A DNA stretch of 64,000 nucleotides. Origin: Octopus sinensis (lineage: Eukaryota). The notes beneath the pieces are model-generated. The model saw only the letters and a list, made by a program, of their open reading frames with translations, made no database searches and was not told where the DNA came from. The DNA lies in the NCBI RefSeq assembly GCF_006345805.1, contig NC_043026.1, positions 11,346,001 to 11,410,000 of the forward strand, given 5' to 3'. This document shows, piece by piece, positions 1-64,000 of this stretch. Made by a program: the position numbers and the translations under genes. Every line of letters starts with the position of its first letter. Position 1 is the first letter of the stretch.

Positions 1-26
1 ATATATATTTATATATATATTTATAT

Positions 27-58
<32 letters not shown>

Positions 59-88
59 ATATTATATATATATTTATATATATATATT

Positions 89-136
<48 letters not shown>

Positions 137-180
137 TTATATATATATATATATATTTATATATTATATATATATATGTA
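1..180. repeat. (TA)n-type microsatellite
   Basis: Almost pure A/T dinucleotide repeat. Confidence 0.95.
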
Positions 181-450
181 TCAAATGAAAAACAGAACAC
201 AAAGGATGTTGCAGTACATATGTTTCGGGCTTTGTAGAACAACTTATTCTTACATCAATGCATAATCAATTATGTCGATTATGCATTGGTGTAAGAATAA
301 GTTGTTCTATAAAGCCCGAAACATATGTACCGCAACATCCTTTGTGTCCTGTTTTTCATTTTATTTCATTTGATACATATATCCTATCACCTATGCTACT
401 AGCTGGCATATACAGGTGCTTACATTTATCAAGTATTCACCCTGAATTTT
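177..450 (+). mobile_element. Penelope-like pseudo-LTR remnant, family A, with 5'-inverted copy (3' half of hammerhead only)
   Basis: Inverted arms 177-267 and 277-377 plus a unique 3' extension. Same sequence family as 8279-8795 and 43251-43342. Contains AAAGCCCGAAACATATGTACCGC but no CTGANGA. Confidence 0.6.
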
Positions 451-651
451 TTATTATATATATATATATATACTGGAGTAAGCACATATTTGGGAATTAT
501 GAATACGCATCATTATCATCATCATAGGTTTAACATCCAATTTCCACACTTGCATGGGTTAGAGCAGTGGTTCTCAACCATTTCTTTTATCTATAGCTCC
601 CTTTGATTACTGTTTTATTCTGGAGGACCCCGGTAACCAATTGATGTTTAA

Positions 652-853
652 CCCTTTGGTGTTCATATTCCTCTGCCAAAATTAATTCTTGTTTATTCAC
701 AATATTTTGATCATGCATTATCTTGTAGCTTTGAGATTTTGATGATGTGATCGCTTATTCTTAGGGTAGGTGTGACATGTGAGATCTGACCAGTTTGAAC
801 ATAAAGCACATTGAATATTCGGGCAAGATATGGCTAGTTTAAATGCTAAAGGA
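652..853. mobile_element. piggyBac-like MITE
   Basis: TTAA at 648-651 and 854-857. Ends CCCTTTGG and CTAAAGGA form an imperfect TIR. Confidence 0.5.
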
Positions 854-929
854 TTAAAAACTAGTTTAATAGATACTTCTTTCAAAATTCTTATTGTTTT
901 TCACCTATTCATTTTTATTCTTTTACTTG

Positions 930-1505
930 AAGACTCGGCAAGCCATACGAGACCATAACCTCGTGGCCTAAGCCAGGGGTGTAACCAGCCCACTTATGCA
1001 TACCTTTCCTTCATTGGACACTAAACTCTACTTGCAAAGACCTGTTGAGGCAAGTGAAATTGAAATCAAATTTGATGGCTGGCATCTGTGCTAGTGGAGT
1101 GCTAAGAGCACCATCCGAGCGGGATCGTTGCCAGAGTGGCTAACTGGGTTCTGTGCTGGTGGCACGTAAAAAGCACCATTCAAACGTGATCATTACCAGC
1201 GTCGCCTTACTGGCACGTGAAAAAACATTTGAGCTAGGTCGTTGCCAGTGCCGCTGGACTGGTCTCCTGTGCAGGTGGCATGTAAAAAACACCATTTGAA
1301 TATGGCCGTTGCCAGTACCGCCTGACTGGCCCTTGTGCCGGTGGCACGTAAAAGCACCCACTACACTCTCGGAGTGGTTGGCGTTGGGAAGGGCATCCAG
1401 CTATAGAAACTCTGCCAGATCTTATTGGAGCCTGGTGCAGCGCTCAGTCAAACCGTCCAACCCATGCCAGCATTGAAAGCGGACGTTAAACGACGATGAT
1501 GATGA
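930..1505 (+). mobile_element. SINE/LINE-tail repeat family D with (GAT)n tail
   Basis: Shares GGCACGTAAAAGCACCCACTACACTCTCGGAGTGGTTGGCGTT...GGACGTTAAACGATGATG with copies near 5.7k, 14.3k, 19.0k, 19.8k, 21.4k, 27.3k and 28.1k. Confidence 0.75.
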
Positions 1506-1699
1506 TTTGGCAATAAAATTTCTTACAGAGACATAATTTCTTTTATGATGACTAAAAACACAAGGAGTTAAATATATGGAGGTGAAATTTGTAGAAAATT
1601 TTCATTCATAGTTTTCATAAATAAATATATACAGGAGAAAAATAATATTCTTTTCTAATTTAGGCACGAGGCCGAAAATGTTTGGGGAAGGGGCCAGTC

Positions 1700-2245
1700 A
1701 ATTAGATCAAACCCAGTGCGCAACTGGTACTTAATTTATCAACCCCCAAAAGGAGGAATGGCAAAGTCGACCTCGGTGGAATTTGAACTCAGAATGTAAA
1801 GACAGATGAAATACCTATTTCTTTATTACCCACAAGGGGCTAAACACAGAGGGGACAAACAAGGACAGACATAGGTATTAAATCGACCCCAGAGCGTAAC
1901 TGGTACTTAATTTATCGACCCCGAAAGGATGAAAGGCAAAGTCGACCTCGGCGGAATTTGAACTCACAACGTAACGCAGATGAAATACCGCTAAGCATTT
2001 CGCCCGGCGTGATAATGTTTCTTATTTCTTTATTGCCCACAAGGGGCTAAACATAGAGGGGACAAACAAAGGGATTAAGTCGATTACATCGATCCCAGTG
2101 CGTAACTGGTACTTAATTTATCGACCTCGAAAGGATGAAAGGCAAAGTCGACCTCGGCGGAATTTGAACTCGGAACGTAAAGACAGACGAATCTCTGCTA
2201 AGCATTTCGCCCGGCGTGTTAATGTTTCTGCCAGCTCGCCGCCTT
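1700..2245 (-). mobile_element. Nested copies of tRNA-derived SINE family B
   Basis: Three overlapping copies of the element seen intact at 16328-16548. Confidence 0.8.
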
Positions 2246-3871
2246 TGCGCTATATCCAACCTGGAGATGAATGAAGAATCATTGCAGTAATAACCGATAT
2301 TAAAGGCAAAAAGACCAGTAATTTTGAGAAAAATGGCAAGTTAGCTTTATTGACTCCAGTGCTGGATCGGTACTTTACTTTATTGACCGCGAAAGGATGA
2401 AAGCCAATGTTGACCTAGGTTGGATTTGAACTCAGAATGTAAAGAACTGAGCACTTTGTCCGGCGCTGTCCTGAATCTATCAGTTCATTGCCTTAGAATC
2501 AGTCATTTAGTCGAAGGCAGCATTGCCGTTAAAACAGCAGAAATAATGGGTAATATTACCCTTACAAGGCGGGAAAAATTGTCAACAAACACATTCGACG
2601 CTTCTAATAAAAACAAATGTAAGTTCATGTTTATATATACACGCTTGGTTGCGTGTATATATCCACTTATTATCGTTTCTTAAGTTTTTCTCCACATATT
2701 TTCTTAGATTTATAATTCGAAGAGGATTTGCTTGCTATTTCCAGCATATCGAACAAACACATCGAGGCTCCCTCATTGCTATATAAATAATAATCATTTG
2801 ATTTCATATCGGGTTTGGGTAGAACTAAAGGTAGCACTCAATACATTTAAAGGTGTTTCTGAATGTATTAAATTATATTAGGGACTTTTAACCTATGTCA
2901 CCGGTATCATTTGAGCGGGGAGAAAATTGTTACCGACACCGCGTACCTTGTATGTTTATAATTAGTTCAGTTAATTAGGTGTAGTAATTACATTCTGTTA
3001 ACGGTAAACGTTTATGGATAAGATAGGGCAACCTACATGTTTCAGGGCTGGTGTTCCATCAGCTCCGTAATTAAACATTTCATATCATCACAAACTATGT
3101 TACATCGTTAATTGAGTGTTTCCTATCTTAGAAGAATTGTAGAAATGAAATCTTTATTATGATCAAGACGATCTTATACAGAATGGGACAACACAGGACA
3201 AGCAAAAATGTTATATGAGTTCGTATGATATCATTTAAAAATTTACTAAAATATATTTTATACACGATTAATTTAACCTTAGACTAGAACCCGGCAGCCT
3301 ATAAGGCCCAGCAACTATCTTTTCCTTTCATCAATGATTAAGCTGGGCTACTAACATCCACCTTTCTCATCATATCCTTCCATCGTTTCCCGTATTCTCC
3401 AGAAGAGATGTAGAAATGAGTTCTAATCAACAACTAAAAATGAGGGAACAATTTATCCGATCATTCTAGACCTTTTAGATGTCTAAAGTACCCATTATTT
3501 GGATCACCATCACAACACATTATCTACTTTTCTACTATCCACAGTAAACAATTCTGATTTATCAAAAGCACGTACATATATTTGGTCCCTACATATAAAT
3601 ATACACAGTTTCTTTCAATTACATCGCTCTTACACAATAACTTTACCTCTTCCTACCTTTCTTAACACAGAAAAAGAATTCCTTTTTTGCTAACAACAAT
3701 ATGCATGTGCCTCAATCAACAAAAAACTTTTCCCCTGGTAAGTAGAAAATATGCTGTGCTACATATTTCCCACACATACAAACAGATAGCTTATGATATC
3801 TAAAAGAAGAAACTGAACTAAGTTATATACACAGACATTTCTCAGTTTTTAAGGATTCCTCGGTAATTAAT

Positions 3872-5668
3872 ATGGAAAACGTTAATTATTTGGATAGTTT
3901 CAACATAAATACAATTGCTCGAGCATGCAGTGATGAGAAACCTTCGCGAAGTGAATCATTAACTAAACGAACATCAGTAATTGGAAATATTCTTGAATAT
4001 TCTTGTGAGATTTGTAAGAAGAGTTTCTCTTCACAAGACGAAGTCTTGACACACAAAGAAATACACAACAGCAAAAGACTATTTCACTGTGGAATATGCG
4101 GGAAGCATTTTGCCTCTAACAGTAATTTAACAACCCACGGAAGGATCCACGCTGGGGAAAAACCTTTCCACTGTGAGACGTGTGGAAAGTCTTTTACTCA
4201 GAATTCGAGTCTTGTTATCCACAAACGCTGTCACACGGGGGAGAAACCGTTTCACTGTGAAATATGTCCGAAATCATTTGTTTCTAACAGTGATTTCACA
4301 AAACACAAAAGAATCCATAGTACAGAAAAACCGTTCCACTGTGAGATATGTAGGAAATCATTCTCCGATAACACTAGTCTAACTGTTCACAAAATGATCC
4401 ACACCGGTGAAAGACCGTTTCGTTGTGAAATATGTAGGAAATGTTTTATGAATAATTCGGGTCTTGTTATTCACTTACGGAGTCATAGTGGGGAAAGACC
4501 GTTTTGCTGTGAAATATGTGGTAAATCTTTTTTCAAAAACAGTGATTTAACAAAACACAAACGAATTCATACTGGAGAGAAACCATATCACTGTGATATA
4601 TGTGGGAAATCTTTCTCTGATAAATCTAATCTTTCAGGTCACAAACGTAGTCACACCAGGGAGAAACCATATCCTTGTGAAACTTGTGGGAAATGGTTTG
4701 TTTCTAAAAGTGTCTTAAAAACGCATTGTAGATTACACACGGGAGAAAAACCGTTCCACTGTGAAATATGCGAGGAATCATTTATCACTAAAGTTCTCTT
4801 GAAATCGCATGAAGCATTACACACGGGAGAAAAGGTATTTTGCTGTGAAACGTGTGGGAAATCTTTTACGAACAATTCTCATCTTTTAGTTCACAAACGT
4901 AGTCACACTGGAGAAAAGCCATTTCGTTGTGAGATATGTGAGAAATCATTTGTGGATAACAGCGTCTTAAGAAAGCACAAACGAATACACACGGGAGAAA
5001 AACCATTTCATTGTGTAATCTGTGGAAAATCGTTTCTCTCTAACAGTGATTTAACAAAACACAAAAGGATCCACTCTGGGGAGAAACCCTATTGCTGCGA
5101 AGTGTGCGGAAAGTATTTTGTGTACAACAGTGATTTTAACAGACACAAACGAATCCACACAGGGGAGAAACCTTATCGTTGTGAAATCTGTGGCAAGTCA
5201 TTCACCGATAATTCTAACCTTGTTGGTCACAAACGTAGTCATACTGGAGAGAGTAGTTATAGCTGTGAGATATGTGACAAGTCGTTCTCTGTTAACTCCT
5301 GTCTTGTCATTCACAGACGTTGTCACACTGGAGAAAAGCCTTATCGTTGTGAAATCTGTGGTAAATCGTTCGCTGATAATTCCCACCTTGTGGTTCACAT
5401 ACGTAGCCATACAGGAGAGAAACCGTATCAGTGTGAGATCTGTAAGAAGTCATTTGTCTCTAAAAGCGTCTTGACCATACACCATAGAACTCACACCGGG
5501 GAAAAACCATTTCACTGTGAAATATGTGGAAAATGTTTTATCACTAACGGCGTCTTAAAAACACACAGAATTATACATACTGGAGAGAAACCGTTTCACT
5601 GTGAAGTGTGTAAGAAATCGTTTATCACAAACAGTCTCTTGAAAAAACACAAACAGCTACACGTTTGA
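3872..5668 (+). CDS. C2H2 zinc-finger protein (ZNF1), 598 aa, 20 tandem fingers, intronless CDS
   Basis: Twenty CxxC-x12-HxxxH units with TGEKP-type linkers. No N-terminal effector domain recognised. Confidence 0.92.
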   Translation: MENVNYLDSFNINTIARACSDEKPSRSESLTKRTSVIGNILEYSCEICKKSFSSQDEVLTHKEIHNSKRLFHCGICGKHFASNSNLTTHGRIHAGEKPFHCETCGKSFTQNSSLVIHKRCHTGEKPFHCEICPKSFVSNSDFTKHKRIHSTEKPFHCEICRKSFSDNTSLTVHKMIHTGERPFRCEICRKCFMNNSGLVIHLRSHSGERPFCCEICGKSFFKNSDLTKHKRIHTGEKPYHCDICGKSFSDKSNLSGHKRSHTREKPYPCETCGKWFVSKSVLKTHCRLHTGEKPFHCEICEESFITKVLLKSHEALHTGEKVFCCETCGKSFTNNSHLLVHKRSHTGEKPFRCEICEKSFVDNSVLRKHKRIHTGEKPFHCVICGKSFLSNSDLTKHKRIHSGEKPYCCEVCGKYFVYNSDFNRHKRIHTGEKPYRCEICGKSFTDNSNLVGHKRSHTGESSYSCEICDKSFSVNSCLVIHRRCHTGEKPYRCEICGKSFADNSHLVVHIRSHTGEKPYQCEICKKSFVSKSVLTIHHRTHTGEKPFHCEICGKCFITNGVLKTHRIIHTGEKPFHCEVCKKSFITNSLLKKHKQLHV

Positions 5669-5699
5669 AGGAAATTTTTTTCACTGTGAAGAACAAAGA

Positions 5700-6545
5700 A
5701 ATCCATCTCTTGCAAACCAAAACGTGGAGACACATACAAGACACCTGTGCCGGTGACACATAAGAGGGACCCATGAAAGGGTCCCGTGCTGGTAGCACAT
5801 AAAAGGCACTCATGCTGATGACAAGTGAAAGGCAGCTGTGCCAGTGACACATAAAAAGCACCTGTGCTGATGGCACATGAAAGGCACCTGTGCCTGTGAC
5901 ACATGGAAGGCACCTGTGCTGGTGACGTGAAAGGCACCCATGCTGATGGCACATGAAAGGCACCTGTGCTGGTGACGTGAAAGACACCCATGCTGATGGC
6001 ACATGAAAGGCACCTGTGCCTGTGACGCATAAAAGGCACCTGTGCTGGTGACGTGAAAGACACCCATGCTGATGGCACATGAAAGGCACCTGTGCCTGTG
6101 ACACATGGAAGGCACCTGTGCTGGTGACGTGAAAGACACCCATGCTGATGGCACATGAAAGGCACCTGTGCCTGTGACACATGGAAGGCACCTGTGCTGG
6201 TGACGTGAAAGACACCCATGCTGATGGCACATGAAAGGCACCTGTGCCTGTGACGCATAAAAGGCACCTGTGCTGGTGACGTGAAAGACACCCATGCTGA
6301 TGGCACATGAAAGGCACCTGTGCCTGTAACACATAGAATGCACCCATGCCGGTGAGATGTAAAAGGCACCTGTGCCAGTGACACGCAAAAGGTAAACTGT
6401 ACACTCTGTGGAATGGTTGGCATTAGGAAGGGCATCCAGCCATAAAAACCAAGCCAAAATCAGACTGGAACCCAGTGCAACTCTCCAGCTTACCAGTTCC
6501 ATTCAAACTATCTTACACAGGCTGACATAGAAAACATATGCTACA
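5700..6545 (+). repeat. Family D repeat with expanded 76-bp minisatellite
   Basis: CACCCATGCTGATGGCACATGAAAGG recurs at about 5935, 5986, 6061, 6137, 6213 and 6289. The 3' part matches family D. Confidence 0.85.
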
Positions 6546-6557
6546 TGATAATGTAGT

Positions 6558-7188
6558 AGAGGCACATGGCTTAGTGGTTAGAGCAGTGGACACGTGGCCG
6601 AGGGATCGTGGGTTCAAATCTCAGACCGGGCGATGTGTGTGTTTATGAGCGAAACACCTAAGCTCCAAGCGGCTCCGGCAGAAGGTAATGGCGAACTTCT
6701 GCTGACTCTTTTGCCACAACTTTCTCTCACTCTTTCCTCCTGCATCTTGCAGCTCACCTGCGATGGACTGGCGTCCTGTCCAGGTGGGGAACCTATATGC
6801 CAAGAAACCAGGAAACCGGCCCTTATGAGCCAGGCATGGCTCGAGAAGGTACTGTTTTGTTTTGTGGAGGCACATAGCCTAGTGGTTAGAGCAGCGAACT
6901 CGCGGTCAAGGGATCGTGGGTTCAAATCTCAGACTGGGTGATGTGTGTGTTTATGAGCGAAACACCTAAGCTCCACGCGGCTCCGGCAGAAGATAATGGC
7001 AAACTTCTGCTGACTCTTTCGCCACAACTTTCTCTCACTCTTTCCTCCTGCATCTTGCAGCTCACCTGCGATGGACTTGCGTCCCGTCCAGGTGGGGAAC
7101 CTATACGCCTAGAAACCGGGAAACCGGCCCTTATTAGCCAGGCATGGCTCGAGAAGGAACAAAACAAAACAAACAAACCAAAATGTTT
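6558..7188 (+). mobile_element. Two tandem tRNA-derived SINEs (family C, body type a)
   Basis: Heads GGAGGCACATGGCCTAGTGGTTAGAGCAG (A box) and GGTTCAAATCTC (B box) at about 6558 and 6866. (AAAC)n tail. Confidence 0.85.
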
Positions 7189-7214
7189 TCGACTCCTTGC
7201 AACAAATATTGAAA

Positions 7215-7340
7215 AATATGATGAAATATGTCGGAAATCATTCTCTTTGAATTATGAGTTTGTCATCTAAAGAAGTGCATTTGTTTGAGAGCAGTCCTTT
7301 CACTGAGGTATTTGGGAAATCATTTTTGTGGATTATAAAT
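7215..7340 (+). pseudogene. Degenerate zinc-finger remnants downstream of ZNF1
   Basis: Translates as ...EICRKSFSLNYEFVI*... and ...FH*GIWEII, i.e. decayed C2H2 repeats. Confidence 0.55.
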
Positions 7341-7797
7341 TTGTGTGATGGTTAGGGGTGTTGGACTCGTAAGATTGTGGTTTCAATTCCTGGACTGGGC
7401 AACGCATTGTGTTCTTGAGCAAAACCTTTCATTTCATGTTACCCTAGTCTACTCAGCTGGCAAAAACGAGTAATTCTACAATGGACTGACGTTCCATTCC
7501 AGTGGGGAATATATAGGAACCAGGAAAGCAGTGCTACGAATCTATATGATTCAGGAAGGAACTTTACTTTACATACTAAACTTGTAGTTGGCAAATAAAT
7601 GTAAACTGGGTTAAAAATTATACTGAGACTTCGCTAATAAATACATGAATGTTGAAAAAAAAAATGATTTTTAACTCACAGCATTCTATTATTATTAAAC
7701 ATTCATAATTGGAACGAATAAATAAAATTGAATATTAAGTATTTATTGAATATTGATTTACTGTCAGGTGACTTTTAGCCAACCCTGTGTATATATA

Positions 7798-8040
7798 CCG
7801 GAGTAAACACATAAATGTGAAACAAGGTGGAAAAAAGAGTACTCAAATACAAGTGGTAGAGTAATATGCTTCATTTAAAGCGGCAGAAAATTCAACAAAA
7901 CCTGTTACTCTGAGTTTCACGTTTCCGTTCGTTGGACAGTTTTTGCTAGTTTTTTCTAGCAAAAATTGTCCGATGAACGGCAACGGGAAACTCAGAGTAA
8001 TAGGTTTTGTTGAATTTTCTGCTGCTTTAAATAAAGTATA
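7798..8040 (-). mobile_element. Palindromic Penelope-like insertion, family B, with minimal type I hammerhead motifs
   Basis: Inverted arms span about 7864-8040. Motif CTGT-CCRAYGA-ACG-GAAA-CGT-GAAA-CTCAGAG-TA-ACAG at 7902-7939 (-) and a diverged copy at 7966-8003 (+). Confidence 0.6.
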
Positions 8041-8278
8041 TATATATATACTTTTTATCTTATATTAAGCTTTTTAATACTTTTTGATAGTTATATATAT
8101 TTAATAAAAAATATATATATATAAATTAATAATTTTAATTTTAAATTTAAATAATTTTAATTTTTGAATTTTATATTTTATATATTTTGTATATTTTTAT
8201 TTTTATGTTTTGATTTATGTTTTTCACTGTTTGATTTACCTAATAGTGGTTTTATCTCTAATTTAATTTATATATATA

Positions 8279-8795
8279 TGTATCAAAAGAAAAACAGGAC
8301 GCGACGCAAAGGATTTTGCGGTACATATGTTTCGGGCTTTATTGAACAACTTATTCCTATATCAATGCATAATTGATATAACAGATAGATCAAAAGCCTT
8401 CTTCAGCCGCGTACAATTACCACACCAAAGACATGTATCACATTATAGAGGGTTTGAGAAAAAGTTTGGGAAAAAACTGAGTTTCATTGGGAAAGTAAAT
8501 CCTCATAGGCGTATATGGCATTGCGAGACACCAAAACAAATCGTCCATACTGTTTCTCAAACCTGCTATAATGTGATACATGTCTTTGGTGTGGTAATTG
8601 TACGCGGCTGAAGAAGGCTTTTGACCTACCTGTTATATCAATTATGCATTGATATAAGTTGTTCAATAAAGCCCGAAACATATGTACCACAATCCTTTGC
8701 GTCCTGTTTTTCTTTTGATACATATATCCTATCACCTATACCACTAGCTGGCATATACAGGTGCTTACATTTATCAAGCATTCACCCTGAACTTA
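8279..8795 (+). mobile_element. Palindromic Penelope-like insertion, family A
   Basis: Inverted arms 8279-8462 and 8552-8722, then the 3' extension shared with the copy at 177-450. Confidence 0.7.
8318..8410 (-). ncRNA. Type I hammerhead ribozyme motif
   Basis: GCGG-CTGAAGA-A-GGCTTT...AAAGCC-C-GAAA-CATATG-TA-CCGC. Palindromic stem III (ACATATGT), GUA triplet. Confidence 0.65.
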
Positions 8796-8818
8796 TTTTA
8801 TATATATATATATATAGT

Positions 8819-9110
8819 GGAGGCGCAATGGCCTAGTGGTTAGGGCAGCGGACTCGCAGTCGCAGGATCGCTGTTTCGATTCCCAAACCGGGCGTTGTGT
8901 TTGTTTATTGAGCGAAAACACCTTAAAGCTCCACAAGGCTCCGGCAAGGGGTGGTGATCCCTGCTGTACTCTTTCACCACTCTTTCTCTCACTCTTCTGT
9001 TGGCCTGCTCACTTAGCCAGCGGGGTGGCGTCACTCGAAGGCTAAAACAATGCAAACGCATTGTGACCAGTGATGTGTTGCAACATCTGATGGTCTGGTC
9101 GGTCACGTGA
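8819..9110 (+). mobile_element. tRNA-derived SINE (family C, body type b)
   Basis: Same tRNA-like head with a different body. A truncated reverse copy lies at about 49449-49591. Confidence 0.8.
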
Positions 9111-9159
9111 TATATATATATATATAGATAGAGAGAGAGAGAGAGAGATGCACATGTAT

Positions 9160-9368
9160 GGGGGTGGGGTGCTGAAAAGTTCCTGGCTTTGGATAAAGAA
9201 ACTCCAGGAGGATCAGTTTATTATGATTTTTTTTCTCCTCTCAGATTCACATACATATTGAGTGTTCCTTCAGTTTTTCCAAGTCCTGTAAAAGAACTTG
9301 GAAGGTTAAACTTCCAATCAGACCTTTCACTAGACCCTTGAAACCTGGAACTTTTTCAGTATCCCCTT
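9160..9368. mobile_element. mariner-type MITE
   Basis: Imperfect TIRs GGGGTGCTGAAAAGTTCCTGG and CCTGGAACTTTTTCAGTATCCCC. Confidence 0.5.
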
Positions 9369-9523
9369 GTGTATCTTATATAATAAAACAAAGTTTGTGT
9401 GTGTGTCTATGTCTGTTCCTTATAGATTAGAAAACTGAGATGCCACTTTTGATTCATGAGGTATCAAAAGATTCAATAATCTTTCAGCTACCAAATAAAG
9501 TGTTTTTTGCACAACAACTCTTT

Positions 9524-10110
9524 AAAAGCACCGCCTTTAGTCAAGCAAATCGACCCCGGGACTTATTCTTTGTAAGCCTAGTACTTATTCTATCGGGTCC
9601 CTTTTGCCAAACCGCTAAGTTACGGGGACGCAAAAGCACCAGCATCAGTTGTCAAGTGATGTTGGGGGACAAACACACACACATATATACGATGGGCTTC
9701 TTTCAGTTTCCGTCTACCAAATCCACTCACGAGGCTTTGGTCAGCCCCGAGGCTATAGCAGAAAACACTCATCCAAGGTGCCACGCAGTGGGACTGAACC
9801 TGGAACCATCTGGTTCGTAAGCAAGCTATTTTGCACAACTCTTCAAAAGCACCACCTTTAGTCGAGCAAATCAACCCCGGGACTTATTCTTTGTAAGCCT
9901 AGTACTTATTCTATCAGGTCCCTTTTGCCGAACCGCTAAGTTACGGGGACGCAAACACACCAGCATCAGTTGTCAAGTGATGTTAGGAGATAAACACACA
10001 CACATATATACGTATACACGATGGGTTTCTTTCAGTTTCCGTCTACCAAATCCACTCACAAGGCCTTGGTTGGCCCGAGGGTATAGCAGAAGACACTTGC
10101 CCAAGGTGTC
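9524..10110 (-). mobile_element. SINE family A, two partial copies
   Basis: Matches the family A consensus seen at 18408-18805. Confidence 0.8.
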
Positions 10111-10429
10111 ACGTAGTGGGACATCCTGCAAGACAAAAAACAAAACCTGTCAAAGGGCGAAAGACATCAAAACAATCCACAATCATCCAAATTATGAAGG
10201 CACATGGCCTGGTGGTTAGGGTGTTGCACTTATGAATGCAAGATCATGGTTCCAATTCATAGACTGGCTGTTCACTGTATTCTTAAGCAAAACACTACAT
10301 TTTACATTGCTCCAATCTACTCAGCTGTGAATGGATAATCGTGTGATGGATTGGTGTACAAGGGTGAATTGGTGACCCTTGAACCCCTTTTTGTACTCAG
10401 CCATCAAAAGGACAAGTACAACCTATTTC

Positions 10430-10828
10430 ATTACAACCCACAAGGGGCTAAACATAGAGGGGACAAACAAGGACAGACAAACGGATTAAGTCGATTACAT
10501 CGACCCCAGTGCGTAACTGGTACTTAATTTATCAACCCTGAAAGGATGAAAGGCAAAGTCGACCTTGGCGGAATTTGAACTCAGAACGTGGCAGCAGACG
10601 AAATGCCTATTTCTTTACTACCCACAAAGGGCTAAACACAGAGGACAAACAAGGGCAGACAAACGGATTAAGTTGATTACATTGACCCTAGTGTGTAACT
10701 GGTTCTTAATTTATCGACCCCAAAAGGATGAAAGGCAAAGTCGACCTCGGCGGAATTTGAACTCAGAACGTAACGGCAGACGAAATACCGCTAAGCATTT
10801 CGCCCGGCTTGCTAACGTTTCTGCCAGC
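10430..10828 (-). mobile_element. SINE family B, nested pair
   Basis: Two copies. The 3' end of one abuts GGCATTTC inside the other at 10607/10608. Confidence 0.8.
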
Positions 10829-10980
10829 TGTGAACCTCAACTGGTTGGAATTGGTTGTTCAACCATGCTGAAAGATGAACGGTAAGAAACTTTAATGACA
10901 AATATAACAATGACTAGATTTCTCTTCGGGATGTCTTTATTAAGGATTCCAAAGTAAGTACTGAGCTCCTATCTGCAAAC

Positions 10981-11842
10981 TATTGGGTTGTCCAGAAAGT
11001 TTGTGCCGATTTTTAAAGGAAAGAAAAAAGGTCAATAAATACTTGCCATTACATTTTTAATCAACGAAATATGAACCATTTTGCTGCACAATGTGTCTCC
11101 ATCTTTCCTTTAACTTGAAAATACCCTCTTCCCAGAATTGAGGTGGTTTCATGGCAAAGAATTCATCAAGGTATATTTTTACATCATCCAAGGAATTGAA
11201 ATTTTTACCATTAAGACTATTCTGCAGAGACCTGAATAAGTGGAAATCCGAAGGAGCAATATCTGGTGAATATGGAGTGTGGGGTAACACATCCCAGCCA
11301 AACTGCAGCAATTTTTGTCTGGTTCCCAAAGCATCAAGTGCCAAAAATGAACTTTCTTATCTTCCATTTTAAAGGGTTACAGAATTAACACAGATTATAG
11401 GAACATAAACCTTCTTCTACGAAAAGATAGCTTAAACTGTGCTCTAAACGGAGGTGTAGTCAAATCCTATTTTATGGACTCAAACCATGTTCTAAAATAA
11501 GTCGAAAGGTAAGCTACTATAAATCGGCACAAACTTTCCGGACAACCCAATATCTTGAGAGATAAGCACAGCTAGCTTAAACTGGGCTCTAAATGGAGGT
11601 GTAGTCAAATCCTATTTTATGGACTCAAACCATGTTCTAAAATAAGTCGAAAGGTAAGCTACTATAAATCGGCACAAACTTTCCGGACAACCCAATATCT
11701 TGAGAGATAAGCACAGCTAGCTTAAACTGGGCTCTAAACGGAGGTGTAGTCAAATCCTATTTTATGGACTCAAACCATGTTCTAAAATAAGTCGAAAGGT
11801 AAGCTGCTATAAATCGGCACAAACTTTCCAGACAACCCAATA
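10981..11842 (-). mobile_element. Internally deleted mariner element with triplicated 5' end
   Basis: TIR TATTGGGTTGTCC-GAAAGTTTGTGCCGATTT at 10981 and its inverse ending at 11552, 11697 and 11842. TA at both ends. Remnant transposase contains MEDKKVHFWHLMLW and WDVLPHTPYSPDIAPSDFHLF. Confidence 0.9.
11057..11372 (-). pseudogene. mariner transposase remnant (N-terminal stub fused to C-terminal catalytic part)
   Basis: The PYSPDIAPSDF motif is diagnostic of mariner transposases. Most of the ORF is deleted. Confidence 0.85.
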
Positions 11843-11974
11843 AATTCATTGCTATACTCATTGCTGAGTTTCACTTTATTGACAGCACCACAGAACATGG
11901 CTTGAATGGTTCTCACCAACCACAAGATATGAGATTGACGGATGGTGTCAAAGACCTTCTCCATCCTGACATCT

Positions 11975-12505
11975 CTCTTTTACTTGTTTCAGTCATTTGA
12001 CTGCGGCCATGCTGGAGCACCGCCTTTAATCGAACAACTCGACCCCAGGACTTATTCTTTGTAAGCCCAGTACTTATTCTATCGGTCTCTTTTTGCCGAA
12101 CTGCTAAGTGACGGGGACATAAAAACACCAGCATCGGTTGTCAAGCAATGCTAGGGGGACAGACACAGACACACATACATATATATATATATATACGACA
12201 GGCTTCTTTCAGTTTCCGTCTACCAAATCCACTCTATAGTAGAAGACACTTGCCCAAGGTGCCACGCAGTGGGACTGAACCCGGATCCATGTGGTTGGTA
12301 AGCAAGCTACTTACCACACAGCCATATATATATATATATATACGACGGGCTTCTTTTCAGTTTCCGTCTACCAAATCCACTCACAAGGCATTGGTCGGCC
12401 CGAGGCTATAGCAGAAGACACTTGCCCAAGATGCCACGCAGTGGGACTGAACCCGGAACCATGTGGTTGGTAAGCAAGCTACTTACCACACAGCCACTCC
12501 TGCGA
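11975..12505 (-). mobile_element. SINE family A with duplicated head
   Basis: Head segment present twice. Confidence 0.8.
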
Positions 12506-12653
12506 CATATATAAAATGAAGAACAAAAAGAAGTTAAGTAAAATAACTCAGGGTAAACATTTGCAGGAATCTACACAATAAAGTTTATATGAAATATTGT
12601 ACAATATAAATTCACCATTTATTGAAACCTGAATTTTTACATTGATACAATTA

Positions 12654-13748
12654 CTATTGTATATGAATACTTGCATGTTTTTTTAAGTGAATCCTTTGAG
12701 GGAATGTGTCGCCACAGATATAACACTGGTATGGTTTCTCTCCTGTATGAATACGTACGTGTATAGTTAACTCACTTGTTCTAGAGAAAGATTTACCACA
12801 GGTAACACACTGATATGGTTTCTCTCCTGTATGAGTAAATATGTGTGAAGTTAGGTGACCGTTTCGAGAGAATGATTTACCACAGATATCACAGGAATAT
12901 GGTTTCTTTCGTGTGTGGCTTTGCTTGTGTTCAGCCAAACAATCACTTTGAGAGAATGATTTACCACAGACATCACAGAGATATGGCTTCCCCATATGAA
13001 TTTGTTTGTGTTCACCTAAGCGATCTTTTCGAGAGAATGATTTACCACAGATATCACACTTATACGGTCTCTCTCCCGTGTGAACCCGTACGTGTACAGT
13101 TAAGTCACCACTCTGGGAGAACAATTTACCACAGATGTCACAGTGATATGGTTTCTCTCCTGTGTGAATCCGTTTGTGCATAGCCAAGTTGCTTATCTGA
13201 GAAAAGGATTTACCACAGATTTCACACTCATATGGCTTCTCTCCTGTATGACTTCGCATGTGTATCGTTAAATTAATGTTTCGAGAGAACTTTTTACCAC
13301 AGATGTCACACTGGTATGGTTTCTCTCCCGTGTGAGTATGCTCATGACTAGTTAAACCACAACCTTCAGAGAATGGCTTATCACAGATACCACAGGGATT
13401 TAGCTTCCTTCTTGTATGAATTTGCTTGTGTCTAGTTAAACCAGAACCTTGAGTGAATGATTTGCCACAGACATCACACTGATATGGTTTCTCTCCTGTG
13501 TGAATACGTTTATGATTAATCAAAATACTACATCTAGTGAATGAATCACCACAGATATCACACTGATAGGGTTTCTCTCCCGTATGGGTACGTGTGTGTA
13601 TTGTTAAGTAATGACTTTTTAAGAATGATTTCCCACAAACATCACAGTTGTATGATGTTTTCCCTTTCTTTTTATTCATGTCACTAGGGAAATCAATACT
13701 TTTAACTGTCTTAAGTTGAGACTTGTTCACACACAATTCATTTTCCAT
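12654..13748 (-). CDS. C2H2 zinc-finger protein (ZNF2), 364 aa, 12 fingers
   Basis: MENELC N-terminus shared with paralogs. TGEKPY linkers. AATAAA at 12618-12623 (-). Confidence 0.92.
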
Positions 13749-14289
13749 TGTTCTTTTTTTGTTATCACAACAACATAGAGATGTTTATCTTCTTCACATT
13801 TATTTATGTTATTCCTATTAACTACTTCTACTACCGTGATCTTTGTCAATATCTGATGTGGGTGTTAAACTTTTTTTAAGTCTGTCCAAGTTTAAGTCAA
13901 ATGCAAAGTCATCTTGTTCACATTCCAGACAACTAAGTAAAGAATTAATACTATCGATCTTAATCCAGAGAAAAAATATTATCAATTTGCCACAGAACGA
14001 TATGTAAGTTCAGCAAAACTTTTTCTTTGAGTCTTTAAAAGATAAACATTGATGACGTATCTGATGTACACAATTCTTTGATGCAAATGTCACTGGTTAT
14101 TCTGAAATAGAAGAGAAACAACAGTGTAAGATACAGAAGATACTTAAAATACAACAGAATAAATTTTAGAATATTTCTTATAGAGATAAGTTGAAGAAAT
14201 AAACATTTACCTGAACAATTGAACTGGTCACCTCTATTTCTAAGATGTGTATTATAACAGTGTAGATGAATAAATATGTGCTGTGTTTG

Positions 14290-14912
14290 AGAAGACCTGA
14301 CAAGCCAAGTGAGACCATAGCCCATGGGTGTAACCAGCCCACTTATGATTACCCCTCATTCATTGGACAATAAACTTGCTTGTGAAGACCTATTGAGGCA
14401 GGTGAAATCAAAATCACTGATGTGACCGATGACAGTACCGACTGACTGGCATTTATGCCAGTGGAACTTTAAAAGCACATCTGAGCATAATCATTGCTAG
14501 GGCCACGGATTGGCTCCCATGCCGGTGGCACGTAAAAAGTACCATTCGAGCATGATCATTGCCAGCGTTGCCTTACTGGCACATGTGCCAGTGACACGCG
14601 AAAATCAACATTCGAAAGTGGTCGTTACCAGTGCCACCAGACCGGCTCCCGTGCAGGTAACATGTAAAATACACCTTTTGAGCATAGCCATTGCTAGAAC
14701 TGCCTCACTGGCCCTCATGTCAGTGGCACATAAAAGTACCCACTACACTCTCAGAGTGGTTGGTGCTAGGATGGGCATCTAGCTGTAGAAACTTTGCTAG
14801 ATCAGATTGAGCCTGGTGCAGCCTTCTGGCTCACCAGTCCTCAGTCAAACCGTCAAACCTATGCCAGCATGGAAAGCAGACATTAAACGATGACGACGAC
14901 GACGATGATGAT
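14290..14912 (+). mobile_element. Family D repeat
   Basis: Homologous to 930-1505. (GAC/GAT)n tail. Confidence 0.7.
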
Positions 14913-15098
14913 GTAGTATAGGTGTGGAGGCATTGTTAAGAATCTTGCTTTCTAACCATGTAGTTTCAGGTTCAATTCCACTCTGTGGCAACTTGGGCAA
15001 GTGTCTTCTACTAAAGCCCCATCTCAACCAAAGCCTTGCGAAGCTATATGATAGATGGTGTCTGAGTGAATGCTTGTAATGTGTGTGTGTGTTTGTAT

Positions 15099-15124
<26 letters not shown>

Positions 15125-15131
<7 letters not shown>

Positions 15132-15480
15132 CATTGTGTACAGTGCTCAGGTGCACTACAACTCATCTAAAGTGTATATATAATCAGGTGTAGTTTCGGC
15201 GGATTTCGGAAAGCATGAGGGCCTTAAAAGATGCAGTGTCATGGCAGTCAACAACTGACGCAGGCAGTTTATTCCATGCTTCAGCAACTCTGAGCGTGAA
15301 GAAATGTTTCCGAAAGTCATGGGAGCTGTGCTGCTTTCTGACTTTGTAGGCATGTCCACGTGTGTTGGACACATGGAGATCAAAAAGGTGTTCAGTGTTG
15401 TTGTTGGTGAGGTGGTTGATAACCTTGTGGGTGTTTACCAAGTCCGTCGCCAAACTCTTCCATCGTTACACCATAGATGT
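15125..15480 (-). mobile_element. CR1/L2-like LINE 3' fragment
   Basis: Encodes YKVRKQHSSHDFRKHFFTLRVAEAWNKLPASVV, the FF-RV--WN-LP motif of the RT C-terminus. (ATT)n-type tail. Confidence 0.75.
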
Positions 15481-15735
15481 TGGTTCTGCAATTTCCTGCT
15501 GAACAACCTACACAGACGCATTGTATATAGTAATCAAATATTTGTGTTCACATGAGATCACTCCCCCCAACAAATCGACATTGCGTCTACAGATGCATAT
15601 AAGCGTGCCCATGCATCAGAGCAATGAGAAATGAAGTGTTTTGCACGAGACTACAACACACTACCCGGCCTGGGAATCGAAACCATGGCATCACGATTGT
15701 GAGTCCAAGACCCTAACGATTAAGTCATGCACTTA

Positions 15736-15948
15736 CTATTTCTTTACTACCCACAGGGGGCTAAACACAGAGGGGACAAACGGATTAAGTCGATTATATC
15801 GACCCCAGTGCGTAACTGGTACTTATTTAATCGACCCCGAAAGGATGAAAGGCAAAGTCGACCTCGGCGGAATTTGAACTCAGAACGTAACGGCAGACGA
15901 AATACTACTAAGCATTTCGCCCGGCGTGCTAACGTTTCTACCAGCTCG
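15736..15948 (-). mobile_element. SINE family B
   Basis: Matches 16328-16548. Confidence 0.8.
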
Positions 15949-16327
15949 ACGTATGTGTGTGTGTGTGTGTAATCAATTAAAAGAATTCAGGGAAGTTGCC
16001 CTGCGAAGTGGAAAAATCCAATGTCTAAGCTGACACTACACACTATATTTATCAACTGCGAAATTACCTGGTGGAGTTACCTGTGTTAATAACGAGACAG
16101 CAGTCGATAGACTTTCAAACAAAGGTAAAGAATACGCACACCCGGTGTCTAGGGTTAGGGTTACTCCGAAAATGGGTGGTGTGCATATTCTTTACCTCCG
16201 CCGACTTTTCTTCAACGCAATATCAATACAGGGACTCACGTATTTAAATTCAACATAGCAGTTAAGCATCCCTTGCAGACAGTTTATTCCGGCCAGTATA
16301 GTATGTTAAAGGTATTTGGCTTTGAAC

Positions 16328-16548
16328 GGTGGCGAGCTGGCAGAATCGTTAGCAGGTCGGGCGAAATGCTTTGCGGTATTTCGTCTGCCGTTACGTTGTG
16401 GGTTCAAATTCCGCCGAGGTCGACTTTGCCTTTCGTCCTTTCGGGGTCGATAAATTAAGTACCAGTTACGCACTGGAGTCGATGTAATCGACTTAATACC
16501 TATGTCTGTCCCCTCTATGTTTAGCCCCTTATGGGTAATAAAGAAATA
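16328..16548 (+). mobile_element. Full-length SINE family B with 17-bp TSD
   Basis: TSD GGTATTTGGCTTTGAAC at 16311-16327 and 16549-16565. A box TGGCAGAATCG, B box GGTTCAAATTCC. Tail ...CCCCTTATGGGTAATAAAGAAATA. Confidence 0.9.
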
Positions 16549-16952
16549 GGTATTTGGCTTTGAACAATCATGGGAGATTGCTAGTGTTGATCGACTTAAG
16601 GAGGCTTTCGTCGGGTCTATTCCTCTGCTACCATACTCCAGTCCTCTTCTGTCACACATAAACAACGCATTATTTATGAATAGGATGACCAAAAGTGCAA
16701 AAAAAAACCCATTAACCATTTTAAAGTCCCTCGAAAAATAAAACTGCAAAACTTTGCCCTTCCTATGAATTTTCCCGTGTTTCATGAACATTTTTCCCCC
16801 ACGATTTTTCATATAGATAGATTGCCCTTCAATTACTGCCTCTTTGGAGATTCATATCTTCTAAACATTCAAATGTTTCAGAGAAATATACAGTGTTGAA
16901 AATAACCATGGAATTCCCACAGGTACTGCCAGTCTGTATTGTTACATCTTAC

Positions 16953-17100
16953 CTGTTATACTGCATAAATCTGTGATTGTAGTGAAATACCTTGAAGCAG
17001 ATCTTATTCCCGACAGAATTTAAGCAAGAAGTAAATTGCTAACAATAGAAATTACAAAAATCGGCTCGGAAACACAAACGGCGAACAAGCACCAAGAAAA
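16953..17100 (-). promoter_or_regulatory. Predicted promoter and non-coding exon 1 of ZNF2
   Basis: Paralog-conserved block ending in ACAG|GTAAGA at 16953/16952. Confidence 0.6.
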
Positions 17101-17902
17101 ATATAAATGTATTATTTGTAAAAGATTAATCAAGAAGTATATATATATATATATATATAGGATTTGATTTGAAAACCCCACTGGAATGGGAGAAAGCGCT
17201 AATAATCTGAATGATATGATATATATATATGTAAAAAATGTAATATATAAATAAATATCTATAAACATGAACCATCCGATCTTCTGATTACCTCATTTCT
17301 TCTAATATATAATACCTGTACATCATCTCCAAACCTTCCAATATATATATATATATAAAAAACACTCGCTATTAAATGTACTCGATGTTTTTTAAAATCT
17401 TACTTAAAATACTAAAACAAAGGGATTCTATGAATTTCTCTATCTGCGATGTCCGACAGACTTGTAACAGTGTTGGATTCTAAATATTTTTCTGGAAAAT
17501 AATGAAGTATCGATCGAACTTTAAAAGTGTTCAAAGAACAAATGAAGAATCATTCCCACTTTAAATGTGTTTCTCAAAAGTAAGTACTACAAATGGAAAA
17601 AGGACATTGGGTGACAATATCCCGAGGTTTTTAGTCCGTTTCGTTTTCTCCATACCGCTTGTTTTACCTAGTGAAATTGAAGTGAAACAAGGAAAGAAAA
17701 TGGTTTATGTAATGTTATATGTTTCAAATATCCCCTTAGAACAATAAATTATCAGAAGTAAAAATAAACAGCATGAAATGTATAGATTCACCTCAATAAT
17801 CAAAGATTGGGAATGAAAGACTCGAACGATAAATTCAGCTGGATCCGTGACTCGTCAGCGAACCATTCCTGAGACGTTTGCGGTGTCTGTGCCTTTAACA
17901 GC

Positions 17903-18319
17903 GATCTTTTCGGTTTGAACTGCAGTTTTTAAAAATAATTTCCACGTAACTAAACACTTTTAAACTTCGTATACTTGTAGAATGTGTTACATAAAACAGC
18001 TTTTTCTCTTGGCTTTATTGAGAAAATTCTATAGCTTGTAAGATATTTGTTGGGTTATTTTCTCTTCAATTTCTGCAATTTCAACCAATCTATGACGTCT
18101 ATTGAGGTGAAAACATTCTGTGCCGTGTGAATATGTCCCTCGTTTAAGAAACAGATTGGGTTTATTTACATTTGTGAAGAAAAAAAGATACCCTTCCCCC
18201 CACCCCTAACCCTAAAACAGATTGAAATGCAATAGATCGATACTAGGGTCATACTTATGGGTGACAATTTCATATGACACCACTAGAAAAAAACTGCCAT
18301 TCAAACTGAAAAGATCCAC
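17903..18319. mobile_element. MITE with GATCTTTTC-GTTTGAA TIRs
   Basis: GATCTTTTCGGTTTGAA ... TTCAAACTGAAAAGATCC. A related decayed copy at about 38655-39217 hosts a nested MITE. Confidence 0.6.
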
Positions 18320-18407
18320 ATTTTAAAAAAATTATGACAAATTGTTTTTCATTTTGGCATTTTATTTATACTAAAAAAATCTTTTTACTTTTTATCTTTC
18401 TTCTTCT

Positions 18408-18805
18408 TTTACTTGTTTCAGTCATTTGACAGCGGCCATGCTGGAGCACCGCCTTTAGTCGAGCAAATCGACCCCGGGACTTATTCTTTGTAAGCCCAGT
18501 ACTTATTCTATCGGTCTCTTTTGCCGAACCGCTAAGTGACGGGGACGTAAACACACCAGCATCGGTTGTCAAGCAATGCTAGGGGGACAAACACAGACAC
18601 ACAAACATATACACACACACTTATATATATATACATATATACGACAGGCTTCTTTCAGTTTCCGTCTACCAAATCCACTCACAAGGCATTGGTCGGCCCG
18701 GGGCTATAGCAGAAGACACTTGCCCAAGATGCCACGCAGTGGGACTGAACCCGGAGCCATGTGGTTGGTTAGCAAGCTACTTACCACACAGCCACTCCTG
18801 CGCCT
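18408..18805 (-). mobile_element. SINE family A (tRNA-like head GGCGCAGGAGTGGCTGTGTGG, internal microsatellite, GTAAAAG tail)
   Basis: More than 12 near-identical copies in the window. Confidence 0.9.
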
Positions 18806-19315
18806 TCTTACTGCGTCTTTTCTCTATCTTTCTCCTCCTGACCATCACGTCTGGATGTGGCAAGGAAGGCACCAAGCTTCATCACAAGAGTCTACATGAC
18901 AAAATCCAAAACATCACCAAGTTGGCTACTAGACGCTTAGTTTGTCGTTCTGTTGTTGAACTTCATCATCATCATCATCACCATTTAACGTCCGTTTTTC
19001 ATGCTGGCATGGGTTGGATGGTTCGACCGGGGTCTGGGAAGCCAGGAGGCTGCACCAGGCTCCAGTCTGATCTGGCAGTGTTTCTACAGCTGGATGCCCT
19101 TCCTAACGCCAACCACTCCGTGAGTGTAGTGGGTGTTTTTTCTGTGCCACCGGCACAGGTGCCAGGGGAGGCTGGCAGCAGCCACGATCGGTTGGTGCTT
19201 TTTACGTGCCACCAGCACAGAAGCCAGTCAAGGCGGCACTGGGGAAATTTGTACCGTGCTCAAAATGTTTCTCAAGAATATGAATGTGATCAGATCTTTT
19301 TTGCCTTAAACTTAG

Positions 19316-19479
19316 GAGTGGCTGTGTGGTAAGTAGCTTGCTAACCAACCACATGGTTCCGGATTCAGTCCCACTGCGTGGCATCTTGGGCAAGTGTCTT
19401 CTGCTATAGCCCCGGGCCGACCAATGCCTTGTGAGTGGATTTGGTAGACGGAAACTGAAAGAAGCCTGTCGTATATATG

Positions 19480-19510
<31 letters not shown>

Positions 19511-19712
19511 CTGTATTTGTCTCCCCAACATTGCTTGACAACCGATGCTGGTGTGTTTACGTCCCTGTCACTTAGCGGTTCGGCAAAAGAGACCGATAGA
19601 ATAAGTACTGGGCTTACAAAGAATAAGTCCCGGGGTCGATTTGCTCGACTAAAAAGACGGTGCTCCAGCATGGCCGCAGTCAAATGACTGAAACAAGTAA
19701 AAGAGTAAAAGA
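19316..19712 (+). mobile_element. SINE family A
   Basis: Near-identical to 18408-18805 in the opposite orientation. Confidence 0.9.
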
Positions 19713-20565
19713 GTATATATATATATATATACATACATACATATGACAAATGCCATGGGACAAGGTGGTGCAGCATGGTCTTTGAATGTTGGGCCTCACA
19801 CAGGCAATGACAAGTAACAAGACCTTTGATGATATGCTGTGCTTGAGGAGACCTGTCAAGCCATGTGAGACCATAGTTGTGGCTGATGCTGGTGGCACAT
19901 AAAGAGCACCGATTACACTCTTGGCATGGCTGGTTTTAGGATGGGCATTCAGCTGTAGAAACCATGCCAAATCAGACTGGAACATAGTGCGGCTCTCCAG
20001 CTTACCACTTTTTGTCAAACTGTCTAACTCATGGCGGTATGGAAAACAGACACTATATGGTGATGATGGACCAAGAAAATAACTCAGAGTGGACAGTAGC
20101 ATTAATTTAGACAATAAAGTACTGGGCAATAAAGACAAGTAAGTACTGATGTGATCGATGACAGTACCGACTGATTGGCACATCTGAGTGTGATCGTTGC
20201 TAGGGCACACATTACAGGCATTCACTCAGGAACCATCTATCAAATAGCTTCACAAGGTTTTGGTTGAGATGGTGCTTTAGTAGAAGACACTCAAGTTGCC
20301 ACAGAGTGGAATTGAACCTGAAACTACATGGTTAGAAAGCAAGATTCTTAACAAGGCATCCACACCTAAACTACATCATCGTCGTCGTCGTCGTTTAACG
20401 TCCGCTTTCCATGCTGGCATAGGTTTGACGGTTTGACTGTGCATAATAATTTGACGGTTTGTAAGTACTAGACAATAAAGACAAAGTTGTATTAAATGCC
20501 ATACAAGAGAAATTAATCGTTTATTGGAATCATCATTGACAACCAGAATTTTGATATTGATAGAG

Positions 20566-21261
20566 TTACAGTCGTACGTGAATACCTACATGTTTTGTTA
20601 AGTGAGTCCTTTGAGAGAATGATTTGTCACAGATATCACACCGATATGGTTTCTCTCCAGTATGAACACGTTTGTGTGTAGTTAATTGATTTTTTTGTGA
20701 GAATGATTTACCACAGATATCACAGTTATATGGTTTTTCTCCTGTGTGAATACGTTTGTGTATAGCTATGTTAGTTCCATGAGAAAACGATTTACCACAG
20801 ATATCACAGTGATATGGTTTTTCTCCTGTATGAATACGTTTGTGTATAGCTATGTTAGTTACATGAGAGAATGATTTACCACAGATATCACAATGATATG
20901 GCTTATCTCCTGTATGAATCCGCTTGTGTGAATTTAAGTGAGAATTTCGAGAGAATAATTTGCCACAGATAACACACTGATATGGTTTCTCTCCTGTGTG
21001 GACACGTTTGTGTATAGTTAAATTACTACATCGAGCGAATGATTTACCACAGATGACACAATGATACGGCTTCTCTCCTGTATGAATACGTTTGTGTGCA
21101 GTCAAATGTTCTTTTAGAGCAAACAAGTTACCACAGATATCACAATGATAAGGTTTCTCTCCTGTATGAATATGCTTGTGTTCAGCTAAGCATCTCTTCC
21201 GAGAGAATGATTTACCACAGATATCACAGTGATATGTAGTTTTCCCCTTCTCTTTATTCAT
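20566..21261 (-). CDS. C2H2 zinc-finger protein (ZNF3), 8 fingers; ancestral start interrupted by TAA
   Basis: 231-aa ORF from the internal ATG at 21261. The upstream in-frame ATG (21333) is followed by TAA at 21322-21324. AATAAA at 20520-20525 (-). Confidence 0.75.
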
Positions 21262-21399
21262 GTCATTAGGAAAATCAATACTTTTACACCTTCCTTTAAA
21301 TTTAAACTTATTCTCACAAAATTAATTTTCCATCATTTTCATTTCCTCACCACAATTTCGAGATGTTTATCTTCTTGTCAGTGATATTTTATTTCATTT

Positions 21400-21730
21400 T
21401 TCATCATCATCATCATTTAGTGTCCGTTCTCCATGCTGGCATGGGTTGGACGGTTCAACTAGGGTCTGTGAAGCCAGAAGGCTGCACCAGACTCCAGTCT
21501 GATCTGGCAGTGTTTCTACGGCTGGATGCCCTTCCTAACGCCAACCACTCCGCGAGTGTAGTGGGTGCTTTTTACGTGCCACCTGCACAGGTGCCAGACG
21601 GTGCTGGCAAACGGCCACGAACGGATGGTGCTTTTACGTGCCACCGGCACGGGGGCCAGGCAAGGCTGGCAACGGACACAAACGGATGGTGCTTTTACGT
21701 GCCACCGGCACGGAGGCCAGTTGGGGCAGT
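21400..21730 (-). mobile_element. Family D repeat inserted in the predicted 5' UTR of ZNF3
   Basis: Interrupts the 5'-UTR sequence that is continuous in ZNF2 (about 13750-13900). Confidence 0.7.
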
Positions 21731-22682
21731 GCTAATAAATATTTATACTATTGTGATCTTTGTTGATATATTATGTGGGTTGCAAACTCCTTTTTAAAAC
21801 TGTTCAATAGTATTTTGAATGAAAATCCTGCTTGTATACATTCAAGACACTCAAGAAAAGAATCATTGATACCAATCTCAGTTCAAAAAATGTATTTGCC
21901 AGTTGTTTGCCATGGATTTATATAAGGAGAGTTACATCTGTTCTGTACAACATTTTCCTTGACGATGTATCAGATTTTACAATTCTTTGATGCCAATGTT
22001 ACTTGTTATTCTGAAATAGGAGAGAAACAAGAATATAAGAATAGAAGGAATACTTAAAATACAAAAGTATAAATTTTAGTATATTTTTTACAGAGACAAG
22101 CTACAGAAATAAACATTTACCTGAACAAATAAAATGTATGCCTCTATTTTTAAGATGTATACTATAATAGTGTATATAAATAAATATATGTACAGTATAA
22201 ACACAGTGTACGGTGAAGAAGTTTGCTTTCTAACCATTTGGTCTTGGGTTCAATCCCACTGTGTGGCACCACCGCCATTGGTCTTCTACAGTAGCCCTGG
22301 GTTAACCAAAGCCTTGTGAGTGAATTTTCACACAGACCAATGTCTGTGTGAAAGCCTGTTGTATACTAGGTCTGATCAATAAGTATCCGGACTGTCGCCA
22401 TAGTAAGGAACCTAAAGCAGAGAGAGTGAAACCACTTGGCATAGATTGACCCTAAACTCTGCTGTGCATGCATACAAAGTTTTAACATTGTAGCTCACTT
22501 CTGCTGTTTACAGCAGTGCTTGATAGGAAAGTGTGTAGCATGTGATCGTTGCATTGACCATGACAGAGAAGCCAAGTACTTATTCTATTAGTCTCTTTTA
22601 CCAAACCACTACGTTACGGGGACACAAACAGACCAACATTGGTTGTCAAGTGATGGGAGGGGATACACATAAATATATACTC

Positions 22683-23069
22683 TTTACTCTGTTATTTGTT
22701 TCAGTCATTTGACTGCGGCCATGCTGGAGCACCGCCTTTAGTCGGGCAAATCAACCCCAGAACTTATTCTTTGTAAGCCTAGTACTTTTTCTATCGGTCT
22801 CTTTTGCCGAACCGCTAAGTTACGGGGACGTAAACACACCAGCATCGGTTGTCAAGCGATGTTGGTGGGACAAACACAGACACACACACATATATATACA
22901 TATATACGACAGGCTTCTTTCAGTTTCCGTCTACCAAATCCACTCACAAGGCTTTGGTCGGCCCGAGGCTATAGTAGAAAACACTTGCTCAAGGTGCCAT
23001 GCAGTGGGACTGAACCCGGAACCATGTGGTTGGTAAGCAAGCTACTTACCACACAGCCACTCCCGCGCC
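22683..23069 (-). mobile_element. SINE family A
   Basis: Consensus match. Confidence 0.9.
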
Positions 23070-23418
23070 TATATTCACATATATATGTTGGCCTTTTTTC
23101 AGTTTCTGCCTAGGAAATCCACCCACAAGGCTTCGGTTGGCCAGAGGCTATAGTACGTAGAAGACACTTACCTAGGGTGCCATGCAGTGGGACTGAACCC
23201 AGATCCAGTAGTTGCAAAGCAAGCTTCTGAACATACAGCCACGCCTGCACCTATATGTCACACTTGTGCCTACGGATGCATTTCCTATAACATTTTACGC
23301 AAACCTTCAGTGCACACAATTGCAGCGTGGAAGGTGTTTAAAAGCCATTTAAGAAACACACAAAAACCGTTAGATTCTCTTCAACATTTAAATTTAATTT
23401 GTCTGCAGCACGGAGTTT

Positions 23419-23844
23419 GGCAATCTTTCGTCTCTAGTAGACCTTTCCGTCGATTTCCGTAAAAAAATTTTTTTTTTTTACATATGGGCTTGCGGGAACT
23501 TTTGAAGTAATGAGAGCGAAAGAGACTAAGAGAAAGCGATTGTATGACGAGGGAAGTTCTTTTGAAGTTACCGTGCATGGGACACATTGATGGACATGTG
23601 TGTGTGTGTGTGTGTTTGATGGGGTGTGGGAGACAGACAGTATGTTGTGTAAGTGAAGTGCTTCTGTTAGTGTGTGTGAAGAGACAGAGTAATGTGTGAA
23701 AGAAAGAGATAACTGAAATTTTTTACTCGGTGTATGTGTATATGTATGTATATTACTTTAAAAGTTCCCGCAAGCCCATATGTAAAAAAAATAAATTTTT
23801 TTACGGAAATCGACGGAAAGGTCTACTAGAGACGAAAGATCGCC
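23419..23844 (+). mobile_element. MITE with ~90-bp TIRs
   Basis: TIR GGC(A/G)ATCTTTCGTCTCTAGTAGACCTTTCCGTC...GAAGTAAT. Second copy inverted at 38789-39206. Confidence 0.85.
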
Positions 23845-23955
23845 CTAACGGCTTTTGTGTAGAATAGAATATCAATGTCTGATTAGCAGCATCAAGACAT
23901 TTTACATTATTCACACCCAACTACTTTTACTCAAATATCTACTATCATAGCTTAC

Positions 23956-24110
23956 CTGTTATGCTACATTAATCAGGGTTTATAGTGAAATATATTGAAT
24001 TACACAAGAGAAAGGTTTGGTGGTTCCATAAGGCCTTTGAAGTCGAAGTAAACTTTCACGACGGAAATTATAAAAACCGACTTGGACACAGAAACGACGA
24101 AACGTATTAA
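23956..24110 (-). promoter_or_regulatory. Predicted promoter and non-coding exon 1 of ZNF3
   Basis: Paralog-conserved block with donor ACAG|GTAAGC at 23956/23955. Confidence 0.6.
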
Positions 24111-24696
24111 GATTCTGTTTCTAAGCCACGACCAAAATACATAGGTATTTTTTTTTTTTTTTGTGAAATCCAACTCAGAATAGGCAAAGAGTCATTGTTG
24201 AACGTATTGGAATTATTAAAATGTTATTTCAAATATAAACAAAAGTAGAATTCTGTAAATTTCCCGGTGACAGGCTTGCTACAGTGTCGGGACATACAAA
24301 ATGATTTCGTTCCGCATATGTTTCTAAAAATTGAAATATCGATCTTGATTTAAATGAGTTCAAAGAACGAACGAAGCTTTATTCCCAGTTTAGATGAGAA
24401 TCTAAAAAAAGTCATGACACAGGAGGTGAAGAACGAGGACCCCAGGTAGCAATGTCGAGGGATTTTTACGATTCTTCTGTTCTTTTGTTTCAGTCATTTG
24501 ACAGTGGCCATGCTGGAGCACAACCTCGAAGAGTTTTATTCGAATAAATCGACCCCAGGACTTATTTCTTCAGCCTAGTACTTATTCTATCGGTGTTTTT
24601 TGCTGACCCACTAGTTAACGGGGAGGTAAACACACCAAACACCGGTTGCCAAGCGGTGACGGGTGGGGAACACAAACGCACGCACGCGCACGCACG

Positions 24697-24733
<37 letters not shown>

Positions 24734-24799
24734 ACAGATATACATACATATATATATACATATATATATACATATATATATACATATATATATATATAT

Positions 24800-25355
24800 C
24801 ATCACAATCAAGGAACGGCCATAATAGGCCATTCACCCACTAGAAATAACAGCCAAAGCTTCAACCGCAAAATAACATCAATTCCGTAAACCAGGAGAAA
24901 ATTAAAAAACATTTACCCTGTAATTTCTTATACGATGCACCGTTTCATCTACTGTTTAATGGTAAACTAACCTGATTAAATTAAATCAAGCCAATCTTCC
25001 ATAGGCCCTTAGAATCATCAGTAAGATGGCTATTTCTTACTGATGATTCTAAGGGCCTATGGAAGATTGGCTTGATTTAATTTAATCAGGTTAGTTTACC
25101 ATTAAACAGTAGATGAAACGGTGCATCGTATAAGAAATTACAGGGTAAATGTTTTTTAATTTTCTCCTGGTTTACGGAATTGATGTTATTTTGCGGTTGA
25201 AGCTTTGGCTGTTATTTCTAGTGGGTGAATGGCCTATTATGGCCGTTCCTTGATTGTGATGTTGAACTTAAAAATGGTCTATGACTATTTAATTTTTTCC
25301 CACTAGGCCGCTGGTGGCAAAAAAATTCTACAAAATTTTTTGCCACCCTATATTG
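24800..25355 (+). mobile_element. Palindromic Penelope-like insertion, family C
   Basis: Apparently perfect 227-bp arms (24800-25026 and 25035-25261) with an 8-nt spacer, plus a unique 3' extension. Confidence 0.75.
25032..25138 (+). ncRNA. Type I hammerhead ribozyme with long stem II
   Basis: ATTTCTTA-CTGATGA-T-TCTA...TAGA-T-GAAA-CG-GTGCAT-CG-TA-TAAGAAAT. 8-bp stem I, intact core, GUA site (predicted cut after 25130). Confidence 0.75.
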
Positions 25356-25361
25356 ATTAAT

Positions 25362-25395
<34 letters not shown>

Positions 25396-25558
25396 ATATA
25401 TATATGGCGTAACTTCGGTATTAGTACCGGATACATATGGGGGGCTAGGGTTAGGGGTGGGAGAAAAGGCTTTCTGTTATCTTCAGAAATATAAACAAAG
25501 TCACGTGTGTACTTATACCGAAGGATCGCCATATATATACACACACACACACACATAT

Positions 25559-27319
25559 ATATAGGTTAATATAGGGCGTAACAAATATCAGAAAATCAAA
25601 AAAAAATGTGTGTAATAGGTGTAAAACAACTTCCTATGAACGAATATGAAAAAAAAATTCGCGCACGCGAAAGGGGGGTGGAATATTTATATCGGGAATT
25701 TCCGAAAGCGTCTGAACCGGGCACAAAAACAAAAACAAAAACAGCGTAATAGGTGTAAAACAACTTGCTCTAAACGACTATCATGAAAAAAATGCGCGCT
25801 CGCGAAAGGGGGGTGGGGGAGAGGCTTCGGAAATTTCACATCTTCAGTCCACGGCCTTTAAACTAAGAAAAAATAGTGCAATTGGTGTAAAACTACTTGT
25901 TCTAAACGAGTATCAAGAACACACACTCACACATGAATCATAGACTCCGTATTTCGCAAAAAAAAATAAAATAAAGAGAAGAAATTCTGGAAAAAGTGAA
26001 GAAATGTTGGATCTCCGCCATGTGAATCAAAATACGTGTCAGAAACATCTTGAAATACTACAGAAATTATGTTACGAAAATGATAATGTATACATACCTC
26101 TTTGAGTGGTCCATCGATAATGATGATAAAGAAATGAGTTGGATTTGAACTCAGAATATTGACTAACACAACTACATACTACAAGACTCAAAATATTCAG
26201 CCAAGTCACCACCCTTTAACTAGCAATAATAATAACATCAATAACATAACAGCCAAAAGATTTATTTGTTCTGAAAATAACAATCATAGTAAATAAATAT
26301 GTTCTTTAATATTCACATTCATGTGCACAGTTAAACACACTTACATACAAACAGTCACGCATGCATAATACAGAACGGAACACATAAATGAAGGATGCAT
26401 TACTTAGTATATATTACATCTAGAGAATTTTGATTAATAAGTCAAATATGCAAATTATAAAGATAATTAATTGCTTTACTAAACAGTGTTGTAAAGGTGA
26501 AAAAATATATTTGGGAAAAAAATACACGCCAAAACTAATTAATAAAGGATAATTAGGGAAGGATTGACACAAAATAATAATTTTTTCTGTCTCTTTTTTT
26601 CTGATAAATGCATCTTAATAAGTGAGAAGAATTGCATATATCTGAACTATTTCAAAGAAAAGCATAAATTTAATGTTTAAAATAGCTTTAACCAAGGAAT
26701 GAGATCCAACATTTCTTCACTTTTTCCAGAATTTCTTCTCTTTATTATTTTTTTTTGCGAAATACGGAGTTTATGATTCATGTGTGAGTGTGTGTTCTTG
26801 ATACTCGTTTAGAACAAGTAGTTTTACACCAATTACACTATTTTTTCTTAGTTTAAAGGCCGTGGACTGAAGATGTGAAATTTCCGAAGCCTCTCCCCCA
26901 CTCCCCTTTCGCGAGCGCGCATTTTTTTCATGATAGTCGTTTAGAGCAAGTTGTTTTACACCTATTACGCTGTTTTTGTTTTTGTTCCCGGTTCAGACGC
27001 TTTCGGAAATTCCCGATATAAATATTCCGAGGCCTCTCCCCCACCCCTCTTTCTCGAGAGCGCATTTTTTTTTCATATTCGTTTAGAGCAAGTTGTTTTA
27101 CACATATTACACTATTTTTTTTTTGTTTTGGTGCCCGGGTCAGCCCCTCAGACGCTTTCGGAACTTCCCGATGTGAATTTTCCGAGGCCTCTCCCCCACC
27201 CCCTTTCGCGTGCGCGAATTTTTTTTTTCATATTCGTTCATAGGAAGTTGTTTTACACCTATTACACACATTTTTTTTTTGATTTTCTGATATTTGTTAC
27301 GCCCTATATTAACCTATAT
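25559..27319. mobile_element. Foldback-like element with long modular TIRs
   Basis: TIRs at 25559-26015 and 26701-27319, built from ~145-165-bp subrepeats, around an AT-rich spacer. Confidence 0.85.
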
Positions 27320-27321
27320 CA

Positions 27322-27632
27322 TCATATCATCATCATCATCATTTAGCGTCCGTTTTCCATGCTAGCATGGGTTGGACGGTTCAACTGGGGTCTGGGGAGC
27401 CCGAAGGCTGCACCAGGCCAGTCAGATCTGGCAGTGTTTCTACAGCTGGATGCCCTTCCTAACGCCAACCACTCCGAGAGTGTAGTGGGTGATTTTATGT
27501 GCCACCGACAGGTGCCAGACGAGGCTGGCGAACAGCCACGCTCGGATGGTGTTTTTATGTGCCACCGACACAGGTGCCAGATGAGGCTGGCGGACGGCCA
27601 CGATCGGATGGTGTTTGTTACGTCCCCAAAGC
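27322..27632 (-). mobile_element. Family D repeat
   Basis: Consensus match with (CAT)n tail. Confidence 0.75.
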
Positions 27633-28319
27633 ACATATATATATATGTATATGGTGGCTGCCCCCTCGCTATTGAGTATGGCTATTTCATGAAGCTTAAT
27701 CAATGTTGTTATCGTGCAATGCCTGTGCAAGAAGATTTTTTTTTAAATTGCAGAAAGGCTGTGCACTGAGTCAATCCCACTCACTAAGCAACAGCAGCCA
27801 CAATCCGACATACATACATACACACAAACAGGCTTTTTTTGAGCTTCTGTCTACCAAATCCGAAGGCTACAGTAGAAGAAACTTGCCCAAGGTGCTGCAC
27901 AGTGGGACTGAACCCGGAACCATGTGGTCGAGACGCAAGCTTCTTACCACACGGCCACACATTTCATTATTTCCCTTATCGGTGTCTAAAGTTGTGTTGC
28001 AAAACTTTTGTACCATGGATTAGCCACGATAGAAATAGATTAGGGATGGGCTCAAACCGAGTGAAATTGTAATCATGGTAGGTACTAGTGTCACACGACT
28101 GGCAACCATACTGGGGGCATGTGAAAATGCCCATTATATTTTTGGAGTGGTTGGCATTAGGAAGGGCACGTAGCCATAGGAACCGTACCAAATTACTCTG
28201 GAGTCTGATGCAGCCCCTCAGTTTACTCGCCCTGGTCTAACCATCTAATCCTTGCCAGCATAGACAACAGATGTTAAATGATGATGATGATGATTTATAT
28301 ACACAAACATTTTTTTCTT

Positions 28320-28870
28320 TTTCTTTTACTTGTTTCAGCCATTTGACTGCGGCCATGCTGGAGCACCGCCTTTAGTCGAGCAAATCGACCCCGGGACTTA
28401 TTCTTTGTAAGCCCAGTACTTATTCTATCGGTCTCTTTTTGCCGAACTGCTAAGTGACGGGGACGTAAACACACCAGCATCGGTTGTCAAGCAATGCTAG
28501 GGGGGACAAACACAGACACATACATATATATATATACATATATACGACGGGCTTCTTTCAGTTTCCGTCTACCAAATCCACTCACAAGGCATTGGTTGGC
28601 CCGGGGCTATAGCAGAAGACACTTGCCCAAGATGCCACGCAGTGGGACTGAACCGGGAACCATGTGGTCGGTAAACAAGCTACTTACCACGCAGCCACTC
28701 CTATACATATATACGACAGGCTTCTTTCGATTTCCATCTACCAAATCCACTCACAAGGCATTGATCGGCCCGGGGCTATAGCAGAAGACACTTGCCCAAG
28801 ATGTCACACAGTGGGACTGAACCCGGAACCATGTGCTTGGTTAGCAAGCTACTTCCCACACAGCCACTCC
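28320..28870 (-). mobile_element. SINE family A with duplicated head
   Basis: Consensus match. Confidence 0.85.
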
Positions 28871-29056
28871 TATATATATGTTTCAACACACGAACTCAAA
28901 TAAAGAATCTTGCAAACCAAATCCAAAAACGAAACAAAAATAAGAGCTAAGAAAAATAATTCAGAGCAGAAATTTGGGCAATAAAGGCAAATAAAGTTAT
29001 ACAAAACACCATACATGATAAATTTATCATTTATTGAAACAATCATTGACAACCTG

Positions 29057-29257
29057 AATTGATATGGTTTCTCTCCAGTATGAGTAAACATGTAACCATT
29101 TCAAGAGAATGATTTACCAAAGATATGACAGTGATATGGCCACTATCTTGTGTGAATACATTTGTGTAATGCCAAGTAAATACTTTGATAGAATGATCTA
29201 CTACAGATAATAAAGTGATATGGTTTCTCTCTTGTGTGAATAAGTTTGTGTCTAGTT
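29057..29257 (-). pseudogene. Degenerate zinc-finger tail in the ZNF4 3' UTR
   Basis: Reads HKLIHTREKPYHFIICSRSFYQSIYLALHKCIHTR*...HTGEKPY. Followed by AATAAA at 29030-29035 (-). Confidence 0.7.
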
Positions 29258-30053
29258 CAGTGCTTTTCAAACTTTTTGCTGAGAGAATGATTGACCACAG
29301 ATTTCGCACTCATATGGTTTCTCTCCCGTATGACTATGTTTGTGTACAGTTAAATCCGAACTACCATAGAAGGATTGACCACAGATATCACAATGATATG
29401 GCCTTTCTCGTTTATGAGTATGTCTGTGCCTAGTTAAGTGAGAATTTTGAGGAAATGATTCACCACAAATATCACACCAAGGAACCCCAAGGAAACATTC
29501 CACTGGCTCGAGGAACCCCTGTGCAATAATTTAATAGTCTTATGCACACATATCTGCACAGGAGAATTAAAAATTACTGCCGATTTTAGCAGTTTTGTAA
29601 CTTCTTGTGGAACCCCTGGACTGTACTGGTGGAACCCTGGTTGAAAGTGTGGAAGCACTCCATCGGTTACGATGACGAGGGTTCTGGTTGATCCGAATCA
29701 ATGGAACAGCCTGCTCATGAAATTAACGTGTAAGTGGCTGAGCACTCTACAGACACGTGTACCCATAACGTAGTTCTCGGGGATATTCAGTGTGACACAG
29801 AGAGTGACATGGCTGGCCCTTTGAAATACAGGTACAACAGAAACAGGAAGTAAGAGTGAGAGAAAGTTGTGGTGAAAGAGTACAGCAGGGATCACCACCA
29901 TCCCCTGCCGGAGCCTCGTGGAACTTTTAGGTGTTTTCACTCAATAAACACTCACAACGCCCGGTCTGGGAATCGAAACCGCGATCCTATGACCGCAAGT
30001 CCACTGCCCTAACCACTGGGCCATTGTGCCTCCACCCTGGTTGAAAACTACTG
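29258..30053. mobile_element. hAT-type MITE carrying a captured ZNF fragment and a nested SINE
   Basis: 8-bp TSD GTCTAGTT at 29250-29257 and 30054-30061. TIRs CAGTGCTTTTCAA and TTGAAAACTACTG. Confidence 0.85.
29647..30033 (-). mobile_element. tRNA-derived SINE (family C, body type c) with 13-bp TSD
   Basis: TSD ACCCTGGTTGAAA at 29634-29646 and 30034-30046. Homologous to about 46292-46635. Confidence 0.85.
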
Positions 30054-30097
30054 GTCTAGTTAATCGACTTGTTACAGAGAATGATTTTAACAGAATA

Positions 30098-31210
30098 TCA
30101 GTAATCTGGCTTCTCTCCTGAATGACCTAATTTGTGAACAGCCAAACAATCATTTCGAGGAAACGACTTACCACAGATTTCACAGTGATTTGGTTTCTCT
30201 CCAGTATGAACATGTTTGTGTCTAGTTAACTCAGCATTAGTACAGAAGGATTTACCACAGATATCACAATGATATGGTTTGTCTCCTGAATGCCTTCGTT
30301 TGTGTATCATTAAGCAACCCTTCCGGGAAAATGATTTACCACAGATTTCGCAGTGATATGGTCTCTCTGCTGTGTGAATACGCTTGTGGAATGTTAATTG
30401 ACCACTCTGAGAGAATGACCTACCACAGATATCACAGCGATATGGTTTCTCTCCTGTATGAGTACGTTTGTGTTTAGTTAAATCACCACAACAAGAGAAG
30501 GATTTACCACAGATATCACATCCATATGGCTTCTCTCGTGTATGTGTATGCCTGTGCCTTGTTAAGTGAGAATTGTGAAGAAATGATTTATCACAAATAT
30601 CACAGGGATATGGCTTCTCTCCTGTATGACTTCGTTTGTGTATAATTAAGCAATCCTTTCTAGGAAATGATTTATCACAGATATCACAGTGAAATGGTTT
30701 CTCTCCTGTGTGAATGCGTTTGTGTAATGTTAATATACAACTTTGAGAGAATGATTGACCACAGATTTCGCACTCATATGGTTTCTCTCCCGTATGACTA
30801 CGTTTGTGTACAGTTAAATCAGAACTACTATAGAAGGATTGACCACAGATATCACAATGATATGGCCTTTTTCGTTTATGAGTATGTCTGTGCCTTGTTA
30901 AGTGAGAATTTTGAGGAAATGATTCACCACAAATATCACACCGATATGGTTTCTCTCCGGTATGAATATCCTTGTGCATTCTTAAGCTACCGCTTTCAGT
31001 GAATGATTTACCACAGATATCACAGAGATATGATTTCTCTCCAGTATGAGTAGTTGTGTGTCTTTCTAAGTGCTCACTTCTAGAGAATGATTTACCACAA
31101 ATATCACAGTGACAAGATGTCCTCTGTTTCTTTTTATCACTGGAAAAATCAATGCTTTCAATCTGTAATTTAGACTTAAACTTATTCTCACATAATTCAT
31201 TTTCCATCAT
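30098..31210 (-). CDS. C2H2 zinc-finger protein (ZNF4), 370 aa, 12 fingers
   Basis: [12 protein letters not shown]-terminus. TGEKPY linkers. Confidence 0.92.
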
Positions 31211-32171
31211 TGTTCTTTCCTCACCACAATTCCCAGGTCTTGTACATATTCCAGGCAGTCAAGAAAAGAATTGTTGTTAACAATCTGAGTTCAGGGAAAA
31301 TATTTGGCTGTAATATTCCAAAGATTTATATAAAGAGAGTTATATTTGTTCTGCATAAGATTTTCCTTTGAGTCTTTAAAAAGGATATTGATGATGTATA
31401 CCATTCTTAGATGCCAATGTTGTTTGTTATTCTGAAATAGTAGAGAAAAAAACAGAATAAGACATAGCAGATACATAAAACAAATTCTAGTATATTTCTT
31501 ATAGAAATAAACATTCACTTGAACAACTGAATCGTTTCCCTCTATTTTCAAGATGTAGATAAATAGTGTAGATAAAAAAAAAATGTGCAGAACAGGTATG
31601 GGTGTATGGTAAAGAAACTTATTTTCTAACCATGTGGTCTTGGGTTCAATTCCACTTTGTGCAACTGACTTCTACATGTTAACCAAAGCCTTGTGCATGG
31701 ATTTGGTAATTTTGTCGGCGTGGAAGCCTGTTGTGTGTACATTTTGTTCAGAAAATAATGTCTGATTTTTAAAATAAGCCTATATTCTTGAAAAACTGAA
31801 CTTATACAAAGGTTTAATTATTGAAAATATGATCCCTGAACAGCTATGTATTTTCCTGATCAATTAACAATGGCTATAGCGGTACTACTTAAGAATTAAA
31901 ACAAACGTTTGGGTGGAGTCGTATAAGTCGCTAACCTCGACTTTATTTCTTCATTTATTTTGGTGAAATGTGTAAACTATCGCCATGCTCATTTATCGCA
32001 CCACATATCACATTCTAGTAAAATCGTAATGTACTCCATCAGAAAGGTGTTTATCGAAAATTTTATTTAAAAATATCCAGTGGGCTTATTAGAAACTAGC
32101 GGCAACGGTTTAAAATATTGAGTTTCAAACTCGCGACTACACGCACCGGGAGCAGTTCTCAAGTTACTGTT

Positions 32172-33633
32172 ACTTCCCTGGGCATGGACACATTGAAACT
32201 CCGACGTCTGGCAGACACCCATAAAATTATCAACCATCTTACAAACAATAACTCTGAGCACCTTTTCAAACTCCACCCGTCTAACACCCGTTGACACATT
32301 TACAAAGTCAGAAAACAGCACAGCTCCCATGACTTTCAGAAACATTTTTTCACGCTGAGAGTTGCTGAAGCATGGAACAAACTGCCGGCATCAGTTGTTA
32401 GTTGTCGGAGCACTGCATCCTTCAAAACTTCCATGCTTTCTGAGATTCGCCAACACTACACCCGATTTTCTCCCCTCCATACACATACAAGCATGTATCT
32501 GACTCATACACGGTTCACTTCCCAGACATTCGTACATTACTGCATATGCAGACACCCATAAAATTATTAATCATCTTATTAACAATAACTCTGAGCACCT
32601 TTTCAAACTCCCCCCGTCTAACACCTGTGGACACATTTACAAAGTCAGAAAACAGCACAGCTCCCATGACTTTCGGAAACATTTTTTCACGCTAAGAGTT
32701 GCTGAAGCATGGAACAAACTGCCGGCATCAGTTGTTAGTTGTCGGAGCACTGCATCCTTCAAAACTTCCATGCTTTCTGAGATTCGCCAACACTACACCC
32801 GATTTTCTCCCCTCCATACACACACAAGCATGTATCTGACTCATACACGGTTCACTTCCCAGACATTCGTACATTACTGCATATGCTGACACCCATAAAA
32901 TTATTAATCATCTTATTAACAATAACTCTGAGCACCTTTTCAAACTCCCCCCGTCTAACACCTGTGGACACATTTACAAAGTCAGAAAACAGCACAGCTC
33001 CCATGACTTTCGGAAACATTTTTTCACGCTGAGAGTTGCTGAAGCATGGAACAAACTGCCGGCATCAGTTGTTAGTTGTCGGAGCACTGCATCCTTCAAA
33101 ACTTCCATGCTTTCTGAGATTCGCCAACACTACACCCGATTTTCTCCCCTCCATACACACACAAGCATGTATCTGACTCATACACGGTTCACTTCCCAGA
33201 CATTCGTACATTACTGCATATGCAGACACCCATAAAATTATTAATCATCTTATTAACAATAACCCTGAGCACCTTTTCAAACTCCCCCCGTCTAACACCT
33301 GTGGACACATTTACAAAGTCAGAAAACAGCACAGCTCCCATGACTTTCGGAAACATTTTTTCACGCTGAGAGTTGCTGAAGCATGGAACAAACTGCCGGC
33401 ATCAGTTGTTAGTTGTCGGAGCACTGCATCCTTCAAAACTTCCATGCTTTCTGAGATTCGCCAACACTACACCTGATTTTCTCACCTCCATACACACACA
33501 AGCATGTATCTGACTCATACATTGTTCACTTCCCAAACATTTGTACATTACTGCATACACTTTATACGCACTTTCTGACAAGTTGTGGTGCACCTGAGCA
33601 CTGTATACAATAATTTCCTTATTATTATTATTA
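32172..33633 (+). mobile_element. CR1/L2-like LINE 3' end amplified as 4 x 337-bp tandem units
   Basis: GC(A/T)GACACCCATAAAATT at 32211, 32548, 32885 and 33222. The last unit carries the (ATT)n tail. Confidence 0.85.
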
Positions 33634-33771
33634 TAAGTAGTACCATATATTTAATAATTGATATTACCATGTGCTGAAAATAGAATTCATGTTAAAGTCT
33701 GACAAGCAACACGTTTTACATTATACGTGTTCAACTACTTTTACTAAAATATTTGTATTATTATATCTTAC

Positions 33772-34090
33772 CTGTTATGCAACACAAATCTGTGTTGATC
33801 GCGAAATATCTTCAATTAGAACAATTACGTGTTGCAAAGCGTCATTCAATGCGAAAATAATTTTCACAATGCTAATGCTAAAAGTCGACTCGGAAACAGA
33901 AACAACGAAACGTACTTAGAGTCTATTTATAAACACCTAGAAATATATATATGTCTTATTTCTAAAACTTTTACTTTAAATTATACAAACAGTTGTGGTT
34001 AACTGTTCTGAAACTGTATAAAACTTTACTTAAAATACAAACACAAGGTAATACTGTGCAATTTCTTTATCAGCAATATCTGATCGACTG
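33772..34090 (-). promoter_or_regulatory. Predicted promoter and non-coding exon 1 of ZNF4
   Basis: Paralog-conserved block with donor ACAG|GTAAGA at 33772/33771. Homology stops at the LINE junction (34090). Confidence 0.6.
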
Positions 34091-34125
34091 GTGTTATCCT
34101 CCTCGTTCAGGCAGAAAACAAGATA

Positions 34126-34926
34126 TTGGAGAACCTGCCCGATAGGATATTTAACGAAGATGGAACGTCCATGAGAGTGTCAGTGGAGGGGCGCAGACCT
34201 AGGTGTTTTAAATGTGGCGAGAAGGGTCACGTCCGCTCGAACTGCTTAAAAAAAAAGAAAACCAACGAAGCCCCTCTTCAAAGTGCTTCTAACACTGAAG
34301 GGGAGAAGGCGGGAAAAGAAAACAAGACGACGACAAGCAAAGAAACAGAAACGGAGGATTGTATCGAACAAATGGATTACACACAGGTGACACACAAAAG
34401 AAAAAAAGACAACACCCTGGACTCCCCTCCCCAAACAAGGAAAAAATCAGCAAGCACCGCAGACATACACACAAAGCAAATTCCCCAGCCCTACCCCCAT
34501 GGCACTGTATTCATTGGGAAACAGTTTGCCAAGCCCCTCCCCATAAAACAAGATGTAAAAAAGTCTTTAAAAAAAAATGATAAGATCATTGCTTTTGATA
34601 AAAAAAACGAAAGGGTATATAAATACTATAAATTTTCAAAATTTAAACTATTTAGCAAGGCTACAGACATAAAAGCAACCACTCGCTTCGCAAAAATAAA
34701 GGAAGACGAGTGGAAGGAGGAAATACTACAAGAACATCTAAAGAATAGACTGATTAGAGATGTAACAAAAGAAGTACTGGAGGGTAAACTTGTTATAACC
34801 CCGGCAACCACACCTACCCAGAGCCCGGTGGCAACGCCGGTTAAGAGCCCTGCAGCTACGACCACAAGGGAGGAAGAAGGGGAAGCGGGCAGATTTAAAC
34901 TGTCATGCTCCCTTTCTCAACCGTAA
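34126..34926 (+). pseudogene. LINE ORF1 C-terminal portion (gag-like zinc knuckle)
   Basis: CFKCGEKGHVRSNC motif. No ATG; 5'-truncated. Confidence 0.8.
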
Positions 34927-34952
34927 GTTCATTTATTTTTCTCTCACCGACA

Positions 34953-37900
34953 ATGGCTAAGCTGGGTTGTGTGAATGTACGTGGAATGGGGACGAAATGG
35001 AAACAAATTTGTTTCCTGAACGACCTCACGACACATGGAGTAGACATAGCTATTGCAACCGAGTCCAAGATGAACGAGGCCCAAGCGTTCTCGCCTCTTC
35101 TAAATGGGTTCGAGAAATTTATTTCTCCTAGCCGAGGAAGAGGCAGAGGCGTGGCAGTCCTTATCAGGAAGAGCTTGGACTTGCAGGTAAGTACTGTCTT
35201 TCTGGACCCAGAAGGCAGGCTGGTTGTTCTGGATGTGACCCACGTAAGTAAACAGTCCTTCAGGTTGGTGGCTGTCTACGCTCCGAACGAGGGTAGACAG
35301 ACGGGTTTTTTTCGGAACCTGGAGCCCTTTTTAGCGACGTCGAAAACGGTAATCTTAGTAGGGGACTTTAACACTGTCCTTGAAGCGCGGGTCGACAGTG
35401 TTGGCTCAACCAATAGGAAGGGGAACCCTAGCCTCAAGGGTCTACTAGAGAGCTTTGATCTAGTGGACCGTTACCGACTGGATGAGCCGAGCGTTCCACA
35501 GTGGACGTGGAGTAACAACGACGGCTCACACAGATCGTATTTAGATAGGATATTTATTAAGAAAAGAGATAAGGATACGTTTAGTTGTCCACAGTTTCAC
35601 ATTGTGCCTTACACGGATCACAAATTTGTGACGTGTAGGATGCAATTAGACAAGTGTCATAGACAGGGACCCGGGTACTGGAAGCTGAACAAGGCTATTT
35701 TGAATTGTGAAGACTTCCGTACCCGGATTAAGGTGTTAGTACAGAGGGCATTGTGTGGCACCATCATTAACAATAGATGGTGGCACTCCCTCAAAAGAGC
35801 CATTCGTTCAGAGTCCATTAGATTTAGCAATCAGCTAAGGTTAGATAGGTCTAGGATAGAGGACGATTTAGTTAAGAATCTAAACGAGGCAATGGAAGCT
35901 GGCTCTGCATCCGGAGTGATGGCGGCAAGGACGGTATTGTACCGTCACCTTAACTCCAAACACGAAGGTTGCAGAGTCAGAGCTAAGCTACGCGCTGGGA
36001 AACGAGAAGGTATTAACGTTGCCGGATGGGCCCGTCGAGTGGAGAGTCAGAGAGGTAACAAAGCCTCAATCAAGTCTTTAACTGACGAACAGGGACAAAA
36101 GATCTATGGACAGGAGGAGATGCAAAAGTTTCTTCACCAGCATTTCGCCCGCGTGTTCGGGGGTGGTGCGGCGCCGGAGCGGGGGAGGACCTTAAAGGAC
36201 TTCCTGGCCGGCGGACCGCGGCTCTCGGGGCGTGAGGTGGAGTGCTGTGAAGAAGCGATCACTCCCGCGGAGATAGAGGGGATACTGGCCGGATGCGCCG
36301 GGGAGAAGTCGCCGGGGTTGGATGGTCTGCCCTACGAGTTTTACCAAAGTATGCCGGACTTGTTCGGGGGAATATTGGCAGGCGTCTACACGAACTGGCA
36401 GCAGAATGGGAGAATTCCCAGTTCTGTAAGCCGGGGAGTGGTGATGCTAATCCAGAAAGACCCGAGCAAGGGGGATAACATTAGTAACTACAGGCCCATA
36501 ACTCTACTTAATGTAGAGTTAAAGATTTTGGCCAAGGTGTTGGCAAAAAGGTTGACGGTTGTCGTGGAGAAACTTGTAGGGAAAGCACAGACATGTGCAA
36601 TTCCAGGCAGGTCGATCCAGGACAATCTTCACCTTATACGCTACACCTTAGATAGGGTGGGTAAATTAACCGGCAAGGGCGGGGTAATGGTCCATTTAGA
36701 CCAAAGTAAAGCGTTCGATAGGGTAGACCATGAGTACCTGGCGACGGTCCTCGAAGCGGCTGGACTGGGCCCTGAATTTCGCGGGTGGATCTCCGCTATG
36801 TATAGCGGCATCAAGTCCACCGTCCAGATAAACGGTTACCTAACGGAACCGTTTCCGATCGAATGTTCAGTTCGTCAAGGGTGCCCCTTGTCACCACTTT
36901 TGTACGTGTTGGCTCTTGAGCCATTACTGCGAAAGTTGGAGAGGCTGGGAAGTAACTCGGATGAGATCGGAGGTGGGAGGACGGTTACTGCTTATGCGGA
37001 TGACGTCACCCTCATCGTGTCCAATGAGGCCCAGCTACCTTGTGTGGAAGAGGCTATCAGAGGATACGAGGCGGTGGCAGGAGCAAAGGTTAACAAGGAC
37101 AAGTCGGTTGGCTTGCGCCTCGGCACCTGGAGGAGCAAGTCGATATCGTCCAGTGTCGTGGGACACTGGACGGATGGCCCTGTTAAGTTGCTAGGAGTTT
37201 GGTTTGGGCCAGACTCCCAAACGGAGAGGAACTGGAGTGAGGTGACGAGCAAGGTGGAGGCCATAGTACGGACCTGATCCGGAAGGTTTCTGTCCTTGAA
37301 ATGAAGGGTGGAGGTGGTACAGATGTTCATTGCATCTGTAATCACTTACCGCCTGACCGTTGTCCCTTGCCCCGATTCATGGCTTAGCAAGTTGGAGCGA
37401 ATCCTTTTCCGCTTTTTGTGGAAGGGAGGAAAGCCACTTGTGAGGCGCTCCGTTTGCTGCCAGGAACCGTTAAAGGGTGGGTTAGGAATGCCTTGGTTGA
37501 TGATGCGCAGACATGCGTTGAGGCTGAAGCATCTCTGGCACCACCTGGAGGGTGATAAGGTGTGGAGTCCGCTGGCAGGGGAATTTTTCCCGAGACCGGC
37601 CTCCTTAGTGAATTTTAAACCCGGTCGCATCAAAAGATGGAAACTGACTTTATGGCAAAAGGAGTGCCGACAGGCACTCACGCTGATCCACAAGGCGGGC
37701 AAGGCCGGCTGCGGAAATACCACCTCGGTATTTTATAGAAGGCTGGTAGAGGCAAAGAACGACGACGTCCTAGGAGGGGCTCTGGGGTTTGACGAAGACC
37801 AGCTTACCAACCTGTTTAAAAAGACTTTCAGGACGGGGTACTTGGATAATTTCCAAAGATCCCTGGCCTGGCAGTGCTATAGGAATGCTTTACCTGTTCG

Positions 37901-38342
37901 CGAGAAGTTATCGCGGCACGGAATTTCAGTGCCACCGACGTGTCCAAGGTGCGAGTTGGACGATGAAACCGTCCAGCACGCTTTTGTACACTGTCGGAAG
38001 TTGTCCGACTTGATAAGTTACGCAGAACACGTGTTATCGCATCTGGGACGAGTACAGCTGTCGGCTGAGTCTATGATTAAGATGATACCGCCAACTGGAC
38101 TCTCGAAGGAAGGTGAGGCATGTTTTCACTGCACGGTTGCAGTAGTAAAAGAATGCATGTGGCGAACAAGAATGGAAGGAGTCGCGATAGGATCCTTTGT
38201 CTCGGGCCCCGGCTTGCTCACTTACTTCAGATATCATCTGAAGAGCAAAATGGGGCTGGAAAAGAGGATCTTACCACGGGGTGTGTATGAGAAAAGATGG
38301 AAGGAAGTGGAAAAAAAGGTGGGTGTCAGAAACCCAGCTTAA
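34953..38342 (+). pseudogene. LINE ORF2 (APE endonuclease, reverse transcriptase, zf-RVT) with two in-frame TGA stops
   Basis: Motifs NVRG, GDFN, TDH, KSPGLDG, YRPITLLN, KAFDRV, RQGCPLSP, YADD and CPRC-x-ET-H---C. TGA at 37275-37277 and 37302-37304; reading frame unchanged across them. Confidence 0.9.
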
Positions 38343-38788
38343 CTATGGAGGGAGGAGAGGAAACAAAAGCTGCGGGGCCTTATAAATTGCCGGGGTTTAA
38401 AACTTCGGTAAGATCGAAAGTTTATGAAATGTTATATTATTCTATTGGTCACGTAAAGGACGAATTTTTATAATGAATAATCCAAATGTTATGGAAAATT
38501 TTTAATCGAACCTCTTAACTGTTTTTTGCATGTATGTCCTGTATTTGTCCTTCTATGTAACGATTGTATAATCATAATAAAGAAATATAGTTATTTTAGA
38601 CATTCAATTAATGAAATTAGTTATTACTTTCGGGAATTCCACTGCTGACTAAAATGGATCTTTTCTTTTGATAGCCAGAATTCAATACAATTTCTAGTTA
38701 ACTAAACAATTTGAAACTTCGTATACTGGTAGAATGTGTCAAAAGAAAACATTATTTTCACTTGGGTTTTTTGATAAATTTGTAATTT

Positions 38789-39206
38789 GGGCGATCTTTC
38801 GTCTCTAGTAGACCTTTCCGTCAATTTCCGTAAAATTTTTTTTTTTTATATATGGGCTTGCGGGAACTTTTGAAGTAATATACATACATATACACATACA
38901 TCGAGTAAAAAATTTCAGTTATCTCTTTCTTTCACACATTACTCTTGTCTCTTCACACACACTAACAGCACTTCACTTACACAACATACTGTCTGTCTCC
39001 CACACCCCATCAAACACACACACACACACATGTCCATCAATGCTCCCATGCACGGTAACTTCAAAAGAACTTCCCTCGTCATACAATCGCTTTCTCTTAG
39101 TCTCTTTCGCTCTCATTACTTCAAAAGTTCCCGCAAGCCCATATGTAAAAAAAAAAATTTTTTTACAGAAATCGACGGAAAGGTCTACTAGAAACGAAAG
39201 ATTGCC
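38789..39206 (-). mobile_element. MITE, second copy of the 23419-23844 family
   Basis: Same TIRs and interior, reversed. Confidence 0.85.
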
Positions 39207-39530
39207 AAAAGATCCACTAAAATACTTATTTTTATTTCCCATTTTCCAGTCTATTTTTGTTGTGGCTAATCTGGATATTCCATGGTGTCATTCAACCGTT
39301 ACTAAAATTTCATGACACAATCTAAAACAGTGATATGGAATACACGAAACGCACTACAATATTAGGCCGGTCACCTTTAGTCCCCATTCTTCATCAGTTT
39401 AATTACTTAGAAAAACACATTTAAAGGGAGAATGGTACGTCTTTTGTTTTTTGTTTTGACTCATGTAAAGCTTCTTCAGAATAATATTCGGAATGATGTC
39501 ACCGACTTTTATTGTACCTTCCGACTCTAT

Positions 39531-40304
39531 TCAGTCGATGAGATTTTGTAGATAAAGAAAATGTACAGAATTGCGTTGTTGTTTGTATTTCAAGTAAAAT
39601 TTTCAGTTTCGGAAAAGTTAACCATGACTGTTTGTATAATCATAAATAAAAGTTTTAGGAATAATGCGTATATATTTTTTAGGTGTTTATAGGCCCTGAT
39701 TCAGTCGATCAGATTTTGTAGATAAAGAAAATGTACGGAATTGCGTTGTGTTTGTATTTCAAGTAAAATTTTCAGTTTCGGAAAAGTTAACCATGAATGT
39801 TTGTATAATCATAAATAAAAGTTTTAGGAATAATGCGTATATATTTTTTAGGTGTTTATAGACCCTGAATCAGTCAATGAGATTTTGGTGATAAAGAAAA
39901 TGTACAGAATTGCCTTTTGTTTGTATTTCAAATAAAATTTTCAGTTTCGGAAAAGTTAACCATGGCTATTTGTATATTCATAAATAAAAGTTTTAGGAAT
40001 AATGCGTATATATTTTTAGGTGTTTATAACTACAAAACAATAGGAATAAATAAAAGTTTTAGGAATAATGCGTATATATTTTTTAGGTGTTTATAACTAC
40101 AAAACAATAGGAATAAATAAAAGTTTTAGGAATAATGCGTATATATTTTTAGGTGTTTATAACTACAAAACAATAGGAATAAATAAAAGTTTTAGGAATA
40201 ATGCGTATATATTTTTAGGTGTTTATAACTACAAAACAATAGGAATAAATAAAAGTTTTAGGAATAATGCGTATATATTTTTTAGGTGTTTATAACTACA
40301 AAAC
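39531..40304 (+). repeat. Tandem amplification of the ZNF promoter (3 x ~170 bp, then 4 x 66-67 bp)
   Basis: Units start at 39531, 39701 and 39870. Sub-units start at 40022, 40089, 40155 and 40221. Homologous to 33928-34090 (reverse). Confidence 0.85.
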
Positions 40305-40451
40305 AAGTACGTTCCGTCGTTTTTGTTTCCGAGTCGGTTTTTAATAATTTCTATTGCGAAAGTGTATATTTCAGATTGAATGGCGTCATGAAATTTATTT
40401 TTGTTGTAATTGAAGATATTTCACTAGAAACAGATTTATGTAGCATCACAG
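40305..40451 (+). promoter_or_regulatory. Predicted TSS motif and non-coding exon 1 of ZNF5
   Basis: GTACGTTCCGTCGTTTTTGTTTCCGAGTCGGTTTT. Donor ACAG|GTAAGA at 40451/40452. Confidence 0.6.
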
Positions 40452-40750
40452 GTAAGACATAATAATGCAGGTATTTTAGTAAAAGTATTTGGACTTGTAT
40501 AATGTAAAGCGTTTTGATGTTGCTTGTCAGACTAATGTAATAATTGTAATTATATTCCCCACCTCTAAAACTGAATATTTTTAATTATTGTCACCAGTTT
40601 TTATCTAATAAGTCCAGTGGTTATTTGTAAATAGAATTTTCAACAAATACCATTCAGATGGTGTATATTACGATTTTACTGTAATTTCAAGGTGTGGGCG
40701 AAAAATAAAGGTGGTGATCATTTTGCACATTTCATGAAAATAAATAATAT

Positions 40751-41761
40751 AATTACGGATGTGTACTTGCATAGCAAGTGACTTGATCTGAGATCGTGTG
40801 CTGAAATGAAAGCAATTGCAGCGTGGAAGGTGTTTGTAAGCCATTTAAGAAACACACAAAAGCCGTTCGATTCACTTCAACATTTAAGTTTAATTTGTCA
40901 AAATATTTTCGTCGCTTCAAGACCGCGACCTTCTCACTGACAAAACTTCGTGCTGCATCTCAGTAAATTTAGTCTTGACGTTTGTCCCTTCTTTAGGTTT
41001 AGTGCTTCGACTGTATGGTAAATCCTTTTCGGGTAAACTTCAGTGAGATGCAGTGTCTAATGAAATGAAGTTGTTGCTTAGCTGTTATTCTTCTCAAGCA
41101 ACAAGTAACGGCTGTCCTCAGAGTTTTGGTAGCCTGGCTCAAGCTTTCGGAATTACGGATGTGTACTTGCATAGCAAGTGACTTGATCTGAGATCGTGTG
41201 CTGAAATGAAAGCAATTGCAGCGTGGAAGGTGTTTGTAAGCCATTTAAGAAACACACAAAAGCCGTTCGATTCACTTCAACATTTAAGTTTAATTTGTCA
41301 AAATATTTTCGTCGCTTCAAGACCGCGACCTTCTCACTGACAAAACTTCGTGCTGCATCTCAGTAAATTTAGTCTTGACGTTTGTCCCTTCTTTAGGTTT
41401 AGTGCTTCGACTGTATGGTAAATCCTTTTCGGGTAAACCTTCAGTGAGATGCAGTGTCTAATGAAATGAAGTTGTTGCTTAGCTGTTATTCTTCTCAAGC
41501 AACAAGTAACGGCTGTCCTCAGAGTTTTGGTAGCCTGGCTCAAGCTTTCGGAATTACGGAGATGTACTTGCATAGCAAGTGACTTAATATGAGATCGTGT
41601 ACTGAAAGAAAAACAACTGCAGCGTGGAAGGTGTTTGTAAGCCATTTAAGAAACACACAAAAGCCGTTCGATTCACTTCAACATTTAAGTTTAATTTGCC
41701 AAAATATTTTCGTTCCTTTTAAGACCGCGACCTCTTCACTGACAAAAATCCGTGCTGCATC
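40751..41761 (-). repeat. 400-bp tandem repeat (2.5 units) with a hammerhead-like motif in each unit
   Basis: Units start at 40751, 41151 and 41552. A related fragment lies at about 23318-23403. Confidence 0.85.
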
Positions 41762-42171
41762 TGAGAAAGTAACAGTTAGTTCGTTATATATATGTACGTA
41801 TGTATGCACGCATGTATGCATGTATGTACGTGCGTACGCCTGTGTGTATGTATGTATAATAGAATTGAGGTTTGTGAATTATCCGACCCCGCATTTAAGG
41901 CTGTTTTCACATCAGATACCCGCATAATCGTAATGGTCACTACTTGCAACAAGTATGTGGAAAAGATTTTCTGGAAAATATCCTTATCTCAGAAAGCTTC
42001 GAGGAGAGAAACCGAAATTCCTCTACACATTTCCGAAAGCAATTTTCACGACATATTTCGATATAACACCAATCTGTATCATCGAGCATATATATCTCTG
42101 GGAAATTGTAAGAAAGTTATGAAGAAACACATTTATTGGGGCACACATCGGTTTAAACAGTATGGTTAATT

Positions 42172-42575
42172 ACTCTACTCTTTTACTTGTTTCAGTCGTT
42201 TGACTGCGGCCATGCTGGAGCACCGCCTTTAGTCAAGCAAATCGACCCCGGGACTTATTCTTTGTAAGCCCAGTACTTATTCTATCGGTCTCTTTTGCCG
42301 AACCGCTAAGTGACGGGGACATAAACACACCAGCATCGGTTGTCAAGCAGTGCTAGGGGGACAAACACAGACACACAAACATACACACACACACACTTAT
42401 ATATATATATATACATATATACGACAGGCTTCTTTCAGTTTCCGTCTACCAAATCCACTCACAAGGCATTGGTCGGCCCAGGGCTATAGCAGAAGACACT
42501 TGCCCAAGATGCCACGCAGTGGGACTGAACCCGGAACCATGTGGTTGGTTAGCAAGCTACTTACCACACAGCCAC
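42172..42575 (-). mobile_element. SINE family A
   Basis: Consensus match. Confidence 0.9.
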
Positions 42576-43055
42576 GAATGTTTATTTTAAACCATTCTCT
42601 AAATTACGATTAATGATTTTATAGAAATGAGTTTTAGAAGTTAGTTTCTGATTATGAACGGGTAATAATTGGTTAAACACTGTGAAAATATGTTAAAATA
42701 TTTATCTTTGGATGTTTTTAAAACAGTCAAATTGTCAACCGAACGCCTACACATATTTGACATTTCAGAAACTGACCGTGTGAATTATTGGTTATTAAAC
42801 ATGAAAACATCTTTATTGATAAAACGAATCGAACTCAATCCTTATTTATTTTGATGTATTATGGTATTAATAACAGAACCGCTATAGTTAGTGTGATGTA
42901 AGCAATCCATTTTTGCATTATTTACACCTTAAAAATGTGAAAGAGAGGTGGGGACAAACACAAATGCAGACACTCGCCTATGTGTGTGTGTATATATATA
43001 TATATATATAATGATAAATCTCAGAGCGAGTTATAAACAGTAGCGGTAACACATT

Positions 43056-43209
43056 GTGACGCATATTTGCCATTTGAATATGGCTAACCCCTAAGGGTGG
43101 ATGCTACTGTAGTTTGTAGCCCCAGGAGGAAATATCTTCCTGGGGCTACAAACTACAGTAGCATCCACCCTTAGGGGTTAGCCATATTCAAATGGCAAAT
43201 ATGCGTCAC
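43056..43209. repeat. Perfect palindrome, 72-bp arms, 10-nt loop
   Basis: 43056-43127 is the reverse complement of 43138-43209. Confidence 0.9.
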
Positions 43210-43908
43210 TATATATATATATACACACATATATATATACATACATATATTGATGTAAGAATAAGTTGTTCTATAAAGCTCGAAACATATGTACAGCAAC
43301 ATCCTTTGTGTCCTATTTTTCATTTTATTTCGTTTGATACATATATATATATATATATGTATTATGCATTGTGGCATAACCACAGATGTATACCGCCCCC
43401 AACTTTGTTGCCATATAACTTTCAGAAAAATGGATAATTTTTAACTGTTCAGGTAAATGTTTATTTCTATAATATAAGAAATATTCTAGAATTTCTATTG
43501 CTTTATTTTAAGTGTCTGCTATATCTTATTCTGTTTTTTTCTCTACTGTTTCAGAATAACAAATGACATTGGCATCTAAGAATGGTATACATCATCAATA
43601 TCCTTGTTTAAAGACTCAAAAGAAAATCTTATGCAGAACACATATAACTCTGCTTATATAAATCTTTGGAATATTACAGCCAAACATTTTCTCCTGAACT
43701 CAGATTGATAACAACAACTGCTTTCTTGACTGTCTGGAATGTGTCCAAGATTATTTCGCATCTGAAACGAACTTCAGTGGATTTATAAAGGGATTTGCAA
43801 CGTCCATGATATATCAGCAAAGATCACAGTAGTATAAATATTTATTAGCAATAAAATATATAAAAGTTAAGAAGATAAACACCTGGAAATTGTAGTGAGG
43901 AAAGAACA

Positions 43909-44778
43909 ATGATGGAAAATGAATTATGTGAGAATAAGTTTGAATCTAAATTACAGATTGGAAGCATTGGTTTTTCCAGTGATATAAAGGAAGAGAAACT
44001 GAAATCATCCTATCACTGTGATACCTGTGGTAAATCGTTTTCTCAAAGTGGTGCTTTAAGTAAACACAAACGTATTCACACAGGAGAGAAACCATATTGC
44101 TGTAATATTTGTGGTAAATCATTCACTCAAAGTGGCTGCTTAGTTGTACACAAACGAAGTCATACTGGAGAAAAACCATATCACTGTGATATCTGTGGTA
44201 AATCATTCTCCCAAACCTGTCAATTAACTCGACACAAACGCATTCACACAGGAGAAAAACCCTATCATTGTGATATCTGTGGTAAATCCTTTTGCGATAG
44301 TGGTGATTTAACTAAACACAAACATATCCATACTGTAGAGAAACTATATCACTGTGATATGTGTGGTAAATCATTCTCTCGAAGTAGCTACTTAACATTA
44401 CATACACGTATTCACACGGGAGAGAAACCATATCCCTGTGATATTTGTGGTAAATCCTTCTGCCATAGCGGTGATTTAACTAAACACAAAAGAAGTCATA
44501 CAGGTGAGAAACCATATCACTGTGATACCTGTGGTAAATCATTCTCTCAAAGTAGTCACTTATCATTGCACAAGCGTATTCACACAGGTGAGAAAACATA
44601 TCACTGTGATATCTGTGGTAAACCAGTTTCTGAAGTTGGTAAGTTACCTAGACACACACGTATTCACACAGGAGAGAAATCATATCACTGTGATATCTGT
44701 GTTAAATCATTCTCTCAAAGTAATCACTTAGCATTGCACAGACGTATTTACAAAGCCGTGAAACCATATTTCTGGTAA
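43909..44778 (+). CDS. C2H2 zinc-finger protein (ZNF5), 289 aa, 9 complete fingers (some variant), truncated by frameshift
   Basis: [12 protein letters not shown]-terminus. Ends KPYFW* where CACTGTGATA appears to be deleted. Degenerate fingers continue to about 46215. AATAAA at 46242-46247. Confidence 0.88.
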
Positions 44779-44791
44779 ATAATTTCCTTGA

Positions 44792-45500
<709 letters not shown>

Positions 45501-45777
45501 ATTCTCTCAAAGTAGTTGTTTAACATTACGCAAATATATTCACACAAGATAATACCCATATCACTGTCATATCTGTGCTAAATTATTCTCTCGAAATGGT
45601 CACTTAACATTACACAAATGTATTCACACGAGATAATAGACGTGTCATTGTCGTTTCTGTGGTAAATCATTCTTTCAAAATGATTGCTTAGCTAAATCAT
45701 AGAAGACAGAAGCTGTATCCATGTGATATCGGTGGTAAATCATTCTCTTGATTTAACTAAGTACATATTTATTCATA

Positions 45778-46087
45778 AGAAATATTGAATTTCTAAATCT
45801 CTCATAGAGACATGTACGGTGGTGGGGCGATAGAATGGTTGTATACTGTCAATCTAACAAGAACGTGACAGTAGGGGGTACACCACCGTTGTATAGCCCT
45901 AGGAGGCATCGAACGCCTCCTGATAGCTTTGACACATTTTTTTCCCTGTGTTCTTATATACATATAAGGACACAGGGAAAAAATGTGTCGAAGCTATCAG
46001 GAGGCGTTCGATGCTTCCTAGGGCTATACAACGGTGGTGTACCCCCTACTGTCACGTTCTTGTTAGATTGACAGTATACAACCATTC
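45778..46087 (-). mobile_element. Palindromic insertion (~125-bp arms plus 55-bp unique end) with 14-bp TSD
   Basis: CATATTTATTCATA at 45764-45777 and 46088-46101. Arms span 45833-46087. Confidence 0.8.
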
Positions 46088-46291
46088 CATATTTATTCAT
46101 ACAGGAGAGAAACCATATTAGTGTGTTATCTGTGGCAGCTCCTTCCCTCAAAGGAATCACTTAAACAAAGCATATAGTTATTCATATGCTACAGTATATC
46201 ACTATATCAGTGTGAAAATTCAGGTTGTCAAGGATTGTTTCAATAAATGATGAATTTATCTTGTACAGTATTTAGTATGTCTTTATTCGTG

Positions 46292-46635
46292 GAGGTGCAA
46301 TTGGCCCAGTGGTCTGGGCAGCGGACTCGTGGTTCGGTGTTGTGAGTGTTTATTGAGTGAAAACAACTAAGACAGGGGGTGGTGGCGAACCCTGCTGTAG
46401 TCTTCCACCACAACTTTCTCTCTCACTCTTTCTTCCTGTTTCTGTTGTACCTGTATTTCAAAGGGGCCAGCCTTGTCACACTCTGTGTCATGTTGAATCT
46501 CCTCGAGAACTACGTTAAGGGTACACGTGTCTGTGGAGTGCTCAGCCATCTATAGGTCAATTTCACGAGCTGGCTGTTCCATTGATCAGATCAACTGGAA
46601 CCCTCATCGTCATAGTAACCGATGGAGTGCCAAAG
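46292..46635 (+). mobile_element. SINE family C, body type c
   Basis: Homologous to 29647-30033. Confidence 0.8.
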
Positions 46636-47237
46636 AAGATAACCTTATTTGCCATTATTGCCCAAATTCCTGCTCTGAGTTATTTTTCTTAGCACTTTTT
46701 TTACTTTATTTTTCTTTTGTATGTATTGTGTATATGTTGGCATGGAGACATCATTTGACACCACCCCTCAGTCTCATATCTTGTGGTTGCTGCTAAAGCT
46801 GGGGTTTTTGCAGGTATATCTAGAGAAGAAATAATAACATGACATAAACAACAGGTGTCTTTTGACTAAGGACGAATTAAATTAAGTTGGCGTGTGTGAA
46901 AATGAAGCCTTACGGCAGGGATACAAGATTCCACAGGCACAGGGAGGAATATAGATGTTGCACGGACAACGGCCAGACCAAGAAAGAAAGAACAGGCTTG
47001 GCTGAACACCGGTCATGTGGGAAGAGAGGACAGAGAAGTAGAAGCAGAGGGGCAGAAGAATTAAGGAACCTCAAGTATAATCAGCCGAAATTGCAAAGAT
47101 AATCTGGTACTTGACTGAGGAAAGAAAACTTCGAATGACCGGTCCTTGTTTTCTTTGTATCGTCTATCTGGGTGTTTTGTTGTCCCATTTTTATATCACC
47201 TAACTGTCTGGATGCTTTGCGTTCTTGTCCCATTTTG

Positions 47238-47275
<38 letters not shown>

Positions 47276-48044
47276 CAACGTACGTACACTTTGGTCTCAT
47301 ATATATATATATAGTTAATCCAAACAAGAAAGCACAAAAACACACAACATGAGGACGTGGAACAAATATAGTATTATTGGACGCTCAGGAAAGAAGGAGG
47401 GTTTAACGTTTCGAGCGGAGCTCTTCGTTGGAAACATAGGAGAAGGAAAGATCCAGAGAAGGGAAGACAGAGGAAAAAAAATCGCCAACGATATATATAT
47501 ATATGACAGGCTTCTTTCAGTTTCTGTCTACCAAATCCACTCACAAGGCTTTGGTCAGCCCGAGGCTATAGTAGAAGACACTTGCCCAAGGTGCCACACA
47601 ATGGGACTGAACCCAGAGCCATGTGGATGGTAAGCAAGCTACTTACCACACAGCCACTCCTTAAATTTATAATGTTGACCAAAGACTTTTCTTCTCAGCA
47701 GAACAGGATACACACACACACACACATTCAATTTCATGGATACATAAATGCACACAAGCACACCTACACATGCACACAAGTACACAGTACACACACACAC
47801 AGTTTCTATTTATTTATATGTATTCGATACCTCGGCATTTTACGCACCCAACTTCAAATACTGAAATATCTCCTTTGCAATGACCTCATTGCTATTATTT
47901 ATTTTGCAAGCAGTGATAACGGGGCCAGCCCCCCCCCCCCGCCCCCCATGATCTGGCATACCCTGACTTAGTCACTCTTAATTCGGCCCTGTAATGCAAC
48001 AGGAATGTCATGTGCACATATAATTTCGAGATAAAATACTGTCT

Positions 48045-48080
<36 letters not shown>

Positions 48081-48238
48081 TCACTTTCAGCAGATTAAAT
48101 TTACACATACCCTCCCACCACACACACACACACACACACACAAGAGGGATGATGAAATTAACTTACCCCTTCCCCTTCAAAAGGATTGCTGGCCTTGTAC
48201 CAAAATTTGAATCCAGTTATATATATATATATATATAT

Positions 48239-49340
48239 ACTAGCATTATGACCCGTCGTTGCCGGGTCATAGTGCTAGTGCATGTATATATGTGTACATA
48301 TTACATGTACATCTATATATATACATCTACACATAAAATACAAAATTCACCGTCTTTGTCGGTGATCAATCCGTATTTCTTCCATTTTAATTTCAATGAG
48401 TTCGCGCCCACCGACAGCTGCAGCGAAATTCATTTTTGGACTTTCTTCTATCGAAGGCATTCTAGCAAAAATGCTTCCGTGTAAACGGTGAAAATATTGT
48501 CAATTTCCTCAAATAGGGACACAATTCAATTTTTAAACAATAACCAAAGCTCCTTCTCCCAAAGGGGGAGGGTTACAGTTTACAATTATTTAACAAATGC
48601 AACACAACAATGTTTCCTTTACGAGGAACCAACAAACGTGATAAAAATAGTTAAACAGTAATAATAATAACAACAAACCTTACGATGAATCAGAAAGCAG
48701 TAAGCAGTTGAAGCTTTAGTCCTTTATGTATAAGAAATAAACCAACAGCAGTACTCTGTAGAACCGGCTGTTCGAGAAAATAGATTTTACATACAGCCAA
48801 ACTTCATATAGATACTTAATGCTAGCTAATTAGCAGATAATCTAATGTAAAAGCACAGCTCCATCTGGACTATTCCATTTCTGCATGCTAATTTTATTTG
48901 TAATTTATTCCCATTCATGTGAAACCACTTATTCAAGTTCAAGTCATTGATGCAATTTTATACCAATTGCTATTTTTACTTTTGTTATGTTACGATTATA
49001 TTATACTTTAGTTTGATTTTAATTATTACTTACTACATATAATTCAATTATTATTATTATTTTTATTGTTAAAGTGAAAGTATCTGACATAAAATAGAGA
49101 AATGTTTTTGTTTCACTTTTAACACGTAATACTGAAATAGTGGAGAAGATATGATATTGCTATGGGTTCGCTCTAGGCAAAAAGTTGAACATTTTTTTTT
49201 GCCCATGAAACTACATGGACCCTAAGTAAGGCATGTGTAAAATTTGAATGAAATTGGTTGTGTAGTTCTCAAGTTTTAGGGAATCGTAGTGGAGAAGATA
49301 TGATATTGCTGTGGGCTCGCCCTAGGCAAAAAGTTAAAAA
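48239..49340 (+). mobile_element. Possible non-autonomous Helitron/Helentron-like element
   Basis: Starts ACTAGCATTATGACCCG. Contains AAATTTGAATGAAATTGGTTGTGTAGTT and a 50-bp direct repeat (about 49139 and 49288). Family resemblance judged from memory only. Confidence 0.35.
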
Positions 49341-49591
49341 ATTTTTTGCCGATGACACTCCCTTCCAGTCAAACCGTCCAACCCATGCCAGCATAATCAA
49401 CAGACGTGAAATGATGATGTATACATATATATATATATATATATATAATATCACATGACCGACCAGTCCATCAGATGTAGTTTCACATCGCTGGTCACAA
49501 TGCGTTCGCATTGTTTTAGCCTTCGAATGACGCCACCCCGCTGGCTAAGCGAGCAGGCCAACAGAAGAAAGAGTGGTGATAGAGTACAGCA

Positions 49592-49595
49592 AGGA

Positions 49596-49626
<31 letters not shown>

Positions 49627-49647
49627 GTACATATATATATATATATA

Positions 49648-49735
<88 letters not shown>

Positions 49736-50058
49736 TATACATATATATATATATATATGTACATATACATATATATATATATATATGTACATATACATAT
49801 ATATATATATATGTACATATACATATATATATATATATGTACATATACATATATATATATATGTACATATACATATATATATATATATATGTACATATAC
49901 ATATATATATATGTGTACATATATATATATATGTACATATACATATATATATATATATGTACATATACATACATATATATATATGTGTACATATATATAT
50001 ATATGTACATATATATATATATATATGTACATATACATACATATATATATATATGTAC

Positions 50059-50120
<62 letters not shown>
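49592..50120. repeat. Long (TA)n/(TATATGTACA)n compound microsatellite
   Basis: About 530 bp of AT repeat punctuated by GTACA and CA. Confidence 0.95.
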
Positions 50121-50884
50121 ATATATAGTTCATGTTTTTAGAAAAAGAAAGACGGAGATAGTTCTTTGTCTTCACAAGACATTCAAAAACAGATTTTATT
50201 GTTCTGTTGTTGATATGTCTTTGTGGCCATACCTGACACTCTAAACTACGAAAACACTTTGCTGCACTTTGAATCTCTAAAGATATTTCTGAACCGAATG
50301 TCCCATCTCCTTTCCTTGCACTCCTCACTTGTATTAAGGATTCAACCCTTACAAAGACAACCTTCCACGTATACTCTTTTACTTGTTTCAGTCATTTGAC
50401 TGGGGCCATGCTGGAGCACCACCTTTAATAACGGGAGTTATTCTTTTGTAAGCCCAGTACTTATTCTATCGGTCTCTTTTAATTTATCGACCCCGAAAGG
50501 ATGAAAGGCAAAGTCGACCTCGGCGGAATTTGAACTCACAACGTAACGGCAGACGAAATACCGCTAGGCATTTCGCCCGACGTGCTAACGATTCTGCCAT
50601 TCGCACGTCACACTCCGTTTTCTCTACAAAATACGGAAAAAAGCCGACGTTTGTTAAGAATACAATGCAAGGGAAGTAACTCTCTCTATATCTGTATCAG
50701 TTGATCGTAAACTTTCTTTCAACTTCGGTTGGTAGAGTTTCGAATATTTTATCTTTCCCTTGTCTCCGTCATTGCAGTGGAGCTATGCTGTGGTACCAAT
50801 TTCTTTATTACACACAAGGGGCGAAATACAGCCTGATTGGGGTCAGACACACAATGATTATATGACTTTTAAAATTTTACTAAA

Positions 50885-51304
50885 TATAACGTGCAACCAA
50901 ACGCATACCCTCCATCAGACACCTACCATATTCTGAGCGCCTTGTTTCCCTGGGCATGGATTCACTGAAGCTCCGGCGTCTAGCGACGGACTTGGTAAAC
51001 ACCCACAAGGTTATCAACCACCTCACCAACAACAACACTGAACACCTTTTTGATCTCCATGTGTCTAACACACGTGGACATGCCTACAAAGTCAGAAAAC
51101 AGCACAGCTCCCATGACTTTCGGAAACAATTTTTCACGCTCAGGGTTGCTGAAGCGTGGAATAAACTGCCTGCATCAGTTGTTGACTGCCATGACACTGC
51201 ATCCTTTAAGGCCCTCATGCTTCCCGAAATCCGTCGAAACTACACCTGATTATATATACACTTTAGATGAGTTGTAGTGCACCTGAGCACTGTACACAAT
51301 TATT
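50885..51304 (+). mobile_element. CR1/L2-like LINE 3' fragment
   Basis: Encodes MDSLKLRRLATDL...FFTLRVAEAWNKLP. Same family as 15.2k and 32.2k. Confidence 0.8.
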
Positions 51305-51569
51305 ATGAAATCGAATGAGATTCAACAAGGACAAAATACAAACGAGATGAAGCAGAGAGATGGGTCACACTCCGACCCCACGAGCCCCATTCTCCTACTG
51401 GAACCCTTGTATAGACTTATGACATGTTTACGAGGAATCTTTCATTCCCAGAACCCTCGCAACATGCAACCATCTTTCTTTGACAGGCATCTTCTCTCCA
51501 GCCTCGACTTCCTTTTAAGGTGGAAGATAAAAAAAATCTCACCAACCCTGTCTGTGGTCAATATAGGAG

Positions 51570-51870
51570 GTCTACTCAGTCTAGATGAGCTCTGATCTCC
51601 ATCGCACACAGAGTAGGAGCAGACGTCCGTAGGGGAATGAGATGCCGCTGTGGTAGGCCTCTCAACCCCACGGGGTCTTAATGGTCTGTCTTGCCGCCTA
51701 AATGCTGGTCGCTTCGCTCGTCACGCCGAGATAAGCCTTATCATTAAGCGAGCCCTGGCACGGATTAATATCCCCTCAGTTCTGGAGCCGTCGGGTTTAT
51801 CCAGAAGTGATGGAAAAAACCAGATGGTCTTACCTCTGTCCCTTGGTCAAAGGTATGACGTTACAGTCCC
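51570..51870 (+). pseudogene. CRE-like non-LTR retrotransposon restriction-like endonuclease fragment
   Basis: With frameshifts reads CRCG...GLSCRLNAGRFARH...IIKRAL...SVLEPSGLSRSDGK-PDGLTSVPW, matching the CCHC plus DGKRPDG-T--PW signature. Confidence 0.65.
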
Positions 51871-52311
51871 CTGAGAATTTTGCACTAGCTGAAAGTAGGC
51901 GACACCTTGAAAATTGATCAGATTAATCAAGGAAAAGAGTTGAAAAGTGGTACCTGAACGCAGATTATCCCATACTCTCTTTCCGTCTATCCTCCACTAC
52001 AACTGGAACTGACAAACCCAGCTCTCACAACTGTGATAGAGCTTCATCTATCCTTGTTGGAGAGGATAGGATCAAAGGGGAGCAAGCGTGGATGGGGGAA
52101 AGAAAACAGGGAAGATATAAAGACGAACACTTGCGCAGGCCTAGACCCCCGAACCGTTTGGGCAAGGCAGCTTGGTCGCGGTTTGACATTGAACAAGCAT
52201 TCGAGTTTCCTGAAGATTAGGTCGTCAAAGCATTGGTGGGACGACAGGAATCTGTTAGAAGGACTAACTCTCAGAAAATACAATAGCTTAGAAATTGACA
52301 AGTAATCTGAT

Positions 52312-52900
52312 TTTTTTATTACCCACTAGGGGCTACATAGAGAGGACGTTACAAACATTGGGGACATAGAACATCACAATTACATAGATATGGGCAAAAT
52401 GAAATATGAAAGTAGTGTCAACGGCCCCATCCGCTAGCATCACTTACCTGTCCTTTAATCCCACACAAATGTTCCTTGTTCCGTTCCTATACAAAATCCA
52501 TCCTTCTCTCAAACGTCTCTTCCAAATCCCTCATGATTTTTTTCGACCATTCTCACTTCACTTACTTCCCAATCCCCCCTTTCACACCTTACCATAAACT
52601 CGTCCATTCGTCCTTTTCCAATTATTGCATACCTGATCTTTCCTCTGTCACACCATTGATACTCTTCCATTGTCTCTTTTATCTTTTCTTTTCCCGTCAT
52701 ACATACAATGTTGGGCCTGGGTTCATTTTTTGTCTTTTCTTTTCTGTTTTCTTGTTGGAGGGGAGCGGATGGGTTCACTGTCTGCAGGGATAGGGTGGGA
52801 CTCAGAGGGTGTGGGTGGTGTTCTATATTATTTTCCCTTCCTCTGGCTCTTTGTATTCGAAGTCCAAATTTCGCTGATTTCTTTACCAAATATGTTTTCA
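52312..52900 (-). mobile_element. Decayed retroelement with Tx1-type 3' terminus
   Basis: Minus-strand end GTCCTCTCTATGTAGCCCCTAGTGGGTAATAAAAAAA. Confidence 0.45.
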
Positions 52901-53282
52901 GCTGAATAATCGTGCGCACAGATACGTACACCCATAGCTTTCATATCTAGGGGCTAGTGGAAGAGTGGAACACTCATATGTTATGCATACACATTTCTTT
53001 TTATATTTTCACGAATCGTTCGCGATACTATCTCCGAAGAAAACTTCACTGAAAAAATATCCATTTTCCTGAAAGTTAAACCGAATTGAATTGGACCCCG
53101 AATTTTCTGAAACTTCCCCACCTCACTCCTCCTAAAACATTAGTCACAAAAAAATTACGGAAAAAGAGCAAAAATATCTTTGTCATTTCGAATAAACAAT
53201 TAACGAGACGAGAACACGAAACATACTACTTACGAAAATATCTAGAGGCCCTGAAATATACAAAAAAAATTTGTATATTGTA

Positions 53283-53685
53283 GGCGCAGGAGTGGCTGTG
53301 TGGTAAGTAGCTTGCTAACCAACCACATGGTTCCGGGTTCAGTCCCACTGCGTGGCATCTTGGGAAAGTGTCTTCTGCTATAGCCCCGGGCCGACCAATG
53401 CCTTGTGAGTGGATTTGGTAGACGGAAACTGAAAGAAGCCCGTCGTATATATGTATATATATATGTATGTGTGTGTATGTGTTTGTGTGTCTGTGTTTGT
53501 CTCCATAGCATTGCTTGACAACCGATGCTGGTGTGTTTACGTCCCCGTCACTTAGCGGTTCGGCAAAAGAGACCGATAGAATAAGTACTGGGCTTACAAA
53601 AGAATAAGTCCTGGGGGTCGATTTGCTCGACTAAAGGCGGTGCTCCAGCATGGCCGCAGTCAAATGACTGAAACAAGTAAGAGTA
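53283..53685 (+). mobile_element. SINE family A
   Basis: Consensus match. Confidence 0.9.
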
Positions 53686-54301
53686 ATATTCGGAATCTAC
53701 ACATTCGTAGAAAATTATTAAACAATATTCATTTCTCTGAAAGTTAAGTCGGTAAGGGGGCAGTTATGCCGGATGTTTCTTAAAACAGCTCCCTCTTATA
53801 TCTTGGAAATATGAGGTACAAAAAGATTCTAATTTTGATATAGCGGTTTCATATTTTAGGAATCTGTTGCCGAATACGAAAAGAAATGTCCGTTGTGCAT
53901 ATTCTACATCTCAAAGATTTGGGTATTATTTCTAGGAATGGAGGGACCACATCCATTCCTTTCGGAACGTTGGCGTGTATGTGTGCAGGGTGGAGAGCCG
54001 ATGTCGTTTTATTCAAAGCTTGCAATTTTAGAACACTTTGTTCTATACAAAATCATAATCCTCGCATTTACTTACGCGGAATGAAAAAAAAAAAAAGGGG
54101 TGGGGGTGATTACAAGGGTAGGACGTGGAATACAAAGATGGAAGGGTGGTTGACCTCAAAGGCTTCGGATCATGCTCGTAACCCCTAAATTTATAGCCTT
54201 TCCATATTTAGCTGCTATTAACTCGCCCACATTTCCCCCAGTTATTTTGTCAATCACAAATCCATAGAAAATCGATAGTTTACAATCACGAAAATATAGG
54301 T

Positions 54302-54317
54302 GGCCCTTAAAAGGACC
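54302..54317 (-). terminator. Histone 3' stem-loop (H2B)
   Basis: GGTCCT-TTTA-AGGGCC followed by ACCT. Confidence 0.9.
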
Positions 54318-54340
54318 GTTTTTTTTCAAGAGACCAAGAT

Positions 54341-54718
54341 TTACTTGCTGCTGGTGTATTTGGTGACAGCCTTGGTACCTTCAGAGACGGCGTGCTTAGC
54401 CAACTCCCCAGGGAGAAGCAGACGGACAGCAGTCTGCACCTCACGGCTACTGATGGTTGAACGTTTGTTGTAGTGGGCCAAGCGGCTGGATTCAGAAGCT
54501 ATTCTTTCGAACAAATCGTTGACGAAACTGTTCATGATGGACATAGCTTTGCTGGAAATACCAGTGTCGGGGTGGACTTGTTTCATTACTTTGTAGATGT
54601 AGATGGAATAACTTTCCTTCCTCTTCTTCTTGCGCTTCTTGTCTCCTGCGGGACGTGAAGTTTTAGCCTTGGAAGCCTTCTTGGCTCCTTTCGAAGCGGT
54701 AGCTGGTGCTGGTGGCAT
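54341..54718 (-). CDS. H2B: Histone H2B, 125 aa
   Basis: [26 protein letters not shown]...AVTKYTSSK. Confidence 0.99.
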
Positions 54719-54962
54719 GATGTCACTAGTGCTGGTAACTTCGCAGCTACCCTATTTATAGCTGTCAAGTAGGCTCAGCAGATGAACAGTTTTTGCAAAT
54801 CGGCGCCGTTCATTTTCATTGGTTGAACTTGACAACTATGTCACGTGACAAAAGCCCGCTTATTTTTCACCTGCTTCTCGACTGCTGGAGCCGATTAAGC
54901 AGTATTTAAAGGCGAAAAGCTCTATATAATTTTTAGTTACACACTAGTATCGAACTTTGAAA
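54719..54962. promoter_or_regulatory. Divergent H2B/H2A promoter
   Basis: TATAAATA (-) near 54750, ATTGG (CCAAT box) near 54818, GTCACGTGAC near 54840, TATTTAAA near 54903. Confidence 0.75.
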
Positions 54963-55340
54963 ATGTCTGGACGTGGTAAAGGAGGAAAAGTGAAGGGAAA
55001 GAGCAAGACCCGTTCATCCCGTGCTGGACTTCAGTTCCCTGTCGGTCGTATCCACCGTCTTCTCCGTAAGGGAAACTATGCCCAACGTGTTGGTGCCGGA
55101 GCTCCAGTCTACTTGGCTGCAGTGATGGAATATTTGGCTGCCGAAGTGTTGGAATTGGCAGGAAATGCTGCCAGAGACAACAAGAAATCGAGAATTATTC
55201 CCCGTCATTTGCAGTTGGCCATCCGTAACGACGAGGAGTTGAACAAACTTTTGTCTGGAGTGACCATCGCCCAAGGTGGTGTTCTTCCCAACATCCAGGC
55301 TGTTCTTCTCCCCAAGAAGACCCAGAAGGCTTCCAAGTAA
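54963..55340 (+). CDS. H2A: Histone H2A, 125 aa
   Basis: MSGRGKGGK...[12 protein letters not shown]...LLPKKT. ATG at 54963. Confidence 0.99.
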
Positions 55341-55373
55341 GCGCTTTCTGTGGAGTCTACCTTCAGCATCAAC

Positions 55374-55389
55374 GGCCCTTTTCAGGGCC
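55374..55389 (+). terminator. Histone 3' stem-loop (H2A)
   Basis: GGCCCT-TTTC-AGGGCC. Confidence 0.9.
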
Positions 55390-57089
55390 CGCTACATCAT
55401 AATTTTAGTCTACTTACCGTTTATTTTGCGATCCGATTCTTCATATGACATCACAAACCGTCCGTGCTTCGTAACCTTATCTGTTTACTATTCTTTTCTT
55501 GATTGAACCCCTCTAGCTATTTGATGCTTAAAAGCTTGCTTTACAGGTACACTTTGTTAGCCGTAGTTTGTAAATAAATGCATCTAAGAAAAATTCTGAT
55601 CCAGGCACACCGTATGGGCCCCTCGACTTTATTTCACAACGCTGGATTCATGCGATTTAGCTAAGAATTTTGGAGTGCATTTAACCATGGGAGAAGGATT
55701 TTTCAGTTAAAAGAAATTCAAGTATATTCAGGCTGTTGTTTCTAGCACATCCCACGTCTACCTTGATGTTTTTCAATAGTTTTCGCTGCGAATGCGCACA
55801 TGCTACTAAAATTTTCCCTCCCATTGTTTTTAATAAAATATTAGAAAAAAGGTACCTTATTTTTGTTGCTACTAAAATCTTCCCTCCCGTAAGGGTTTAT
55901 TAACTGTAACCTTTTTAGCAAGGAGGAAATATTATTATAAAAACCGCCTCCCTCCCAACTTCCATTCTCCGGATCGGTTTTGTGGGCACTACGCACTTTT
56001 TAAAAACTACAGAAATATTTTCGGCTGTTCTTTCTAGCATAATAGCATACACCATGACCAGCTTCCACGTTTCAGGTCATGGGACATGCCAGAAGGCCTT
56101 TAAATCACTCTTTTTCAGTGCCTACAAAATCGGTCCGGAGAGGGTAAGGTTTAAAAACACTTTTAAAAAGATGCTCCAGATTACTTGCAAGGGGTACTGT
56201 GAAAAAAAGTCTGAAAAACCCGTCAAAACGGGGAATCTCCCACTTATGTGAGCTACTATCTCTGACGTCCGCCAATTTTTTATCCCCTCTCCATAAATCC
56301 TAGAATTTCCACTCCTGGAAAATTTGGACTGTCCGAACCCGCAATTTGTTTTATAGTTTCTAACTAATTTCCAGATGAAAGATTGTAACTTTAGCTATTT
56401 CTAAGACATCCCACAGCCACCTTCCTCGCCTTTTGTTACTAACAGCAATGCTTTTCTCCAAACACATTTGATGCAAGTTTTAAAGTAGTCCATAAAATCA
56501 TTTCTAAAAGCAAAGTTGCAGATTCGGACTGCCCATTATTTTTAAACGAGAATTAAATTCGAAAGAGTATGGATTCCTGTGTACAACACCGCAAAAATTA
56601 GTCAATTTTCAGACTAACACCCGCACGATTCCCGAAAAATTTGCATATCAAAATTTCAACGACCTGCCCCCTCATTTTTCAATTTTCCGGGAATCATTTC
56701 ATTTTGGCGAAATATGTAGAAAAATATGAAGATTAATTCTGATAAAAATTGGGTTTGTAAAATCTCAATTTTCCAAAAAAAAAACTATATATATATATAT
56801 ACCCCTAGGCCTTCAAGCAGAGTATCAGTCAAATCCAAAAAACTGCGATAACATAATGTAACCAATCTAGTCAACTTTCTGCAAAGATGTCTCTCAGTAA
56901 TGACAAAGTAACCGAAGTAATTTAGGTGAAATTAAAGTGGAAACTTTCCTTAACTTTTATAAAAACTGTTTTCGAATCTTTTTCCAATCTAGTGGGAAAA
57001 TACGGAGATTAAAAATATGGAAAAACTCAAACTTATTTTGCAGCATGTCCGATATTGCGACCTAAATTAAGGTACGCCTTACGTAATGA

Positions 57090-57254
57090 TATTTCTGTAT
57101 TGCCCATAAGGGTTTACATAGATGGGGACAATACAATGATTTGGGGTCATGTGCACGAAATGGAACTATTTTACAGGGAAATCGAATGGATCATTCACAA
57201 TGAAATTGAACAAGAACAAACAAAAAGGGTTCACACAGATGGGGACAATACAAT
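57090..57254 (-). mobile_element. Short retro-insert (Tx1-type tail) with 14-bp TSD
   Basis: GCCTTACGTAATGA at 57076-57089 and 57255-57268. Confidence 0.75.
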
Positions 57255-57368
57255 GCCTTACGTAATGAGCCGAGAGGCTCACTGAAAGGGAGAAAAAGGA
57301 AGCTGAAATTCAAATATTTTGGATGAAGCATATCGAAAAGGTGAGGTGGCTTACATTAAGATATGAGT

Positions 57369-57384
57369 GGCCCTGAAAAGGGCC
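57369..57384 (-). terminator. Histone 3' stem-loop (H4)
   Basis: GGCCCT-TTTC-AGGGCC followed by ACTCA. Confidence 0.9.
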
Positions 57385-57432
57385 GGGTTTTGTCGCTACC
57401 CACGACCTCGAAGTTACAAAAACTTCACCAGC

Positions 57433-57747
<315 letters not shown>

Positions 57748-57972
57748 TCAGATGTATATTTACTTAAAAGCAAAAGTGCATTAACGGATAGCTTCTGTAG
57801 CAAGTATTTATACACAGCACGCAGACGTAGCAGAGAACACTACAAATTAGAGATCACGTGTCTAAATCAGCGAATCATAGCAATGCGTTTGGCAGCTGCT
57901 GTTTGGCGCTTTCTCTTTGTGTTCTGAGAGAAGGTGTTGGCGCTTAATTTGGTTTGTAGATAAAAAGTTTAG

Positions 57973-58452
<480 letters not shown>

Positions 58453-58486
58453 GTTGAAAATAACGAAGCTACTGCTTTAGCCCAAC

Positions 58487-58502
58487 GGCCCTTTTCAGGG
58501 CC
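58487..58502 (+). terminator. Histone 3' stem-loop (H3)
   Basis: GGCCCT-TTTC-AGGGCC. Confidence 0.9.
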
Positions 58503-58793
58503 TCTAAATTTTTTCGTAAAGTTTTGCTAACCCTTAAGATAGTGGTGTGTTCTCGTGTCGTGAATTGTTTATTCGAAATGACGTCGATATATTGTTCTTT
58601 TCCGTAATTTTTTTGTGACTAATGTTCATTCCTCGTGAATTTATTCCTGTTGGAACTGACGAATTAAGCTTTTGGGTTCGTCCAATTGCATTTTTAAATG
58701 GGGCTCGGAAATTTCACAAACTTAGATCTACATGAAAAGGTTTGTGTTCCCGATTCGCTCTTGTTTTTTGTGCATGTATCTAAACGGAACTTG

Positions 58794-58977
58794 GGATCGG
58801 CTATCCTGTTCTTTTCACTTCATATGTCCCTTTTTGTTTGTTCTTGTAACTCATTCAATTTCATTTTCGTTGTAAATAATCCATTCGATTTCACTGTAAA
58901 TAGTTCCATTTCATCCACATGACCCCAAATCATTGTATTGTCCCCGTCTATGTAAACCCTTATGGGTAATAAAGAAA
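58794..58977 (+). mobile_element. Short retro-insert (same family as 57090-57254) with 17-bp TSD
   Basis: TATCTAAACGGAACTTG at 58777-58793 and TATCTATACGGAACTTG at 58978-58994. Confidence 0.7.
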
Positions 58978-59843
58978 TATCTATACGGAACTTGCAGCAC
59001 AAATAAACCATAACCGTCATTAGTTCAAGTTTTGTGATATTTGAATTTAGTTGCGAGTGAATCGGAACGAATTGTCAGATTCCATTTCTTTTTAGTTTAA
59101 AGGAGACAAAGGCTGAATGGCGCGCACGTTTCATAAAATAAAGTTTTGATGTGTGCGGTTCTGCATCCGATCTGAAGGGTTTCTATTTGTAGAACACTTA
59201 TTCAAAAATTCAATTTTATGGAGGACTGCTCACTCAATTTGGAATATGATAGTCCTTAATCCTTAGTCATTCGTGATGAGAGAGCTTCAATGAAAATAAC
59301 GAAGCCACTAGCCCTTTTCAGGGCCTCGAAATTTATTTCCGAAGTTACTTCGTGTACACCGGACTTTTTTTTAAGAACCATTTTTTCGGATTCCTGCGTT
59401 TATGTGAAAACAAATCAACTTTTCAAATTTCACCCCTTCTCCCAGTTTGAAATTTTAATTTTGTTTACCTTAAAGGGATCGTAGCGAATTAAACATGCAA
59501 ATCGAAATTAAATAAACAATAATGTGAACAGAATTTGTTTCACGATTTCAAAATTTTAAATTCAATAAGCATATAGATATGAAGGTTTTGACTGCTATTT
59601 CTAGCATGGTTAGTATCCCTTAGATACGTTTAATTATAATTTTATATATATAGATATAGATATGGATAAACGGATGGGGATACCTTAAAGAGGTAGCGAA
59701 TTGACAAACATGCCGGTCAAAGCGAAAAGATCCGAAGTGAAATATAAGCAATAAAGTGTGTGCGTGGGTACTATTTAAGAAGAGTGGTTACCTAGCAAAG
59801 TAAATAAAACACAAAATACATTTTTTTTAAAACAAAGTAAATA

Positions 59844-60230
59844 GGCGCAGGAGTGGCTGTGTGGTAAGTAGCTTGCTAACCAACCACATGGTTCCGGGTT
59901 CAGTCCCACTGCGTGGCATCTTGGGCAAGTGTCTTCTGCTATAGCCTCGGGCCAACCAATGCCTTGTGAGTGGATTTGGTAGAAGGAAACTGAAAGAAGC
60001 CTGTCATATATATGTATATATATATATATATATATGTGTGTTTGTCCCCCTAGCATTGCTTGACAACCGATGCTGGTGTGTTTACGTCCCCGTCACTTAG
60101 CGGTTCGGCAAAATAGACCGATAGAATAAGTACTGGGCTTACAAAGAATAAGACCCGGGGTCGATTTGCTCGACTAAAGGCGGTGCTCCAGCATGGCCGC
60201 AGTCAAATGACTGAAACAAGTAAAAGAGTA
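59844..60230 (+). mobile_element. SINE family A
   Basis: Consensus match. Confidence 0.9.
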
Positions 60231-60533
60231 AATAAAGCAAAAACACAAAGTAAGGATCGAGTGCGAGTGCGCGCACCGGGACCACTCTTCTTAAATAGCA
60301 CGTTGTCAGTGTGGACAAGAACAAGCACACACACACACAGCCTTTCTCCTCCCATTAAAAGATGTTTTTTTGTTGGAAGAAAAAATGCCGCAATAATTAT
60401 GCACCAACCAATATACACATATCTATATGCTTATTGAATTTGAAATCTTGAAAACTTTGATTTCTTGTATATTCCGTATTTCCGTCATCGAAAACAGAAA
60501 TCTGCGGAACAAGAAATAAAAATCGGAAAGGTC

Positions 60534-60920
60534 TGTTTTTGTGAGGGGGCGGAAGGGATTCTGCACCAGGTCCATTTCATGAACCCAAATCATTGTATTG
60601 TCCCCATCTATGTAAAACCCTTATGGGGTAATAAAGAAATAATTCTGCACCAGGTCCGCTGGAGAGACGGGGTGAAGTTTGAAAAATTTAAAATTTGGGG
60701 AATTATAAATTTGGACGTTTTTGTGAGGGGGCGGAAGGGATTCTGCACCAGGTCCATTTCATGAACCCAAATCATTGTATTGTCCCCATCTATGTAAAAA
60801 AACCCTTATGGGTAAATAAAGAAATAATTCTACACCAGGTCCGCTGGAGAGACGGGGTGAAGTTTTTAAAAAAATTTAAAATTTGGGGGATGTTGGGGTG
60901 GGGATTATAAATTTGGACAA
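60534..60920 (+). repeat. ~183-bp tandem duplication, each unit holding a ~68-bp retro-insert with 16-bp TSD
   Basis: ATTCT(G/A)CACCAGGTCC flanks ATTTCATGAACCCAAATCATTGTATTGTCCCC...AATAAAGAAATA in both units. Confidence 0.8.
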
Positions 60921-61781
60921 GGTGGTTTCAAAAAAATTTCCAAAAGAATTTCAAAATTTTAAATTGGGGAGGGGAGGTGGAATGAAATGTGAAAAGGGTT
61001 TTTTTTTTTTCGTTTTTGGTCACTATAAAGATCTTCACCCGGGAACGATAAAAGGAATTAACCAGACTGGAACGGGTGTGTTTAATAAGTGTGTGGGGAA
61101 AAAAATAGGAAAAAAACGATGTGCACTGACGACCCTGGGGGTAGGGAGGGGATTTTCGGAAAATTCACAAGATCCGATTTTTCCGTCATAAATTCGGGTA
61201 AAATGGATATATATTGATTTTTTTTTCTAGCAGAATCCCACGTTTTTGGTTATGGAAGATCTGATTCTGAAAAAAAAAATCTTTTCAAAATTCCTTTGTT
61301 ATCGCAGATTTGTGAGATTTGGCTGTTATTTCTAGCACGTGGGTGGATAGCCGGCTTGAAGGCCTGAGTTGACAGAATCGTAATCTTACGGCATTCGTTA
61401 TTTTGTATCGGATATCTTCGCGACCTCCGTGACAGTTACTAAAATGGAAGGAGAAAGGTAAAGGGTTGCGCGTGCGTGCTTGCTTGCTCTTGTCTGTGTG
61501 TGCGCCCTTTTTCCCGTCAGGGACAAGCACACGCACACACAACCCATTCGCTTTCTCTTCCCATTTTAGTAGCAGTCACGGGGCTAAGATATCTGAAGTG
61601 AATTGTCGTGTTGTCACGGAAGCAAGCGAAGTTTTATTGTCAAATCGAGTTAAACCGAAGGAATGCAATATGTTATATTTATTCAAAAAGCCCCTATTAT
61701 AAACCACTCCCTACAAAATTACTATAAAGCATATTACAGTAAAAATCCCATTCGGAATAATCAAGCAGAATTCGTATCTAC

Positions 61782-62154
61782 ACTCTTTTACTTGTTTCAG
61801 TCATTTCACTGCGGCCATGCTGGAGCACCGCCTTTAGTCGGGCAAATCGACCACGGGACTTATTCTTTGTAAGCCCAGTACTTATTCTATCGGTCTCTTT
61901 TGCCGAACCGCTAAGTGACGGGGACGTAAACACCAGCATCGGTTGTCAAGCAATGCTAGGGGGACAAACAGACACACAAACATATATATACATATATACG
62001 ACGGGCTTCTTTCAGTTTCCGTCTACCAAATCCACTCACAAGGCATTGGTCGGCCCGGGGCTATAGCAGAAGACACTTGCCCAAGATGCCACGCAGTGGG
62101 ACTGAACCCAGAGCCATGTGGTTGGTAAGCAAGCTACTTACCACACAGCCACTC
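61782..62154 (-). mobile_element. SINE family A
   Basis: Consensus match. Confidence 0.9.
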
Positions 62155-62576
62155 TAATTTTCGCCACTACTATATGTATAAGGCCTGTGCGGGGGTCGGA
62201 TGTGAGATGCTATGTACAAATTACACTATCACTTTCACGGCTGGGACACTTTCCCCTCACTCACGTCAATTCTATTTGCTGCAATAAAATCCAAATTGCC
62301 TACCTCGTATTTCAGTTCGTTATGTGTGGATATGACTAGGGCTCGTTTAAGGTTAACATGCAATTCCGAAGAGAAAACAGGATCGAAAGAATTGGATGCA
62401 TCACCGAACCCAGATCAGATGTCCCCATTGCTTGCCCAGAACAACCCCTTATCCTACCTCGGCGATCAAAAGATCGTGCTTCGAACGACACCACGTAGCG
62501 ACACGTATATCGTGAATAACAAATAAAATCGCAGATCTATAGAAAATCGATAGTTTACAATCACGAAAATGTAGGT

Positions 62577-62592
62577 GGCCCTTAAAAGGACC
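62577..62592 (-). terminator. Histone 3' stem-loop (H2B copy 2)
   Basis: GGTCCT-TTTA-AGGGCC. Confidence 0.9.
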
Positions 62593-62615
62593 GTTTTTTT
62601 TCAAGAGACCAAGAT

Positions 62616-62993
62616 TTACTTGCTGCTGGTGTATTTGGTAACAGCCTTGGTACCTTCAGAGACGGCGTGCTTAGCCAACTCCCCAGGGAGAAGCAGACGG
62701 ACAGCAGTCTGCACCTCACGGCTACTGATGGTTGAACGTTTGTTGTAGTGGGCCAAACGGCTGGATTCAGAAGCTATTCTTTCGAACAAATCGTTGACGA
62801 AACTGTTCATGATGGACATAGCTTTGCTGGAAATACCAGTGTCGGGGTGGACTTGTTTCATTACTTTGTAGATGTAGATGGAATAACTTTCCTTCCTCTT
62901 CTTCTTGCGCTTCTTGTCTCCTGCGGGACGTGAAGTTTTGGCCTTGGAAGCCTTCTTGGCTCCTTTCGAAGCGGTAGCTGGTGCTGGTGGCAT
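62616..62993 (-). CDS. H2B: Histone H2B copy 2
   Basis: Protein identical to copy 1. Confidence 0.99.
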
Positions 62994-63240
62994 GATGTCA
63001 CTAGCGCTACTGCTAACTCTGCAGCTACCCTATTTATAGCTGTCAAGTAGGCTCAGCAGATGAACAGTTTTTGCAAATCGGCGCCGTTCATTTTCATTGG
63101 TTGAATTTGGCAACTATGTCACGTGACAAAAGCCCGCTTATTTTTCACCTGCTTCTCGACTGCTGGAGCCGATTAAGCAGTATTTAAAGGCGAAAAGCTC
63201 TATATAATTTTTAGTTACACACTAGTATCGAACTTTGAAA

Positions 63241-63618
63241 ATGTCTGGACGTGGTAAAGGAGGAAAAGTGAAGGGAAAGAGCAAGACCCGTTCATCCCGT
63301 GCTGGACTTCAGTTCCCTGTCGGTCGTATCCACCGTCTTCTCCGTAAGGGAAACTATGCCCAACGTGTTGGTGCCGGAGCTCCAGTCTACTTGGCTGCTG
63401 TGATGGAATATTTGGCTGCCGAAGTGTTGGAATTGGCAGGAAATGCTGCCAGAGACAACAAGAAATCGAGAATTATTCCCCGTCATTTGCAGTTGGCCAT
63501 CCGTAACGACGAGGAGTTGAACAAACTTTTGTCTGGAGTGACCATCGCCCAAGGTGGTGTTCTTCCCAACATCCAGGCTGTTCTTCTCCCCAAGAAGACC
63601 CAGAAGGCTTCCAAGTAA
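63241..63618 (+). CDS. H2A: Histone H2A copy 2
   Basis: Protein identical to copy 1. ATG at 63241. Confidence 0.99.
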
Positions 63619-63651
63619 GCGCTTTCTGTGGAGTCTACCTTCAGCATCAAC

Positions 63652-63667
63652 GGCCCTTTTCAGGGCC
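63652..63667 (+). terminator. Histone 3' stem-loop (H2A copy 2)
   Basis: GGCCCT-TTTC-AGGGCC. Confidence 0.9.
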
Positions 63668-64000
63668 CGCTACATCATAATTTTAGTCTACTTACCGTTT
63701 ATTTTGCGATCCGATTCTTCATAACACATCACGAACCGTTATTCCATAGATACAGTTTATGGTCATCAGCTCGAGTTGGGTGCTTCGTAATCATCTTATC
63801 TGTTTAAAGCTATTGTATTCTTTTGATTGAACTCCTAGCTATTTGATGTTTTTACATAACTCTTATGAATTACTGTCGGATGGTTCCAGGTGATGACCTC
63901 GCTAATATTCTAAGATTACGGATTTTCAAAATGTTTTAAACTGTGACTGGGAGAAAATGGGTATATTTTAATACTGAAAGTTTCGAAATTTGCCGAAAAA

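Follow-up and report, generated by a model that had tools for sequence, protein, structure and literature searches.

A survey of 100 animal genomes recovered 370 Pack-TIRs, 208 of which were hAT elements (Tan et al. 2021, Nat Commun 12:4280; PMC8277862). Only ~1.4% of these animal Pack-TIRs were multicopy, the duplicated piece had a median length of 224 bp, its source usually lay on the same chromosome, and the authors attribute most of them to transposition-independent gap filling or template switching, and animal Pack-hAT elements formed by this route have been catalogued before (PMC8277862). The first description of gene fragments as filler in hAT elements came from maize Ds, where the authors suggest that capture resulted from errors of double-strand break repair (Du et al. 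2011; PMC3260210). Plant Pack-MULEs and Pack-CACTA are likewise TIR elements with gene fragments between their ends; many are present in several copies, and their mobilisation has been demonstrated (PMC6379663). In the text of Tan et al. and the supplements searched, no name of an octopus, cephalopod or mollusc occurs (PMC8277862).

Here we describe an element of this kind in a 64-kb stretch of Octopus sinensis DNA (the whole stretch that was analysed, hereafter the window), which was assigned to assembly GCA_006345805.1, chromosome CM016888.1. Both family ends, an outer target duplication, an internal copy of the zinc-finger gene ZNF4 and a parental locus outside the element, the features by which Pack-TIRs are recognised, are all present. 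The element is like animal Pack-hATs in combining both ends with a target duplication, in the length of the copied piece (199 bp vs. the median of 224 bp) and in its same-chromosome source; it is also single-copy so far as found, belongs to the commonest carrier group (hAT), and has the same proposed origin. Unlike the catalogued Pack-TIRs, it carries a copy of the same gene in whose 3' region it lies, the copied piece belongs to a tandem zinc-finger array, and only 4 element nucleotides were lost, which also sets it apart from classical abortive gap repair with its large internal deletion plus filler. Maize Ds elements with filler resemble it as non-autonomous hAT elements with 8-bp duplications and interior DNA copied from genes. 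However, the filler of Ds usually makes up most of the interior, whereas the octopus element is otherwise intact, and in Ds2-22 and Ds-l4-354 donor and element are on different chromosomes, in contrast to a distance of 1.27 kb in the octopus. Pack-MULEs and Pack-CACTA differ from the octopus element in both superfamily and target-duplication length.

Five C2H2 zinc-finger ORFs are found in the window (3872-5668, 12654-13748, 20566-21261, 30098-31210, and 43909-44778), together with a LINE and a histone cluster. ZNF4 (30098-31210, minus strand) is an intact ORF of 370 aa with 12 C2H2 fingers and its stop at 30098-30100. Its fingers 7-9 (30408-30604) and 3-5 (30744-30942) share 83% DNA identity, an apparent older three-finger duplication internal to the gene. 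Three of the five ORFs (12654-13748, 30098-31210, and 43909-44778) have in common an N-terminal leader, M(M)ENELC(E/V)NK..., ahead of the first finger, and the gene table of a 21,095-bp record locus (L001, equal in sequence to window 2654-23748) lists a 392-aa product with a gene range reaching >10 kb upstream of the 12654-13748 exon; the shared leader and the range of this product hint at distant or shared 5' exons. The ZNF at 12654-13748, whose record locus ends at window position 23748, was the only exact-product match among the window queries. ZNF4 (370 and 369 aa), the 231-aa ZNF and LINE ORF2 had no exact product on record, and homologue searches with ZNF4 and the neighbouring ZNF returned generic vertebrate and insect C2H2 proteins only and recovered neither the orthologous locus nor the record of the query itself. 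An apparently intact non-LTR retrotransposon lies at 34126-38342 (ORF1 encodes a CCHC knuckle, the 790-aa ORF2 carries endonuclease and reverse transcriptase domains, and a zf-RVT ORF follows), and G+C reaches 0.53 within it (36001-38000) vs. ~0.39 in the surroundings. A long, compound microsatellite rich in TA/TG/CA (49451-50328) reads YIYIYM... in all frames and gives rise to several spurious ORFs of 170-270 aa. The histone cluster (54957-63618) adjoins the ZNF cluster and is composed of H2A (54957-55340, plus strand), H4 (57433-57744, minus), H3 (within 57985-58452, plus), H2B (62616-62993, minus) and a second H2A (63235-63618, plus) identical to the first.

Behind the ZNF4 stop the finger array goes on in decayed form (minus strand, 29040-29257, resuming at 30062-30097), and one of these remnants is interrupted by the element, with 44 nt between the stop and the element end. 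The element spans 29258-30053 and is bounded by 15-bp inverted ends and an exact 8-bp duplication, GTCTAGTT (29250-29257 and 30054-30061), which fits the family target pattern (central TA, CTAG core). Its 5' end (29258-29281, plus strand) consists of the TIR CAGTGCTTTTCAAAC (29258-29272) followed by TTTTTGCTG up to the point where the finger piece begins (hereafter the fill point), and aligns base for base with two unfilled copies at 11543-11761 and 16858-17058 of another O. sinensis scaffold (VCDQ01005406.1, hereafter L002). The 3' end (30034-30053, plus strand), with the TIR GGTTGAAAACTACTG at 30039-30053, can be aligned to the 3' end of every family copy, and the 5' TIR agrees with the reverse complement of the 3' TIR, CAGTAGTTTTCAACC, at 12 of 15 positions. 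The rest of the body (29479-29646, plus strand) carries GGAACCCC subterminal motifs and shows ~95% identity to the two unfilled L002 copies. When the element is taken out together with one copy of the duplication, the flanks join as ...KSFSVTSRLTRHKLIHTREKPYH..., a continuous decayed finger in a single frame, and the empty site translates as ...KSFSVTSRLTRHKLIHTREKPYHFIICSRSFYQSIYLALHKCIHTR*.... The original prediction, made from the letters of this DNA, had placed CAG-type TIRs with an exact 8-bp duplication just behind the ZNF4 stop and had claimed that removal of the element rebuilds a decayed finger, and it was right on both counts.

Nested in the 3' part of the element is a SINE-like dispersed repeat of 387 bp (29647-30033, minus strand), of which 10 partial copies occur elsewhere in the window. 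An exact 13-bp duplication, ACCCTGGTTGAAA (29634-29646 and 30034-30046, the latter within the MITE 3' end), lies on either side of it, and given this nested position the SINE came after the MITE, the same order and the same duplication as had been predicted. Neither ARAGORN nor Rfam assigned a tRNA or Rfam identity to the SINE head, and the label 'tRNA-derived' has box-A/box-B-like motifs recognised by eye as its sole basis.

Exact 8-bp duplications flank not only the window copy but also L002 11543-11761 (ATCTAGAC) and a longer relative in a metagenome contig, L003 (ATGTATAC), and in two more copies they are decayed (6/8). The family consensus end, the same at both ends, is CAGTGGTTTTCAACCT, from which the window copy departs by two changes in the 5' repeat and one in the 3' repeat. 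SPIN is a member of the Buster group of hAT (PMC12637253), and a survey of Anolis transposons gives CAGYGGTTCTCAACCT as the SPIN end and NYYTARRN as the target consensus of related hAT-N families (PMC3014272); the family consensus matches this end at 15 of 16 positions. A central TA is common to the four readable targets (GTCTAGTT, ATCTAGAC, GTCTAGGT, and ATGTATAC), three of which have a CTAG core, and, small as the sample is, they fit NYYTARRN. Thus, the family is like the SPIN (SPACE INVADERS) MITEs of tetrapods in its end (15/16), its 8-bp duplications fitting NYYTARRN and its length (about 200-270 bp), a likeness of end repeat and target pattern alone and not of internal sequence. The elements are short, non-coding, hairpin-forming and multi-copy (10 seen, i.e., eight unfilled, the L003 copy of 814 bp and the filled window copy). 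The precomputed gene tables of L001-L005 contain no gene of a hAT transposase family, the only transposase gene being a DDE_Tnp_1_7 (piggyBac-type) in L003. Taken together, the ends and target sites, on which alone membership is judged, support a non-autonomous hAT MITE of putative SPIN/Buster type. A target core (T/C)CTAG is shared by window 29250-29257, L002 11535-11542 and 17059-17066 and L008 ~1302-1309 (L008 being another metagenome contig). In finger arrays, (T/C)CTAG is the complement of the T-R codons in the recurrent helix motif LTRH, so ZNF arrays give the MITE repeated preferred targets.

No second copy of the non-finger part of the MITE is present in the 64-kb window, and a word-index search with the translated MITE yielded no candidates. 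An exhaustive HMMER search with the minus-strand translation of the MITE returned P0121, P0129 and four more distant ORFs. P0121, an O. sinensis gene model, is 98% identical to the translated MITE body over 55 residues; it reads ...WNVSLGFRSSKKFEKH and P0129 reads ...WNVSWGFRSYKKVENH, in both cases the body and then the end repeat with no finger between. Residues 184-238 of the 372-aa annotated P0121 (in L002) are a translated MITE copy running through its end repeat, and the deposited annotation includes transposon-derived pseudo-exons. The DNA of nine further copies was compared, two in L002, two in L005 and the others in L003, L004, L006/L007 and L008, of which L006/L007 and L008 were added by a pattern scan of JGI metagenomes. 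Eight of these nine relatives are 174-219 bp long and run uninterrupted through the fill point (...TTTTTGCTGGAGCGGAACCCC...), among them the two L002 copies, both unfilled and with ~95% identity to the window copy, and the finger piece occurs in none of the nine. These unfilled relatives place the finger piece inside the element. The ninth (L003 9426-10239) is an 814-bp relative with perfect ends and the exact duplication ATGTATAC, and ~650 bp of unrelated, AT-rich sequence take the place of ~53 bp at its centre; this copy represents either a second filler event within the family or a parent element of greater length. At 70-90% identity, the family is also seen in contigs filed as metagenomes (L003-L008, from ENA ERZ25067582 and ERZ25878500 and from JGI Ga0187744, Ga0187761 and Ga0187729). 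Intron-split isocitrate lyase and malate synthase genes are found in L005, and L003-L008 are eukaryotic host DNA within metagenome assemblies.

Within the element, 29280-29478 (199 bp, coding sense on the minus strand as in ZNF4) matches ZNF4 30744-30942 (minus strand, residues C91-Q156 of fingers 3-5) at 194 of 199 positions (97.5%), with five substitutions, no indels and the same orientation, and the identity of copy and source ends sharply at both borders. The copy covers finger 3 from its first Cys, continues through finger 4 and reaches into the beginning of finger 5, and Pfam recovers two zf-C2H2 matches in a 78-aa ORF (29267-29503) that spans the copy. This junction-spanning ORF has no exact product in records that do not cover the octopus genome. 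The window contains 76 other finger-to-finger matches, of which the best reaches 83.2% (30408-30604) and the others <=78.6%. An identity of 97.5% against this background designates the piece as a recent copy and not a family resemblance, and chance similarity between fingers is ruled out by the same comparison. A simple tandem or segmental duplication of fingers is ruled out as well, as MITE sequence colinear with the unfilled copies flanks the piece on both sides. The structure called by the original prediction, a hAT MITE with a host-gene fragment inside (Pack-hAT), is thus supported by the unfilled relatives, the hAT ends and ZNF4 as the best source in the window; the predicted match and orientation of the copy also hold, and its predicted length of 198 bp is to be replaced by 199 bp, starting at 29280. 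With fingers 7-9 as the outgroup, three of the five substitutions between fill and source can be placed on the copy and one on ZNF4, the fifth being ambiguous. Three of the five alter amino acids in the copy, which by its substitutions appears to have drifted neutrally. Since it lies after the stop, is without an ATG and has amino acid changes at three of five differences, the finger piece probably has no function; its position past the ZNF4 stop, its sense orientation and the missing ATG make a role as protein or hairpin RNA unlikely.

The junctions can be followed base by base. Unfilled O. sinensis copies read ...TTTTTGCTG GAGC GGAACCCCAAGG... at the fill point, the window copy reads ...TTTTTGCTG AGAGAATG...(fingers)...ATATCACACC AA GGAACCCCAAGG..., and the ZNF4 donor has ...CAACTTTG AGAGAATG... 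at the left border and ...ATATCACACC GATATGG... at the right one. The fill point lies at nt 24 from the 5' end of the element, where 4 element nucleotides (GAGC) are missing, and the remainder of the element is complete. At the left junction, a 2-nt TG (29280-29281) is common to MITE and donor (microhomology). The right junction has no clear microhomology, and AA (the first two bases of 29479-29646) stands where the donor has GA; these two bases either come from the donor, with one change, or are untemplated. Three-way alignment gives 5 private changes in 197 columns for the window MITE, and this figure set against 3-4 copy-specific changes in the 199 nt of the fill indicates that the fill is not older than the insertion.

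The family, its ends, both duplications, the fill point, the identity of the source and the sequences of the junctions are all directly established. A near-intact element, a templated insert from ~0.9-1.3 kb away on the same strand, one-sided microhomology and an end-join fit the repair of a break or fork in a resident element, and we consider it probable (roughly three in four) that a break in the resident MITE was repaired in place by copying from ZNF4. In such a scenario, a MITE of ~200 bp would have inserted in the decayed finger 44 nt behind the ZNF4 stop and produced the duplication GTCTAGTT. At a distance of 24 nt from the 5' end of this resident MITE, a hypothetical break or stalled fork would then have occurred; the hairpin predicted for an unfilled copy (z = -3.1) could plausibly be an obstacle to replication. 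The free 3' end (...GCTG) may have paired by its TG with ...TTTG in ZNF4 finger 5, a site 1,265 bp away today and 865 bp away if the SINE was still absent, after which 199 nt would have been copied through fingers 5, 4 and 3. Finally, the copying end would have dissociated and been rejoined to the element at GGAACCCC, with the loss of GAGC (4 nt) and the gain or alteration of AA (2 nt); the SINE may have inserted into the 3' part before or after the fill. Judged from the junctions, the loss of 4 nt and the TG on one side would agree better with a break within the element than with post-excision repair. Capture in place by template switching or gap repair had been predicted for this locus, and the fit is good (TG microhomology, cis source in the same orientation); the event itself, i.e., a fill at the present site, repair synthesis as its agent and the direction of copying, we infer. 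The element would then probably be a single-copy Pack-hAT formed by gap filling without transposition.

Capture may instead have come first, in a MITE residing elsewhere (probably nearby), the filled element moving afterwards into the decayed finger, e.g., by one of the local hops that hAT elements often make. A filled element that transposed would also leave a perfect 8-bp duplication and both end repeats, the divergence of MITE (5/197) and fill (3-4/199) is similar and compatible with either order, and multicopy Pack-hAT elements do exist in frogs (PMC8277862). However, only 24 nt of the element precede the fill, which stands before the first GGAACCCC, and by analogy with one tested Buster element, whose short ends transposed poorly or not at all (PMC12637253), an element split at this point would be expected to move badly. 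The absence of the fill from the nine other family copies, a source next door that is simplest to explain without movement and the single-copy state of ~98.6% of animal Pack-TIRs (PMC8277862) likewise speak against this order of events, which we regard as unlikely. If it were true, the filled element would have been mobile at least once. It is more doubtful still that the fingers derive not from ZNF4 but from another member of the octopus C2H2 family, a very recent paralogue located elsewhere. Octopus genomes do contain very large tandem C2H2 families (PMC12513265), and our comparison covered 64 kb plus ~41 kb of O. sinensis; yet nothing else in the five-gene ZNF cluster of the window exceeds 83%, and the ZNF4 segment lies 1.27 kb off in the same orientation, just as the cis bias of gap filling predicts.

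The original prediction went beyond repair in place and saw in the filled element a mobilisable zinc-finger cassette, and with it a possible route for finger shuffling. If this were true, SPIN-like MITEs residing in the zinc-finger arrays of octopus would acquire finger cassettes and transfer them to other ZNF genes, and transposon-driven finger shuffling would take part in the cephalopod C2H2 expansion; the preferred target of the family, (n)TCTAG(nn), does coincide with the -T-R- codons of LTRH. We consider it highly improbable that the filled element is, or recently was, competent for transposition in this way. The cassette is unsupported, with 0/9 relatives filled, a 5' end split from its motifs and a SINE inside the element, and nothing shows a contribution of the filled element to shuffling. 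With the fill in place, 199 bp come between the 15-bp 5' end repeat and the GGAACCCC subterminal motif nearest to it, and a tested Buster element with ends of 24-64 bp showed little or no transposition (PMC12637253); by this analogy, the split 5' end would argue against mobility, as would the SINE inside the element. The right junction had 0 exact matches in JGI metagenomes, a result that says little as octopus DNA is not expected there. Lastly, zinc-finger arrays and MITEs are rich in repeats and liable to be mis-assembled, but it is hardly credible that the PacBio-based assembly created the structure through a chimeric join or a wrongly collapsed repeat: 5 substitutions and 0 indels separate the copy from its source, the copy is embedded at a single point with clean junctions in an otherwise colinear MITE, the flanks of the element rebuild one finger in register, and a mis-join would not yield a matching 8-bp duplication with inverted ends.

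With repair in place from ZNF4 as the preferred reading, this locus is a very clean single case of a DNA transposon gaining a gene fragment, in which the ends, the duplication, the donor, the unfilled relatives and the base-level junctions are all visible. A lesson for annotation is that MITE- and finger-derived pseudo-ORFs are called as genes (as in P0121). Being a single, immobile and non-coding copy in a 3' region, the finger piece would be a by-product of repair and by itself says nothing on the diversification of octopus zinc fingers; the case adds a cephalopod and a SPIN-like hAT family to the range in which Pack-TIRs occur.
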